DNA of 64,000 bases from Candidatus Aminicenantales bacterium. GTDB lineage: Bacteria > Acidobacteriota > Aminicenantia > Aminicenantales > UBA8522. The stretch lies in contig JBAUIH010000209.1 in the NCBI GenBank assembly GCA_049682755.1, positions 208 through 64,207 on the forward strand, written 5' to 3'. Numbering within the stretch: the stretch's first letter is position 1; each line of letters opens with the position of its first letter. The position numbers and the translations under genes were made by a program. Positions 1 through 64,000 of this stretch are shown in pieces. The notes under the pieces are model-generated. The model ran no database searches. It saw only the letters and a program-made list of their open reading frames with translations, and had not been told where the DNA came from.

Positions 1-1
1 G

Positions 2-400
2 GTAGTAGTGGACGTGGTGGCGGGGCGAATCCGGATTCATCCGGCGGACGGCTTTGGTGAGGATGGGCTTGCGGCCGTCGGTCGAATAGCCCCATCTCTC
101 GGGGATCCCGGCCAGGAAAAAAAGAAGGGCCGACCCGAAGGAATTGGTGAACAGAATGCCGGTCTCAAAACGCTCCTTTTTCAATCGACGGGCGGCGGCT
201 TGGAGGCTCTTGATATCTTTGACCGGAGGCAGGGGCAGAACGCCCGCGATCCCAGAATCGAAGGCAAAAAGGTCCTTGACCGGGTCCGCAGCACCCAGCC
301 AGACCTCTCCCCCCGAAAAATGGCCGGAGATCGCCTCGATGGCCGGGCGGGCCAGGACGCTGTCGCCGATCCAGTTAGGGACGCGGATGAGGACCTTCAT
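2..400 (-). CDS. Glycosyltransferase family 9 (LPS heptosyltransferase-like), 5' part; gene continues beyond window start
   Basis: Absent from the ORF track because there is no stop in the window. Minus-strand ATG at 400-398. Translation MKVLIRVPNWIGDSVLARPAIEAISGHF...FTNSFGSALLFFLAGIPERWGY shows the N-terminal PNWIGD / TNSF pattern of GT9 heptosyltransferases. Confidence 0.6.
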   Translation of the reverse strand, partial: MKVLIRVPNWIGDSVLARPAIEAISGHFSGGEVWLGAADPVKDLFAFDSGIAGVLPLPPVKDIKSLQAAARRLKKERFETGILFTNSFGSALLFFLAGIPERWGYSTDGRKPILTKAVRRMNPDSPRHHVHYY

Positions 401-499
401 TGTGGCTATTTTATGCCCCGCCAACGGATCTTGTCAAAAAAGGAGGCTCGGGCATATTGTCTCCAAACCACGCCTGTTTTCTCCCCGCGTGGAAAACGG

Positions 500-800
500 G
501 CTCGATTCGTCGTTCGCTCTTCTCTCCCTGCGGGAGAGAAACCGTGCCCGCTCACTCCTCATACGGGTTTCTCGGGCCACTGCCCCTCGCCTTGGTCAAG
601 ACACAGTGTGCCCGCTTCGCCCTCAAACGGGTTTGTCGCCAACATGCCCTCGCCTAGGGGAAAAGAAGGCCGGGGGGCATCGATGGACTTCCTCACCAAT
701 ACCCCTCGCCTCAGTCGCTACAGGTGGCTTCGTCAGCCCGCTCGCGCCCCCAGCGAGGAACCGGTCATTGCGAGGAACGAAGTGACAAAGCAATCCAGCC
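500..800. repeat. Composite intergenic repeat, copy A (same family as 25338-25600 and 32697-32875)
   Basis: Shares blocks with the other copies: gctcgattcg...; gcccgctcNNNNctcatacgg..ttctc..gcccctcgccttgg; cgatggacttcctcac (the terminus of copy B); ggtggcttcgtcagcccgctcgc (as in copy C). The cccctcgcc core occurs three times here. The copy ends in the palindromic gtcattgcgaggaacgaagtgacaaagcaatcc motif. Confidence 0.7.
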
Positions 801-853
801 CTTGGGCTGTCCCGAGCCGGGTGAGGGAATAGCGGGCTCAGTTGGAGGTTAAA

Positions 854-1162
854 TTATTTATCCGCCGACGGAGGGGAGGGTTTTTTTGCGGTCTTGGGTT
901 TGTCTTCTGAGGCGGCAGCGGGGGTGCAGGATTCCTTGGCTGGCGCTTTGTCTTTCCTCTTGGCTTCTTCCTGGGGCGATGATTTGTGGGGGTAATCGGT
1001 GATGTACCAGCCGCTCCCTTTGAACTGGATGGCCGACGAGGAAACCAGCTTCTTGAGCACGCCGCCGCACTTCCGGCATTTCCGGAGCGGCGGGTCGTTG
1101 ACCTTCTGGACGACCTCGACGCGGCACCCGCACTGGGTGCATTCATATTCATAAAGAGGCAT
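854..1162 (-). CDS. FmdB-family zinc-ribbon protein (CxxC...CxxC)
   Basis: N-terminus MPLYEYECTQCGCRVEVVQKVNDPPLRKCRKCGG is the FmdB/CxxC_CxxC_SSSS signature. The tail is Lys/Pro-rich and low in complexity. Confidence 0.85.
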   Translation of the reverse strand: MPLYEYECTQCGCRVEVVQKVNDPPLRKCRKCGGVLKKLVSSSAIQFKGSGWYITDYPHKSSPQEEAKRKDKAPAKESCTPAAASEDKPKTAKKPSPPSADK

Positions 1163-1464
1163 TTTTTATCTCGCTCCTCGAAGAAATACCATTATAGCAG
1201 AGTAGAGCTGAGATTCAACAATCGGTGCGCGTTTTCAGCGCTGTTCGAAAGGCTTTCCCGGTTAGTCCCTCGGGTAAGGGGTCAGGTCTCAACAATCAAC
1301 AAATTTATGAGATAGCGGGCGTATCGGCTTGGCTAAGAATACCCAATTCCGGGGCACCAACCATAATTTGCAGCCGCAATCAGGCAGTTCCGTAAATCAT
1401 GGTTGATGGCCCCTGAATTGAAAAACGGCGACCTCTGTGCCTCCCCGTTTTCCGTAAATAAACG

Positions 1465-1501
1465 TCCTCTCCCCTGGTGGGAGAGGATAGAGGAGAGGGG
1501 G
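1465..1501 (+). repeat. 37-bp REP-like hairpin repeat, copy 1
   Basis: tcctctcccctggtgggagaggatagaggagaggggg. The stem cctctccc/gggagagg encloses a 5-nt loop. A near-identical copy (2 mismatches) lies at 4789-4825 in the same orientation. Confidence 0.8.
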
Positions 1502-1506
1502 CACCA

Positions 1507-4500
1507 TCAAATGGCAGCTAGGCGGTTGCGGGCGTCGTCGACCTCGGGCCGGCCGGGATCGGCGGTTTTCCAGAGGTCGAGGAATTTCCGGTAATGCTCC
1601 GCGGCCTCGGCCGTTTTTTCCTGTTGTTCGCTGATCTTCCCGAGTTGGTAATAACCTCGGGCATAGATGTCGCCGTAATCCAGCCTGCCGGCCCCGAAAG
1701 AAACGATTTTCTCGTACTCCCGGCGGGCGCCGGCCAGATCCCCGAGATGATAAAACGCCGATCCCAAGGCGTCGGCGAACCGGAGATGGACGCCCGAATC
1801 CTCGAGTAACAGGGGCTGGCCAAGCCGGAACAATTCAACCGCCTTGGAATAGTTCCCTTTTTCCAGCGCGATCATCCCCGTCAGAAAGTGATGGTACCAG
1901 ACCAACTTTTTGTTGGGCGCCTGGTCGACCGCCGCCTTCAGCTGGACGGCGATATCCTGGGCCCCGGCGATCGAATTCATATCCAAATGCACAAGCCCCC
2001 GAGAGAGCAGGATCTCTCTTTGATCCCCGAAGCTTTCATCGGCAACCGCGCTGGCCCAAGCTTTGTCGAGCTCCTGCAGCGCCGCTTCCGGATGACCTGA
2101 TCTCTGCTCCGCATATGACAAGCCGCCGCGCAACATCCTGATCCAGCGGCTCTGCCCGAGCTTTCCGGCGATTTCGAGGAACACCCGGGTCTGCTTTTTC
2201 GCTTCTTCGTACCGGCCCTGGAGATTATACAGGGAGATAAGTCTTAGCAAGCCCCAGCCCCGGCTCAGCTGTTCCTCTCCTTGCAGAAGCTTCTTGTATT
2301 CTTCTTCGGCGCCGCTCAGGCCATCCATATAAAGGTACACATCTCCTCTGTCCCTTGTATTCTCCCAGGCGGCAGGAGCCAGGCGGGCCGCCTTGTCCAG
2401 CTCGGCCAGGGCGAGGTCGTATTGGCCAAGCTTGCGGTAGGTATCGGCCAGGTCACGGCGCATAAAGGCGCTGTCTCCGATTTCCTTAAGGTAGGACTCT
2501 TTGACCTCAATGGACTTGTCATAGGCGCCGATGTTCTCGTAAGCCCCGGACAAATTCTGATAGATGACAACGTCCTCGGTCCCGGCCTGAACGCAGACTC
2601 TCCACCGCTCGATGGCTCTTTCTATTTCTCCCATCCGGCTATAAAGGATAGCCAGGTTATTGCCGCCGGAAATATCATCGGGATATATCGCGATCAATTT
2701 CTCCAGAGCCATAAGCGCTTGGGTATAAGTCTTTTCCGATCCCATATAATAATTTCCCTGGATGTTGAGCTTCTCCCGGTCGGTCAGCCGCTCGCTCAGC
2801 GCCATGGCCTTTTCCTCGTACTTTCTCTGTTCGGCAAAGAAATAGAGATTGCCATAAGACCAGGCCATGGCCAAGTACGCGGAGGCAAAGTCGGGGTCGA
2901 TGGCCACGGCTTTTTCCATGGATTCGATGACTTGGCGGTATTCGCCCTTGACATCGTGCCGGATTCCCTCGACGTAATATTTGTAGGCTTCGGGCGAGCT
3001 CGTGGTGACGATCCCCGCGTCCTTGTCGATGTCGGAGGCAATGTCCTGGGGCGAAATCTTGAAATTCGCCTTGACCCGCCGGGTCAGCTCATCCACCATG
3101 GAGAAGATGCTCGCCTCCCCTTTCCCGGCCACCGACTCCGACCCGATGAGCTCGCCCGACCCGGCCGCCTGGAGCGTGACGTTGATCCGGAATTCCTCGC
3201 CGGCCCTGGCGTAGGCCCCCTGAAGGATGTGGTTGACTCCGCCCTCTTCGGCCACCTGGCGGAGGATATCGGCTGAGTATGTTTGGTTGTCCTCTTGATT
3301 GAGCCGGTCGAGGATCTGGAAAAGCTTGTCCTCGCTCAGGACCCGGATGTGCTTCGACTGGGTGAGGTCCGTCACGAGCAAGTTGGCCAGCATGGTCCGC
3401 CAGTGGTCAAGTCCGGCATCGCCCGTGTTGTTCTTGAAATACATGACGGCGACGGAGGGTTTGTCGGTGGGAGGCGGAGCCGCCTTCCTTTTCGGGAGAA
3501 CTCGCCAGAGAAGGACGGCAACAGCCGCGACCACGATCAGCGCAATTGCCGGAACGAAGAGCTTTTTCACTCCTACGGTTACTGTGATTTCTTTGGACGT
3601 GAAGGCCTTTTTCTTTGGAATCAGGTGCGCCGCGGTCGGCATCCCCTCCGCGATCCGGTCCAGATCCGAGCGCAGTTCCCCGGCGCTCTGATACCGCCTG
3701 CCCTTATCCTTTTCCAGACATTTCAGGATCACCCGGTTGAGGTCCTCCGGAATCTGGGCATTGAACTCTTTCGGCGGCCTGGGAACCTCGCTCTTGTGCT
3801 TGACTCCGACGGTGAAAGGCGTGTCGCCCGTGAACGGCACGCGGCTGGCCACCATCTCATAAAGGATGACGCCAAGAGAATAAATGTCCGACCGAGCGTC
3901 GACCTCCTTGCCCTCGACCTGCTCCGGAGACATGTATTCGGGAGTCCCGATCATCACTCCGGCCCCGGTGATGCCCTTGGCCTTGATCGAGCGGGCGATC
4001 CCGAAATCCATGATCCGGGCCTGGCCGTCCCGGTCGACCATGATGTTTCCGGGTTTAAGGTCCCGGTGAACGATGCCCAGCCTGTGCGCCTCTTCGAGTC
4101 CGGCGCAGACCTGCCCGGCGATGGACACCGCCGTTTCGACGGCCAGCCTTCCCGATTGGCGGATCAAGCCTTTCAGGTCCTGGCCCGATACGTACTCCAT
4201 GGTGATGTAATAGGTCCCCTCGCTGGTGTTCAAGTCGAACATCTGGCAGACGTTTTTGTGGCGGATCTTGCGGGCGAATTTGAGCTCATTGCGGAAGCGC
4301 TCGATCGTCTCCTTGTCGAGGGCGACCTCCGGCTTGATGAGCTTCAGGGCGACTTTTTCGCTCACCTCGGTGTCGAGCGCCTTATAAACCCGGCCCATGC
4401 CCCCCTTTCCCAGCTCCTCGATAATCTGATATTTGCCGGCGAATGTCGATCCGGTGGTCAGCTCCTCGCGCGGCGCGCGGAGGGTCTCGGTCAGGACGAA

Positions 4501-4599
4501 ATGGTCCTTGGCGGATGGCTTGAGCGGTGAAGCGCAATGCCCGCAGTAAATCGTGTCCTCGGGATTCTCCAACCCGCATTTGGCGCATTTATTGGACAT
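1507..4599 (-). CDS. Ser/Thr protein kinase with N-terminal zinc ribbon, one TM helix, TolB-like periplasmic module and long TPR array
   Basis: Zinc ribbon CAKCG...CGHC. Kinase motifs GKGGMGRVYKA, HRDLKPGNIMV and DFGIAR. TM helix LFVPAIALIVVAAVAVLLW, then SVAVMYFKNNTGD and many TPR-like repeats. I prefer the ATG at 4599 (GGGGAG upstream) over the TTG at 4638 used by the ORF track. Confidence 0.9.
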   Translation of the reverse strand: MSNKCAKCGLENPEDTIYCGHCASPLKPSAKDHFVLTETLRAPREELTTGSTFAGKYQIIEELGKGGMGRVYKALDTEVSEKVALKLIKPEVALDKETIERFRNELKFARKIRHKNVCQMFDLNTSEGTYYITMEYVSGQDLKGLIRQSGRLAVETAVSIAGQVCAGLEEAHRLGIVHRDLKPGNIMVDRDGQARIMDFGIARSIKAKGITGAGVMIGTPEYMSPEQVEGKEVDARSDIYSLGVILYEMVASRVPFTGDTPFTVGVKHKSEVPRPPKEFNAQIPEDLNRVILKCLEKDKGRRYQSAGELRSDLDRIAEGMPTAAHLIPKKKAFTSKEITVTVGVKKLFVPAIALIVVAAVAVLLWRVLPKRKAAPPPTDKPSVAVMYFKNNTGDAGLDHWRTMLANLLVTDLTQSKHIRVLSEDKLFQILDRLNQEDNQTYSADILRQVAEEGGVNHILQGAYARAGEEFRINVTLQAAGSGELIGSESVAGKGEASIFSMVDELTRRVKANFKISPQDIASDIDKDAGIVTTSSPEAYKYYVEGIRHDVKGEYRQVIESMEKAVAIDPDFASAYLAMAWSYGNLYFFAEQRKYEEKAMALSERLTDREKLNIQGNYYMGSEKTYTQALMALEKLIAIYPDDISGGNNLAILYSRMGEIERAIERWRVCVQAGTEDVVIYQNLSGAYENIGAYDKSIEVKESYLKEIGDSAFMRRDLADTYRKLGQYDLALAELDKAARLAPAAWENTRDRGDVYLYMDGLSGAEEEYKKLLQGEEQLSRGWGLLRLISLYNLQGRYEEAKKQTRVFLEIAGKLGQSRWIRMLRGGLSYAEQRSGHPEAALQELDKAWASAVADESFGDQREILLSRGLVHLDMNSIAGAQDIAVQLKAAVDQAPNKKLVWYHHFLTGMIALEKGNYSKAVELFRLGQPLLLEDSGVHLRFADALGSAFYHLGDLAGARREYEKIVSFGAGRLDYGDIYARGYYQLGKISEQQEKTAEAAEHYRKFLDLWKTADPGRPEVDDARNRLAAI

Positions 4600-4788
4600 G
4601 CCGTCTCCCCGACCCAAACGGTGACCGAAGAATATCAACTCGCGGGCGCTGAGTCAAATGAAAATCCCTGAAAAGATACTTCCTTTATAGAGGAATACGG
4701 GAAATTCTTAACGGAAATTGGGGAATCGCTGAGTGTCCGGTTCTGACCTATTATTCTGAATGATTAATGAAAAATGACGAAAAAGATA

Positions 4789-4825
4789 TCCTCTCCCCTG
4801 GCGGGAGAGGATGGAGGAGAGGGGG
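4789..4825 (+). repeat. 37-bp REP-like hairpin repeat, copy 2
   Basis: tcctctcccctggcgggagaggatggaggagaggggg. It is a direct repeat of 1465-1501, and the two copies bracket the kinase gene. Confidence 0.8.
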
Positions 4826-4863
4826 GAAGGGAGAAGGATTGAGGCTCTTGTAGGAGCGAGGTA

Positions 4864-7800
4864 TTAGGTTGCTTTCTTAATTGGCCCACCCGGTCCCGCT
4901 GGAAACCGGGTTCTGATGTATTCGGCGGCGCTTTCGGGGCTGAGCTTCACGCTCCCGGGCCCGCTCCGCACATAAAAATCGCCCTCCGGATTCTCCTCTG
5001 TTTGCTTCCATTTAAGAAAGACCGGCTCCGGGCTGCGCTGGCAGGTGACGAGGCAGACGGTCTTTCCCTGGACGACCTGCGTTTTGGGGTCGATACACGT
5101 GCTCGCCCGGTCCCCCAGTCCGTTCCGGACGACCTGAGCGAGGTGGCGCATGAACTCGTCGTCATTATCAAACTGGTCGGCCTCAACCCCTGTGACCTTT
5201 CCGCTATCGCTCACTCCGATCAGGAGGTCGCCGCCCGCAGTGTTCAGGAACGCGGCGATCGTTTTGAGCACGGCATGGGTGATGACTTTGTCGTCCTTAC
5301 GGTTTTCCTTGAGATTCCAGCGCAGAGTCGACTTAAACTCCAGAGTTTTCGATTCTCCGCGTTTGATCAGCTCTTCCGCCTGCCGATGGGCCCGCAAATA
5401 ATGATCGAACAGGAAGTCCTTGAGCGCTTCCCCGAAGGCCCGGTCGTCGGTGATCCGTTTGTAGAGGTCGAAGTTCGAATCCACGATCTCCTGGATGACA
5501 TCCTCGACTTTATGATCGAAAGTCAGGCGGATATTCTCGCGGGTATTGACCCGGGCGCTGGCGTCGAGCGCCGCATCGCCGTCGAGTTTGGCCAGGATCT
5601 GCCCGAGTGTCACCCGGTGCTCCGGTCCGAGGTTCAATCCGAAACGCTCGTTCAGCTCGGCAATGATCAAGGAAAGCGGCTCGAGATCCTCAGGCGCCTC
5701 CCCGTAATGCTCCTTCGTCATCACCGGCTGAAGCTGTTCTCCTTTCCGCTCAAGAGTTATAGCGCCGCTTCCGGTCTGCTGGATGCGGTAAGACTCCATG
5801 TCGATATTCTGCTGGACCTCGCGAGGCAATGTATCCGGGTCGGCGGGGACGAGCCGCCGCAGATGGCGGGCGAAGACATAAAGCTTCTCGAGGTCCGCAT
5901 CGGAGAAAGTCAGAACCTGGGCCAGAAAAGCATAGAGCCGCACATAATCGGTGAGCTGGCCACGGAAATCATGCTGCTCCTCGTCCGAGATTCCGGCAAA
6001 GCGTGTGCTCACGGGAGCCAGAACAGCGTAAAGCTGATCCTGTGTGGTCTTCTTATCAAAATAGGCTTTCGCGAACAAAGCGACGTCGGCGTCGGTGAAA
6101 ACCGGGAAGGCCAGCAGCCGGCTCTGAATTTCGTAAAGCAGGTGCGGGTCGGTCGCTTCGGACAGGAGAGTGGTCTCATAATAGGGCTGGAAGGCCGCCT
6201 GAATGTCATCCGCCTCGTTGGCGAAGTCCAGCACCAGAGTGCCGCTTTTCTCCGGATAAATCCGGTTCAGCCGGGACAGGGTTTGGACCGCATTCACCCC
6301 GCCGAGCTTCTTGTCGACGTACATCGTATGCAGAAGGGGCTGGTCGAACCCTGTCTGAAACTTGTTGGCGCAGATAAGAAAACGATACTCGGGCTTCCCG
6401 AATTCCTTGGCGGTCTGCCGCTCTCCGATCGTCCGTTCTTTCCCGGCGGAGTTCATCCCCGATTCAGTGTAGGCCCGTCCCCCGTCCGGCACACTTCCGG
6501 AGAAAGCCACCAAGGCCTTGAAAGGGTAGCCTTTCTCCCGTAGATACCTGTCCGCGGCCAGCTTGTAGCGCACGGCATGCAGGCGTGACCGGGTCACGAT
6601 CATCGCCTTGGCTCTTCCGCCGATCTCGTTCTGGACCTGGGCGGCGAAGTGCTCCACCATGATCCTCACTTTCTCGTTGATGGCGTGCGGATGGAGCTCG
6701 ACGAACGACTTGAGCAGGTATTCCGCTTTGCTTTTATCGTAACGGGGATCGTCTTCGATCTTCTTGAGAAGCCGCCAGTAGGCCTTGTATGTCGTGTAGT
6801 TCCTGAGGACATCGAGAATGAAGCCTTCCTCGATCGCCTGGCGCATGCTGTAAAGATGGAACGGCTCGAACTTTCCGTCCGTCCTCTTGATGCCGAAGAT
6901 TTCGAGCGTCTTCGCCTTCGGAGTCGCCGTGAAAGCGAACATCGAGAGGTTGGGCAGGCGGCCGCGCTTCTCCATCTCGGCCAGGATAGTGTTCTCGAGC
7001 TCCTCCTCGGGGGTTTGGGCGCCCGCTTCTTCCTTCTCCGCCTCTTCGAGGTTTCCTGAGGCCAGAACGGCCTTGAGGCTCTTCGAGCTTTCGCCCGACT
7101 GCGACGAGTGCGCTTCGTCCACGATGACGGCGAAGCGATGGCCGGGGAGCTCGCCGATCTCGCTCACGATAACGGGGAACTTTTGCAGGGTGGTCACGAT
7201 GATCGTCTTTCCCGACTCGAGGGCTTGTTTGAGTTGGCGGGAGGTCGTATCGATATTCTCCACAACACCCAGCGTCTGCTCGAACTGGCGCATGGTCGTC
7301 TGGAGCTGCCGGTCGAGGATGCGGCGGTCGGTGACGACGACGATCGAGTCGAAAACCCGCTTATCCTCGTTGTCATGAAGCGTCGAGAGCCGGTGGGCGA
7401 GCCAGGCGATGGTGAAACTCTTGCCGGAGCCGGCCGAATGCTGGATAAGGTAGCTCTCACCGGCCCCGTATTGGCGGGCGTGGGCGACCAGCCTCCGCAC
7501 GGCATCGAGCTGCTGATACCGGGGGAAGATCAGGGAGCGCTTTCCGGTCTTGCGGCCCCGCTCGTCCTCTTCTTCGATTTCGTGGACAAACTGGCGGATG
7601 AGGTCGAGGACACTGTCTCTGGACCAGATTTTCTCCCATAGATAGGCAGTAGGATAGCCTTTCTGCGTCGGCGGAACCGGCGGGTTTCCCGCCCCACCGA
7701 ACTTGCCCTGGTTGAAGGGCAGGAATCGCGTCCTCGGTCCGGCAAGTTCCGTCGCCACATAGACAAGGTCCGGGTCCACGGCGAAATGAGCCAGGCAGCG

Positions 7801-8421
7801 CCCGTAGGCGAGGAGCGGCTCCCGGGGATCCCGGTCGGACTTGTATTGCCTGATGGCGTCCTCGACGGTCTGACCGGTAAGCGGATTCTTGAGCTCGGCG
7901 GTGAAAATCGGGATGCCGTTCAGGAAAAGGACCATGTCGAGAGTCTGAATGCTCTTTTCACTGTACCGGAGCTGACGGATTACGGAAAAGAGATTCGCCG
8001 CGTGAAGCCGCCTGATCTCCTCGTTTAGCCCGCTCGCCGGCCGGAAGAAGGCCAGCTTGAATTTGCAGCCCGAATCCTTGATCCCGTTCCGCAGCACATC
8101 CAGCGCGCCGCGCCGCCCGATCTCCCGCGATAGGCGTTTGAGGAATTGTTCTTTAGCCGAGGCGCCGTAAGGCTGCTTGAGCCTTTCCCATTCCTTCGGC
8201 TGCGTCGCGATGATAAAGTCGATGACGTCGCGCGGAATGAGGCATAGCGACTGGTCGTATTCTTCAGGCGGCCGCTTTCGATATCCTCCGGGAGGGGATT
8301 CTCCGTAAGGCGGCGCCGTCTCGCGCACACCGACCATCTCTCCAGCGCAGGCATCCGGCCCGTGCCGAAGCAGCCCGCATTCAATGGTTTTTTCAAAACT
8401 TCGCTCGGAGACTTCCGGCAT
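4864..8421 (-). CDS. hsdR: Type I restriction enzyme R subunit with extra C-terminal AlbA_2 (Schlafen-type) domain
   Basis: N-terminal PD-(D/E)xK nuclease (DMVLFLNGIPIFTAELK). SF2 helicase motifs (HSAGSGKS, VIVDEAHSSQSG, QTGFD). The last ~166 aa (KRGESKTLEFKS...AAFLNTAGGDLLIGVSD...YVRSGPGS) match the AlbA_2 pattern. Confidence 0.9.
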   Translation of the reverse strand: MPEVSERSFEKTIECGLLRHGPDACAGEMVGVRETAPPYGESPPGGYRKRPPEEYDQSLCLIPRDVIDFIIATQPKEWERLKQPYGASAKEQFLKRLSREIGRRGALDVLRNGIKDSGCKFKLAFFRPASGLNEEIRRLHAANLFSVIRQLRYSEKSIQTLDMVLFLNGIPIFTAELKNPLTGQTVEDAIRQYKSDRDPREPLLAYGRCLAHFAVDPDLVYVATELAGPRTRFLPFNQGKFGGAGNPPVPPTQKGYPTAYLWEKIWSRDSVLDLIRQFVHEIEEEDERGRKTGKRSLIFPRYQQLDAVRRLVAHARQYGAGESYLIQHSAGSGKSFTIAWLAHRLSTLHDNEDKRVFDSIVVVTDRRILDRQLQTTMRQFEQTLGVVENIDTTSRQLKQALESGKTIIVTTLQKFPVIVSEIGELPGHRFAVIVDEAHSSQSGESSKSLKAVLASGNLEEAEKEEAGAQTPEEELENTILAEMEKRGRLPNLSMFAFTATPKAKTLEIFGIKRTDGKFEPFHLYSMRQAIEEGFILDVLRNYTTYKAYWRLLKKIEDDPRYDKSKAEYLLKSFVELHPHAINEKVRIMVEHFAAQVQNEIGGRAKAMIVTRSRLHAVRYKLAADRYLREKGYPFKALVAFSGSVPDGGRAYTESGMNSAGKERTIGERQTAKEFGKPEYRFLICANKFQTGFDQPLLHTMYVDKKLGGVNAVQTLSRLNRIYPEKSGTLVLDFANEADDIQAAFQPYYETTLLSEATDPHLLYEIQSRLLAFPVFTDADVALFAKAYFDKKTTQDQLYAVLAPVSTRFAGISDEEQHDFRGQLTDYVRLYAFLAQVLTFSDADLEKLYVFARHLRRLVPADPDTLPREVQQNIDMESYRIQQTGSGAITLERKGEQLQPVMTKEHYGEAPEDLEPLSLIIAELNERFGLNLGPEHRVTLGQILAKLDGDAALDASARVNTRENIRLTFDHKVEDVIQEIVDSNFDLYKRITDDRAFGEALKDFLFDHYLRAHRQAEELIKRGESKTLEFKSTLRWNLKENRKDDKVITHAVLKTIAAFLNTAGGDLLIGVSDSGKVTGVEADQFDNDDEFMRHLAQVVRNGLGDRASTCIDPKTQVVQGKTVCLVTCQRSPEPVFLKWKQTEENPEGDFYVRSGPGSVKLSPESAAEYIRTRFPAGPGGPIKKAT

Positions 8422-9582
8422 TCAAATCTCCGTCCCTTGCCTGAGAATATCCAGGCATTTTTCATACGCGTACAATCTGTTTCTCTTCCGTCCCGTGACC
8501 TCCTTCACGATTCCGATTTTTTGAAGCGAATCAAGGACGCTGGTCACGGTAGGCGGTGAGATCTTCGTTTTGTCTGACAGGAATGGAATATTCGCGATGG
8601 GCCGGCCTTGAAGGACCTCGTGTATCCGAAGAGCGGAGCTGGCCTTTCGTCCAAGGTCGCCGATCTTTTTCCGGTCCTCCTCAGCGACTTCGTTCAAACG
8701 CCTGGCTGTCGTCACCGCTCCTTCGGCCATCTCCCGGACTCCGTCGACGAAAAAACGCAGCCACGTTTCCCAGTCCCCTTCCTGACGGACTTTCATCAGG
8801 AGATCGAAATATTGCGACCTGTTCTGTTTGAAATAAAGACTGAGATAAAGAAGCGGGTGCCGAAGGACCCCCTCATGGCAAAGGAGCAACGTAATCAGCA
8901 GGCGGCCTATCCGGCCGTTGCCATCGCTGAAGGGATGGATTGTCTCGAATTGCACATGGGATAGGGCAGCCTTGATCAGGATTGGGATTCTTTCGGGAAT
9001 ATCATGAAGGAATTTCTCAAGCGCGCTCATGCATTCGGCCACGCGGCCGGGTGGAGATGGGACATAAATGGCGTTGCCCGGCCGGGTTCCTCCGATCCAG
9101 TTCTGATCGCGGCGAAACTCGCCGGGATTCTTGTCGCTCCCGCGGCCTTTCGCCAGCAGAACTCCATGAACCTCACGAATCAGGCGGTTGGATAGGGGGA
9201 ATCCTTCCCTGAGCCTTTTTAAGCCATGGTTCATTGCCGAGACATAGTTTGAAACTTCCACGACATCGTCGAGCGGGACTCCAGGGGCCTCTTTTAGTTC
9301 GAAGAGCAAGAGATCGGACAGCGATGTCTGTGTCCCCTCGATTTGAGATGAAAGCACCGCCTCTTTGCGTATATACATGTATAGGAAAAGATCGATATCG
9401 GGCAGAAGAGTGGCAACGCTGTCGAGCCGCCCGAGAGAGAGAAGAGCCTGATCGATGGCATCCCGAAGCGAGAAATCGATAACGAGAGGAGGAATCGGCG
9501 GTAGGGGGCGGGGAACAAAGGCTCGGACGGTTTCCTCACCGGTTTGCCTGACGATGTATTCCCCTGTTAATCCTCGATTCAT
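8422..9582 (-). CDS. Fic/DOC family protein, class II (Fic_N + Fic + C-terminal wHTH; SoFic-like layout)
   Basis: Active-site motif HPFSDGNGRIGRLL. Intramolecular inhibitory motif SSQIEG (S-x3-E-G). C-terminal wHTH-like ISPPTVTSVLDSLQKIGIVKE. The stop TGA directly abuts the hsdR ATG. Confidence 0.9.
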   Translation of the reverse strand: MNRGLTGEYIVRQTGEETVRAFVPRPLPPIPPLVIDFSLRDAIDQALLSLGRLDSVATLLPDIDLFLYMYIRKEAVLSSQIEGTQTSLSDLLLFELKEAPGVPLDDVVEVSNYVSAMNHGLKRLREGFPLSNRLIREVHGVLLAKGRGSDKNPGEFRRDQNWIGGTRPGNAIYVPSPPGRVAECMSALEKFLHDIPERIPILIKAALSHVQFETIHPFSDGNGRIGRLLITLLLCHEGVLRHPLLYLSLYFKQNRSQYFDLLMKVRQEGDWETWLRFFVDGVREMAEGAVTTARRLNEVAEEDRKKIGDLGRKASSALRIHEVLQGRPIANIPFLSDKTKISPPTVTSVLDSLQKIGIVKEVTGRKRNRLYAYEKCLDILRQGTEI

Positions 9583-9598
9583 GGCTAATCTTTGCAGG

Positions 9599-9669
9599 TC
9601 CGGTCTAATTAAAGTTTCTTTAATTAGACCGGAGCTACTTAAAGGATAACGCCTTTTCCTTTAATAAGC
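9599..9669. promoter_or_regulatory. Operator-like module: 35-nt perfect palindrome plus TTATTAAAG-type half sites, 16 nt upstream of the fic ATG
   Basis: tccggtctaattaaag-ttt-ctttaattagaccgga (9599-9633), then cttaaaggataa and cctttaataagc. The module is collinear with the first ~65 bp of the 415-bp elements at 10481 and 13521. Confidence 0.5.
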
Positions 9670-9704
9670 AAGGGGATTTTAAATTGGTCTTTACCTTCCT
9701 TTTT

Positions 9705-10322
9705 TCATACACTCCAGCTGTATAACAAAGCCTCCAGATATGGTCTCATGACGTTCCAAACCCGGCATATCTTGGCATATTGATAGACCTCGTCGGAGGT
9801 GGCCTTCTTCTCACGAAGACATTCCCTGGCGGCTTCGATGGCGGCCTCAAGGCCGATACGATTTCGGAACTTGAAGCAGTCAGCGACGGTTTTCGCTGGG
9901 CTGTAGATCTTGACTGCGACTCCCTCTATCTGATGTTCATCGATCCCTTCGGAAAAGGACGGTCCGGAGAATCGAACGATTGACACCGGAGGATAGGAAA
10001 GGTGCGGTTGAGCGCTCCCCCTTCTGAGTGCCAGCCAGACCTTCCGGGGAAGTTGGGTGCCGATGTTATGATAACGCAGGGCGGAGGTCAAGCAGATGAC
10101 GCCCTTCGGAATTCGCTTTCCGATGATCGCAAAATTATGAAACTCGGTGATTTCCGAATCAGCCAGGACGTAGAGACCCCTTTCTGGACGAACAAGGAGT
10201 CCCTTGGTCACCAGCCTGCGGGCATACTCTGGATGAATATTCCGTTCAAGAAGATCCTTAATGCGGATTGTCCCCAGTTGTTTGGCCAGCTCGATGATGA
10301 CCTGCTCCGTGGATTTTTCCAT
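9705..10322 (-). CDS. AbiEi-like (type IV TA antitoxin family) wHTH protein, copy 1; no AbiEii partner
   Basis: ~205 aa, with RGLYVLAD, VICLTSALRYH and TVADCFKFRNRIG motifs typical of AbiEi_4/COG5340 proteins. I prefer the ATG at 10322 (the ORF track starts at TTG 10331). Confidence 0.75.
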   Translation of the reverse strand: MEKSTEQVIIELAKQLGTIRIKDLLERNIHPEYARRLVTKGLLVRPERGLYVLADSEITEFHNFAIIGKRIPKGVICLTSALRYHNIGTQLPRKVWLALRRGSAQPHLSYPPVSIVRFSGPSFSEGIDEHQIEGVAVKIYSPAKTVADCFKFRNRIGLEAAIEAARECLREKKATSDEVYQYAKICRVWNVMRPYLEALLYSWSV

Positions 10323-10329
10323 GTGTAAC

Positions 10330-10357
10330 AATATATATATATATCAATAAATGTCAA
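10330..10357 (-). promoter_or_regulatory. Sigma70-like promoter of abiEi-like copy 1 (TTGACA-N16-TATATT), near-leaderless
   Basis: The minus strand reads TTGACAtttattgatatatatatatattgttacacATG. The -10 ends 7 nt before the ATG, there is no SD, and an (AT)7 tract occupies the spacer and -10 region. Confidence 0.5.
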
Positions 10358-10480
10358 TACTTTTACACGTGATCGAAGTTTGGAAGAGCGCAGGCGAATT
10401 TGACAAATCCTCGGTAATCATATGCATTTACCTGGGAAATGCAAGTGCTCCTTCAGGATAAGTCGGGGCTTTTACTGGCG

Positions 10481-10895
10481 TTATTAAAGATACTTTAATA
10501 AGCCCACTGCTTATTAAGGGATAAAGGCTTATCCTTTAATAACGATTCTGGATAGAACTGCCATCACTTGCGTACAACTGATGGCAGTTTTATCCGGAGG
10601 TGTCCAATTTGCCCTCTTAACTTTGCGCATGCTGAACCCTGCTTATCGCCGGGGCGGAAAGCATTCGGCTATCAGACGCTCAGGACAAGGTCCCACTGCG
10701 ACCATGAAAATCGAACACTCAGTGATGGATTTTCATGGTATGATTCGACAGTTTTATGTTTCGATTTTAGCGTCGACCGCGACTGAAACATGGCCCCACA
10801 TCCAGCTTTCTCCTCATAAGCATACTTCCTAGGCCCCAACTTGTTACTTGTCAGAAGGAATGCGTTAGCCTAAAATTAAACTGCAGTTTGAGGGC
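10481..10895. repeat. 415-bp conserved non-coding element, copy 1
   Basis: Gapless alignment to 13521-13935. Perfectly conserved blocks include tatcctttaataacgattctggatagaa and ctgcgaccatgaaaatcgaacactc. There is a 12-bp-stem hairpin at 10701-10739. No conserved ORF is present. Confidence 0.8.
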
Positions 10896-11046
10896 ATATC
10901 TTAATGAATTATGCAAAGGAGCAATCTCCCCCCTATTTTGATTTTTGCACGGAGATACGCGATGCCTAAGCGTACGAATGAGTTCCAGCAACTGGTCATG
11001 AGAATGTATAAACAGATGGCGGGTCCCGGCGACGTTGAACCCGGCC

Positions 11047-12099
11047 TTAGGTTTTTTTGCCTGATCCGAGCCAGCCTTGTTCGGCAAGTCGTGTCCACGC
11101 AATATGAATGTGCTCAGGTTTGAACATTTTCTGCTTCCTCTCGTTCCATTTATGAACTGCTCGAACGGCTTCATTAGGATTCGAAACCGTGGTTTCCCCA
11201 TGAACCGCTATCCAATGCACCGACGAGAGAAGCTCCAATCCGTACGGAGTTTCAAACCCTTCAATCACCGTCGCGACCCGTTTTAACCTGTCGGCAGAAG
11301 CTTCGTTACCCGAAAGGGATTTGTCTGACTCTTTAATCGCCCCCGGCAAAAGCTCGATCTCGACATCAGGTTTCTGGGTGTCCCCGTATCCTCTGATAAA
11401 GTGTCCTTCCATAATCTCGAGAACTTTGTTCAGGTTGTGGGCATAGGGTCCAAATAGTCCGGCTTCATATCTCAATCGAAGGGGCTCTCCCGCTTCCTGC
11501 AGGAAGTATGCCATTTTCTGAACTTCAAGGAGGGTTAGGCGATAGGCCAATTGGGCATATTGATGGATTAGCCTGATGAGCAGCGCCCTGGCGATTGTCA
11601 TCCTTGGCCGCTTAGTGCGAACGGGCATAGCCCTGGCATCAGGCGTGCCAATGGGCTCAAATAGCATTACACGTGTGTTTGGCAAAGCAGCAAATGCTCC
11701 CTCTATAAGGGGCTTCACGTCTTTCCAGTTTAGCCCTCCAAGCCCGCATCCTAACGGAGGTAGAGCAACAGAAGAAATGCCGAGCTTTCTAATCTCTTCG
11801 ATAAGAGATCTTAATCCAATTCGAACATCTTCGATTTGTGACTTTGCCCTCCAATCGCGCTTAGTCGGGAAATTGACAATATATTTTGGATTGACCAGCG
11901 AACCGGTAGAGAAGACAAATACCTTCCCCGGCCTTATTCCGTTCGCCCGGCAGGCTCGTTCGTAAGCTTTAAAGTTATCGGGGAAGGCTTTCTTAAATTG
12001 AAGGGCTATGCCCTTGCCCATATATCCGACGCAATTGACTGTGTTTACTAATGCCTCCGCATCGGTTTCAATCAGATTCCCCCGAGTGATCTCGATCAT
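11047..12099 (-). CDS. darG: DarG antitoxin (macrodomain ADP-ribosyl hydrolase + C-terminal DarT-binding region)
   Basis: The N-terminal macro domain MIEITRGNLIETDAEALVNTVNCVGYMGKGIALQFKKAFP...PPLGCGLGG is followed by a ~190-aa C-terminal domain. The gene starts 13 nt after darT. Confidence 0.85.
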   Translation of the reverse strand: MIEITRGNLIETDAEALVNTVNCVGYMGKGIALQFKKAFPDNFKAYERACRANGIRPGKVFVFSTGSLVNPKYIVNFPTKRDWRAKSQIEDVRIGLRSLIEEIRKLGISSVALPPLGCGLGGLNWKDVKPLIEGAFAALPNTRVMLFEPIGTPDARAMPVRTKRPRMTIARALLIRLIHQYAQLAYRLTLLEVQKMAYFLQEAGEPLRLRYEAGLFGPYAHNLNKVLEIMEGHFIRGYGDTQKPDVEIELLPGAIKESDKSLSGNEASADRLKRVATVIEGFETPYGLELLSSVHWIAVHGETTVSNPNEAVRAVHKWNERKQKMFKPEHIHIAWTRLAEQGWLGSGKKT

Positions 12100-12112
12100 T
12101 TTGTTGCCCCGA

Positions 12113-12757
12113 CTAATAATACCATTCCGGTTTGATAATTACCATTGGGCGGAGCGATAAAGGGAAACTTCCCAGGATTCGCTCCACCGAGGATTTTATC
12201 CTTGTATTAATAACGGCAATTTTCTTGATAAATTGAAAATCGCATCGCCGATGTACCAAAAACTCAGCCTGTTTTCGGCGCTGCCGATCCATATCGTCTA
12301 CTGTATCATTCCAAGCAGTGGCATAAATTGTATTCCAATCTAATCTTCCAAGATCGGCAAGGTCGTCATACCAACTTGTATAGAAAGCGATGCCGTGCCC
12401 ATCAGAAAAAACAAAGGGGGTGCCGCCTTGATGAATGCTTTGGGCTGTAGAAATTAGATAGATCAAAGGCTCCTGGCCTCCCTGATAATCGGCAATCCTG
12501 CCCGTATGGAGTTGATATAGCATCGGAGATCGTGGGCCGAAATAAAATGAAACGTAATCATGGATTACGCCCCCTGACCCACACGGAATTGTTGTTACCT
12601 GCCTGAGTTGCTGTATTTCTATGTTATGGATTGCCCTATAGAGTAGTCTATTTTTTGGCATGTAGTTGGGCGCATGGAGCGCTCTTCTACGTAAGCATAC
12701 GGACAGATTGTCAACGTGTATGAAACGGAAAATTGGGGTCGGGATAGGAACAGTCAC
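12113..12757 (-). CDS. darT: DarT (DUF4433) ssDNA thymidine ADP-ribosyltransferase toxin
   Basis: IFRFIHVDNL..., YVSFYFGPRSPMLY and RRKQAEFLVH motifs are characteristic of DUF4433/DarT. GTG start with GAGG upstream. Confidence 0.85.
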   Translation of the reverse strand: MTVPIPTPIFRFIHVDNLSVCLRRRALHAPNYMPKNRLLYRAIHNIEIQQLRQVTTIPCGSGGVIHDYVSFYFGPRSPMLYQLHTGRIADYQGGQEPLIYLISTAQSIHQGGTPFVFSDGHGIAFYTSWYDDLADLGRLDWNTIYATAWNDTVDDMDRQRRKQAEFLVHRRCDFQFIKKIAVINTRIKSSVERILGSFPLSLRPMVIIKPEWYY

Positions 12758-12849
12758 TTCATTGCCTCATGTCCTATGTTGATTCAGCCTGTGCAGGGAG
12801 CAGAAATCAAACCGGACAGAATGGGCCATGTTCGTCGGATTCCGAACGC

Positions 12850-13458
12850 TCATTGAATGGCCTCAAGGTAAGGGAGCATGACCTGTTTCATCCGCAGGAG
12901 CGCGGCATAGTCCAGGATCTCGGAAATCGTGCAGACGCCTCGACGCTGACTAAGCCGCAGGGCTTCGACAGCGATATCGATTCCGATCCTGTTGCGGAAC
13001 TTGAAACAATCCACGATGGTTCGGGCTGGAGCGTAGATACGGACCTTGAATCCATCGACATCGTGAATTTCGATCCCAAGCTTATGAATTTCGCGAGAAA
13101 ATCTGTATATCCTCATAGGAGGAAAATCCAGGCGTGGGGTTTTTGTCCCGCGAGGAAGGGCCATGTCGACCCAATGGGGAACTTGAGTTGTTATTCCGTG
13201 AAAAGACAGTGAAGAAATAAGACAAATAACCGCGCCCGGAACTCGGGCGGCTACCACTGAGAGGTCGGGATTCCCCAGGTCAGGTAAGTCGGCCAGCCGA
13301 TACAGGCCGCGGCTCAGAGGAACGATCCGGCCGCTTGCGCGCAGCGAGTAGAGACTTCTCGGGTGTATGCCCTCGGCAATGGCCTGGGATGTCCGGAGAG
13401 TACCCCCTTGCTCTCGGAACATCTTTTCTGCCTCTTCTTCACGTGTCCGGTATCGCAT
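12850..13458 (-). CDS. AbiEi-like wHTH protein, copy 2; no AbiEii partner
   Basis: Same family as 9705-10322 (RGLYRLAD, VICLISSLSFH, TIVDCFKFRNRIG). About 43% aa identity to copy 1 by hand alignment (76/175). Confidence 0.75.
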   Translation of the reverse strand: MRYRTREEEAEKMFREQGGTLRTSQAIAEGIHPRSLYSLRASGRIVPLSRGLYRLADLPDLGNPDLSVVAARVPGAVICLISSLSFHGITTQVPHWVDMALPRGTKTPRLDFPPMRIYRFSREIHKLGIEIHDVDGFKVRIYAPARTIVDCFKFRNRIGIDIAVEALRLSQRRGVCTISEILDYAALLRMKQVMLPYLEAIQ

Positions 13459-13466
13459 AATGGATA

Positions 13467-13496
13467 ATTATGCCATCACATATATATAATTGTCAA
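13467..13496 (-). promoter_or_regulatory. Sigma70-like promoter of abiEi-like copy 2 (TTGACA-N18-CATAAT), near-leaderless
   Basis: The minus strand reads TTGACAattatatatatgtgatggCATAATtatccattATG. The -10 ends 8 nt before the ATG, and the spacer again contains a TA-repeat tract. Confidence 0.45.
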
Positions 13497-13520
13497 CCTT
13501 TTTATCCATTTCAAATTAAC

Positions 13521-13935
13521 CAATTAAAGAAACTTTAATAAGCCAGCTGCTTATTAAAGGATGCCGACCTATCCTTTAATAACGATTCTGGATAGAAATG
13601 CCATCACTTATGCATAAGTGTAGCCATTCTTATCCGGAAGCGTCGGAGTTGGGCTTTTAGCTTTGCTAATGCTGCACCCGGGTTACCGCCAGAAGGGCGA
13701 GTATTTGGCCATCGGACGCTCAGGATAATGTCTCTCTGCGACCATGAAAATCGAACACTCCGCGATGGATTTTCATGGTATTGACCAAATATCTTAGGTG
13801 TCGATTTTAGCGCTAGCCGCGACTGAAACGTGGCCGAGCATACACCTTTCTCTTCTCAATTGGATATTCAGGCCGGCGACTTGTTACTTGCCATATAACC
13901 TGGGTCATCCTAAAATGATACTGCAGTATGAGGGC
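13521..13935. repeat. 415-bp conserved non-coding element, copy 2
   Basis: See 10481-10895. The hairpin lies at 13741-13779, at the identical offset (+220). The operator-like module 13521-13583 lies only ~27 bp from the abiEi-2 -35 box. Confidence 0.8.
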
Positions 13936-14125
13936 CTACCGGATGGAATCGTCCGAAATATAGAGCCCCCAAGGATAGGAAAACCGGACCGGCAATGAAT
14001 TCCCTCCTATTAACGAGCGGTACGGAAGTGGCCTTGGCGCGGATAATATGGATAACAAATTATTAGGGCTCCATTATCTCGGTATTACTGACTGCTGCAA
14101 TCAGCTGTGATAGGATTAATTCAAA

Positions 14126-14815
14126 ATGAGCAGGCAGCTTACAGCAGAAGAGGCCAAACGAAGCTTTATCGAATCCATGGGCGATCCTCTGGGAAGGCTA
14201 TTTTATGCATTATGGCAGGAATTGGCAGGGCTTTATGCGAAGTGGGAGGAATACCTCGTGCTTTACGGAACAAAAGAATCACGAATAAATCTTCTGAACA
14301 AAGCCGCTCCCCTCTTCTTTCGAATAATCCAAGATGTTCTTTGGGAGGACATAATTCTCCACATTGCGCGGTTAACTGATCCTCCAAAATCCTCTGGAAA
14401 GGCCACCCTCACAATTAGAAGGCTTCCCGATTTGGTAAAGGATGGCAATACAGCTCAGGCTTTAAGGGGACTTATCAATATCGCGATACAGTCATCAGAA
14501 TTTTGTCGCGATTGCCGGAATCGGTATATCGCGCATAGAGACCTCAACCTTGCTCTTGAGAAAGAGATTGTTCCCTTGAAGCCCGCTAGTAGAAAAAAAA
14601 TCAAAGAAGCTCTCAATTCCATTGCCGAAGTGCTTAACGCGGTTTCGCAACATTATACAGATTCGGAGATGACATTTGATATTGGTGAAGATCCCGAAGG
14701 AGCGGTTTCGCTCCTATATGTAATCGATGATGGATTGAAAGCAGGAGAAGAACGTAAAGAACGTATAAGTAGCGGTAAATATCGGAAGGACGATTTTAGT
14801 CCTCGCGATTTGTAG
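14126..14815 (+). CDS. HEPN-domain protein, AbiU2-like (putative abortive-infection RNase)
   Basis: LLNKAAPLFFRIIQDVLWEDIILHIARLTDP, then CRNRYIAHRD (R-x5-H, the HEPN Rx4-6H motif). This pattern matches what I recall for the HEPN_AbiU2 family. Confidence 0.55.
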   Translation: MSRQLTAEEAKRSFIESMGDPLGRLFYALWQELAGLYAKWEEYLVLYGTKESRINLLNKAAPLFFRIIQDVLWEDIILHIARLTDPPKSSGKATLTIRRLPDLVKDGNTAQALRGLINIAIQSSEFCRDCRNRYIAHRDLNLALEKEIVPLKPASRKKIKEALNSIAEVLNAVSQHYTDSEMTFDIGEDPEGAVSLLYVIDDGLKAGEERKERISSGKYRKDDFSPRDL

Positions 14816-14995
14816 CTATCACCTTAATAATTAAATTAGCAGACCAGCCGCAGATTTCGTTTTGAAGCCAAGTTTCGAAGATTGAAACGGGGCGTCATTA
14901 AGGAGAAGCGCACGACACCTGCGCGCATTCCGAGCGCGCAGGTGGCTAGGGAGTTCAGTGCGTACGTCGCTTGGAGTTTATAAAGGGAGACTTAG

Positions 14996-15850
14996 ATGGG
15001 GCATCATTATGTACCTCGAAAATATCTGAGAGGTTTTGCGGATCCGAACAATCCTGGAAAGATTTGGATGTATGATAAGCATTCCCATCGGTTCACGCAT
15101 GCTAGCATTATATCCGTTGCTCAAGAGGCGAGTTACTATAGCGAGGATGCAGAGAGGCAGCTCAGCGAGTTTGTCGAGGGTCCTGCCCATAAGGTTCTTA
15201 AGAAGCTTCGATGCGGGGATTCTATCAATGATAACGAGCGTATGAGGCTTGCGCTATATGTAGCGACAATGTTGATGAGGGTGCCGCGGCGACGCAGAAA
15301 AGCTTTCGAGATGCTTCCCAGCGTGCGCGAGGATGTAATCAACCGAGCTACTCTTATTATTACTCAATGGGCTAAAACCAGCATGGTCGCCCCCGCACTT
15401 AAGCTTAAGAGATTTGCTGAACTAGAGCGAGCACGCGAAAAGCTGCGAGCCCAGCCACCGGAAGAGGTTGTAAAGAAGATTCGGGCTCCTTGGCCAAGTG
15501 AGAAAGTATTAGCGTGCGTTATCGGTATGACTTGGCGGATCGCGTCGGCCGGTGACGCCGGGTTTTTTCTCACCTCGGATAATCCAGCATTTTTTTTCGA
15601 AGCCTATGGACTCGGCAGGCCCGAATCAGAGCTGACATTTCCTCTTGCATCTGAACTGGCACTGCTAGGTAGTTGGCAGGGAGCGCCTAATGAAACAATT
15701 TTTGTCAAAGCGAAGCCATCGCTCATGAAGGAAGTCAATCGTCGAATCGCAAGCGGCGCTGAGCGCTTTGTTTTCTATCGCGGCCGTGAAGACTGGGTGG
15801 CTCAGCTTGCGGAAAGGCGGAACCTCCGCCTTAATCGCATTATTTGGTAA
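14996..15850 (+). CDS. DUF4238 family protein
   Basis: The N-terminal HHYVPRKYLRGF is the DUF4238 signature, and FFLTSDNP occurs later. Coordinates are taken from the ORF track. Confidence 0.65.
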   Translation: MGHHYVPRKYLRGFADPNNPGKIWMYDKHSHRFTHASIISVAQEASYYSEDAERQLSEFVEGPAHKVLKKLRCGDSINDNERMRLALYVATMLMRVPRRRRKAFEMLPSVREDVINRATLIITQWAKTSMVAPALKLKRFAELERAREKLRAQPPEEVVKKIRAPWPSEKVLACVIGMTWRIASAGDAGFFLTSDNPAFFFEAYGLGRPESELTFPLASELALLGSWQGAPNETIFVKAKPSLMKEVNRRIASGAERFVFYRGREDWVAQLAERRNLRLNRIIW

Positions 15851-16254
15851 ATGGAGTGCTGGCTAATATTATCCGCTTCTCGCCCACCACGCGTTAAAAG
15901 AAAAGCCAAGTTTCTTAGAAAAGAGGATAAATTATCTCCTCAAGGAAGTGAGCGCCCCAATTTATCAAGATAACTAGCGTTGCTGGTACTTCTAACGGGG
16001 GAGGCGAAAAGCTGCGGTAATTTATCCCAAATCAGGGCGATTATAAAAAGTAAAATTCTAGAGCCCTCTACACGAGAGTTTGCGTTCTGACATATATAGT
16101 TCTAAGATAGTATGGAAGAGGAGGGTTATTATAACAATGCAGTTTTATGAAAAACGGTTTTCCAACTTAGGGGTCAGTCCATTGGACTAAAAAGCGTCCC
16201 GGCTATTTCTATTAGTGCAGGACGCAAGCATCCCATAGACCGGAGGCATATACA

Positions 16255-16449
16255 ATGACAGCAGCACCCAAAATACAAGGATTACCTGACGTACCCACCC
16301 TGGTGTTCGAGACGTTTCTTGAGGCACTTCAGCAGGCGGGGGCGTCAGATGAGTTGATCATTCGGCTTCGCAAGACTCTTACGGAGGAAAAGAAATTCAC
16401 CGAGCGCGCCTTAAAGGATACTGTCCTCCCGGAGGAGTCACTAACATGA
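16255..16449 (+). CDS. Small hypothetical protein (64 aa), translationally coupled to the downstream ATPase
   Basis: GGAGG lies 8 nt upstream of the ATG. The stop overlaps the ATPase start (ATGA at 16446-16449). Helical, acidic composition; I recognise no family. Confidence 0.5.
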   Translation: MTAAPKIQGLPDVPTLVFETFLEALQQAGASDELIIRLRKTLTEEKKFTERALKDTVLPEESLT

Positions 16450-18902
16450 TTAGGGTCGAATCTATCACAATCAGTGAGTTTCGCGGAATCCGAAACTTGA
16501 CGCTGGATCTTAACGAAAAGAGCTTTGCTGTTTGTGGCCCAAACGGCACGGGAAAGAGCGGGGTGGTTGACGCCTTGGAGTTCGCGCTGACCGGAAATGT
16601 ATCCCGGCTCTCTGGAGAGGGCAGAGGTGAAGTTTCCCTGAAACAGCACGGACCCCACGTGGACAGACGGAATGATCCTGACAGGGCCCGCGTGAGATTA
16701 AAGATCACAATCCCAAGCCTGAATAAGTCCGTCACTATCGAGCGCAGCTTAAAGAATCCGGGGGCTGCCCAAGTGGCGCCGGCCGAGCCCTTAGTATTTG
16801 ACGTACTTCGTCAGGTTGAGGCGCATCCCGAGATTGTGCTTTCGCGCAGGGAGTTGATACGCTACGTTCTTGCTACGCCCGGCAAACGCGCCGAGGAAGT
16901 TCAGGCGCTGCTCCACCTTGACCAAGTCGAACAGGTCAGAGGTGTTCTGCAGAAAATCGCGAATGCCTGCGAGAAGCAACTAGGTCCTCTGAGCGCAGCG
17001 GCCAAAGAAGCCGGCGATAATTTGTTGCGTGCACTGGGGATTTCCGAATTGGTAAAGGAAAAGGTGCTGGCCGCGACAAACACCCAGCGGGCGAGTCTTG
17101 GTCTCCCTCCACTGACAGACCTGACTGAAACAACATCCCTCAAGGACGGGATGGCGACACCGGCACCGGCTCAGCCTCGCCGCATCTCCAAGGTCCAAGC
17201 CCTCACTGATATTCGAGCCACCCGTGAGGTTCTCTCAGAAATTGCCAGCGAGGAAACAAGAAACCTTGTTACTGAAGTGATATCTGATCTCAATACGCTT
17301 GCTGCGGATCCAGCAATTGTTGCAGGCTTGAAACGAGAAGCTTTCTTTGCCACCGGGATGGAACTGGCTGAGACAGGAGCCTGTCCTCTTTGCGATACAC
17401 CATGGGACCTTATTGAACTAAAGAAATACATTCAGGCCAAGATCGATTATATGAAAGAGCTATCGCGTAAGCGCGGAGCGGCAGAAAAAAAGATTGCTCC
17501 GCTTATCGTAACACTGCGCAAGGTGAAGGCTGGAATGGAAACACTGATCGGTTACGGCGAGTTCGCAACTCCGACGTTGGTTATGAAAACTGCCCGAGCC
17601 TATACTAGCGATTGCGCAAATGCGGTCGATAGGCTAACGGCCTTACTTCCACTTGATGAAGCGACCAAGGTGCTCAGGAATGTGCCGATCATCCAGCAAA
17701 CTGTTCTAGACTCCATAAGAGAGCTTGAACAAGTGGTTGTTGCGCTCCCTGAGCCAACAAAGCTGGACGCAGCAAGGGATTGGCTTGCCGTCGCGCAAGA
17801 GAGACTTGAGAAATGGCGCGATGTCATGCGGAAAAATAAGACCGCCAGGGAACAAGCCCAGAGAACACGACAAGTATCTGATATTTATGCTGCCTCCAGC
17901 GATAAAGTTCTCGCAGGGATCTATGCAAGTGTGGAAAAGGACTTTTCTTTGCTTTACAGCTTCCTTAACCGCGAGGACGAAGAAAAGTTTAATGCTAAAC
18001 TAATTCCGTCATTAGGAAAGCTCGGCTTCGATGTTGACTTTTACGGACGTGGCTTTTTCCCGCCCGGTGCTTATCACAGTGAAGGCCATCAAGATAGCAT
18101 GGGCGTATGTTTATACCTAGCATTGATGAAACACCTCCAAGGCGAGAACTTTACTTTGGCTGTGCTTGACGACGTCCTTATGTCGGTGGACACGGGCCAT
18201 CGGCGGGAGGTCTGTTCCCTATTAAAGAAGGAATTTCCGAACACTCAATTCGTAATTACCACACATGACCCCATCTGGCTGCGTCACCTGAAAACCGAAG
18301 GTATTATTGGAGGAAAATCATCGGTGCATTTCAGAAAGTGGAGCATTAACCAGGGGCCGACACGATGGGATATGCGGGATGTATGGAGTGAGATCGAGGA
18401 ATCCATAGAGGAAAACGACATACGTGCAGCCGCCTCACTCCTCAGGTATTACCTTGAGTATGAGTCGGCTGAACTATGTCAGAGGTTGCGCGCCCTAGTT
18501 GAGTTTCGTGGCGATGCACAATATCAACTTGGCGATCTTCTTCCCCCAGCGATCATTCGGATGCGCAATCTTTTTCGTCAAGGGAAGGCTGCTGCCAATT
18601 CCTGGAACCAGAAGGAGATAATCGAACAGCTTGCCACACGCGAGGCCGAATTCGCTAAGGTGGCGACGGCCTCAAGAGTTGAGCAATGGCAAATGAACGC
18701 ATCGATACACTATAACTCCTGGGACAACCTATGCAAAGAGGACTTTGTACCTGTAGCGAAAGCGTTCCGGGACCTCCTCCAAGGATATATGTGCCGGGAT
18801 TGTGGAGAGTATCTCCGTGTCTCCCCAGAACGTAATGCAGGCGAGTCGATCCGTTGCGAATGCGGGAAAACTACGTTTAACCTCCTTGGAAAAAGCGGGT
18901 AG
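16446..18902 (+). CDS. SMC/Rad50-like ABC ATPase with CxxC zinc hook and C-terminal R-x3-E...H + 4-Cys ribbon tail (RloC-like)
   Basis: Walker A GPNGTGKS (aa 31-38). Signature-like YHSEGHQDS (543-551). Walker B LAVLDDVLMSVD (571-582). ITTHD (604-608). CPLC at aa 313-316, midway through the helical insert. Tail motifs LLRYYLEYE, NASIHYNSW and CRDC-x17-CEC. Confidence 0.85.
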   Translation: MIRVESITISEFRGIRNLTLDLNEKSFAVCGPNGTGKSGVVDALEFALTGNVSRLSGEGRGEVSLKQHGPHVDRRNDPDRARVRLKITIPSLNKSVTIERSLKNPGAAQVAPAEPLVFDVLRQVEAHPEIVLSRRELIRYVLATPGKRAEEVQALLHLDQVEQVRGVLQKIANACEKQLGPLSAAAKEAGDNLLRALGISELVKEKVLAATNTQRASLGLPPLTDLTETTSLKDGMATPAPAQPRRISKVQALTDIRATREVLSEIASEETRNLVTEVISDLNTLAADPAIVAGLKREAFFATGMELAETGACPLCDTPWDLIELKKYIQAKIDYMKELSRKRGAAEKKIAPLIVTLRKVKAGMETLIGYGEFATPTLVMKTARAYTSDCANAVDRLTALLPLDEATKVLRNVPIIQQTVLDSIRELEQVVVALPEPTKLDAARDWLAVAQERLEKWRDVMRKNKTAREQAQRTRQVSDIYAASSDKVLAGIYASVEKDFSLLYSFLNREDEEKFNAKLIPSLGKLGFDVDFYGRGFFPPGAYHSEGHQDSMGVCLYLALMKHLQGENFTLAVLDDVLMSVDTGHRREVCSLLKKEFPNTQFVITTHDPIWLRHLKTEGIIGGKSSVHFRKWSINQGPTRWDMRDVWSEIEESIEENDIRAAASLLRYYLEYESAELCQRLRALVEFRGDAQYQLGDLLPPAIIRMRNLFRQGKAAANSWNQKEIIEQLATREAEFAKVATASRVEQWQMNASIHYNSWDNLCKEDFVPVAKAFRDLLQGYMCRDCGEYLRVSPERNAGESIRCECGKTTFNLLGKSG

Positions 18903-19048
18903 TCGAGGAAAGTCGGCGACCTAAAAATCTTGCTGGCTGACGGGACGCCCCCTATGGGCTATATGGCTTATCCATGTGATGAAGCCGGAACTATTATTCC
19001 CTATTAATAACTCAGTTAGCAGGGCAAATCATCCCAATACGAAAACTT

Positions 19049-19705
19049 TTATTCCTGCTCTACGAGTTCGCAATAATCCGCTGCCATTTCAGGTATAATC
19101 TCCTCAAGAATGTCGCAAAATAATCCTGATAATTCGGTTAGCTTTTTCGCTAGGATCTTAAATTTATCTACATATGATAAATCCTCACCTTTTACTAAGC
19201 CCACAATAAATCGAAGATTCAGGCTATCGGCCAACAGAAATCGCATATCCTTTACTTGTTCAGTATTCCCTGCCAAGAAGATCATGTCTTCATTCTCACG
19301 AATGCAATCATCAATAAACTCAGCCAATTCATGAGTGATGACTTGCTTGTCGAAATGAAAAGCAACTTTCCTGCGAATATTGTGTAATATTTCATTAATA
19401 AATGAATTATCTCTATCTGCGAGCTTTTCAATTTTCTCAATGTTTTTTTTGTACGATTCCAAATATTTCAGGCTCTCCCCTAAGGTATTAAACTTTTTTA
19501 TTCCTTCATAGAGCACGGCGGCATGATTTATAACCAGATTAAGCTGAAGATTTGTGTCGAAATCTCCCCTTTCACTTAGCAGTGCATAAATTACTTTGTT
19601 ATACTGGATTGCGCTTAATATCCTACATAGTTGGATCGATTCAAGAAAACGTGGCTCCGTTTTTAATAATGGCAAGGATTCTTTTTTTGCTCGCAGCCGT
19701 ATCAT
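19049..19705 (-). CDS. Hypothetical protein with HEPN-like Rx4-6H motif (possible divergent AbiU2-like)
   Basis: Strong SD (GGGAGGAcaaaATG). This is the most AT-rich gene in the window. IRRKVAFHFD (R-x4/5-H) and LNLVINHAAVLYEGI parallel INLLNKAAPLFFRII / RNRYIAHRD in 14126-14815. Confidence 0.55.
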   Translation of the reverse strand: MIRLRAKKESLPLLKTEPRFLESIQLCRILSAIQYNKVIYALLSERGDFDTNLQLNLVINHAAVLYEGIKKFNTLGESLKYLESYKKNIEKIEKLADRDNSFINEILHNIRRKVAFHFDKQVITHELAEFIDDCIRENEDMIFLAGNTEQVKDMRFLLADSLNLRFIVGLVKGEDLSYVDKFKILAKKLTELSGLFCDILEEIIPEMAADYCELVEQE

Positions 19706-19781
19706 TTTGTCCTCCCGGAGATTGACCAGAATGCACTTATTTTTTGATGCGCAATATTTAATTTATTAAAATCCTTTTGGT

Positions 19782-21146
19782 CTAGGAAAGATCACGGACG
19801 TCGATCTTTCCCGTCACAGCTGCAGAAACGATTGCCGTGCGGTATTCCTTGAGGCGGTCGATTGCTTCCCGAATCGTTGACACGAGTATAGCGATCCTTG
19901 TCGTTTCTCTATTAAGAAAAGATATTATTGTCCCTTGTTGTGCGGCTGACGGCAGAGGTATTAAGGTATCGGCGATCAACTCGATTTCTAAGCTCTCGAC
20001 TGTTGCGCCCTCTTTTCTCCAGGCGATTAAGAGAGGAGATTGCATGCCTGAAATAAAGTAAGCCAAGTATTCCGGGACAACTGCGGCATCAGCTTGCAAA
20101 GCCTTAAGGTCTTGATTTAGCGTGATCTCAGAACCCGATAATCCGACGGGAATACTATGATTAAGGATTCCAGAGCGAACCACGATTAGCACGGTGCCAG
20201 CGGCAATAATCCTTGTCGCACTCCTGGCGACAGCTTCTTCAGTAATCTTATCGATAGTATCCGAGACGATCCATCTCTTCATGTCCTTCGGTGAAACCCA
20301 TGGAATTTCACCTTGCCAATAGTCTAAATTATCTTTGCTCGGAGTACCACCTCCCAAGAAACGAACGATATGTTTCAGCCTTATCATCCGCCAGCCAGCA
20401 GGGATCTTCCCCAGCCATTCGATGCCGGAGTCTTTCATGGGGACGTTTGGGTCGAGGCCTTTGGTGACGGCTTGGGTGATGAGGGCAGTGCGCTTTTCCT
20501 GATGGAGTTCGATCAATCGCTCCTTTTTCGCTATGAGCGCATCGATCTTCGCCGCCTGGCCATTAAGGAAGAATACGATGGCCTTTTGTTCTTCTATTGG
20601 GGGTAGCAGTACAGGGAGGGATTCTACCTTTTCAGCGGTAAAATGACTGATCGTGGCTCTACTGCAGAGCATATCTATGTAGCCTGAGTGTTTGAGTGCA
20701 TAGAGCCAATAGTATAGGTAATCTGTAAGGTCTATTCCTTTTGCGCGGACCCGATTGATTGCATTTTGATAGTAGCATGGCATAATTTCGCCGCGCCAGA
20801 TTGCCGATCGACCTACGTCTCCACCTTCGCTTATAAGAAGATCTCCGGCGCAGAGCGCTAACCCGTCCTTTTCGCTTGAAGAGATCCACATGTGCTTCAC
20901 ATCTTCTATGCTTACTCCATTCCAGGCAAGATTCGCAGCACGGAGGTAGGGCTCTAGCGAGTCATCGGACCTTAGAGGTTCATTTTGAAGCATTTTTCCT
21001 AAGTTGACGTCAAAACTCCTTTTTAAAGGAGCCATGGTCCAGCCGCTCGGGATCTCTGTTAACCACTCGGCGCCGGAATCTTTGTATTCTGGGTACGGTT
21101 TAAACCTTCGGCCGGTAATTTTGGGAAAAGATGGTGCTCCCCCCAT
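19782..21146 (-). CDS. hsdS: Type I R-M specificity subunit
   Basis: Two TRD-like halves are separated by the conserved helical spacer LPPIEEQKAIVFFLNGQAAKIDALIAKKERLIELHQEKRTALITQAVTKG. A second copy of the spacer lies at the C-terminus (LPLPSAAQQGTIISFLNRETTRI...AAVTGKIDV). Confidence 0.9.
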   Translation of the reverse strand: MGGAPSFPKITGRRFKPYPEYKDSGAEWLTEIPSGWTMAPLKRSFDVNLGKMLQNEPLRSDDSLEPYLRAANLAWNGVSIEDVKHMWISSSEKDGLALCAGDLLISEGGDVGRSAIWRGEIMPCYYQNAINRVRAKGIDLTDYLYYWLYALKHSGYIDMLCSRATISHFTAEKVESLPVLLPPIEEQKAIVFFLNGQAAKIDALIAKKERLIELHQEKRTALITQAVTKGLDPNVPMKDSGIEWLGKIPAGWRMIRLKHIVRFLGGGTPSKDNLDYWQGEIPWVSPKDMKRWIVSDTIDKITEEAVARSATRIIAAGTVLIVVRSGILNHSIPVGLSGSEITLNQDLKALQADAAVVPEYLAYFISGMQSPLLIAWRKEGATVESLEIELIADTLIPLPSAAQQGTIISFLNRETTRIAILVSTIREAIDRLKEYRTAIVSAAVTGKIDVRDLS

Positions 21147-21147
21147 G

Positions 21148-21519
21148 CTATATGAGTATCCTCTTAATTGAACCTTCGCCCATGTCTATGACGATTGAGC
21201 AGAAACGCACGTTGAAAAATTGCTTGAATGTCTTAAACGAGAGGTCCTTCGGCCATAGACTGGAATCGATACACCAGTCGTTAAGTTCAATCTCAAATAT
21301 TTTCCTGAAGTTTTTTTCGAGCCAAGGATCCGGATTGCTATCGATTTCGGGTATCAGGTATGCAGACGAGTCTTCCAGGAGCTCGTCCAACGTCAGTGTT
21401 GGGTATTCGTCGGGGAATTTCCTCGCCCATTCCAGAAAAGCGGTCGTCGGTTCAATTAGGAGGACAAACCTGTTTATCGTTGGCAGGTCATGGATGGACG
21501 TTTCAAGCTGAGAATTCAT
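21148..21519 (-). CDS. Hypothetical 123-aa protein wedged between hsdM and hsdS
   Basis: The ATG at 21519 lies 35 nt after the hsdM stop. Its TAG stop ends 1 nt before the hsdS ATG. Sequence MNSQLETSIHDLPTINRFVLLIEP...WPKDLSFKTFKQFFNV; I recognise no family. The longer ORF-track version (to 21822) overlaps hsdM and is rejected. Confidence 0.6.
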   Translation of the reverse strand: MNSQLETSIHDLPTINRFVLLIEPTTAFLEWARKFPDEYPTLTLDELLEDSSAYLIPEIDSNPDPWLEKNFRKIFEIELNDWCIDSSLWPKDLSFKTFKQFFNVRFCSIVIDMGEGSIKRILI

Positions 21520-21554
21520 GGCGTCAATCCCTGGGGCACCTTTAGCCTTTCTGT

Positions 21555-23657
21555 TCAATTCTTCATTTCCTCGAGCATTCGCATTATGTCCTGTTCGATG
21601 GCACGGATATCCGCCTCGATTTCTTCGAGTGGACGCGGCGGCGTGTACTTGTAGAAGTATCGGTTGAAGTTGATCTCGTAGCCGATGATACCCACCAGGC
21701 CGTCCTTGGCGTCGCGCCTGGAGGTGTCGATCCAGGCGTCGGGGACGTGAGGCTTTACTTCGCGCTCGAAGAAGGCGTGAACGCTGGACGGGACGCCTCG
21801 TTCGTCTGCCGGGTCGGCCCAATCCAAGAGCGAAACGCTCTCGGTATCGCGCAGATCAGGGTCGGGTTCCGGATTCCCGTCTTTGTCCAGGCAGGTCGAG
21901 GCGGTTTCATCCCGCTCGGACAGGGCCGAGAGGACTGCCTTCAGAATCGGCGTCGGGAGCTTAAGGCCGGCTTTTCTTGCCGCGCCTTGGAGAAAAGCCA
22001 GAAATGCTTCCCTGTCCTTATAAAGCGTGGCCGGAAGAGAACGGAGGAGGACGAGGATTGCTTTCTGAAATTTCCTGCCGTCCTCCTCCTCCCTGGCGGC
22101 GGCTTCGCCTTTCTTTTTGGACTGCGCCAGGCCCTGGAAGGCCTTTTCCTCCTCGAGCCGCGCGATTCGCTCTGCGCTTGCCTGGAAATTGAGCTTAAGC
22201 GGTCGCTCGACCGTGATCTTCCGGAAACCGAAGTGCGTCGTCGGATAAATCTTGACGAACTCGCCTTCTTCAAACGAGCGCAAGAGCCGCAGGATCTCTC
22301 CTGCCTTTTCGGGGGGAACTTCACGTCTCTTGTCGCCGAGACTCTTCCTCATCGGTGACCAGAAGGAGGTGGCATCGATGAGTTGGACTTTGCCCTTTCG
22401 CTCCGGAGCTTTGCGGTTGGTGAGCACCCAGACATAGGTGGCGATACCCGTGTTGTAAAAAAGCTGCTCCGGAAGGGCGACCAGGGCCTCGAGCCAATCG
22501 TTCTCTAGGATGAAGCGGCGGATCTCGCTCTCGCCGCTCCCGGCGTCGCCGGTGAAGAGGGGTGACCCGTTCATGATGATGGCCAGGCGCGAGCCGCCGT
22601 CCTTCTGTTCCTTCATGTGGGCCAGCATGTGGAGGAGGAACAGAAGCTGGCCGTCGCTGATCCGCGGCAAGCCCGGGCCGAACCGGCCGGATAGACCGCG
22701 CTCGTGCTCGGTGACCACGGCTTCCTCGTCGCGCTTCCAATCCTTTCCGTAGGGAGGGTTGGTGATCAGGTAATCGAAGTTGCGGCCGGCATGACGGTCG
22801 TTCGAGAGTGTTGTTCCGAAGACGATGTTCTCGGCATCCCGGCCGTCGGTCGATTTCATGAACAGGTCGGACTTGCAGAGGGCGAATGTCTCGGGGTTCA
22901 CTTCCTGGCCGAAGAGGTGGATATCCGCCTCCGGGTTGATCGGCTCGCGGATGAGGGTATCGTTTTTGCGCCTGCCGGACAGGATATGACCTTTCGATAT
23001 CGTGAGCATGCCGCCCGAACCGCAGCATGGATCATACACGGTGACGACAACGCCCTGGCGCCGGATTCTATCCTCATCGCCCGCAAGGAGCAGGTCGACC
23101 ATGAGGTGGACGACATCGCGGGGGGTGAAGTGCTCGCCGGGATTCTCGTTTAGCGCTTCGTTGAACTTCCGGATCAGCTCTTCAAAAATCGTCCCCATGG
23201 TGGGATTGTCGACTTTATCGGGGTGGAGGTCGACATTCTTGAACCGTTCTAGAACCTGGAAAAGCAGCCCCGCCTCATCGAGCTTGGAGATGGTGTTGTC
23301 GAAATCGAATTTCTCGAGGACTTCGCGCATGTTCGGGCTGAAGCCGGCGATGTAATTGCGGAGGTTTGAGGCCAGGTGGGGGGCGTCGGCCAGGAGCTTG
23401 TCGAAATCGTATCGAGAGGTATTGTAAAAGGCAAACCCTGCGGCCTTGCGAAGCTGCGGGTCGAGGTTCTCGAGTTTTTTATCTTTGAGCTTGGCCTGAG
23501 TCTCGAGAACGTGCTCCTTGGTCGGCGCGAGGACACAGTCGAGTCGGCGGAGAACCGTCAACGGCAGGATCACATCCTGGTATTTGCCGCGTTTGAACGT
23601 GTCCCGGATGAGGTCGGCGACGCCCCAGAGGAAGCTGACGATTTCGCTATGATTCAA
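21555..23657 (-). CDS. hsdM: Type I R-M DNA methyltransferase subunit (N6-adenine)
   Basis: HsdM_N-type N-terminus (FLWGVADLIRD...). SAM-binding VYDPCCGSGGML. Catalytic ITNPPYG. Long C-terminal extension. TTG start with GGAG upstream. Confidence 0.95.
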   Translation of the reverse strand: MNHSEIVSFLWGVADLIRDTFKRGKYQDVILPLTVLRRLDCVLAPTKEHVLETQAKLKDKKLENLDPQLRKAAGFAFYNTSRYDFDKLLADAPHLASNLRNYIAGFSPNMREVLEKFDFDNTISKLDEAGLLFQVLERFKNVDLHPDKVDNPTMGTIFEELIRKFNEALNENPGEHFTPRDVVHLMVDLLLAGDEDRIRRQGVVVTVYDPCCGSGGMLTISKGHILSGRRKNDTLIREPINPEADIHLFGQEVNPETFALCKSDLFMKSTDGRDAENIVFGTTLSNDRHAGRNFDYLITNPPYGKDWKRDEEAVVTEHERGLSGRFGPGLPRISDGQLLFLLHMLAHMKEQKDGGSRLAIIMNGSPLFTGDAGSGESEIRRFILENDWLEALVALPEQLFYNTGIATYVWVLTNRKAPERKGKVQLIDATSFWSPMRKSLGDKRREVPPEKAGEILRLLRSFEEGEFVKIYPTTHFGFRKITVERPLKLNFQASAERIARLEEEKAFQGLAQSKKKGEAAAREEEDGRKFQKAILVLLRSLPATLYKDREAFLAFLQGAARKAGLKLPTPILKAVLSALSERDETASTCLDKDGNPEPDPDLRDTESVSLLDWADPADERGVPSSVHAFFEREVKPHVPDAWIDTSRRDAKDGLVGIIGYEINFNRYFYKYTPPRPLEEIEADIRAIEQDIMRMLEEMKN

Positions 23658-23688
23658 GATTCAAGCTCCGTTGGCCGGAATTCTATGA

Positions 23689-25128
23689 TCAATGGAAGAC
23701 GATGGCTTCGAAGACGGAGATCTCCGCGCCCTTTTTCCAGGCGTCGGGCGGGAGCCCGGCCTTGACACAGGCCTGGCCGAGAAAGGTCTCCCGGTCCCAG
23801 TTGTTCTCGACGGGAACCTGGGGAAGCAGAAGGCCGCGGTTTTTTCCCATTGAGATGACGAGGCCGTGCTTTCCCACCTGGACGATGCGGGGATTGTCGA
23901 TCTTTTGGAGCGGCGTCAACACCGAAACTTCATATTCCAAATCTTTGAGCTCTTCCTCAGTCACGGGAGTGAAGCGGTTGTCCTCGGTGGCGGCATAAAT
24001 GGCCGTTTGGATGACCGTTTCGCAGAGCGAAGCCACCGGCTCGATGAAGCCGATGCAGCCGCGGAGCTCTCCCTTCTTCCTGAGTGTCACGAACGCTCCC
24101 CTCTCGGCCAGCAAGTTCGGGTCTTCGGTCCGGAAGTCGACGATCCTTTTTTCGGTGACGAAGGTCCAGACGGCTTGCCGGGCCAGATCGAGGAGCTCCT
24201 TTTTCTCCGCGGAAGAGAGCAAGAATTCCTTGGGCGGACCCGCTTTCAGGGTGACCGCGGCGGCCAGATAGCCGACCACCCTGTCTTCGTCTCCCGAAGC
24301 ATCGGAAGAATCGGAGTAGCGCAGGACTTCGACTCGCGGCTCCCCGCTTTTTTTCAGGGCGAGGAGCGTCGCCGCCACCCCTCCTCCGCCGCACATGATG
24401 TTTTCTCCCCGGGCGCACTTGCTGAGAAGCGTGTTCGCGTTGAGGCTCTGGACGAGCGAGATGGTTCCGGCGTCCACCTTATTGGCTTCTTTTTTGGAGA
24501 GATAATGGGAGAGGTCGGTGGAGGCGACGATCAGCACTCTGTTATCACCACCGACTACCGCTAACCCCTCGGCTAACGCATTCATGTCCCGCCTGTTCGG
24601 GTAGCCCATTAAGATGGGGACGATCTTTGCCCCGGGGAGCGCTCTCTGGATGAAGGGAATCTGGACCTCGACAGAATGCTCTTCGGCATGGGCCTCGGCG
24701 ACATAGGAAAAGCCGGAAGCTTTGGCGATGCGGGCGGCAGTTTCCTCGTCCACCCGGGCGATGCCAAGCGGCGTCTCGAACCCGCCCTTGAGGTAGATCG
24801 ATCCGCCGTCGAGAGGATGACGGTGAGAGACGCCGATGATGATCACCGTCTCGTATGGTTTGCCCCGGACAAGGCGGTAGGCATAGGCCGCCGTCTGACC
24901 GGAGTAAACATATCCGGCGTGAGGGCAGATTAATGCTTTTATTTCATCGGTTATAGCCGGGAGATCTTTGACATTTTCAAGGTAGGCATCGACCTGGGCG
25001 GACAACCTGGCCTTTTCATCGTCATAAAAGGACCCCGCCCACACGGGTGCCCGCACGTCCTGCGCCCGCGCCGCCCCGGCGGTAAAACCGATGGCTATGA
25101 GAAGATAGAGACAAATCTTTTTGTTCAT
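23689..25128 (-). CDS. AmmeMemoRadiSam system protein B (Memo-like) fused to protein A (AMMECR1), with N-terminal signal peptide
   Basis: Signal-like MNKKICLYLLIAIGFTAGAARAQD. Memo motifs CPHAGYVYSG and DLSH. C-terminal AMMECR1 with LRGCIGF. Confidence 0.85.
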   Translation of the reverse strand: MNKKICLYLLIAIGFTAGAARAQDVRAPVWAGSFYDDEKARLSAQVDAYLENVKDLPAITDEIKALICPHAGYVYSGQTAAYAYRLVRGKPYETVIIIGVSHRHPLDGGSIYLKGGFETPLGIARVDEETAARIAKASGFSYVAEAHAEEHSVEVQIPFIQRALPGAKIVPILMGYPNRRDMNALAEGLAVVGGDNRVLIVASTDLSHYLSKKEANKVDAGTISLVQSLNANTLLSKCARGENIMCGGGGVAATLLALKKSGEPRVEVLRYSDSSDASGDEDRVVGYLAAAVTLKAGPPKEFLLSSAEKKELLDLARQAVWTFVTEKRIVDFRTEDPNLLAERGAFVTLRKKGELRGCIGFIEPVASLCETVIQTAIYAATEDNRFTPVTEEELKDLEYEVSVLTPLQKIDNPRIVQVGKHGLVISMGKNRGLLLPQVPVENNWDRETFLGQACVKAGLPPDAWKKGAEISVFEAIVFH

Positions 25129-25337
25129 CGTTCCCTCAAAAAAACTATATCGCGCTGCCCTCCAAAAATCAACTCACAGATTAGAGTGCTTATATTCGGC
25201 GGTCGAAGGGGAATGCGGGAATGTCTCTTGATTCTTTTCCCGGAGACACCTTTATGACTTCATTCTTATTTTATTAAACCCCCTTGCCCCCTTGAGCAAT
25301 CAAGGGGGAAAACGGTTGGTGTCTCCGGAAAGGCCGG

Positions 25338-25600
25338 TGAGGAAGTCCGTCGACGGCCGCCCGCTCTTTTTCCCAAGGCTCGGGATGTATGCTGAGAAGT
25401 CCGTAGGAGCGACGAGCGGGCAGGGTTCCGCGAAGCGGAGAGCGAGGAGCGAATCGAGCCAGATTTCCTCGCTGGGGAAATCTGAGCGTGACTTCGAGGC
25501 ATATATCCCGAGCCTTCCGCTCACTCCTCATCCGGGTTTCTCGTGCCACTGCCCCTCGCCTTGGGAAAAGAGAAGACGCAGGGTCGACGGACTTCCTCAC
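25338..25600. repeat. Composite intergenic repeat, copy B: 263-bp MITE-like unit with perfect 18-bp terminal inverted repeats
   Basis: Terminal inverted repeats are GTGAGGAAGTCCGTCGAC (25338-25355) and GTCGACGGACTTCCTCAC (25583-25600). The interior is about 90% identical (by eye), in reverse complement, to 32697-32875. Nested inverted repeats are present (ccaaggctcgggatgtatgc / gcatatatcccgagccttcc). Confidence 0.8.
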
Positions 25601-25661
25601 AAATATCCATTATTGATATCCATTCCAGATGGCGTTACAATGGCGGTAAGGGAATAGTGAA

Positions 25662-26465
25662 TTGACGAGAACATCCGTTGTTGTGCTCGCCGGGCTGATG
25701 CTTTTATCGACCGCCTGTGTCATTGCGGTCGTCGAAAGGTCGAGCGAGGGACGGTCTTGGCCTATCCAGAGCGAATACCGAGAGACCATGGACCTCAAGT
25801 CCGGCGGGGTGATCATCCTGGAAAACAGCGAGGGGGACATCGCGATCTCCGGCTGGGACGAGGAACTGGTCGATATCACCGCATCCAGAAGACGAGAGCT
25901 TCCCCCCTCGGCAGGCCTATATTTTTTGGGCAAGCGTTTTTCACCGCCCCATATCCAGACGCAAAGGACGGGCGAATCCATCAAAATCAGGACTGATGTC
26001 GAGGACAGCAAAGATGGGAATATCGTCCATTACATCCTCAAAGTCCCCAGGTCCGTTCGGCTCGACAGAGTCAGCAACGGCGGGGGAGATATCCTCATCT
26101 CCAACCTTTACGGGGATGCCGTTGTGGCCGCCCAGGAAGGCCGCGTGGCCATCGAAAACTTCTCCGGCTCCTTGGATATCCAGTTGGAGAGCGGCAACGT
26201 CGAGGCAGAGCTTCTGGACCTTCGACCGGGGGATAAAATCCGAATCAGGGTTGAACAGGGAGATATCGTTGTCTTCCTAGAACCGGGAATCGCTGGTCGG
26301 TTCTCCCTCGAGTCGCCCGCAGGAGGTATCTCCAGCGAGATCGACCTCAACCAGCCGTTGCCGGCCCGTGAGGTCTCCTCGACAACCGGGGATGGAGGGG
26401 TTTCCCTGGAGCTGACCGCGCTTCGAGGAGACATCAAAATCCGAAAAGTGGAGGGATTGCCATGA
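25662..26465 (+). CDS. DUF4097-like beta-repeat lipoprotein
   Basis: Lipobox LLSTAC after a signal peptide. Repeated G-(D/N)-I-x-I strand motifs (EGDIAISG, GGDILISN, GSLDIQLESGNV, RGDIKIRK). TTG start. Confidence 0.6.
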   Translation: MTRTSVVVLAGLMLLSTACVIAVVERSSEGRSWPIQSEYRETMDLKSGGVIILENSEGDIAISGWDEELVDITASRRRELPPSAGLYFLGKRFSPPHIQTQRTGESIKIRTDVEDSKDGNIVHYILKVPRSVRLDRVSNGGGDILISNLYGDAVVAAQEGRVAIENFSGSLDIQLESGNVEAELLDLRPGDKIRIRVEQGDIVVFLEPGIAGRFSLESPAGGISSEIDLNQPLPAREVSSTTGDGGVSLELTALRGDIKIRKVEGLP

Positions 26466-27367
26466 CCGAAAACGAAAAGGATCAGAACCGAGAAAATATT
26501 GAAGAAAAAGAGATCGCCGGCGAGACCTTCGAAGAAGAAGAGGTTGAAGTCAGAAAACGTCCCTTTCCCAGGGTCCTGTTGATCATTGTGATCCTGGCCG
26601 TGGCAGCGGCGCTCTATTATTTTCTCATTCATAGAAGGGGGGCGAAGACAGAACGTCTGGTCGACATACCTTCCGCGGCCGTCCTCGAAAAAGAGCTTCC
26701 TCCCGCCCCCTTGGAAGGACCCGACAAGCCCCCCGTCAATCTGGACGAAAGCGATGACCTCGTCCGCAGCCTGGCCAAAGAGATCTCGACCCATCCGCGC
26801 CTGGCCGACTGGCTGAACAGCAAGGGTTTGATCCGGCGGTTCGTAGCGGCGGTCGACAACATTGCCAACGGGCTGAGTCCCCGGGCGCACGTCGACTTCT
26901 TTGAACCACCGGGCGAATTCGGGACTGCAGAAAGAGGAGGCCTCACCGTGGCCGATCCGGATGGATACGGCCGGTACCATACTGTAGTGGATGTTTTCGT
27001 ATCCCTGGAGAGCAATCAGTGCGTCTCGCTTTTCCGGTCGATGAAACCCCTCTGCCAGGAAGCGTACAGGGATCTGGGATATCCCGACCAGGATTTCGAG
27101 CAGACGATCCTCCGGGCGATCGTTGAGCTCATGGGCACGCCGGTCGTAGAGGGAAGCATCTATCTGGAGAAAGCCGTCCTCAACTACGTTATTCTCGATC
27201 CCGCCCTGGAGAACCTGAGCGACGCTCAGAAACACCTGCTCCGGATGGGACTGGAAAACGTCGGGGCGATCCAGGCGAAGTTGCGGGAGATGGCCTTGGC
27301 TTTGGGATTTGCCGAGGATCGTCTGCCCAAAACCCGGTATTATACTCCGAGGATCCCGGACCGCTGA
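26462..27367 (+). CDS. DUF3014 domain membrane-anchored protein
   Basis: ATGA overlap with the upstream gene. Acidic N-terminus, one TM helix, then LDESDDLVRSLAKEI...LIRRFVAAVDNIANG, typical of DUF3014. Confidence 0.65.
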   Translation: MTENEKDQNRENIEEKEIAGETFEEEEVEVRKRPFPRVLLIIVILAVAAALYYFLIHRRGAKTERLVDIPSAAVLEKELPPAPLEGPDKPPVNLDESDDLVRSLAKEISTHPRLADWLNSKGLIRRFVAAVDNIANGLSPRAHVDFFEPPGEFGTAERGGLTVADPDGYGRYHTVVDVFVSLESNQCVSLFRSMKPLCQEAYRDLGYPDQDFEQTILRAIVELMGTPVVEGSIYLEKAVLNYVILDPALENLSDAQKHLLRMGLENVGAIQAKLREMALALGFAEDRLPKTRYYTPRIPDR

Positions 27368-27382
27368 AGCGGTTGAAACAAA

Positions 27383-28399
27383 TCAGTTTTTAGGCCGTTT
27401 TCCTCGCCATTGGAAAGGCTCGGCGCGGTCGAAGTCCGGGACGAGATGATCATCGGGAGCGAAGCAGTCCGGCTGGGTGAACAGGCATTGGAACCCTAAC
27501 TTTTCAGCGACTGACAACGCCTGCCTATATTCCTCCTTTGCAAGTGGCCTATTCATAACTTCCGGCGGCCTGAAGCAAGGCTGATACTGGCTCATTAAGC
27601 TGACCGCCACTGAGGTGCCGAGCTCTGTGGCCAGCCATTCCAATATGGCCCGGGTATCCTTGGTCTGGCCGGGAAGAACAAGATGACGAACGATCAAGCC
27701 GCGTTGAGCGATGCCTTGATCGTCCAGGACAAGAACGGGCTGCTGGTAAGCCATTTCCTTGATGGCTTCGCTTGCCACGGTGAAGTAATCCTCCGCAGCC
27801 GAAATCCGGAGGGAAAGCAGGGAGGAAAAAAACTTGAGGTCGGGCAGATAGATGTCGATGATTCCCTCGAGATGGGCTAGAAGAGAGGCCTTCTCATAGC
27901 CGTTGGAGTTGGAAACGAGCGATATCTCCAGGCCCTCTGAACAGGCGATCCGCAGGGCTCTGAGGATGGGCAGGAGGAAATGGGTCGGGGAGACCAGGTT
28001 GATGTTCAAGGCGCCCCTGTCCTGAAGGTCAAGCATCAGCCTGGCCAACTCCTCATCGTTGGCCGGCCGGCCCTGGCCGAGCCAGCTCAATTGATAATTC
28101 TGGCAGAAGCGGCATTTGAGGTTGCAGCCGGCAAAGAATATCGTCCCCGATCCGGCCCGCTCGGCTCCCGTTTTGTTCCGGTCATCCGGGCCGCCTCGGG
28201 CGCCGCTCAAGTCCGGCTCCTCACCGAAATGGAGAAGGGCGTGTGAAACGACGGCTGCCCCGCCGCTATCGCAATACCCCCGCTCGCCGGCGGCCCGGTT
28301 GACTCCGCACTCGCGTGGACACAGATGGCAGTCCCTTTCATGGGACTGAAGTCGGGCCAGTGCAGCCTCGATCTTATCGATTTTTCTTAGGGTGGTCAT
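27383..28399 (-). CDS. AmmeMemoRadiSam system radical SAM enzyme (PflA-like)
   Basis: N-terminal CHLCPRECG...GYC cluster and radical-SAM motif CNLKCRFCQN. It lies 2.3 kb from the Memo-AMMECR1 fusion. Confidence 0.85.
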   Translation of the reverse strand: MTTLRKIDKIEAALARLQSHERDCHLCPRECGVNRAAGERGYCDSGGAAVVSHALLHFGEEPDLSGARGGPDDRNKTGAERAGSGTIFFAGCNLKCRFCQNYQLSWLGQGRPANDEELARLMLDLQDRGALNINLVSPTHFLLPILRALRIACSEGLEISLVSNSNGYEKASLLAHLEGIIDIYLPDLKFFSSLLSLRISAAEDYFTVASEAIKEMAYQQPVLVLDDQGIAQRGLIVRHLVLPGQTKDTRAILEWLATELGTSVAVSLMSQYQPCFRPPEVMNRPLAKEEYRQALSVAEKLGFQCLFTQPDCFAPDDHLVPDFDRAEPFQWRGKRPKN

Positions 28400-28548
28400 G
28401 GAACCGGGCCTGCCTGGATCATTCTACCAGAACCCGTCTTTCCTTTGAAAGCGGGTCTCAGCCGATTTGACTTTGGCCGGGATGTATATTAATAAAGGCC
28501 TTTCCCACCCCGTGGCCGGGGAGCCGGGGATTTTTATTCTGAGGAGTT

Positions 28549-29217
28549 TTGGTGGAATTTCTCTCGAGATTGATCGATTTTATCCTCCATCTGGACAAGC
28601 ACTTGAGCTCGGTCATCCAGAGCTTCGGCCTCTGGACGTATCTCATCCTCTTCCTCGTCATTTTCCTGGAAACGGGCTTTGTGGTGACGCCTTTTCTGCC
28701 CGGCGATTCGCTCCTTTTCGCTGCCGGAACGTTCGCCGCCGCCAAAGTCCTGAACGTCGTCTGGCTATTCGTTCTCCTCAGCGCGGCGGCCATCATCGGG
28801 GACACGGCCAACTACTGGATCGGCCATTTCATCGGACCCAAGGTTTTCCGTCAGGAAAAATCGCGGTTCTTCAAAAAAGAATACCTGGATCGGACCCATC
28901 GCTTTTACGAAAAATACGGCCCCGAAACGATCATCATCGCCCGTTTCGTGCCGATCGTCCGGACATTTGCTCCCTTCGTGGCCGGGGTCGGACGGATGAG
29001 CTATTGGAAATTCATCAGTTACAACGTCATCGGGGGGGTCGGCTGGGTGGCCATTTTTGTCTTCGGCGGCTACTTCTTCGGCAATATCCCGTTCGTCAAA
29101 AAGAATTTCAGCCTGGTCATTATCCTCATCATCATCATTTCGATGGTCCCGGCGGCCGTCGAGTTCATCCGCCACCGGGCGGGCGCCCGCAGGGAAAACC
29201 CTGAAATATCTTCCTGA
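28549..29217 (+). CDS. DedA family inner-membrane protein
   Basis: FLETGFVVTPFLPGDSLLFAAG and RFVPIVRTFAPFVAG motifs. GAGGAG RBS. TTG at 28549 or GTG at 28552. Confidence 0.85.
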   Translation: MVEFLSRLIDFILHLDKHLSSVIQSFGLWTYLILFLVIFLETGFVVTPFLPGDSLLFAAGTFAAAKVLNVVWLFVLLSAAAIIGDTANYWIGHFIGPKVFRQEKSRFFKKEYLDRTHRFYEKYGPETIIIARFVPIVRTFAPFVAGVGRMSYWKFISYNVIGGVGWVAIFVFGGYFFGNIPFVKKNFSLVIILIIIISMVPAAVEFIRHRAGARRENPEISS

Positions 29218-29950
29218 GAAAGGGGCGATCGAGTGCTTGGTAGTCGGTCAGGTCTCGATGAAGAGGTGTGACCGAAATGAAGCCGCGGTGGACGGCTGAG
29301 ACATCGCTTCTTTGGCCCCCGATGGGAGTGGGAGTCCCCGAGCCGATCCAATAATAAATGTTTTCCCGGGGGTCCCTTTTCTGAACGATCTCGGGGTTGT
29401 AACGCTTTTCGCCGAGGTGGGTGATCCGGATGCCCTTGACGGGAGGAGGAGGAATGTTGATGTTGAGCGTCAGGCCGGCGGGGAGACGCCGGACAAGGAT
29501 CCTGGAGGCGAGGTCTCGGACGAAGCGGGCCGGGAAATCGAAATCGTAGCGGCCTCGCTCATCCGGCAGCACCGATACGGCGACCGAGGATACCTGCAGA
29601 AACGAGCCCTGGAGAGCGGCCGCGACCGTTCCCGAATAGGAGATGTCCTGTTGTCCCAGGTTGGGGCCGCGGTTGGGACCGGAGATGATCAAATCCGGGT
29701 TTCTCGGGAGGAGCATTTTAAGCGCCAGGTAGATGCAGTCGGCCGGCGTTCCATCCACGGCGAAAACGTTTTTCCGGATCTTTTCCACCCGCAGGGGGCG
29801 GCGGAGCGTCAAGGAGAGGGACGTGGCGCTCTTTTCCCGGTCGGGCGCAACGATGAAAATATCCGCCAAGTCCTTGAGGCGGCGGGCCAAGATCTGGATG
29901 GCCTCGGCGAAGAACCCGTCATCGTTGGCCAGGAGGATCAGTGGTTTCAT
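29165..29950 (-). CDS. surE: 5'/3'-nucleotidase SurE
   Basis: MKPLILLANDDGFFAEAIQIL...SGPNRGPNLG...YSGTVAAA. Its 3' end overlaps the convergent DedA gene by 53 nt. Confidence 0.9.
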   Translation of the reverse strand: MKPLILLANDDGFFAEAIQILARRLKDLADIFIVAPDREKSATSLSLTLRRPLRVEKIRKNVFAVDGTPADCIYLALKMLLPRNPDLIISGPNRGPNLGQQDISYSGTVAAALQGSFLQVSSVAVSVLPDERGRYDFDFPARFVRDLASRILVRRLPAGLTLNINIPPPPVKGIRITHLGEKRYNPEIVQKRDPRENIYYWIGSGTPTPIGGQRSDVSAVHRGFISVTPLHRDLTDYQALDRPFLRKIFQGFPCGRPPGGG

Positions 29951-29957
29951 GCAGGCC

Positions 29958-30305
29958 CTAGGAGCGGATCATAATCAGCATCATCTTGAACGGTTTTACG
30001 GCCTTGAGGGCGTGGGGTTCGTCGGCCGGCATGATGATCATCTGGCCACGGGTCAGGGGGTGGCTCCTTCCGGATATAGTGACTTCGGTCTCCCCGTCGA
30101 TAACATAAACCAGGGCGTCAAAGGGCGTTGTGTGCTCACTGAGGCCCTGGCCTTCAGCGAAGGCGAAGACGGTGACGGTCCCCGTCTTCTGACTGATGAT
30201 CTCCCGGCTGACGACCGAGCCGGGCTGATAGTCCGCCAGGTCTGTCAAAGAGAGGGCCTGCGCCTTGAGTCCGGCGGCCGGGGCCTGCTTTTTAATCGCA
30301 TTCAT
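29958..30305 (-). CDS. Cupin domain protein
   Basis: ATG at 30305 with AAGGAGA upstream. HTTPFDALVYVIDGE...MPADEPHAL cupin motifs. The ORF-track N-terminal extension runs into the tRNA and is rejected. Confidence 0.75.
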   Translation of the reverse strand: MNAIKKQAPAAGLKAQALSLTDLADYQPGSVVSREIISQKTGTVTVFAFAEGQGLSEHTTPFDALVYVIDGETEVTISGRSHPLTRGQMIIMPADEPHALKAVKPFKMMLIMIRS

Positions 30306-30362
30306 AAGTGTTCTCCTTGTTCGCCCAGGCTGAATTGCGGCCTTAACGTCAAGAGGAAAGAA

Positions 30363-30439
30363 TGGTCGGGACGGGCGGATTTGAACCGCCGACCCCATGC
30401 ACCCCAAGCATGTGCGCTACCAGGCTGCGCCACGTCCCG
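30363..30439 (-). tRNA. tRNA-Pro (anticodon GGG), CCA encoded
   Basis: The reverse complement CGGGACGTGGCGCAGCCTGGTAGCGCACATGCTTGGGGTGCATGGGGTCGGCGGTTCAAATCCGCCCGTCCCGACCA folds by hand into a perfect cloverleaf. It has a 7-bp acceptor stem, GCGC D stem, CATGC/GCATG anticodon stem, loop TTGGGGT and GGCGG/CCGCC T stem. Confidence 0.9.
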
Positions 30440-30478
30440 AATCGAGAAGCGATATTATAGCAAAAACGCCGCGTTGAT

Positions 30479-30844
30479 TTATAGTTTCCTCGGTTTTTTT
30501 CCGAGCAGACTGGCGATATCTTGAAGGTTGGCCCGGACCTCGACCAGGGTTTTTTTCAGCCGGTCGGGATGAAGGGGTTCGGCCGGCCGGCGCTCGTATT
30601 CCGCTTCGATCTTGCGCTTCGCCCCGGCCAGAGTCAGGCCTTCTTCGACAACGAGTTCCTTGAGTTTGAGAATGATGTCCAGGTCCCGCTGGCGGAAAAT
30701 CTTCTGCCCGCTCCCTGTTTGGCCGGCATGGAGAAAGGGAAATTCCCTCTCCCACCTCTCAATGACCTCGCGCTCGAGCTGGGCCAGACGGCTGACTTCA
30801 TCGAGTCGGTAGAAAAGCTTGGATTCGTCCTTAGGGCGCTTCAT
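30479..30844 (-). CDS. MerR-family HTH transcriptional regulator
   Basis: From ATG 30844: MKRPKDESKLFYRLDEVSRLAQLEREVIERWEREFPFL...IFRQRDLDIILKLKELV. This is a MerR-type HTH followed by a coiled coil. Confidence 0.7.
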   Translation of the reverse strand: MKRPKDESKLFYRLDEVSRLAQLEREVIERWEREFPFLHAGQTGSGQKIFRQRDLDIILKLKELVVEEGLTLAGAKRKIEAEYERRPAEPLHPDRLKKTLVEVRANLQDIASLLGKKPRKL

Positions 30845-31108
30845 CTGAAGTCGTCCCTCACGATAGCATGACTCATCAGGTCCGTCAAGAAGCGGGTTGG
30901 CACAGGAAACCGCCCTTGGCCGCCGCACCCCGGGGAACCAGTCCCGTCGGATCCTCCCGTCAGAAAACTGACGGGTCCTCCTTCCGCTACGGGGGCTTCA
31001 GGGCGGCTTCCTCTGCCTATCATAAAGATTAACAATGTTGGATACTTTGGTTGGCAGGCACTGCCCCTTGTAATATCTGTCCGCTGATTCTGTTATAATC
31101 AGTCCGCC

Positions 31109-32473
31109 ATGCCAAAGGATCAGGACGAGACATTGACCCCATTGGCCGAACGGATGAGGCCCCGTTCTTTTGACCGGTTCTACGGCCAGGAGCATCTCCT
31201 CGGTCCGGGCAAGATCCTTTCCGAGCTCGTTGAATCCGGCCGCCTGGTCTCGCTCATCTTCTGGGGACCCCCCGGCTCGGGCAAAACCACCCTGGGGACC
31301 ATGATCGCCCGGCATTTCGATCTGCCGTGCCTGTTTTTTTCGGCTGTGCTCTCAGGAATTAAAGAGGTCAAGGAGGTCATGGCCAGGGCGGAGAGCCATA
31401 AGAAGATGTACGGGAAGCCGAGCATTATTTTTATCGACGAAATCCACCGCTTCAATAAAGCGCAGCAGGGAGCGTTCCTTCCATACGTCGAGCGGGGAGA
31501 TGTTATTCTCTTCGGGTCGACCACCGAAAATCCGTCCTTCGAGGTGATCGCGCCCCTGCTCTCGCGCACAAAAGTTCTGGTGCTCGAGCCGCTCTCCGAA
31601 GAGGCCCTCTCCCGGATTTTGGAGGAAGCCGTGGCGGATGCCGAGCACGGGCTGGGCGGAAGTAGACTCCGCCTTGACGAGGGCGCCCGCAAGCTGATGA
31701 TCGACTCCGCCAACGGCGATGCGAGGCGGGCGCTCAACACCCTCGAGATCGCCGCCAGCCTGGCCCGCGGCCCCCGAATCGGTCCGGAAGAGGTCCAAGA
31801 AGCCCTCCAAAAGCGAATTTTGCTATACGACAAGAGCGGGGAGGAGCATTTCAACCTGATCTCCGCCCTGCATAAGAGCCTGCGCAATAGTGACGTGGAC
31901 GCGTCCCTCTACTGGCTGGCCAGGATGGTCTATTCCGGAGAAGATCCGCTCTATATCGCCCGACGACTGGTCAGGTTCGCCTCCGAGGACATCGGCCTGG
32001 CCGATCCTCAGGCACTTTCCATCTCTCTTCGGGCCAAGGAAGCTTATGATTTTCTCGGTTCGCCGGAGGGAGAGCTGGCCCTGGCGGAAGCCGTGATTTA
32101 TTTGGCGTCAGCTCCCAAGAGCAACCGGGCCTATGTCGCTTTTTCAAAAGCGATGAAGGACGTAGAATCCAGACCTCAGGAGCCCGTCCCCCTGCAGATC
32201 CGCAATCCCGTTACGGGGCTGATGAAAGACATCGGCTACGGCAAGAATTATGAGTACGCCCACGATTTCACCTTTTCGACAACCGGCATGGAGACCTTGC
32301 CCGAGAGGCTGAGGGGAAGACAGTACTACATGCCTGGAGAAATGGGGCTCGAGAAGGAGATCAAAAAGAGGATCGACTGGTGGCTCAAGATCAAGGAGAG
32401 AATGAGGGCCGAAAAAGCGGGGCCCGCTCCCGCCGCTAGTGAATCTTCCCCGAAAAAGAGGTCCGGCGGCTGA
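31109..32473 (+). CDS. rarA: Replication-associated recombination protein A (AAA+ ATPase)
   Basis: LAERMRPRSFDRFYGQEHLLGPGK, Walker A GPPGSGKTT, IFIDEIHRFNK, and the C-terminal MgsA_C-type SALHKSLRNSD...YWLARM. TATAAT at 31094-31099 lies only 9 nt from the ATG and there is no SD. Confidence 0.9.
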   Translation: MPKDQDETLTPLAERMRPRSFDRFYGQEHLLGPGKILSELVESGRLVSLIFWGPPGSGKTTLGTMIARHFDLPCLFFSAVLSGIKEVKEVMARAESHKKMYGKPSIIFIDEIHRFNKAQQGAFLPYVERGDVILFGSTTENPSFEVIAPLLSRTKVLVLEPLSEEALSRILEEAVADAEHGLGGSRLRLDEGARKLMIDSANGDARRALNTLEIAASLARGPRIGPEEVQEALQKRILLYDKSGEEHFNLISALHKSLRNSDVDASLYWLARMVYSGEDPLYIARRLVRFASEDIGLADPQALSISLRAKEAYDFLGSPEGELALAEAVIYLASAPKSNRAYVAFSKAMKDVESRPQEPVPLQIRNPVTGLMKDIGYGKNYEYAHDFTFSTTGMETLPERLRGRQYYMPGEMGLEKEIKKRIDWWLKIKERMRAEKAGPAPAASESSPKKRSGG

Positions 32474-32696
32474 GGATCTATTCTCCCTCTTCTCTCTCTC
32501 TCAGCAAGTAATAGATTTCCCAGCTAATGTCGTCGGCCAAGCACCCCAGACAAGAAGTTTTGGTCGTGGCCAGTTCTCCGTCGGTGATTTTGTCTTTAAG
32601 GATTTTCTTCACTCTTTTACGGATCTTATAGAGAAGGATGTAATTGACCATCGGCCCGTCTTCAAAAATAATATCAACTTCGTTTTCGTAAGTAAA

Positions 32697-32875
32697 GGAG
32701 GCTCGGGGCATATGACTCGAAGTCACGCTGCGATTTCCCCAGCGAGGAAATCTTGCTCGATTCGCTCCTCGCTCTCCGCTGCGCGGAACCCTGCCCGCTC
32801 GTCGCTCATACGGACTTCTCCTCATATGCCCCTCGCCTTGGTCGAAGCAGGTGGTTCGTCAGCCCACTCGCTTCC
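32697..32875. repeat. Composite intergenic repeat, copy C
   Basis: Reverse-complement match to the interior of copy B (gtcacgctNNgatttccccagcgaggaaatc..gctcgattcgctcctcgctctccgc...). It shares cccctcgccttggtcg..ggtgg(c)ttcgtcagccc with copy A. Confidence 0.75.
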
Positions 32876-32930
32876 ATTCCTTGAGAGGAGGGAGACAAAA
32901 TGCTATGATTGTCCGCTGGAAAGGAGAGGC

Positions 32931-34286
32931 GTGAGAAGAGCCCTCGTTTTTGGCCTTGTTTCGCTTGCCCTCTCCTGCTCTCTCTTCAGGGCGAGGACGG
33001 GTCCCTACCCGTCGGGAGTGATGTTTCCCCTAAAGGAGGTCGGCCGAGTCGAATTCGAAGGCAAGATCGTCGGCGGATTGGTAAAAGACGAGGCCGGCCG
33101 GATCTATTTCGCGACGGATAAGGGATATCTGTGCTGTTTGGACAGCGCTACTCGAGAGATTTCATGGACATTCACAAGTCCCGTTCCTTTCGGCTGTCCG
33201 CCGGCGCTCGGCGTGGAACGCTTGTTCGTCTGGGACCAGGAGAACTCCGTTTTTTGTCTGGATACAAAAGGCGCCCTCCTGTGGCAGATGAAGGTTTCCG
33301 AGAGGATTTCCAGCCCGGTCTCCCTGGACGGGGATCATGTCTATTTCGGAACCGAAACAGGTTATCTCCTGGCCCTGAGTCAGGCATCGGGTGAACTTCT
33401 CTGGGGGTTTGAAACCGGAGGAACTGTCAGCGCCGCCGCCGTTTTCTTCGGCAATCAGCTCTGCCTGGGCAGTGGAGACGGCTGGGTTTATATGATCAGT
33501 TCGAAGGGTCGCCTGCGAGGGACGATCGAAGTCGGAAGTCCCATCCTGGTGACGCCGTTGGTCGATGGCCACCGCCTCTATATCGGGTCCGAGGATCGCG
33601 CAATTCACTGTTATGATCTCAGGAATATGGAAAGGAAGTGGGTGATCACCGCCGGGGGACGTCTCCTCGCCACTCCGCGGACCGATCAGAAAAGGATTTA
33701 TTTCCCCGCTTCCAACGGTGTCCTTTACGCCTTGAACAAAGAGAACGGCCACATCCTCTGGTGGTGGATCTCTCCTTCGAAAAGCCGGTACGGCCTCGAA
33801 TTCGATGGACAAAATATCCTGACCACCTCCGCCTCTCCTTACCTCCATTCTTTGAACATCAAATCGGGAAAGGCACTCGGACGATTCGATGCGGGTGAGG
33901 AGATTCGGTCAAATCCCGTCTGGGAGGAGCCGCATCTTTTGCTCGCTCTGTTTGATCCTTCGGTCAACAAGGGGAGGATTGTCTTCCTTCGCAAACAGGT
34001 GGGTGTCAAACTCTCTGCGTCTCCGGCCTCGCCCCAACTGCTGCGCACAGAGATCAGCTTCACGGCCTCGGCGACGGGCTTCCACCGGCCGCAGTTCGAA
34101 TTCTCCATGGTCAGGGGAGAGGAGAAGACCGTCGTCCAGGCGGCATCCGAGCGGGCGACGTGGGTCTGGTACGCCGACAAGGAGGGTACGTGCCAGGTCA
34201 GAGTGAGGGTGGTCGACGAGAAACAATCCGAGGAGGCGGACATCGTCTATGAAATCACCAAGAATGATCGGCCGACCGTTGACTGA
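32931..34286 (+). CDS. PQQ-like beta-propeller repeat lipoprotein (BamB-like fold)
   Basis: GTG at 32931 after GGAAAGGAGAGG. Lipobox LALSC. Repeated Y.a...G.l.ald...G...W blades (IYFATDKGYLCCLDSATREISW, VYFGTETGYLLALSQASGELLW, and others). The ORF-track start at 32439 lies in the repeat and is rejected. Confidence 0.75.
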   Translation: MRRALVFGLVSLALSCSLFRARTGPYPSGVMFPLKEVGRVEFEGKIVGGLVKDEAGRIYFATDKGYLCCLDSATREISWTFTSPVPFGCPPALGVERLFVWDQENSVFCLDTKGALLWQMKVSERISSPVSLDGDHVYFGTETGYLLALSQASGELLWGFETGGTVSAAAVFFGNQLCLGSGDGWVYMISSKGRLRGTIEVGSPILVTPLVDGHRLYIGSEDRAIHCYDLRNMERKWVITAGGRLLATPRTDQKRIYFPASNGVLYALNKENGHILWWWISPSKSRYGLEFDGQNILTTSASPYLHSLNIKSGKALGRFDAGEEIRSNPVWEEPHLLLALFDPSVNKGRIVFLRKQVGVKLSASPASPQLLRTEISFTASATGFHRPQFEFSMVRGEEKTVVQAASERATWVWYADKEGTCQVRVRVVDEKQSEEADIVYEITKNDRPTVD

Positions 34287-34310
34287 AAACGCTCGGCAGG
34301 GAGGTAACGA

Positions 34311-34856
34311 ATGAACCGTGAAGAGGCTCTCGCGCTTCTCAAAAAGCATCTCCAGAATAGGAATCTGGTCAAGCACTGCTTGGCCGTCGAAGCATGCATG
34401 AGGGACGTGGCGGTCAGGCTCGGACAGAACCCGGAGCCGTGGGGGCTGGCCGGGATCCTTCATGACCTTGACTACGAATTGACGGAGAAGAGCCCCGAGC
34501 TCCACACCACCGAGACGGTCAAAATGCTTGAAGGGAGGGGCATCTCTCCAGAGGTCATCCACGCCATCCAGGCCCATGCGGGCAAAGTGGCCTGCGGAAG
34601 CCCATTCGACTGGGCGATTTTTTCCATCGACCCGCTGACCGGGTTGATCATCGCCGCGACCCTGATGCATCCCACGAAGAAAATCAAGGCGATCGACCTC
34701 GATTTCGTCAAGAGGCGGTACAAGGAGAAGAGCTTTGCCCGCGGGGCCAGGAGAGAAGAGATCGAAGAGTGCCGCAACCTCGGCCTGGAGCTGGACGAGT
34801 TCATCTCCATCTGCATTGGGGCAATGCAGGGAATCGACGCCGAGTTGGGCCTCTGA
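34311..34856 (+). CDS. HD-domain phosphohydrolase
   Basis: VKHCLAVEACM...GILHDLDYE (H...HD). GGGAGG RBS. Confidence 0.75.
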   Translation: MNREEALALLKKHLQNRNLVKHCLAVEACMRDVAVRLGQNPEPWGLAGILHDLDYELTEKSPELHTTETVKMLEGRGISPEVIHAIQAHAGKVACGSPFDWAIFSIDPLTGLIIAATLMHPTKKIKAIDLDFVKRRYKEKSFARGARREEIEECRNLGLELDEFISICIGAMQGIDAELGL

Positions 34857-35106
34857 TGGCGCCGGGACGATTCTAGATACACATCACTATACTCTTGAGT
34901 GGACGGATATACCGACACTGGACCTTTTTCGCTTCCGCGGAAAAGGCGTCACCCTAAAGGACGGTCTCAAGATCCAGGAGCTGAGGCTGGCTAATGTCGG
35001 ACCGGATCGCCTCTTGCGGAGGAGGGCATCATCTCGGCAAGATTTTGAGTGAGTCAATGCGCAATTTTGACATGCTGATGTTCCTGTGCTATAGGTTTCT
35101 TCAGCC

Positions 35107-36234
35107 ATGAAAATCGTGGCCGTCGTCGGCCCCTCCGGGAGTGGAAAAACATCATTGATCGAGCAGCTGGTCACAGAATTGAAGAGACGTGGGCTTTCTG
35201 TAGCTGTTATCAAGCACTGTTCCCGAGGGTTCAGCCTTGACCAGCAAGGCAAGGATAGCTGGAGATTTAAAGACGCCGGCGCGGACGGCGTAGGACTGGT
35301 TTCTCCTGAGGAGGTAGCCATCGTTCAAAAGCAATCCCGCAAGGCGGAGGATCCTCTGCTGGCGTCTGCTTATTTTAATAACATGGATATCGTCTTCATT
35401 GAAGGCCGCCACGTGGCCAAACATGTCCCCAAGCTTGAGCTCCTTCGGAAAGGGGTGGCCGAAAGGGTGGCCACCCCCCTCGAAGAGCTGGCCGCTGTTG
35501 TTTCTGACTTTGATGTCCATGTCCCCCGGCCGGTTTTTCATTACAGCCAGATTCATGAGATCGCCAATTTTCTGGAGAAAGAGGCACCGGTCGAAATGGA
35601 CAGGCAACAATTTGAAAGAAAGTTTTTCTCCAAGCGCGACCTCAATATTCTATCCCTTCTCCAAAGCAGCACAGTGGGCATTGCCGGCGCAGGGGGATTG
35701 GGTTCCAATGCCGCGGTCTCTCTCGCCAGGGCTGGTCTCGGAACGCTGATCATCGCCGATTGCGATCGCGTCGAACCGTCTGATCTCAATCGACAATACT
35801 ATTTCATGGAGCAGGTCGGAAAACCCAAAGTTGAAGCCCTGCTCGAGAACCTGAAAAGAATTAGCGCTTATTCTCGATATCAGGTCCATGTGATCAAAAT
35901 CGAGCCCGGAAATGTGGCGACAATTTTTGGGACTGCCGATATCTTGGTCGAAGCCTTCGACAAGGCCGAAATGAAACAGATGCTCGTCAATACCTGGCTT
36001 TCGCTTTTTCCTCAAAAGCCGATCATCGTCGCCTCGGGGCTCGCGGGCATTGGGAAGAACAAGAGGATCCACACCAGAAAAATAGGAAATCTCTATATTT
36101 GCGGTGATGAAGAGACGGAAAGCGAAGAATGGATATCCCCGCTGGCGCCGCGAGTGGGCATCGTTGCCAACATGCAGGCCAACCTGGCCTTGGAGTTGTT
36201 GGTCAAAATGAAGAGCAAAAAATCAAAGATATGA
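35107..36234 (+). CDS. MobB (molybdopterin-guanine dinucleotide biosynthesis adaptor) fused to a ThiF/MoeB-type adenylyltransferase
   Basis: N-terminal half: MKIVAVVGPSGSGKTSLIEQLV...AVIKHCSRGFSLDQQGKDSWRF (MobB). C-terminal half: VGIAGAGGLGSNAAVSLARAGLGTLIIADCDRVEPSDLNRQ (E1-like Rossmann fold). Confidence 0.8.
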   Translation: MKIVAVVGPSGSGKTSLIEQLVTELKRRGLSVAVIKHCSRGFSLDQQGKDSWRFKDAGADGVGLVSPEEVAIVQKQSRKAEDPLLASAYFNNMDIVFIEGRHVAKHVPKLELLRKGVAERVATPLEELAAVVSDFDVHVPRPVFHYSQIHEIANFLEKEAPVEMDRQQFERKFFSKRDLNILSLLQSSTVGIAGAGGLGSNAAVSLARAGLGTLIIADCDRVEPSDLNRQYYFMEQVGKPKVEALLENLKRISAYSRYQVHVIKIEPGNVATIFGTADILVEAFDKAEMKQMLVNTWLSLFPQKPIIVASGLAGIGKNKRIHTRKIGNLYICGDEETESEEWISPLAPRVGIVANMQANLALELLVKMKSKKSKI

Positions 36235-36256
36235 TCAAGACTGAATGGAGAATGAC

Positions 36257-36538
36257 ATGTTCAAAGTGAATGAGTATTTTGACGGAAAAGTAAAGTCTTT
36301 AGCCTTCCAGGCGGCGGAAGGGCCGGCGACAATAGGAGTCATGGCCAAAGGCGAGTATGAGTTTGGGACTTCGACAAAAGAAATCATGACTGTGATCACC
36401 GGAAAGCTGACCGTAAGACTCCCCGGGAGCGAAGAATGGAAAGAATACAAGCCTAACGATTCCTTTGTTGTCAAGGCGAATAAAAAATTCAATCTCAAGG
36501 TTGCTCAGGATACCTCCTACCTCTGTCTGTACAGGTAA
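36257..36538 (+). CDS. ppnP: Pyrimidine/purine nucleoside phosphorylase PpnP (DUF1255)
   Basis: [24 protein letters not shown]...E.M.V..G matches the PpnP/YaiE pattern. I prefer the ATG at 36257 (GGAG 6 nt upstream). Confidence 0.8.
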
Positions 36539-36541
36539 AAA

Positions 36542-38125
36542 CTAAAGATCGCGCTGCGTCCATTCTCCATCGATGAAGCGCCACATTCTGCCGGTGGGAT
36601 TTTTGTCTTGGAGCTCTTCAGGAAGGCGGTGCGGGCGGACGTTATCGTAACAGTTAAGCGCGGTAAAACGGAGTAGGGATACGGGGATCCCGACGGATGT
36701 GAAGCCGGGATGGCCTGTCGCCGGATAAGGTCCGCCGTGGTTCATGGCCGGGGAGACCGCGACGCCCGTCGGCATCTTATCGTTAATGAGACGCCCGACC
36801 TTCAGGCGGAGTATCGGTTCGATCCTTTTATAGGGAGCATCATCTTTGTTATGGCTCTCGCTGTAGATGGTGCCGGTGAGATTCCCTTCAAAAGATTCGA
36901 CAATCTTCAACATTTGCTCGTCGTCTTTGGCAAAGACAACGAGAGAGACGCCTCCAAAGGCCTCGATCTGCAGCTCTCGGGGATGGTTCAAAAACCTTTC
37001 TCCAGAAATGCGGAGGAGGGTATTTTCCAGGCGGTATCCGGGACCATCCGGCACTTTATTTCCCGTGACGATTTCGGCCCCGAAGAGGGCCATTCCGGCA
37101 ACGGTCTCGCGCAGCCTATCGAGGGTGTTTTGGCTCAGCAGAAGACCTGCCGGAGCCTGTCTGAAAAGGTCGAGGGTGCAACGGAAAAATGCTTCGCTTT
37201 GTGGATTCTGTCTCAAAATCACGAGGCCGGGCTTGGTACAAAACTGGCCTGAGCCCATGGTGCAGGAGGTGAAAAGCTCTTGGGCAATCTGCTCAGAGCG
37301 CTCTTCAAGGGAACCCGGGAGGAGAATGACCGGGTTCAAACTCGACATCTCAAGATAGACGGGCTTTCCCGCTTCATCAGCGGCTTTTTTGAGCCGCAAC
37401 CCCGATAAACGGCTTCCCGTGAAAGCCGTCGCCCCAGTTAGGGGGTGGGCGGCCAGCTTAAATCCGTCTTCGGGCTCAAAGTGATAAAGCAGCTGAACGA
37501 TTCCTCGAGGCAGGTTGTTTTCTATGAGGATTTCTATGGCCATTTCAGCGAAGATTCGCGCTGTCCCGGGATGTCCTGGATGAGCTTTGGCGATGACCGG
37601 GTTTCCAGAAGCTACCGCCGCAGCAAAATCCCCCCCGGCCACTGGATTGAACGCAAACGGAAAATTGCTGGGGCCGAAAATGACGACCGGGCCGCCAAGG
37701 GGTGCATGCTTGGAGCGGATGTTTTTCTTTGTATCAATCGTTGTCCGGCACCAAGAACGGTCGCGGCAGGCGGCCGCAGCCTGGCGCAGCTGATCGGTCG
37801 TCCTGGGTAGCTCGACGGATCGGAGTCTGGGTTCCCCAGGCAGGGCTGTTTCGAGAGAGGCCATTTTGATCAAGGCTTCTCTGCGCTTTTCGATCCGGTT
37901 GGCATAGGAATCTAAGAAAGCAGCGATCTCTTTGAGAGGGATGGAGCGGAGCTCGGAAGCCGCTCTGCGCGAAGCCTGGAGAGCGCGACCGATATCGTTG
38001 AAACTCGAGACAGGATAATTTTCTTTGAGGCTTTTTTGGGTCGCTGGATTCGTTGCCGAAAAAGAGCCAAGGGGAGCCTGCGCTTTTTGCCAGACGCCCC
38101 CAATGAGCACGGGTTGGATTTCCAT
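36542..38125 (-). CDS. Aldehyde dehydrogenase family protein (ketoglutarate-semialdehyde dehydrogenase-like)
   Basis: ALDH superfamily length and motifs (FTGS, the catalytic region SGQFCTKPG, and EAFGGV in the E..GP position). ATG at 38125 has a GGAGA RBS. Confidence 0.85.
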   Translation of the reverse strand: MEIQPVLIGGVWQKAQAPLGSFSATNPATQKSLKENYPVSSFNDIGRALQASRRAASELRSIPLKEIAAFLDSYANRIEKRREALIKMASLETALPGEPRLRSVELPRTTDQLRQAAAACRDRSWCRTTIDTKKNIRSKHAPLGGPVVIFGPSNFPFAFNPVAGGDFAAAVASGNPVIAKAHPGHPGTARIFAEMAIEILIENNLPRGIVQLLYHFEPEDGFKLAAHPLTGATAFTGSRLSGLRLKKAADEAGKPVYLEMSSLNPVILLPGSLEERSEQIAQELFTSCTMGSGQFCTKPGLVILRQNPQSEAFFRCTLDLFRQAPAGLLLSQNTLDRLRETVAGMALFGAEIVTGNKVPDGPGYRLENTLLRISGERFLNHPRELQIEAFGGVSLVVFAKDDEQMLKIVESFEGNLTGTIYSESHNKDDAPYKRIEPILRLKVGRLINDKMPTGVAVSPAMNHGGPYPATGHPGFTSVGIPVSLLRFTALNCYDNVRPHRLPEELQDKNPTGRMWRFIDGEWTQRDL

Positions 38126-38234
38126 AGAATTTCTCCGTTTGCTTTTCTTGTGAATTATAGTCAGGCTCATCTCGTCTTGTCAATGAAAAGGCAAATATGA
38201 ATAATAGAGTCTATCGTTCATTCAAGGAGTCCCG

Positions 38235-39397
38235 ATGAATCATTTCCTTGTTCTGGGTGCTGGAAAGATGGGGCTCGTCCTGGCCAAAGACTTGATTGAT
38301 AGCAGCCCCCAAAATAGAGTGACGCTGGTCGATATCCGTTCGCCTCAACTGGAAAAAGCCGGAAGTCCATTGCGAGCTCCAGGCTTGAAGTCTTAGAGAG
38401 GGATATGGAAAATGAAGAGCAGAGACAAAATGTCTGTCAGGGCAAAGATGTCGTTCTCAATGCCCTTCTTCACAGGCACAGCTTGCCCACTTTGGAGACG
38501 GCGATCCGCAGCACCGTTCATTTTGTTGATCTGGCGGGCGAGGCCCCTTTGGCCCGGATGTTGTATGATCAAGAAGCCAAGGACAAATGTGTCACTGTCA
38601 TCTCGGGAATGGGTGTATCGCCCGGGATCACCAATGTCCTCGTCGGCAGGGCCGTGCATCTTCTTGATGAAACGGAAAGAGCGCTCATTTTTTGTGGAGG
38701 GAACCCGGTCCGACCGCGGCCCCCTCTTCGTTATAAGATTGTCTATGCCATTGACAGCCTTATCAATTTCTATCAGAGGCCGGCCCTGATTATCAGACAC
38801 GGCCAGGTCGAAGAAGTGGCTCCGCTGACAGGCCTTGAACCCATCGGTTTCGCCCCGGATTTCCCCGACATGGAATGCTTTTTCACCGATGGCTTGAGTT
38901 CATTGCTCCATACCATGAAAGGGAAAATCCACGGAGACCTCTATGAGAAAACAGTCCGGCATCGAGGCCATGTCCAAGGATTCAGGACGCTCCAAGAGTG
39001 CGGCTTTTTCTCCACCGAGCCAGTCCGAGTTGGAGACCAGCATGTTATCCCCAGGCAGGTTCTCGAGACACTCCTCGAAGAGAGGATGAAACTTGGGGAA
39101 GAAAAAGATGTGACCTTGTTGCGAATTCTCGTTTCCGGCAAAAAATCAGGAGCTGCTCAAACGCATCTTTTTGAAATGGTTGATTATAACGATTCAGAAA
39201 AAAAATACAGCTCTATGGCCAGGACGACGAGTTTTCCCGCATCGATTGTTTCCCAGATGATCGTTTCAGGCCAGATCTCAGTCAGGGGAGTTGTCTTTCC
39301 AGAAAGCGTTTTTGATCAGGACCTGTTTCCTCTTTTTATGGAGGGCTTAAGAAAGAGGGGAGTCACCATCTCGCATGAAATAACTCCTGGAAAATAA
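38235..39397 (+). pseudogene. Saccharopine dehydrogenase-family gene interrupted by a frameshift at an A5 run
   Basis: The N-terminal Rossmann segment MNHFLVLGAGKMGLVLAKDL...VDIRSPQLEKAGS ends at TAG 38394-38396. The rest (..SISSSRLEVLERDMENEEQ...DVVLNAL...GMGVSPGITN...) continues in another frame that is open from 38318. One extra A in aaaaa (38353-38357) would join the two. Confidence 0.7.
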
Positions 39398-39408
39398 AAA
39401 GGGGACGA

Positions 39409-39639
39409 TTAGCCGCCCGAATAGATGGGGCAGATGGCAATTCTATCCCCGTCTTCGAGCTCCTCCTGTGGAGATATGGCTCTTCCGTTGCGGGTCATGA
39501 TTTTCGGCCTATTTTCTTGGATGTTGACCAGAGAGAGGATTTGGCCGGCCGTGATTGGTTTTTCCAACTCAAGCTCTTTTTCACTGAACCCCGCCTCATA
39601 GATAAAGGGGCCAATAATTTTGAGCTTGATTTTCATCAC
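39409..39639 (-). CDS. MoaD/ThiS-family ubiquitin-like sulfur carrier (C-terminal GG)
   Basis: 76 aa ending ...DRIAICPIYSGG. It lies immediately downstream of AOR on the same strand. Confidence 0.75.
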   Translation of the reverse strand: MMKIKLKIIGPFIYEAGFSEKELELEKPITAGQILSLVNIQENRPKIMTRNGRAISPQEELEDGDRIAICPIYSGG

Positions 39640-39675
39640 TTCAATTTTGCCTCAAAAACAAGGTCTGCCCGAAGA

Positions 39676-41511
39676 CTATTCGAGCGTAGCGTATTTTTCG
39701 ACTTCCGCGGCTTCTTTGGTCAGACCCAATCCCAGGGCTGTTTTCTTGGTGGGGATCCCCCGCTTATCCCACCCCCGGATATCATAGAAAGAATCGAGCA
39801 ACTTCTCGTACTTGTCCCATTCCAGGATCTTACCCGCGATCGGGCCTTCCTGGTCAGCATTGGAGGGATCGAACCAAGCTTTCGGAGGATAGTCTTTTGT
39901 CCTGTCCCAATTGGGGAATTCCCGCAGCCAGAAGAATTTCATCAGGGCATAGATCCTGTCGCTGACTTTGAAAAAGTCGCCGAGAGTCCAGTTCATACCG
40001 GTGATTTTATTGAAATAGTCGGCATAATGTTGAAGATCCCAGCCCAGCTCAATCCAGGGGAAGCGGCAGGCGACGAGGAATTCAAAAAGACCGCCGCGGA
40101 TTCTCTGCAGTTCGATAACCTTTTGGGCCTTTTCCGGTCCGTAGGATTCCCGCGAGGTTTGGGTGATCTCAAACATGATCACCCAGGATTCTTTGTGATG
40201 AGCCCCGATCGGGCTGGTGGCGAAAGCCAGGGCCATACCGGGTATGAACTTGCAGTTGTAAGCCGAACATTCAAGCCCTTTGACCTGCATGGCGTAGTCC
40301 ATCGCATCCTGGCCGATTTTTTGAGCCATTCTCATTGTCCCCTCGGCCAAAAAGTCACCCACTCCTTCCCGGTAGGCAGTCAACCTTAAGAGCTCTTTGG
40401 CTCGTTCTGCGTCCCCGAATTTGAAGCTTCCTTCGAGGGAGCCGCGGTCGATAGCATCGGCATAAAAGCCTAAAACAGCTCCGCTCGATATCGTGTCCAG
40501 ACCATAATCATCGCAGAGATAGTTCAGGGAGGCGACCTGGGGCAAATCAAAAATTTCGAGGTTGCTACCCAGCATGCCGATGTTTTCATAATCCAGCTCG
40601 GATTCGCGCCCTTCATGATCATGAATGGTTATGCCGCAGCGCATCGTGCAATTCGGACAACCATAGGTTGCGACGCGGGCGTTGTTGAGCCGTTCACCGT
40701 CGATCTTCCAGGCATCCTGGTGAAAGGTTTTTCTCATGTTTCTCACAGGCAGAGCGGCGACTTCATTGCACCAGGAAAGCACTCCCGTTGTTCCCTGAAT
40801 TGACCACCCGGTTTTTTTATTTATCTCTCCTACTTTTCTTAAGTCTTCCGCGCCCAGCTTTTTCATTCCCGCGGGGTCGGCCATCGGGATGGCGTTTGTC
40901 CCTTTGACGACGATGGCTTTGAGGTTCTTTGAACCCATTACGGCGCCGATTCCCGGACGACCTCCCGCCCGGCCTTCCAGGCTGCGGATCATCGCATAGA
41001 GCACCTTGTTTTCACCGCCCTGTCCGATGGTGAGAATTCCCGCCGCCTTCCCGTATTTTTTATAAAGCCAATTCATCGTCTCATAGGTGCCTTTTCCCCA
41101 AATTTCTCCAGCCGGCAATATCTCCACCCGGTCGTTGACGATATTGAGATAGACGGGTGAGCGGGCTTGTCCCTCTATAATCAAGCCATCATAACCCGCC
41201 TTGTGGAGCTCGATCGCGACTCTTGTCCCCAGGTTTCCGTCTCCGTAGCCGCCGGTGAGCGGCGATTTGGCAGCCACAACGGCTTTGCCGGTATTCGGGG
41301 CGGGAATTCCGGCGATCGGCCCCAGCGCGACGATCAATTTGTTCTCCGGACCCAAGGCATCGATTCCGGGTTTGAGTTCGTCCCAGAGGATTTTGACGGC
41401 AAATCCCCGCCCTCCGACCCATGTTTTGGCAAATTCTTCGGTAAAGGATTCTTTTTTTACGGATTCTGTGGTTAAGTTTATTCTGAGGAAATTGCCGGTC
41501 CAACCGTTCAT
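39676..41511 (-). CDS. Aldehyde:ferredoxin oxidoreductase (tungstopterin AOR family)
   Basis: MNGWTGNFLRINLTT...WVGGRGFAVKILWDE N-terminus, 611 aa, and AOR_N/AOR_C organisation. Confidence 0.9.
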   Translation of the reverse strand: MNGWTGNFLRINLTTESVKKESFTEEFAKTWVGGRGFAVKILWDELKPGIDALGPENKLIVALGPIAGIPAPNTGKAVVAAKSPLTGGYGDGNLGTRVAIELHKAGYDGLIIEGQARSPVYLNIVNDRVEILPAGEIWGKGTYETMNWLYKKYGKAAGILTIGQGGENKVLYAMIRSLEGRAGGRPGIGAVMGSKNLKAIVVKGTNAIPMADPAGMKKLGAEDLRKVGEINKKTGWSIQGTTGVLSWCNEVAALPVRNMRKTFHQDAWKIDGERLNNARVATYGCPNCTMRCGITIHDHEGRESELDYENIGMLGSNLEIFDLPQVASLNYLCDDYGLDTISSGAVLGFYADAIDRGSLEGSFKFGDAERAKELLRLTAYREGVGDFLAEGTMRMAQKIGQDAMDYAMQVKGLECSAYNCKFIPGMALAFATSPIGAHHKESWVIMFEITQTSRESYGPEKAQKVIELQRIRGGLFEFLVACRFPWIELGWDLQHYADYFNKITGMNWTLGDFFKVSDRIYALMKFFWLREFPNWDRTKDYPPKAWFDPSNADQEGPIAGKILEWDKYEKLLDSFYDIRGWDKRGIPTKKTALGLGLTKEAAEVEKYATLE

Positions 41512-41825
41512 TGGTGAAACCTCTCCTGATTAATTTTCGTGCGGATCAAACGCATTTATCGGATAACATAATGAGGTTTCTTAGTCAAGAAAAAAACCTT
41601 GCAGAATCGTCTCAATATTGGCTCGTCTCGATGATTTTCTGTAGATCCCACAAGAAGAGAACAGCTGAACGAAAATTGAGGCCCAATTTTGGCGTCAGTC
41701 CTGCATGTGTTTGCTTGAACTCTGCTATTGTTGTGTGCTATAAAGACGTGAATAGTTCTCCTCAACCTCTGGAGGAGCTAAATAATTTCCAGGCAGAAGC
41801 GTAGAAATAAAAAAGGAGGACGGTC

Positions 41826-42032
41826 ATGGAAAAGAAACTTTACCGCTCACAAGCGCGAAAGATGCTCGGAGGGGTCTGCGCGGGATTGGGGGACTATTTT
41901 GATATCGACGTCACCCTTGTCCGGCTGATCTTCGTAGCCCTAGCCCTTGTGACAGCGATCATTCCGATGATGATCTTTTACCTGATTGCCTGGATTATCA
42001 TCCCGGTCGAGGAGCCGAAGAAAGCGGGGTGA
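41826..42032 (+). CDS. PspC domain membrane protein
   Basis: KLYRSQARKMLGGVCAGLGDYFDIDVTLVRLIFV, followed by a TM helix. Confidence 0.8.
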   Translation: MEKKLYRSQARKMLGGVCAGLGDYFDIDVTLVRLIFVALALVTAIIPMMIFYLIAWIIIPVEEPKKAG

Positions 42033-42090
42033 TTGATTCACCGGCCGTCATTGGATATTGATTAGTCTGCCGGTTGGATCGCGGCTCCCT

Positions 42091-42762
42091 ATGATGATCA
42101 AGGCCGACCTTCCCTTCCAGCATCTCGCGATAGAAGGTCCTCCGAAATCTCAGAAAACAAAACTGGCCCAGATCCTGGGCTCGCTTATCGGCGGCCGGGT
42201 CGTCCTCGACCGGGCCGAGAACCCTTACCTCAAGGATTTTTACGACGAAAAGGAGGGGGCCTCCTTTCTGGCCCAGCTTGTCTTCCTGATCAATCGCTAC
42301 CACCAGCAACTCCGGCTGTCCCAGAGGGACCTGTTCGAAGAGAGAGTTATCTGCGATTACCTCTTTGAGAAAGACAAGATATTTGGCTATCAGACGCTCG
42401 GCGATGATGAATTGGTCGTCTACGAGCGGATCTACAGCATCCTGGCGGAGAGAATCCCCCGCCCGGATCTGGTCATTTATCTGCAGATTTCCCTCCCGAC
42501 TCTTCTCCAGCGGATCGCCAAGGACGGGAGCCCGATGGAAAAGAATATCTCCGAGAAATACCTAGGAGACCTGGTCGAAGCGTTCGATTATTTCTTTTTC
42601 AACTATCAGGCGACACCCTTGTTGGTGGTTAAAGCGGACGAAATCGACCTGACCAGGGAAGAAGAGATCACCGACATCGTAGCTAAGCTCGCCCAAGTCA
42701 AAAAGGGACCCCTGTTTTATGTGCCTCAGAGCTATGCTCAAAGGGACCTGCGGAAGAAATAG
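42091..42762 (+). CDS. Deoxynucleoside kinase family protein
   Basis: dNK layout with AIEGPPKSQKTKLAQ (P-loop with Q in place of the second G), ERVICDYLFEKDKIF (ERS-like) and the lid region LQRIAKDG. The start is uncertain (ATG 42091 versus TTG 42058). Confidence 0.7.
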   Translation: MMIKADLPFQHLAIEGPPKSQKTKLAQILGSLIGGRVVLDRAENPYLKDFYDEKEGASFLAQLVFLINRYHQQLRLSQRDLFEERVICDYLFEKDKIFGYQTLGDDELVVYERIYSILAERIPRPDLVIYLQISLPTLLQRIAKDGSPMEKNISEKYLGDLVEAFDYFFFNYQATPLLVVKADEIDLTREEEITDIVAKLAQVKKGPLFYVPQSYAQRDLRKK

Positions 42763-42837
42763 AAACGGGAAAGCTTTCAGGAAATAGACTTTACCTCAAT
42801 CCCGTGATCGAGGCGGGATGGGGAGAAAGGAGTGAAC

Positions 42838-43677
42838 ATGGCTGAGAAAACCGAAGCGGGAGTCACCATACCGTATCTTCGGGCCAAAAAAGTGAGCGGC
42901 GAAAAGATTGTCGCCCTGACGGCCTACGATTTTCCCTCCGCTCTGATCCTCGACCGGGCCGGAGTCGATATCGTCCTGGTGGGCGACTCCCTGGGAATGG
43001 TGGTCCTGGGTTATGAGAACACCATCCCTGTGACCATGGACGAGATGATCCATCACACCAAGGCGGTGAGCCGGGCGGTGAAGCGGGCGCTGGTGATCGG
43101 CGACATGCCCTATTTTTCCTTCCATCAAACCGAGGAGTTGACCATTGCCAATGCCTCCCGGTTCCTCAAGGAAGCGGGAGCCAGGGCGGTCAAGGTCGAG
43201 GGCGCTTCGGGAAAAAGGCTGGGGCTCATCGCCGCTCTGGTCGAGGCCGAGATTCCGGTCATGGGACATGTCGGGCTGACGCCTCAATCCATTCATCATC
43301 TGGGGCAGTTCCGGGTCAGGGGAGGAGATGAAAAGGAGGCCCGGAAGATTATCGACGATGCCCGCAACCTGGAGCAGGCCGGCGTCTTCGCCGTCATTCT
43401 GGAATGCATCCCCGAAGACGTGGCCGGAGAGATCACGGAAACTCTCCGAGTGCCGACCATCGGCATTGGCGCGGGACCGCTCTGTGACGGTCAGGTCCTT
43501 GTCTTTCATGATCTGGTGGGATACTTGACCGGCGACAATCCGAAGTTCGTGAAAAAATACGCCGATGTGCAGTCGGTCATCGATGGGGCCGTCAGGCAGT
43601 ATGCCGACGAGGTCAGGCGGGGGATTTTTCCGGACGAAGCCCATACCTACCGCCCGAAAAAAAAGGCCTCATCATGA
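42838..43677 (+). CDS. panB: 3-methyl-2-oxobutanoate hydroxymethyltransferase
   Basis: KIVALTAYDFPSALILDRAGVDIVLVGDSLGMVVLGY...VKVEG. ATG at 42838 lies 5 nt after AAGGAG. Confidence 0.9.
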   Translation: MAEKTEAGVTIPYLRAKKVSGEKIVALTAYDFPSALILDRAGVDIVLVGDSLGMVVLGYENTIPVTMDEMIHHTKAVSRAVKRALVIGDMPYFSFHQTEELTIANASRFLKEAGARAVKVEGASGKRLGLIAALVEAEIPVMGHVGLTPQSIHHLGQFRVRGGDEKEARKIIDDARNLEQAGVFAVILECIPEDVAGEITETLRVPTIGIGAGPLCDGQVLVFHDLVGYLTGDNPKFVKKYADVQSVIDGAVRQYADEVRRGIFPDEAHTYRPKKKASS

Positions 43678-44522
43678 GAAAAATAACGGCGGTCGAAGGG
43701 ATGAAGGCGGCCGCCGGAGAAATCAAAGCGCAGGGCCGAGCCCTCGGCTTTGTGCCGACAATGGGCTACCTCCATGAGGGCCACCTCAGCCTGGTGAGGG
43801 AAAGTCTGAAGAGAGCGGCGGCGACCGTCGTCAGCATTTTCGTCAATCCGCTTCAGTTCGGCCCGCAGGAGGATTTGCGGAGGTACCCGAGGGACCCGGC
43901 CCGCGACGAGGCGTTGCTGGAAGAAGCGGGAGTCGATATCCTGTTTCACCCGGGGGATCTCGAAATGTATCCGGACGGATTCAGGACCACGGTGGAGGTC
44001 TCAGGACTCCAGGACAAGCTCTGCGGCCGGTCTCGACCCGGCCATTTCAAGGGCGTCACGACGGTCGTCCTTAAGCTTTTCAATATTGTCCGGCCTGATT
44101 ATGCGTTTTTCGGTCAGAAGGATGCCCAACAGGCGACCATCCTCCGCCGGATGGTCGATGACCTGAACCTGGATGTGAGGGTTGAAGTCCTGCCGATTGT
44201 CCGCGAGCCGGATGGGCTGGCGATGAGCTCACGCAACATCTATCTCAATCCTGAGGAACGGCGGGCCGCCCTCGTCCTCTTCAGGAGTCTTGAGAAAGCC
44301 CGTGCGATGTCTGCCGGCGGGGAGAAGGCGGCGGGTCCCATCCGCGAGGAGATAGTGCGCCTGATCGGAAGCGAAACCCTGGCCAGGATGGATTATGTGG
44401 AGATCGTCGATCCCCCTTCTCTCGAACCGGTCGAAAGGATCGAGGGCGATACTCTCGTCGCCGTGGCCGTCTTTATCGGGAAAACGAGATTGATTGACAA
44501 TACAATTTTGGAATGGAAGTGA
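43674..44522 (+). CDS. panC: Pantoate--beta-alanine ligase
   Basis: GFVPTMGYLHEGHLSLV...VSIFVNPLQFGP. ATGA overlap with panB. Confidence 0.9.
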   Translation: MRKITAVEGMKAAAGEIKAQGRALGFVPTMGYLHEGHLSLVRESLKRAAATVVSIFVNPLQFGPQEDLRRYPRDPARDEALLEEAGVDILFHPGDLEMYPDGFRTTVEVSGLQDKLCGRSRPGHFKGVTTVVLKLFNIVRPDYAFFGQKDAQQATILRRMVDDLNLDVRVEVLPIVREPDGLAMSSRNIYLNPEERRAALVLFRSLEKARAMSAGGEKAAGPIREEIVRLIGSETLARMDYVEIVDPPSLEPVERIEGDTLVAVAVFIGKTRLIDNTILEWK

Positions 44523-44530
44523 GAACACCC

Positions 44531-44887
44531 ATGAAAAGAATCATGCTCAAAGCCAAGCTTCACCAGGCCCGGGTGACCGAGACCAATGTCGATTACGAGG
44601 GCAGCCTGGCGCTCGACGAGGAACTGATGCAGGCCGCCGATTTGCGGGCCTTCGAAAAGGTGGATATCTATAATATCTCGAACGGGGAGAGGTTCTCGAC
44701 CTATCTCATCAAGGCGGAGAGAGGCTCGCAAAAGGTTGCCGTCTACGGCGCCGCCGCCCACAAGGCCACGGCCGGGGACAGGCTCATCGTAGCATCCTAT
44801 GTTGTCCTCGATGAGGAAGAAATCGACTTTTTCATACCCAAGATCCTGGTCCTGGACGGCGAAAACAGAATAGCCGAGATCAAATGA
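44531..44887 (+). CDS. panD: Aspartate 1-decarboxylase
   Basis: MKRIMLKAKLHQARVTETNVDYEGSLALD, which includes the self-cleavage G-S site. Confidence 0.9.
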   Translation: MKRIMLKAKLHQARVTETNVDYEGSLALDEELMQAADLRAFEKVDIYNISNGERFSTYLIKAERGSQKVAVYGAAAHKATAGDRLIVASYVVLDEEEIDFFIPKILVLDGENRIAEIK

Positions 44888-45031
44888 CGGGAACGCCGTC
44901 GCTCCGAGATCCTCGATCATGCCGGGCAAGGTCAATCCGTTCTTGCATCAAGGGAATTGAGCTTGAATTTCCTGGCCATAGGTTATAGTTTAGGTGTTGG
45001 CGTCCATCATAAAACAAAGGAGGGCTTCGCC

Positions 45032-46675
45032 ATGAAAAGAACGTACGTTTTACCCGCCATCCTCTTATTCTTGGGTGTGTCGGTTATGCATCAATGGGCC
45101 GAGGATGACTGCTCGAGCTTCCTGGTGACGAAAGGAGCGTCCAAAGACGGCTCCGTCATGATCACTTACACCTGCGATGGGGAATTCCTTCCCCATCTCG
45201 AACGGCTTGCCGCTCAGGACAACGAGCCCGGCTCGACCATCCCCATAATGGGAAGGGACGGAAAGCTGCGCGGTGAGGTCAGCCAGGTGCCGCACACCTA
45301 TGCGGTTGTCGGTCTGATGAACGAATTCCAGTTGGCCATCGGCGAAACCACCTTCGGCGGCCGCAGCGAGCTCCGGAATCCGGACGGCCTCCTTCACTAT
45401 TTCATGTTGATGAACCTGGCCTTGCAGCGGGCCAAAACGGCCCGGGAAGCGATCCAGGTGATGACAGGACTGGTCGAAGAATACGGATATGCCAGCACCG
45501 GAGAATCCTTTTCCATCGCCGACCCCAAGGAGGCCTGGATCATGGAGATGATCGGTCCCGGGCCGGGAGGGAAGGGAGCTCACTGGGTGGCGCTCCGGAT
45601 CCCGGATGGCTATGTTTCCGGCCACGCCAACATGTCCCGCATCGGGGAATTTTCTTTGGATGATCCCGAGAATTGTCTTTATTCTGCCGATGTGATCTCC
45701 TTCGCGGAAGAAAAGGGGTATTGCAGCAAAAAATCCGGAAAGCCCTTCAGTTTCCGCTTCGCCTATGATCCTCCCCAGCCGTCCTCTCTCAGAACGTGTG
45801 CCGCCCGTGTCTGGAGCATGTTTCACCGGAGCGCACCATCACAAAATCTGTCCCCGGATTTCCAGCGCGGTGTTCCAGACGCCAAGCCATACCCGCTCTG
45901 GATCAAGCCCGACCAGAAGCTCTCTCTGCAAGACGTGATGAAGATCATGCGGGACCACTACGAGGGGACGGAGTTCGATATGACTGAGGGAATCGACGCT
46001 GGGCCCTTCGGCTGCCCGGTCCGCTGTCGGGACCTCACCTGGGAGGTGGACGGCGTCAAGTACAGCTGGGAGCGTCCGATATCCACGCAGCAGACCGGTT
46101 TTTCGTTCATCTCCCAGTCTCGGGACTGGCTTCCCGACGCCATCGGAGGGGTTTACTGGTACGGTGTGGACGATACGTACACGACCTGTTATGTTCCTCT
46201 CTACTGCTGCATCCGGGATTTGCCTGAGCCGTTCACGGTCGGAGACCTGCAAAAATTTTCCTGGGATTCGGCCTGGTGGGTTTTCAATTTTGCGGCCAAT
46301 TATGCCAACCTGAAATATTCGCACATGATCAAGGACATCCAGGAGGTGCAGTCGGCCCTGGAAGGGCAAGCGCTCTCTCTCCAACCGGTCGTCGAACAAA
46401 CAGCGCTCGAGCTTAAGAAGACAGATCCGGAGCTTCTGGTTCAGTATCTGACAAGCTATTCGGTCGGCCAGGGGGAGCAGGTAGTCAAGCGCTGGAGAGA
46501 ACTCGGCGAAGACCTCCTGACAAAATACAACGATGGCTATGTCAAGGACGAGAAAGGGCGTCCCCGCGGCGTGGGGTATCCTTCCGAATGGTTCAAGGAA
46601 GTTTTGAAATCCAAACCCGAACAATTCAAACTGCCAACCTGGGGTGAGGATAAAAAGCAAGGCCGGCTGCAATGA
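45032..46675 (+). CDS. Peptidase C69 family dipeptidase, secreted
   Basis: A signal peptide is followed by the catalytic N-terminal Cys context DDCSSFLVTKGASKDGSVM. ATG at 45032 after AAGGAGG. Confidence 0.8.
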   Translation: MKRTYVLPAILLFLGVSVMHQWAEDDCSSFLVTKGASKDGSVMITYTCDGEFLPHLERLAAQDNEPGSTIPIMGRDGKLRGEVSQVPHTYAVVGLMNEFQLAIGETTFGGRSELRNPDGLLHYFMLMNLALQRAKTAREAIQVMTGLVEEYGYASTGESFSIADPKEAWIMEMIGPGPGGKGAHWVALRIPDGYVSGHANMSRIGEFSLDDPENCLYSADVISFAEEKGYCSKKSGKPFSFRFAYDPPQPSSLRTCAARVWSMFHRSAPSQNLSPDFQRGVPDAKPYPLWIKPDQKLSLQDVMKIMRDHYEGTEFDMTEGIDAGPFGCPVRCRDLTWEVDGVKYSWERPISTQQTGFSFISQSRDWLPDAIGGVYWYGVDDTYTTCYVPLYCCIRDLPEPFTVGDLQKFSWDSAWWVFNFAANYANLKYSHMIKDIQEVQSALEGQALSLQPVVEQTALELKKTDPELLVQYLTSYSVGQGEQVVKRWRELGEDLLTKYNDGYVKDEKGRPRGVGYPSEWFKEVLKSKPEQFKLPTWGEDKKQGRLQ

Positions 46676-46708
46676 AGACCTCATGGTCGCCGGAGAAAGG
46701 CCGCAGGA

Positions 46709-47959
46709 CTATTCTTTTTCAGCTGCCGAGTCAACGAGGAAATCCGCATCCTCCAGTTTGGCCACAAGGTCGTTCATGAACCGGGCCGCCTCGGCGCCGT
46801 CGATCACCCGGTGATCAAAGGAGAGGCAGAGGGGCAGGGTTTTGATCGCCTTGACCTCACCGTTTTTTACCCGCGCCCGGTCTTTGATTTTCAGGGTGGC
46901 CAGGATAGCGACCTCGGGATAGTTGATGATCGGGGTGGCCGCCTCGCCGCCGATCATGCCGACGTTCGTGATCGAGAACGTCCCGCCCTTGAGGTCGGCT
47001 AGGTCCAGGGTCCGCTTCTTGGCGGCCTCGGCCAAGACCTGGATTTCGCCGGCTAGGTCGAAAATTGACTTCTGGTCGACTCCCTTCACCACGGGAACGA
47101 TCAACCCATCGGGCACGTCCACGGCTATTCCGAAATTGTAGTATTTCTTGACGACGATTTCCTCGTCCTCGTCGGACAGGGTAGCGTTGAGAAGGGGATG
47201 GGCTTTGAAGGCGGCCAGGACGGCCTTGACGATGAAGGGCAGGAAGGTCAGCTTGACGCCTTTCTCCACCGCAGTGGACTTGAGGCTCTCCCGGACCTTC
47301 ACCAGTTCTGAGACGTCGGCCTCGTCAAAGTGGGTGACATGGGCTGCCGTGGAGATAGATTCTCTCATTCGCCTGGCGGTGGCGCGGCGCACGCCCCGGA
47401 GCGGGATTCTTTCGAGCTCCCCGTAGAAATCGAATTTCTCCTTGATCTTGAGAGCCGGCTTCTTTTCCACCAGGGGCGCCGCGGGTGCAGCCTTGGCCAC
47501 CCCGATGTCGTTCTCAGTGATCCGGCCTTTAGGGCCAGTCCCCTTGACGGCCTTGATATCAACACCCAGATCCAGGGCCAGTTTCCTGACCTTGGGCGTG
47601 GCCAGGACTTCCCGGATTTCCTCTTTGCTTTCAGTGACGACTCCGACGACGGAAGGGCCTGAAGCAGGGGCTGCCTTTTCCTCCGCCTTTATCTCCAGCG
47701 CCGCTTCGCCGACCGCTTCTCCCTTCTCGCCGATCGTCACCAGGACCTGCCCGACCTTGATGATGTCTTTTTCCGAGGCGTGGATCTTGAGGATCGTCCC
47801 CACGTAGGGGGAGGGCATTTCGACGACGGCCTTGTCGGTTTCGACCTCGGCGAGCGTTTGGTCTTCCTTGACGTCGTCGCCCTCCTTGACAAGCCAGCGG
47901 ACGATCTCACCTTCGGTGATGCCTTCCCCGACATCGGGGAACTTGAATTGTTTTGGCAT
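46709..47959 (-). CDS. 2-oxoacid dehydrogenase E2 (dihydrolipoamide acyltransferase)
   Basis: Lipoyl domain (VETDKAVVEMPSP), peripheral subunit-binding domain (ATPKVRKLALDLGVD), and catalytic DHRVIDGA. Confidence 0.9.
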   Translation of the reverse strand: MPKQFKFPDVGEGITEGEIVRWLVKEGDDVKEDQTLAEVETDKAVVEMPSPYVGTILKIHASEKDIIKVGQVLVTIGEKGEAVGEAALEIKAEEKAAPASGPSVVGVVTESKEEIREVLATPKVRKLALDLGVDIKAVKGTGPKGRITENDIGVAKAAPAAPLVEKKPALKIKEKFDFYGELERIPLRGVRRATARRMRESISTAAHVTHFDEADVSELVKVRESLKSTAVEKGVKLTFLPFIVKAVLAAFKAHPLLNATLSDEDEEIVVKKYYNFGIAVDVPDGLIVPVVKGVDQKSIFDLAGEIQVLAEAAKKRTLDLADLKGGTFSITNVGMIGGEAATPIINYPEVAILATLKIKDRARVKNGEVKAIKTLPLCLSFDHRVIDGAEAARFMNDLVAKLEDADFLVDSAAEKE

Positions 47960-47961
47960 GA

Positions 47962-48936
47962 TCACGACTCCATGATTTTTTTGATCCCGGCCGCAACCCT
48001 CTCCGGCCTGGGGTAATAATAATCCTCGCCCTTTGCCAGGGGGACCGTGATATCTTGCCCCGTGATGCGGAGGATGGGAGCTTCGAGTTGGAAAATGGCC
48101 TTCTCGGCTGCGAAGGCGGCGATTTCGGCGCCCAGGCCGCAGGTCTTCGGCGCTTCATGGACAACCACCAGCCGTCCCGTTCTCTGAATTGATTCGAGGA
48201 CAGTGGCCCGGTCGAACGGCGCCAGGGTTCTCAGGTCGATGAGCTCGGGGAAAAGGCCGTCCTTTTCGACCATCTCGGCCGCTACCTGGGCGACCGGAAT
48301 CATCGCCCCCCAGGCTACGATGGTTACGCCTTCGCCCTCGCGCACGATCTTCGCTTTTCCCAGCGGAACTTCGTAGAGCTCGTCCGGCACTTCCTGGCGC
48401 CCCGCCCGGTAGAGCTTTGTCGGCTCGAGGAAGATGACCGGGTCGTCGTCTCTTATGGAGGCAAGGAGAAGCCCTTTAGCATCGTAGGGTGTTGAGGGGA
48501 CCGCGACCTTCAATCCGGGGATTTGGCAGAACAGCGCCTCGGTGCTTTCCGAATGATGCTCGAGCGCCCGGACTCCGGCTCCGTACGGAGTCCGGATGAC
48601 AACCGGCACGGAGAAGCGGCCGCGCGAACGGTTTCTCAGGCGGGCGGCATGGGAGATGAGTTGATTCATGGCCGGGTAGATGAAGCCCATGAACTGGATC
48701 TCGGCGATGGGGCGCAGCCCGGCGACGGCCAGACCGATCGAAGCGCCGATGATCGCCGATTCGGCCAGGGGCGTGTCGATGACGCGCTCAGGGCCGAACG
48801 TCTCGAGCAAACCCTCGGTCAGGCGGAACACACCGCCGTCGGCGGCCACATCCTCACCCAGGACGACGACCCGCAGATCTTTCTCCATCTCCTGGCGCAT
48901 CGCCTGATTGAGCGCCTGGACCATGTTGATCATCAT
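47962..48936 (-). CDS. 2-oxoacid dehydrogenase E1 component beta subunit
   Basis: Transketolase-like pyrimidine-binding domain; VVVLGEDV...DTPLAESAIIG. Confidence 0.9.
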   Translation of the reverse strand: MMINMVQALNQAMRQEMEKDLRVVVLGEDVAADGGVFRLTEGLLETFGPERVIDTPLAESAIIGASIGLAVAGLRPIAEIQFMGFIYPAMNQLISHAARLRNRSRGRFSVPVVIRTPYGAGVRALEHHSESTEALFCQIPGLKVAVPSTPYDAKGLLLASIRDDDPVIFLEPTKLYRAGRQEVPDELYEVPLGKAKIVREGEGVTIVAWGAMIPVAQVAAEMVEKDGLFPELIDLRTLAPFDRATVLESIQRTGRLVVVHEAPKTCGLGAEIAAFAAEKAIFQLEAPILRITGQDITVPLAKGEDYYYPRPERVAAGIKKIMES

Positions 48937-50012
48937 CTTCGCTCCTCCTTGAGGGATTCGCGGAGCTCGGACAGTTGCTCTTCGAGGTCGGGCGGCATCT
49001 CCTTGTAGGTGTGGATGAAGAGGTCGTCGGGGTTGGGAGGGGGGGTCTCCTCCGCTTCAGCGACGGCCTTGTTGATCCATTCATCGGCTTTTTTCTGGAT
49101 TCGGCTTTCGAAAGATTCATCCCAAAGACTTTTAGCTTTCAAATAGAGCTTGAACCGATCGATCGGATCCCGTTGGGCCCATTCGTTGATCTCGTCCTCC
49201 GTTCGATAACGCGAAGCGTCGTCGGAGGTGGTGTGATTCCCCATCCGGTAGGTGAATGCTTCGATGAGCGTTGGCCCCCCTCCTGAGCGGGCCTTGACGA
49301 GCGCTTCTTTCGTGGCCGCGTACATGGCCAGGACGTCGTTTCCATCGACCTGAATACCCTCGAATCCGAAGGCGGTGGCCTTCTGGGCGATCGTCTTGGC
49401 GGCGGTCTGGCGGCGGACGGGCGTCGAGATAGCGTACTGGTTGTTGAAACAGATAAAGACATTTGGTGTCTGAAAAACCCCGGCCAAGTTCAAGGCCTCA
49501 CCGAAATCACCTTCCGAGGTGGCTCCGTCGCCGAAATAAGCGACCACAGCGGCTGCTTCCTTCCTGAGCTTCATGGCCAGGGCGAAGCCGACGGCGTGGG
49601 GAAGCTGGGAGCCGACGGGAATCGAGATGGTGAAGATGTTCAGGTCCGCGGGGATGTGCATCCCTTCTTCGTTTCCCATCCAGTAGAGATAGTAGTATTT
49701 CAAGGGCAGGCCGAGCGTTACGTAAGTCCCCAGATCGCGGAAATAGGGGAAGACCCAGTCCTTGGTCTGAACGGCGAAGGCCGACCCGATCTGGCAGGCT
49801 TCGTGGCCGAGGCTCGGCGCGAACGTCCCCATGCGGCCCTGGCGTTGCAGCTTCAGGGCCTTGAGGTCGGCGGCGCGGGTCGTCGCCATCAAACCGTAGA
49901 TCTTCTGCAGGTCTGACCCGGACAGCTTTGGCTCCCATTCAGGATTCGCCTGTCCGTCCTCCGCCAGGACCTGGAATCGTTTCCCTTTGAGAGGATCGAA
50001 CTGACCGATCAT
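48933..50012 (-). CDS. 2-oxoacid dehydrogenase E1 component alpha subunit (TPP-binding)
   Basis: TPP motif YFGDGATSEGDFGEALNLA...NNQYAIS. ATGA overlap with the beta subunit. Confidence 0.9.
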   Translation of the reverse strand: MIGQFDPLKGKRFQVLAEDGQANPEWEPKLSGSDLQKIYGLMATTRAADLKALKLQRQGRMGTFAPSLGHEACQIGSAFAVQTKDWVFPYFRDLGTYVTLGLPLKYYYLYWMGNEEGMHIPADLNIFTISIPVGSQLPHAVGFALAMKLRKEAAAVVAYFGDGATSEGDFGEALNLAGVFQTPNVFICFNNQYAISTPVRRQTAAKTIAQKATAFGFEGIQVDGNDVLAMYAATKEALVKARSGGGPTLIEAFTYRMGNHTTSDDASRYRTEDEINEWAQRDPIDRFKLYLKAKSLWDESFESRIQKKADEWINKAVAEAEETPPPNPDDLFIHTYKEMPPDLEEQLSELRESLKEERR

Positions 50013-50093
50013 CTGACGTCCTCCTCACTCGGAAAAAAAGATTCCTGAAAACGACCGCTATTTCGCGGCTCGTTAAGCCAAGAGTCGATTTGA

Positions 50094-50378
50094 TCAGCCC
50101 GCGTTGAGAGCCCACTCTTTGAGTTTTTCGTACGGCACCTCGCCGCAGAGGACGGCGCTCGTGTCGGGATTGAAGAATGTCGGCGTCCGCAGCTGGCCGC
50201 CGCACTTGGGGGCGATGACGGGGCGATAGGACCGCATCAGGTCGGCGTTTTTCTCGTCGTGCCAGACTTCGAGCTTCTCAAGGCTGATTCCTTCCTCTTT
50301 TTCCAGCTTGTCGACGAGAGGCATCATGGCCTTGCAGTGGGGACACTCCCGGGCATGGAACATGATCAGTCGGCTCAT
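50094..50378 (-). CDS. Thioredoxin/glutaredoxin-like protein (CPHC)
   Basis: MSRLIMFHARECPHCKAM... from ATG 50378. ATGA overlap with the upstream FTR-like gene. Confidence 0.75.
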   Translation of the reverse strand: MSRLIMFHARECPHCKAMMPLVDKLEKEEGISLEKLEVWHDEKNADLMRSYRPVIAPKCGGQLRTPTFFNPDTSAVLCGEVPYEKLKEWALNAG

Positions 50379-50803
50379 TTTTTTCTCCTCACAAACAGGC
50401 CGCACCAGCATTCTCCATCTGTTTTCCCTTTATAGGTTTCGTGGACGATGAAGTTGCAGGGGCAGACGAGCTTCAGGTCTTCGTTGAAATCCTTGGTCCG
50501 CAACCGGCAGGGGCAGTACTTGAAACCGTGGTTCTGCTCATTGGCGAAAATGCCGTCGAGGAGCGTTTCGACTTTGGCCGTATCCGGATTGACTTCGAAC
50601 TCGTTTCTCTCGGTGAACCGCTCGATGGCCCGCCGGAATTCATCCCTCGTCATGGTTGTCTTGACGGGTTGCATGGTTCTTTCGGCCTCAGCGGAGGAGA
50701 TCTCCACATAGGCGTTCTTGACGAGGCAGGTGGGACAGACCTCCGGCGGTTTGACTCCGTAATGGATGTCGCCGCAGACAAAGCAACGCCAATATTTTTT
50801 CAT
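50375..50803 (-). CDS. Rubredoxin-like domain fused to ferredoxin:thioredoxin reductase catalytic-subunit-like domain
   Basis: N-terminal CFVCG...CPTC. C-terminal CPC-x14-CPC-x15-CWC, resembling the FTR CPC/CPC/CHC cluster motif but with W in place of H. Confidence 0.75.
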   Translation of the reverse strand: MKKYWRCFVCGDIHYGVKPPEVCPTCLVKNAYVEISSAEAERTMQPVKTTMTRDEFRRAIERFTERNEFEVNPDTAKVETLLDGIFANEQNHGFKYCPCRLRTKDFNEDLKLVCPCNFIVHETYKGKTDGECWCGLFVRRKK

Positions 50804-50928
50804 AGCATCAATACCGGGTTAACAGGATGGATGACGAAATCCCTGCTCTCCATGATGCCTCCTTTCAAAAAAGCACCTGAGTATTTTACTATTCTTATCG
50901 GAATATGTCTATCTGGCGGGCCTTTGTT

Positions 50929-51672
50929 TTAGAGTTTTTCCAGATAGGCTATCAAGTCGGCCATCTCCTGTTCGTTCAAACCGGAAAAAGAGGGCATGCT
51001 CTGGGCCGGACGAACGAGCTGCCGTCGAATATTTTCCTCGGTCACCGGTTTGCCGCTATACGGCAGCGCGGGCATTTCAAATAATCCTTTGAGGCCGGGT
51101 CCCAGTTTGCCTTCATTTCTATCGGGAAAATGGCAGGAAGCGCACAGCCCGGCATACAGAGAAGCTCCTTTTTCGACGCTTCCTTCGACCGCTGGGGGGG
51201 GATTCTGGGTCGACAGGGGGGCGGTCGAGGAAACGATCTCACCGGGAAAGGGCGCGGAAGCCGCCGCCCTGAGGAAAAAGTACCCCGCCATCGAGGACAT
51301 GACGAGGGCAAGGACAAAGACGATCATCCCCAAAGCCGGCATCATCCGGAGGAACTGCCGGTAGAAGCGGGCGATCAGCCATTTCAAAAAGAATACGGCC
51401 AGGAGAAAAAGCCCGATGAATCCGTGGACGACGGCCCGGAGCGAGAGCGAATCCCCCGCCCGCACGACAATAGAGATTCCAAGAGCGCTTAAGGCGATCA
51501 AAAGCAGGGCGAAGAGATATCCGGCCAAGCGATGGAGTCGCCGCCACCTTTCGGGATTCGCCTTTTTCTCCAGCCGTCCCATCAGGGCCAGCATGGAAAA
51601 CCCGGCGGACAGTGCGCTAGCAACAAAGAAAACGGCGATGATGGATTTGAGGAGATAGACCGTCATAATCAT
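50929..51672 (-). CDS. Membrane-anchored c-type cytochrome
   Basis: 4-5 predicted TM helices, then the C-terminal haem motif CASCH and the MPSF..L region. Confidence 0.7.
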   Translation of the reverse strand: MIMTVYLLKSIIAVFFVASALSAGFSMLALMGRLEKKANPERWRRLHRLAGYLFALLLIALSALGISIVVRAGDSLSLRAVVHGFIGLFLLAVFFLKWLIARFYRQFLRMMPALGMIVFVLALVMSSMAGYFFLRAAASAPFPGEIVSSTAPLSTQNPPPAVEGSVEKGASLYAGLCASCHFPDRNEGKLGPGLKGLFEMPALPYSGKPVTEENIRRQLVRPAQSMPSFSGLNEQEMADLIAYLEKL

Positions 51673-51731
51673 TCATGCCTTTCTTCTAGATTCCGGCATC
51701 GCTTTGTCTCCGGGCGACACCTTAAATGCGC

Positions 51732-53195
51732 TCAATCGAGGTGGTAGTTGGGGGCTTCCTTGGTGATCATGACGTCATGGACGTGACTTTCGCGCAAGCT
51801 GGCCGGAGTGATCTTGATGAATTTCGCTTTCTTCTGGAGCTCTTCGATGCTGGAGCAGCCGGCGTACCCCATGCCGGCCTTGAGGCCGCCCACCATCATC
51901 TGGATGACCCGGGCGGCGCTCCCCTTGAAGGGGACCCGTCCTTCGATGCCTTCGGGCACCAGCTTGCTCTCGCTCAGCGGCGAATCCTGGAAGTAGCGGT
52001 CGCGGCTCCCTTCCTTCATCGCCTCAATGGACCCCATGCCGCGATAGGTCTTGTAGGAACGGCCTTGATAGATCACCGTTTCGCCGGGCGATTCATCGGT
52101 GGCGGCGAGCAGGTTCCCCAGCATAACCGAGCTGGCACCGGCGGCGATGGCCTTGGTGACGTCGCCGGAAAACTTGATGCCGCCGTCGGCGACGACTGGG
52201 ATCCCCTGGGGGTTGGCCACTTTATAAACGTCGGCCACCGCGGTGATCTGGGGGATGCCTGCTCCGGTGACGACCCGAGTGGTGCAGATCGATCCCGGCC
52301 CGACTCCGACCTTGACGGCGTTAACCCCCAGGGCGATCAAGTCTGCGGCCGCCTCGGCGGTCCCGATATTGCCGGCGATGAGCTCCTGGGCGGGATACTT
52401 CGCCCGCAGACTCTTGACTGTATTCAGGACCCGCTGGGAATGGCCGTGGGCCGTGTCCACGACCAGAACATCGACCTTGGCCTGGATGAGGGCCGCGGCT
52501 CTTTCCATCGTGTCCACGCCGATGCCGACGGCCGCGCCGACCCGCAGGCGGCCGAGGTCATCCTTGGCGGCGTTGGGATACTGAATGCGTTTGAGGATAT
52601 CCTTGTAGGTGATCAGCCCTTTGAGATGAAAAGCTTCATCGATCATCAGGATCTTCTCGATTTTGTGCTTGTGGAAGAGCTTCTCGGCCTCTTCGAGCGA
52701 GGTGCCGAGGGGGACGGTGACCAGATCTTTGGTCATCACTTTCTCGACCGGCAAATTGAGGCGGGTTTCGAAGCGGATGTCCCGGTTGGTGATGATCCCC
52801 AGCAGAGTATTGTTCTCATCGGTGATGGGGAGGCCGGAGATTTTGTACTTGTGCATCAGCTCGATCGCCCTATAGATCTTTTCCTGAGGCCTGACCGTGA
52901 TCGGGTCGACGACCATGCCGCTCTCGTGGCGCTTCACTTTGTCGACCTCCTCGGCCTGAATGCCGATCGGCAGGTTCCGGTGGATGATCCCGATGCCTCC
53001 TTGCTGGGCGAGCGAAATCGCCATCCGGGATTCGGTGACCGTGTCCATAGCGGCACTGACGAGGGGAATCTTGAGCCCGATGTTCTGACTCAACCGCGTG
53101 GTCACGTCGGCTTCGGCCGGGATAACGGTCGATTTGGCGGGAAGGATCAAAACATCATCGAAGGTCAAGCCTTCCTTGATCTTGGCCTCCAGCAT
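51732..53195 (-). CDS. guaB: IMP dehydrogenase
   Basis: [11 protein letters not shown], a CBS pair, GPGSICTTR catalytic loop, and GGIKFSGD. Confidence 0.95.
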
Positions 53196-53205
53196 GGTTC
53201 CTCCT

Positions 53206-55815
<2,610 letters not shown>

Positions 55816-55849
55816 TTTCTATTTATTATCAGAAACTTCCCCCAAAGTC

Positions 55850-56340
55850 AATTTGGGGACGTCCCCCGAGGAGACACCCCAGGGGGGTGCGCAGGGCGAC
55901 CCGGGATTCCTCCGGTCCTTTCTTGCCGTACCCGACGAGCAGGGCCCGGCGCCGACTGTTGGTGCCGATCATAAACGGGTAGCTGAGGTCGCGCAGCGGA
56001 GAAAGTGAGCTGTCCAGAGGGGCTGGTCGTTCTCATAGACCCGGAAGAAGGCGACGTCGAGGTCGTAGCGGGGGGAGGTGAAATTGTCAGTATCGCCGGT
56101 CTCTTCAGCGGCTCGGACCCGCTCGGTGACATCCTCGATTCCCTGGAGGGCCAGGAATTCCATCCCGGGGCACTTGAGTTCTTCCGCCCGGGTCCGGGCA
56201 TAGAAACCCGTTTGCATCAGGTCCCTCTCCCTGGTGCTGAGGTTCTGGATCGCTCCCGCGCCGACGTGGTGGTTGGTCAGGACGGGGCCGTCTTCCGAAA
56301 CAAAGGATGCCGCCGCGCCACTAGGGGGAGAGGAAGCGGA
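55850..56340 (-). pseudogene. Decayed remnant of an S46-family (DPP7/DPP11-like) serine peptidase
   Basis: AASFVSEDGPVLTNHHVGAGAIQ...GFYARTRAEELKCPGMEF...DVTERV, then directly SPRYDLDVAFFRVYENDQPL. S46 blocks that are normally ~100 aa apart are juxtaposed here. The frame then breaks, and ALLVGYGKKG continues in another frame. Only ~140 of the ~700 expected aa remain. Confidence 0.45.
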
Positions 56341-56373
56341 GTTGATTTTCCCGGTGATTTCGGCTAGCATGAT

Positions 56374-56392
56374 ATTGAGAATCATTCTCAAT
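56374..56392. promoter_or_regulatory. Fur box upstream of feoAB
   Basis: Perfect 19-bp palindrome ATTGAGAATCATTCTCAAT, 25 nt upstream of the feoA ATG. Compare the Fur consensus GATAATGATAATCATTATC. Confidence 0.65.
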
Positions 56393-56417
56393 TACGAAAG
56401 AGACAAGGGACCGATAG

Positions 56418-56663
56418 ATGATCAGTTTAGCGCTGGCCCCGCGGGGCCGAAGGCTGAGGATTGCGGCCATCGAGGGCGGTGAGGGCATCCGCCGCCGTTT
56501 GTTTGCCTTGGGCTTCCATAAAAACGACCTGGTCGAGGTGAACGCCCAGGGGATTCTCCGGGGACCGTTCTTGGTCAGGAACCTGACCGCCGATACGAAT
56601 GTCGCTTTGGGCAGAGGCATCGTCAGCCGGATCCTGGTGGATATCGTCCGCGATGAAGAATGA
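56418..56663 (+). CDS. feoA: Ferrous iron transport protein A
   Basis: 81-aa FeoA SH3-like domain (LRIAAIEGGEGIRRRLFALGF..D.VEV). Confidence 0.85.
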   Translation: MISLALAPRGRRLRIAAIEGGEGIRRRLFALGFHKNDLVEVNAQGILRGPFLVRNLTADTNVALGRGIVSRILVDIVRDEE

Positions 56664-58581
56664 TGCGCCGACCGTTATTTTCCTGGGACAGCCGAACAGC
56701 GGCAAGAGCACGATGTTCAACGCCATCGCCGGTCCCAAGGCGCTGACCTCGAACTTTCCCGGCACAAGCTATAAACATACCCACAGCTTGGTCAATGCCG
56801 AAGGGCGTCTGCTCAACGTCGTCGACCTGCCGGGGACCTATTCGCTCAACCCCTCGGAGCCGGCCGAGAAGGTCATCCTCAGCCATCTCTTCCAGGAAAA
56901 GCCCGACCTCGTGGTCAACATCGTCGACGGTTCGACGCTGGGGAGGAGCCTGGAGCTGACCTTGGAACTCCTGGAGCTTGGCTTCCCCATCGTCATCGCC
57001 CTGAACATGGTCGACCTGGCGGAAAAAAAGGGCATCCATATCGACGCCGGGAAGCTGGAAAAAATCCTCAAGGTGCGGGTCATCCCGACCGTGGCCTCTC
57101 ACGGCCGGGGGATCAAAGAGCTTCTGGAGGCGGTCTTTTCATGTCTGGATAAGCCCGTTCCGGTGGTCTCTCCTACCTGGTCCGGAGACGTCGAGGAAGA
57201 GGTCGACCGGCTGGCCGCAATGATTCCGGCCGGGATGGTCGCCGTCGGCAATCCCCGATTCACGGCGATCAAACTGCTCGAGGCCCATGAATTGTTCTGC
57301 CTTGAGATCCTGGCCGAGGCCGAATCGGGACTTCACAAGGAACTCGACCGGGCCAAGGCCGCGATCGAAAGCAAACGGCAGGCCCCGGCCTATGAGGTCA
57401 TCGCCGCCGAGCGTCATCACCTGGCGTTCAAGATCTTTGAAGAGACCAGTCGGGTATCCCGGGGAAGGCAATTGAGCTGGGAACAGAGGATCGATGACGT
57501 GATCATGCATCCCATTCTCGGTTATCCCATTCTGGTGGTCATCTTCCTGGCCTTTTTCTTTCTCATCTTCAAGATCGGCAGCCCCTTGGAAGGATTTCTC
57601 CTTGGTCCGCTAGGACGTCTGAGGGAGGCGCTCTCAGGCCTTCTGGGATCGGGCCTGGTCTTCCATCTTGCCGATGGCCTGATCCAAGGGGTCGGAGGCG
57701 GCGCGGCGATTGTCCTGCCCTATTTCATCCCGCTTCTCTTCTTCATGGCCTTTCTTGAGGACCTGGGATATCTCTCCAGGGCCGGGTTCCTCCTGGACAC
57801 GTTCATGCACCGGATCGGCCTCCATGGAAAATCGGTCTCTCCGTTCGTCCTGGGCTTCGGCTGCAACGTCCCGGCCGTTCTCTCCACCCGGATCCTCGAG
57901 TCCCGGAGGGACCGTGAGATCACTTCGCTGCTCATCCCCTTTATCCCTTGCTCCGCCAGGACGACCATCATTCTGGCTCTCGTCGCCTTCTTCCTGGGCC
58001 CCGTCTATGCGCTCGGCTTCTATATCTTCAACATCCTCATCGTGGCCGTGATCGGCCGACTGCTATCCTTTTTTTTCAAGGATCCCTCACCCGGGCTCAT
58101 CCTGGAGATTCCCTCGCTCAAAGCGCCCTCCGTGGCGAACATGGTCCGGAAAACCTATCTCGAACTCAAATCCTTCGTCATCTTCGCCTGGCCGCTGCTC
58201 ATCGGAGGCAGCATCGTTCTGAGCCTGCTTCATTACCTGAATTTGGATAAGTTCTTGAACATCGCCTTCTCTCCGCTCATCGTCCACGGGCTGGGGCTTC
58301 CCCAAGAATTGGGAATCACCCTCATTTTCGGCTTTCTGCGCAAGGAGCTCTCGCTGATCATGATGCTCCAGGCGCTGGGTGTCGACTACAAGAATCTCCT
58401 GAGCGTCATTTCGCGGGAGCAGATTCTTGTCTTCACGGTCTTCGTCAGCTTCTTTATCCCCTGTCTGTCCACGTTCGCCATCCTGTGGAAAGAAACCGGC
58501 AAAAAAATCGCTCTCATCTCAGTCGGACTGAGCGTTGCCGTGGCTCTGGCGGTCAGCTTTCTGGTGAGGCTATTTTTCTAA
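56653..58581 (+). CDS. feoB: Ferrous iron transporter FeoB
   Basis: From ATG 56653: MKNDAPTVIFLGQPNSGKSTMFNAI (G1), DLPGTYS, NMVD, then a polytopic membrane domain. Overlaps the feoA end by 11 nt. Confidence 0.9.
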   Translation: MKNDAPTVIFLGQPNSGKSTMFNAIAGPKALTSNFPGTSYKHTHSLVNAEGRLLNVVDLPGTYSLNPSEPAEKVILSHLFQEKPDLVVNIVDGSTLGRSLELTLELLELGFPIVIALNMVDLAEKKGIHIDAGKLEKILKVRVIPTVASHGRGIKELLEAVFSCLDKPVPVVSPTWSGDVEEEVDRLAAMIPAGMVAVGNPRFTAIKLLEAHELFCLEILAEAESGLHKELDRAKAAIESKRQAPAYEVIAAERHHLAFKIFEETSRVSRGRQLSWEQRIDDVIMHPILGYPILVVIFLAFFFLIFKIGSPLEGFLLGPLGRLREALSGLLGSGLVFHLADGLIQGVGGGAAIVLPYFIPLLFFMAFLEDLGYLSRAGFLLDTFMHRIGLHGKSVSPFVLGFGCNVPAVLSTRILESRRDREITSLLIPFIPCSARTTIILALVAFFLGPVYALGFYIFNILIVAVIGRLLSFFFKDPSPGLILEIPSLKAPSVANMVRKTYLELKSFVIFAWPLLIGGSIVLSLLHYLNLDKFLNIAFSPLIVHGLGLPQELGITLIFGFLRKELSLIMMLQALGVDYKNLLSVISREQILVFTVFVSFFIPCLSTFAILWKETGKKIALISVGLSVAVALAVSFLVRLFF

Positions 58582-58917
58582 GATAACGACGGCGACCGCA
58601 TACGCCGCCAGGTGAGAAACGGAGACGTGCACCCGGTCGAACGACCCCCGCGCCTGGCCTTCAATCACCAGGTCGGGTTGGCCGGACGGCCGGTTGACGA
58701 GTTCGACATCCTTCCAGCCGATCCGCCTTCCCAGTGCCTTGAAGAAAGCCTCTTTGGCGGCGAACCGGGCGGCATAATTCTGATGCCTGTTCCTTTTTTG
58801 CGAACAGTATTGGATCTCGCGGGGCGTGAAGGTCCTTCCCAGGAACCTCGGGCTCTGCCCGGCCAGACGGGCGATCCTGTCCACTTCGATGATGTCAATC
58901 CCGATGCCAACGATCAT
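58570..58917 (-). CDS. acpS: Holo-[acyl-carrier-protein] synthase
   Basis: MIVGIGIDIIEVDRI...FAAKEAFFKALG...SVSH. Confidence 0.9.
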   Translation of the reverse strand: MIVGIGIDIIEVDRIARLAGQSPRFLGRTFTPREIQYCSQKRNRHQNYAARFAAKEAFFKALGRRIGWKDVELVNRPSGQPDLVIEGQARGSFDRVHVSVSHLAAYAVAVVILEK

Positions 58918-60685
58918 GCCCTTTCTCCTTCAGGAGCCTGGCCATTTTGGGGCCGACGACGGCCGTTAGCTCTTTCTCCGGAGCCCTGGCGATCTCCTCC
59001 AGGGTCTGATAGCGCGCGAGCAAGGCCATTTTCCTTTTACTGCCTAGGCCCGGGATGCCGTCGAGGGCGGACGCGAAACTCTTTTTTTCCCGCCGCTGTC
59101 GGTGAAAAGAGACGGCGAAACGGTGGGCTTCATCACGGATGTGCTGGAGCAGTCTTAGGGCCAGAGATGTCCGGTCGATCCGCAGGCCGGATTTCGTCTT
59201 CGGAGTAAAGACGATCTCTTCCTTTTTGGCCAGTGAGACCACGGCAATGTCAGGCCGATCCAGCTCCCGGAGCGCCGTTTCGGCGGCCCGGAGCTGTCCC
59301 TTGCCGCCATCGACCAGGATGAGGTCGGGAAAAACCCGGCCCTCCGCCAGAACCCGGGCGTAGCGGCGCCGGACGACTTCACGCAGGGCGGCGACATCGT
59401 TCGGACCGGCGACTCCCTTGACTTTGTACTTCCTGTACTCGTTCTTGTTCGGCTTTCCTCCCTCAAAGACGACTAGGGAGCCTACCGCTTCGTCCCCGCC
59501 GGTATTCGAGATGTCGAAGCCCTCGATCCGCTCGGGGGGTGATTTCAGCCCAAGAACCTCAGCCAACTCTCTCAGCGCAAGACCATCCCTGGTCCTTTTT
59601 TTCAACAAGCTGGCGGCATTCTGATTGGCTAGGTCGACAAGCTTTCTGGCCCGGCCTTTTTGAGGGGCCAGAATTCGGATGGCCTTACCTTTCCGGGTCG
59701 AGAGCCGGGCGGCGAAATCGGCCGACGCTGCCGGGGAGGAGGGCAACACTATTTTTGCGGGGAGGTCCAGGCTGTTTCGGTAGAAATCCTCCAGGACCCG
59801 GCCCAGAAGCCCATCGACCGGAGTGCCTTCCGGCTCGCGCCGCACGATCTCCTCCGCCTGCCGGACTTTGCCCCGGCGCATGATGAAGATGTAGATGGCC
59901 AACTGATCCGCCTCCCTGGCCAGGCCGAAGATATCGACATCCTCGAGGGAGACGGAGATCAGGCTCGGCCTCTCTTTGACCTCCTCGATTGTCCGGATGA
60001 GGTCGCGCCAATGAGCCGCCTGCTCATAGTCCAAGCGTTGGGATGCCCCGTTCATTTTTTCCCTGAGGATCGGGAGCAATTGTTCGGTTCGTCCCTCCAA
60101 GAAGAGACGGGCATTGGCGACGTTTTCCCTGTAATCCGCTTCTCCGATAAAGCCCACGCAGGGGGCCGAGCAGAGCTTGAGATCGTATTCCAGACAAGGC
60201 CTTCGGCGTCTTCCCGGAATGCTCTCCGCGCATCCCCTGATGCCGAAGTACCGGTTGAGCAGGTGGATCGTCTTGCGTGCCTGGGAGGCCGGGCTGAAGG
60301 GGCCGAAGTAGCCGGCTCCGTCGTCCTCGACCTTGCGGGTGAGGTAAACGCCGGGATATCTTTCCGACGTCGTCAGCTTGAGATAGGGAAAGCTCTTGTC
60401 GTCTTTGAGACGCAAGTTAAACTTGGGCTGGTATCTTTGGACGAAGTTGTTCTCCAGGAAGGCCGCTTCCTTTTCCGAACCGGTGAGAATGAAGTCAAGG
60501 TCGGTTGTCTCGGCGATGATCTGGGTGACCTTGAGATCGGACGTCGGCAGGAAGTAGGACCTGACGCGATCCTTGAGAGAGCGCGCTTTGCCGACATAAA
60601 TGATCTCTCCCGTCCGGTTCTTGAAAAAATAGATGCCCGCTTTATCGGGGATTTCAGCCAGCCTCTGTTTGAATTCTTGCTCCAT
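58895..60685 (-). CDS. uvrC: Excinuclease ABC subunit C
   Basis: GIY-YIG (AGIYFFKNRTGEIIYVGKA), a UVR domain, the RNase H-like endonuclease domain, and a C-terminal HhH. Confidence 0.95.
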   Translation of the reverse strand: MEQEFKQRLAEIPDKAGIYFFKNRTGEIIYVGKARSLKDRVRSYFLPTSDLKVTQIIAETTDLDFILTGSEKEAAFLENNFVQRYQPKFNLRLKDDKSFPYLKLTTSERYPGVYLTRKVEDDGAGYFGPFSPASQARKTIHLLNRYFGIRGCAESIPGRRRRPCLEYDLKLCSAPCVGFIGEADYRENVANARLFLEGRTEQLLPILREKMNGASQRLDYEQAAHWRDLIRTIEEVKERPSLISVSLEDVDIFGLAREADQLAIYIFIMRRGKVRQAEEIVRREPEGTPVDGLLGRVLEDFYRNSLDLPAKIVLPSSPAASADFAARLSTRKGKAIRILAPQKGRARKLVDLANQNAASLLKKRTRDGLALRELAEVLGLKSPPERIEGFDISNTGGDEAVGSLVVFEGGKPNKNEYRKYKVKGVAGPNDVAALREVVRRRYARVLAEGRVFPDLILVDGGKGQLRAAETALRELDRPDIAVVSLAKKEEIVFTPKTKSGLRIDRTSLALRLLQHIRDEAHRFAVSFHRQRREKKSFASALDGIPGLGSKRKMALLARYQTLEEIARAPEKELTAVVGPKMARLLKEKGHDRWHRD

Positions 60686-60688
60686 GGT

Positions 60689-62695
<2,007 letters not shown>

Positions 62696-62764
62696 TATAT
62701 CAATAATTCGAAGGGAGGTTGAGGGCAGGAGACTGGGAGAAGGGGAGCGGCTCCGTCCGGAAGA

Positions 62765-63130
62765 TCAGGGCTGGCTCAGAACCTTGACCGAGCCCTTGAA
62801 CTGGGCACCTTCCTCGATCGAGATAACGGCTGCGGAAAGATCGCCCTTGACTCGCCCCGTTCTCTCGATGATGATTTTTCCCGAGGCGGCGATATTCCCG
62901 TTGACTTCTCCTTTTACGGTGATGCTCCTGACCTTGACCTCGGCCTCGACCAAACCGCCCTCGGCGACCATGAGGTCATTGCCGGGGAAGTTGATTTTCC
63001 CGCGGAACTGACCGCGGAGGATCAGGTCTTCCTGGCCGCTGAAATCGCCTTGGAGAACGAGGGTGGCGCCCAGTACGGAGACTCTGGCCTGATGTTCCAA
63101 GGACGATTCCCTTCCGTTTGGGGATGTCAT
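62765..63130 (-). CDS. Bactofilin (polymer-forming cytoskeletal protein)
   Basis: Repetitive beta-helix pattern: G.F.G.I...G.L.V...G.V.A.V....I.V.G.V.G.I. Confidence 0.8.
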   Translation of the reverse strand: MTSPNGRESSLEHQARVSVLGATLVLQGDFSGQEDLILRGQFRGKINFPGNDLMVAEGGLVEAEVKVRSITVKGEVNGNIAASGKIIIERTGRVKGDLSAAVISIEEGAQFKGSVKVLSQP

Positions 63131-63229
63131 GGGCCTTCTCTCGAGCCGATAATTTCTCTCTGATTATAAAGACGGGCCATCGGGTTGTCAAACGAGTGTG
63201 GATTTTCTAGAATGGAGAGGGAGGCCGCC

Positions 63230-64000
63230 ATGAACAAAATCTATTCATATATCCTGATGAGTGCAGCCTGTATGTGCTTGTTATTGCTGTCGCTTCCGGC
63301 GGGGGAACTGAACGGCGGGATGCAAGTCATCAAAATCTTCCAGGCCGAGAAGGGATTCACTATCGACGGGGACCTGACGGACTGGACGGGAGTCCCTGAG
63401 GTTCCCCTTCAGCTCACGCCGGATGGCCAGGTTCTTTCACCATCTTCCGACCTGACAGTCACGGCCCGGTTCAGTTTCGACGCCAGGTCTTTTTACGCAG
63501 CGGTCTCGGTCCTGGACGACCGCATCGAGTTTCCGGGTCGGGGACGGCAAGAAGGTGACGGGTTTTACCTGACTCTTATCCACTCGGGCGCGGAAGGTGA
63601 TGGCGGCCGTCCCCAGATCTTCGGCTTCTCCCGTTTCGACAACGAACCTCTGGCGGTCGTCGCCCGGAGGGGAGATGAGACCGTCTCCTCCGTCCGGGAT
63701 ATCCAGCTCCAAATCAGAGGTGATGAGAACAAGCAGGAACTGACCTATGAGCTGGCCATCCCCTGGAAATACTTTTCCGGTCTCCGTCCTTTTTTGCAGC
63801 AGAAAGCGGCCATCAACCTCTCTTACGACGATCTCGACGCGGGGCAGAAAAAAGTCGTCCAACTCGTCCCCGACCCCGACTATGAGCCGGAAAATCCGGC
63901 TCCGAAAAAATCTCTTCCTTGTGAATTTATCGTCGGCCCTCCGCAATCCCTGGAATTCCAGTCTTTGTTGAACGCCAATCACTTCTACCCGGAGGATGAA
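63230..64000 (+). CDS. Secreted protein with CBM9/DOMON-like N-terminal domain, 5' part; continues beyond window end
   Basis: Absent from the ORF track because there is no stop in the window. GGAGAGGGAGG RBS. Signal peptide MNKIYSYILMSAACMCLLLLSLPAG, then FTIDGDLTDWTGVPEV...FYAAVSVLDD, reminiscent of carbohydrate-binding family 9-like modules. Confidence 0.5.
   Translation, partial: MNKIYSYILMSAACMCLLLLSLPAGELNGGMQVIKIFQAEKGFTIDGDLTDWTGVPEVPLQLTPDGQVLSPSSDLTVTARFSFDARSFYAAVSVLDDRIEFPGRGRQEGDGFYLTLIHSGAEGDGGRPQIFGFSRFDNEPLAVVARRGDETVSSVRDIQLQIRGDENKQELTYELAIPWKYFSGLRPFLQQKAAINLSYDDLDAGQKKVVQLVPDPDYEPENPAPKKSLPCEFIVGPPQSLEFQSLLNANHFYPEDE

Follow-up and report, generated by a model that had tools for sequence, protein, structure and literature searches.

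The window analysed here, a 64,000-nucleotide stretch of DNA from a Candidatus Aminicenantales bacterium, contains two overlapping ORFs that we confirmed on the + strand, one of 64 aa (16255–16449) and one of 818 aa (16446–18902), which together make up a compact cassette of two genes in 2.65 kb. All features of the cassette given with coordinates below lie on this strand. The small ORF is preceded by a Shine–Dalgarno sequence, GGAGG (16242–16246), 8 nt 5' of its ATG at 16255, and CGGAGGCA at this site is retained in two other loci, L078 and L079. The two ORFs share an ATGA start/stop overlap (16446–16449), indicative of translational coupling. The initial annotation had recorded both of these signals, and both can be read in the sequence.

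A second Shine–Dalgarno sequence, GGAGGAG (16431–16437), is absent from that annotation; it lies 8 nt 5' of the ATG of the larger gene, inside the final codons of the small ORF, which encode PEE in the window and GEE in the family consensus. GAGGAG is found 5' of the NTGA junction in most loci. Ahead of the pair, the window shares with L078 and L079 a block, TTGCGT–17 nt–TAAGAT (16080–16108), that we tentatively regard as a candidate promoter. The block was too weak to score in a scan for consensus promoters, and its conservation is weak evidence because the three loci are close relatives.

The large protein is an SMC/Rad50-class ATPase with a zinc hook

The 818-aa protein belongs to the SMC/Rad50 class of coiled-coil ABC ATPases; it carries a conserved CPxC hook and, beyond the ATPase, a C-terminal domain. 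It matches Pfam SMC_N with 57.2 bits (cut-off 40) over residues 4–609 and AAA_23 with 56.2 bits, and a Foldseek search with the full-length model retrieved the SMC head, Lamassu LmuB (9hqu), Rad50, cohesin and JetC (9qxx), with E-values of about 1e-10 to 1e-6 (7.6e-10 to 1e-6 for SMC, LmuB, Rad50 and JetC). Together with the conservation of the hook, these matches bear out the earlier description of a Rad50/RloC-like zinc-hook ATPase.

The ATPase head is split. Its N-terminal half contains the Walker A motif, GPNGTGKS (aa 31–38; 16536–16559), in which G31, N33, G34, G36, K37 and S38 are invariant. In the AlphaFold secondary structure an ascending helical arm (aa 158–309; 16917–17372), which includes a conserved unstructured loop at about 218–248 (SLKDGMATP), leads to the hook, and a descending arm (aa 322–507; 17409–17966) leads away from it, so that the hook loop (310–321) is flanked by two long helical arms. 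At the apex lies CPLC (aa 313–316; 17382–17393), of which C313, P314 and C316 are invariant, as are D317 and W320 that follow. The C-terminal half of the head comprises the invariant ABC signature region YHSEGHQDS (aa 543–551; 18072–18098), the Walker B motif and D-loop LAVLDDVLMSVD (aa 571–582; 18156–18191), with L574, D575, D576, S580 and D582 invariant, and an H-loop, ITTHD (aa 604–608; 18255–18269), that is conserved in the alignment. The catalytic motifs and the hook are kept in 93–95 of 97 representatives (the hook in 95), and Walker A is counted in all 97 full-length ones. Every motif noticed at the outset, in the split ABC head, the hook and the tail, is thus present; all are invariant or nearly so in our alignments, so that they are not due to chance.

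The C-terminal tail carries near-invariant residues and a predicted zinc ribbon

The tail is modelled as a helical bundle followed by a zinc ribbon. The helical domain (aa 643–779; 18372–18782) consists mainly of four long helices in an AlphaFold model of the tail (mean pLDDT 84.8; helices at tail positions 35–57, 71–95, 99–119 and 140–155), and these recur in the model of the full-length protein. In an alignment of 153 tails, R667-x3-E671 (18444–18458), in the first long helix, has its Arg in 150 and its Glu in 152. The loop between the third and fourth long helices contains W748-x2-N751-x3-H755-[YF]-N757-x-W759 (18687–18722), with H755 in all 153 aligned tails, N751 in 150 and W748 and W759 in 149 each. 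The ribbon, C783-x2-C786 ... C804-x-C806 (18792–18881), has its four Cys in about 149 of the 153 and is predicted to form three short strands (791–793, 801–803 and 810–812); Foldseek gave only low-probability local matches for it, to zinc ribbons such as that of RNA polymerase III C11. The spacings reported initially, 84 aa from the Glu to the His and CxxC-x17-CxC in the ribbon, proved correct on translation, and R667, E671 and H755, which had been singled out as key residues, are essentially invariant across 150 cluster representatives.

The tail had also been called nuclease-like, and here the searches did not follow. Neither PrrC/RloC nor HEPN nor any nuclease fold was a significant match for the tail in Pfam (none at E ≤ 10), PDB profiles, Foldseek or PADLOC, which gave no other significant match either, and the sole HEPN structure in the Foldseek list was 2q00, at rank 36 with a probability of 0.2.

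A relative from Hymenobacter has a different tail that bears on this question. It contains a canonical HEPN-type RNx4H motif, FIRNEVGAHFN, aligned with the N751–H755 loop, and is homologous (hhalign probability 82%, E 1e-5); tails of this sort are rare, with two sequences known. H755 is invariant, with N751 at −4; the canonical Arg is not kept in the family, the position aligned to it varying between A, Q, M, S and G. HEPN families that have the His and lack the Arg exist (PMC3710099), among them PaREP1/8 and c2405, and the helical domain of the window tail, as predicted, resembles these in being all-helical with four long helices, in having a conserved N-x3-H where the third helix gives way to the next loop, and in having a conserved acidic residue in an upstream helix. 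It differs from HEPN domains in that the canonical Arg is missing, an invariant Arg being found in the first helix instead, and in the appended zinc ribbon. Because the rare sister tail has a canonical RNx4H motif, we consider an HEPN-like RNase identity of the window tail plausible but unproven; since only this sister tail helps the case, 'nuclease-like' is here something that we infer.

The small gene and the ATPase gene form a conserved operon

The 64-aa protein encoded by the first gene is acidic (net charge about −3) and has a helical, heptad-like pattern of hydrophobic residues; the consensus of its family is dVp.qvfe.Fl.aLe......E.a.RLrKtlled..ftE.aLr.A.fgee. It matched no family in Pfam, NCBIfam or PADLOC, antitoxin families included, and no DNA-binding autoregulator domain was recognised in it. 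Of 72 loci examined with an iterated HMM, 63 have a homologue of the small ORF directly 5' of the gene for the ATPase, and the 4-nt NTGA overlap is present in 48 of the 51 loci in which both ends could be placed. The neighbourhood search suggested in the initial annotation therefore shows that most homologues keep the small ORF, so that the partner is conserved as well as translationally coupled. No conserved third gene was found among 101 immediate neighbours. The small gene and the ATPase gene are a conserved, self-contained operon.

A 657-aa relative that lacks the tail altogether retains an overlapping small ORF 5' of its gene, which points to the small protein being a partner of the ATPase core. 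The small ORFs of this relative and of relatives with alternative tails have no detectable homology to that of the window.

Distribution and genomic setting

More than 1400 database relatives of the 818-aa protein were found, the best 120 of which are mostly ~818 aa long, are 61–95% identical and span bacteria of several phyla. The tail domain occurs in 679 protein clusters (50% identity) and forms the C-terminus in all of the 150 best cluster representatives, those of full length being ~815–825 aa. In a pattern-limited scan of 185,579 species genomes we found at least 65 loci, one per species representative. Hosts include many bacterial phyla and haloarchaea, and the family is found on chromosomes and on 34 plasmids, haloarchaeal ones included. 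No family member was found in phages and viral contigs, a result that is neutral with regard to a defence role. The cassette is real, widespread and without a name in known families, and the high sequence identity across phyla argues that it is horizontally mobile.

In the window, the pair sits inside a Type I restriction-modification (R-M) system, with hsdS/hsdM on one side and hsdR on the other, and has DarTG, AbiEi, AbiU2, DUF4238 and Fic among its neighbours; it is part of an island of low GC content (45–51%, as against 56–61% in the flanks). In Halorhabdus the pair is inserted between pglX and pglZ of BREX-5, and in Halobacterium it adjoins a DUF499–DUF1156–helicase cluster. Other loci adjoin TIR proteins and a DUF4011 helicase, AbiEi/AbiEii, or an N6-methylase and a patatin-like protein, and the immediate neighbours include BrxL, Hhe/PDC-S37, Mokosh, HmaB and an RT. 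Many loci sit among housekeeping genes, and some have RecT or conjugation genes nearby.

Comparison with named systems

In PADLOC v2 the pair and the tail match no named system, the only matches being generic ones to the ATPase head and the C-terminal half, and in NCBIfam no model was reached at its cut-off; the initial view that the pair falls outside named systems is thereby upheld. Three candidates were considered and rejected. For Lamassu, LmuB HMMs matched weakly, with 58 bits for the protein as a whole (highest in the N-terminal head) and 28 bits for the coiled coil and C-terminal half, and there are no LmuA or LmuC neighbours. For a Septu or retron-type PtuA–PtuB pair, the PtuA equivalog gave 47 bits against a cut-off of 500, and there is no HNH neighbour. 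For Rad50/SbcC–Mre11/SbcD, there is no conserved Mre11/SbcD neighbour, Metallophos domains being found in 2 of 101 neighbours and in none in the window.

RloC, the subject of Pfam AAA_13, is a Rad50-like zinc-hook ABC ATPase fused to an HEPN-type anticodon nuclease. The window family resembles it in being a single polypeptide of ~800 aa with Walker A near 40, a CxxC hook near 300 and Walker B near 575, in having a coiled-coil insert with the hook at its apex and a C-terminal domain of about 180–200 aa with conserved R, E and H, and in its defence contexts. It differs in the 84-aa spacing between Glu and His, the terminal four-Cys ribbon and the coupled gene for a partner of ~60 aa; RloC is not known to have a conserved small partner. 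Residues K37, C313 and D575/576 of the window protein can be compared with the landmarks K44, C291 and D572 of GkaRloC (PMC3458546); for RloC, a 'putative catalytic ACNase triad' is all that this paper mentions. The window protein scored 12 bits (E 0.083) against AAA_13, for which the gathering threshold is 36, with a match over 545–617; its relatives reached 26–35 bits, likewise below threshold, over the coiled coil and the C-terminal half of the ATPase. These alignments reach no further than profile position 579 of 713, which excludes the nuclease part, and never cover the tail, in which neither the AAA_13 profile nor PADLOC, with whatever RloC or PrrC models it may contain, detected a PrrC-type anticodon-nuclease domain. 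Of the RloC-like defence module originally proposed, the ATPase class, the hook, the location in an R-M locus and the coupled partner have stood, and for the nuclease identity of the tail the searches gave no support.

PrrC, an ABC ATPase–anticodon nuclease, is encoded within EcoprrI, a Type Ic R-M locus. The window pair has in common with it an ABC ATPase, a C-terminal effector (presumed here) and a position inside Type I R-M genes, and by analogy this placement suggests a second-line logic in which the module may respond once restriction is disabled. Unlike the window protein, however, PrrC has no coiled coil and no hook, and the window family is not tied to R-M, its neighbours ranging from BREX to housekeeping genes. 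No PrrC box or ACNase homology was detected in the window protein.

Coiled-coil SMC/Rad50-class ATPases with a small partner are also found in Lamassu (LmuB–LmuC–LmuA), Wadjet (JetC–JetA/B) and DndD or CxC-ABC systems with DndE, for all of which control of an effector by the ATPase has been proposed. In the window family the presumed effector is fused to the C-terminus of the ATPase, whereas in these systems it is encoded by a separate gene, and the small partner, of only ~60 aa, has no match among the kleisin, LmuC and DndE families. The hook, too, is of the CPxC (Rad50) type, in contrast to the CxC type of PbeC-like ATPases (PMC10853773).

A possible function for the module

The reading that we favour, to which we give slightly less than an even chance, is that the module is an abortive-infection or anti-phage system of the type in which an ABC ATPase is combined with a fused effector, with an HEPN-like RNase tail and a regulatory small subunit. 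In this scheme we infer that the module serves in defence and that its tail works as an RNase, as well as the trigger and what the small protein does and where it binds. As in Rad50 and RloC, two copies of the 818-aa protein would join at the ABC heads and at the CPxC zinc hook, and through ATP binding and hydrolysis the protein would sense a nucleic-acid cue, which might be DNA ends, foreign DNA or the failure of a neighbouring R-M or BREX system. Sensing would control the C-terminal domain, in which the Trp-flanked residues R667, E671, N751 and H755 of the helical bundle precede the four-Cys ribbon; this domain would serve as the effector and would most probably be an HEPN-like RNase that needs no metal ion and attacks tRNA or other RNA. 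The acidic helical 64-aa protein, presumably made in a fixed ratio to the ATPase through the NTGA overlap, would be a regulatory subunit bound to the core of the ATPase, sitting at its neck or head in the manner of a kleisin or of the Rad50-binding helices of Mre11, or acting as a brake on the effector.

A bolder form of this proposal seems possible to us, if doubtful: that the cassette is a minimal immune complex of bacteria and archaea, made up of an SMC-like sensor, a fused effector and a micro-partner, in which the R/E/N/H residues plus the zinc ribbon would be a new type of nuclease (an HEPN derivative with its catalytic Arg moved to another helix, or an unrelated fold) and the ~60-aa protein a gate resembling a kleisin or the Mre11 RBD. 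If the cassette is a defence system, ABC-ATPase-based immunity gains a broad family across bacteria, haloarchaea and plasmids; RloC would be the only other type known in which a fused effector is under the control of a Rad50-style zinc hook, and the cassette would add to the defence genes known from within Type I R-M and BREX operons. Its compactness, strong conservation and clear invariant residues make the cassette easy to test, and such work could reveal how movements of the hook and heads are passed on to an effector and what an obligate partner of ~60 aa contributes.

Alternative explanations

The tail may instead have no enzymatic activity and sense or bind nucleic acid, a nucleotide or a protein through its zinc ribbon and Trp-rich pocket, with the module acting by SMC-like, ATP-driven clamping or bridging of DNA, or by bringing in or switching on nucleases of the host or of the neighbourhood. 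We consider this rather unlikely, although several observations are in its favour: no nuclease fold or family was detected for the tail, a relative without the tail exists, the ATPase belongs to the class of SMC, Rad50 and LmuB, which entrap DNA, and the canonical HEPN Arg is missing, non-catalytic HEPN domains being known (PMC3710099). Nevertheless, there is neither a conserved partner nuclease nor a third gene, R, E, N and H stay invariant in 150 divergent clusters, as would be more usual for an active site, and the sister tail has a canonical, catalytic-type RNx4H motif. That the pair is a narrow toxin–antitoxin module, in which a labile antitoxin, the small acidic protein, directly masks a C-terminal toxin that is set free when the antitoxin is lost, is unlikely in our estimation. 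Such a pair would explain a small 5' ORF with a 4-nt overlap and a net negative charge, and the locus does lie among defence genes of the toxin–antitoxin type (DarTG, AbiEi), but a small upstream ORF persists in the relative that has no tail, and neither an antitoxin family nor a DNA-binding autoregulator domain was recognised in the small protein.

The R-x3-E ... H pattern of the tail resembles the Arg/Glu/His triad that the initial annotation gives for the PrrC/RloC anticodon nuclease, and Walker A, hook and Walker B follow one another at the same spacing as in GkaRloC; with the sub-threshold AAA_13 matches of the relatives (26–35 bits), this could make the protein a true though divergent RloC, an anticodon nuclease whose ACNase domain has been remodelled. 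We hold this to be very unlikely, given that the window protein itself reaches 12 bits against the required 36, that the alignment ends at 579 of 713, short of the nuclease part, that the tail has no PADLOC match and that RloC is not known to have a conserved small partner. The slightest chance attaches to a role in housekeeping or in the maintenance of mobile elements, through DNA repair, recombination or plasmid stability. The Rad50/SbcC-like head and hook, the presence on large plasmids and the RecT or conjugation genes that adjoin some loci are consistent with such a role, as is the RefSeq automatic GO term 'double-strand break repair', although this was assigned electronically, from the domain alone. 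Against it, there is no Mre11/SbcD partner, the distribution is sporadic (at least 65 loci among the 185,579 species genomes), the high identity across phyla implies horizontal transfer, and the pair is found repeatedly inside R-M, BREX and defence islands.

A translationally coupled gene pair

Both open reading frames that the initial annotation had read from the sequence alone were recovered on the + strand, at 16255..16449 (64 aa) and 16446..18902 (818 aa), together with the ATGA overlap between them (16446-16449) and the Shine-Dalgarno sequence GGAGG (16242-16246), spaced 8 nt from the first ATG. The residues that it had assigned to the ATPase (Walker A, CPLC hook, signature, Walker B/D-loop and H-loop) and to its C-terminal tail (R667/E671, H755 and C783/786/804/806) all lie where it had placed them. 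A second Shine-Dalgarno sequence, GGAGGAG (16431-16437, +), is located 8 nt 5' of the ATPase ATG, within the final codons of the small ORF. This arrangement is widely kept: of the 51 homologous loci in which both ends could be placed, 48 share the 4-nt overlap of start and stop codon (NTGA), and in most loci (L001-L067) GAGGAG is at once the ribosome-binding site of the ATPase gene and the codons of the GEE that ends the small protein. Part of the conservation of this C-terminus may reflect an RNA signal and not protein function. Such strict translational coupling implies a fixed stoichiometry of the small protein with the ATPase.

Rfam revealed no structured RNA around the pair. The leader 5' of the small gene contains a 17-codon mini-ORF (16137-16190, +) with its own GAGGAGGG ribosome-binding site; its start and ribosome-binding site are also kept in the close relatives L078 and L079, and its counterpart in L079 and in the homologous locus L080 is called as a 36-aa gene with a 4-nt overlap with the small-gene start. 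It may be a leader peptide or simply a conserved 5' UTR.

The zinc-hook ATPase and its small partner

Pfam SMC_N matched residues 4-609 of the large protein with 57 bits (cut-off 40), and AAA_23 also scored above its cut-off. The full-length AlphaFold model (mean pLDDT 76) has an ABC head and two helical arms (158-309 and 322-507) with the CPLC loop in between, and Foldseek matched it to SMC heads, Lamassu LmuB, Rad50, cohesin, condensin and JetC (E 1e-10 to 1e-6). Walker A, the CPxC hook, Walker B, the signature and the H-loop occur all together in 93 of 97 full-length cluster representatives, a pattern of residue conservation which indicates that the ATPase and the hook are under selection. 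The initial annotation had considered that the pair might already bear a name in PADLOC; PADLOC v2 and NCBIfam gave only generic matches to the head (mad3, PtuA, LmuB, RecF), far under the model cut-offs.

Conservation of the small ORF, which the initial annotation had put forward as a check, was borne out by an HMM built from four small proteins and then iterated: a homologue lies directly 5' of the ATPase gene in 63 of the 72 loci scanned, and most of those that lack it carry truncations or frameshifts. The conserved core of ∼55 residues (dVp.qvfe.Fl.aLe......E.a.RLrKtlled..ftE.aLr.A.fgee) follows a variable N-terminus and has the hydrophobic spacing of amphipathic helices. The small protein matched no known family, and RefSeq labels its gene 'hypothetical protein'. 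A ribbon-helix-helix fold, by analogy with DndE, is unsupported because the first ∼10 residues are variable and there is thus no conserved N-terminal strand; the HTH-like 'AGVS' turn is a visual resemblance only.

A 657-aa ATPase on a Halomontanus plasmid lacks the tail, yet is overlapped by a 58-aa upstream ORF. That a small ORF is retained in a tail-less relative speaks for a small protein that binds the ATPase core and against one that simply masks the tail, although weakly, because the small ORFs of the tail-less and alternative-tail relatives are not detectably homologous to that of the window. The ascending helical arm of the ATPase is interrupted by a stretch predicted to be unstructured (aa 218-248), yet with strongly conserved residues S231, K233, D234, G235, P244 and I247-K249. 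The small protein, or another ligand, may dock at this candidate site.

The tail is probably derived from a HEPN domain

The tail-only model (mean pLDDT 84.8) consists of four long helices (tail positions 35-57, 71-95, 99-119 and 140-155) followed by a three-stranded Zn ribbon. In an alignment of 150 representatives and two plasmid relatives, with counts given out of 153, H755 is present in all 153 sequences, E671 in 152, and R667 and N751 in 150 each; W748, N757, W759 and the four Cys are also essentially invariant. The initial annotation had proposed an HHpred or Foldseek comparison with PrrC/RloC and HEPN families. Foldseek searches of PDB and BFVD yielded no significant match (none at E<0.001); the weaker ones were to generic helix bundles or, locally, to Zn ribbons. 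Nor did the tail match Pfam at E<=10 or anything meaningful in PDB, by sequence or by profile; PADLOC gave one chance-level match. Reading H755-Y-N757 and the Cys pairs as an HNH/His-Me nuclease was rejected on two grounds: the prediction for the region is helix or loop and not a beta-beta-alpha finger, and the four Cys form a separate terminal ribbon.

A plasmid-borne Hymenobacter ATPase of 789 aa carries a different tail followed by a CPTC...CRC ribbon. This tail is homologous to that of the window (hhalign probability 82%, E 1e-5, 164 columns), and has FIRNEVGAHFN in place of the N-x3-H loop, a textbook HEPN Rx4-6H motif with a polar residue directly after the Arg. A homologue search with the Hymenobacter-type tail found one relative only, with the motif kept, which is too few for a family profile. 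In the hhalign alignment the HEPN Arg corresponds to a variable position (A/Q/M/S/G) of the window family, while R667 and E671 correspond to Glu and Asp, respectively, in the Hymenobacter tail. A survey of HEPN domains describes a conserved upstream acidic residue, and families, PaREP1 among them, that keep the H without the R (PMC3710099); PaREP1 (PDB 2q00) appears in the Foldseek list of the tail, at rank 36 with a probability of 0.2 only. We infer that the tail probably stems from a HEPN domain whose active site has been rearranged.

In Hymenobacter volaticus (L077, 7377-10739), genes for a 642-aa protein, which matches no family, and for an MBL-fold hydrolase lie 3' of the alternative-tail ATPase gene in the same direction, followed by a Mov34/MPN-family gene on the opposite strand. 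The system may exist here in a larger form with several genes.

The pair is widespread and probably a mobile cassette

Searches with the large protein found more than 1400 relatives, of which the best 120 are 61-95% identical and for the most part 814-827 aa long. Those with an NCBI name, in every case just 'AAA family ATPase', come from MAGs of Nitrospirota, Omnitrophota, Eisenbacteria and Betaproteobacteria. A tail-only query (aa 625-818) against 1.84 billion cluster representatives retrieved 679 clusters, and in 150/150 of the best representatives the tail is C-terminal; full-length ones have ∼815-825 aa, and those that are shorter seem to be fragments. At least 65 loci came from a pattern scan across species genomes, with Legionella anisa, Mesorhizobium, Sphingobium, Paracoccus and Variovorax among the cultured hosts. 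By tblastn, full-length copies reside on 34 plasmids, including haloarchaeal plasmids at 25-30% identity; none was found in INPHARED phages or IMG/VR viral contigs.

In Halorhabdus tiamatea the pair separates pglX from pglZ of a BREX-5 system, and in Halobacterium noricense it adjoins a DUF499-DUF1156-helicase cluster. Other loci have it beside genes for TIR proteins and a DUF4011 helicase, or beside AbiEi/AbiEii. A methylase and a patatin-like protein are encoded near it on a Rhizobium etli plasmid, and elsewhere it forms an insertion between genes for malate dehydrogenase and for succinate dehydrogenase. Among the 101 immediate neighbours, ordinary metabolic genes are mixed with defence genes (BrxL, Hhe/PDC-S37, Mokosh, HmaB, AbiEi, methyltransferases, a reverse transcriptase). 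Pfam and PADLOC on these neighbours, and phmmer with 19 candidates, identified no conserved third gene. Such surroundings are what one would expect of a mobile, self-sufficient cassette that has an apparent preference for defence loci. A very large DUF4011/AAA_11-12/MTES_1575/DUF3320 helicase-nuclease (PADLOC Hhe/PDC-S37 type) lies upstream of the pair in five independent loci (L004, L009, L047, L053, L059); it recurs, yet falls outside the core.

In L078 (3074-5529), the closest relative at 95% identity, the ATPase gene is broken into ORFs of 724 and 113 aa, and truncated copies are also found in L008, L024, L025, L034, L044, L054, L061 and L062. Either assembly errors or genuine decay of a gene that is costly to keep could account for this.

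A proposed RloC-like logic and its alternatives

The best-supported model for the pair follows the logic of RloC. The zinc-hook ABC ATPase would sense a cue from DNA or infection, and its ATP-driven head and hook rearrangements would switch on the C-terminal domain, probably an RNase, with the small subunit acting as a gate or adaptor. The likeness proposed by the initial annotation holds for the order and spacing of landmarks, as K37, C313 and D575/576 have close counterparts in K44, C291 and D572 of Geobacillus RloC (PMC3458546). In RloC, mutation of the hook is activating. It does not extend to the family profile: the RloC/PrrC Pfam family AAA_13 scores 12 bits for the window protein and 26-35 for relatives (cut-off 36), and the alignments end at profile position 579/713, short of the nuclease part. 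Moreover, the window family has an obligate micro-partner, which RloC is not known to have. A genuine yet very divergent RloC, for which the landmarks speak and these differences do not, seems very unlikely.

Alternatively, the tail may be non-catalytic, with the protein entrapping DNA in the manner of SMC complexes or recruiting other nucleases. The SMC-like matches of the full-length model are in line with this and the near-invariant R667, E671 and H755 are less so; we regard it as unlikely, though worth entertaining. A classical toxin–antitoxin relationship would suit the coupling of the two genes and sits less well with the small ORF of the tail-less Halomontanus ATPase, and we consider it distinctly improbable. 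Most doubtful of all is a role in DNA repair or plasmid maintenance: the pair is found on plasmids and resembles Rad50, whereas the Mre11/SbcD-type nuclease partner of Rad50-Mre11 and SbcCD is absent from it.

The pair is of a kind already known, both as an ABC ATPase with a fused effector and as a coiled-coil ATPase with a small partner. It differs in that it does not qualify as RloC/PrrC, Lamassu or Septu, in a tail without recognizable outside relatives, and in its obligate micro-partner. The searchable literature yielded no description of the pair, which may be catalogued in the ABC ATPase classification of Krishnan et al. (2020).

A probable defence island within the window restriction-modification locus

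The pair is located in a low-GC stretch interrupting a Type I R-M locus, flanked by hsdS/hsdM and hsdR. GC content is 45-51% across the block from hsdR to hsdS/hsdM (9000-21000), vs 56-61% in the flanks, and the block looks like a horizontally acquired island with at least six defence-type cassettes inside one R-M operon. From the right, hsdM (21555-23657, −) is followed by hsdS (19782-21146, −), a 218-aa ORF (19049-19705, −) convergent with the ATPase gene, the pair itself, a DUF4238 gene (+), a HEPN_AbiU2 gene (+), and DarT (12113-12757, −) and DarG (11047-12099, −) between two AbiEi genes (12850-13458, −, and 9705-10331, −); a Fic gene (−) and hsdR (4864-8421, −) complete the locus on the left. 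No AbiEii partner for the two AbiEi-type genes, which encode antitoxins or regulators, was found within the window; in L079 a similar AbiEi adjoins AbiEii. L078 has the same AbiU2-DUF4238-pair-218aa-hsdS arrangement.

The window HsdR ends in a Schlafen AlbA_2 domain (residues 1023-1160), an unusual HsdR fusion; bacterial Schlafen nucleases are reported as antiviral effectors in a 2026 paper (PMC13056530). The 218-aa ORF has very low GC (38.7% in the 19-20 kb bin), and its product matches no family of Pfam, NCBIfam or PADLOC. It shares 83% identity with the protein at the same position in L079, has a counterpart of equal length and position in L078, and is missing from more distant loci; it may be a separate defence gene of an unrecognized family, travelling with the pair.
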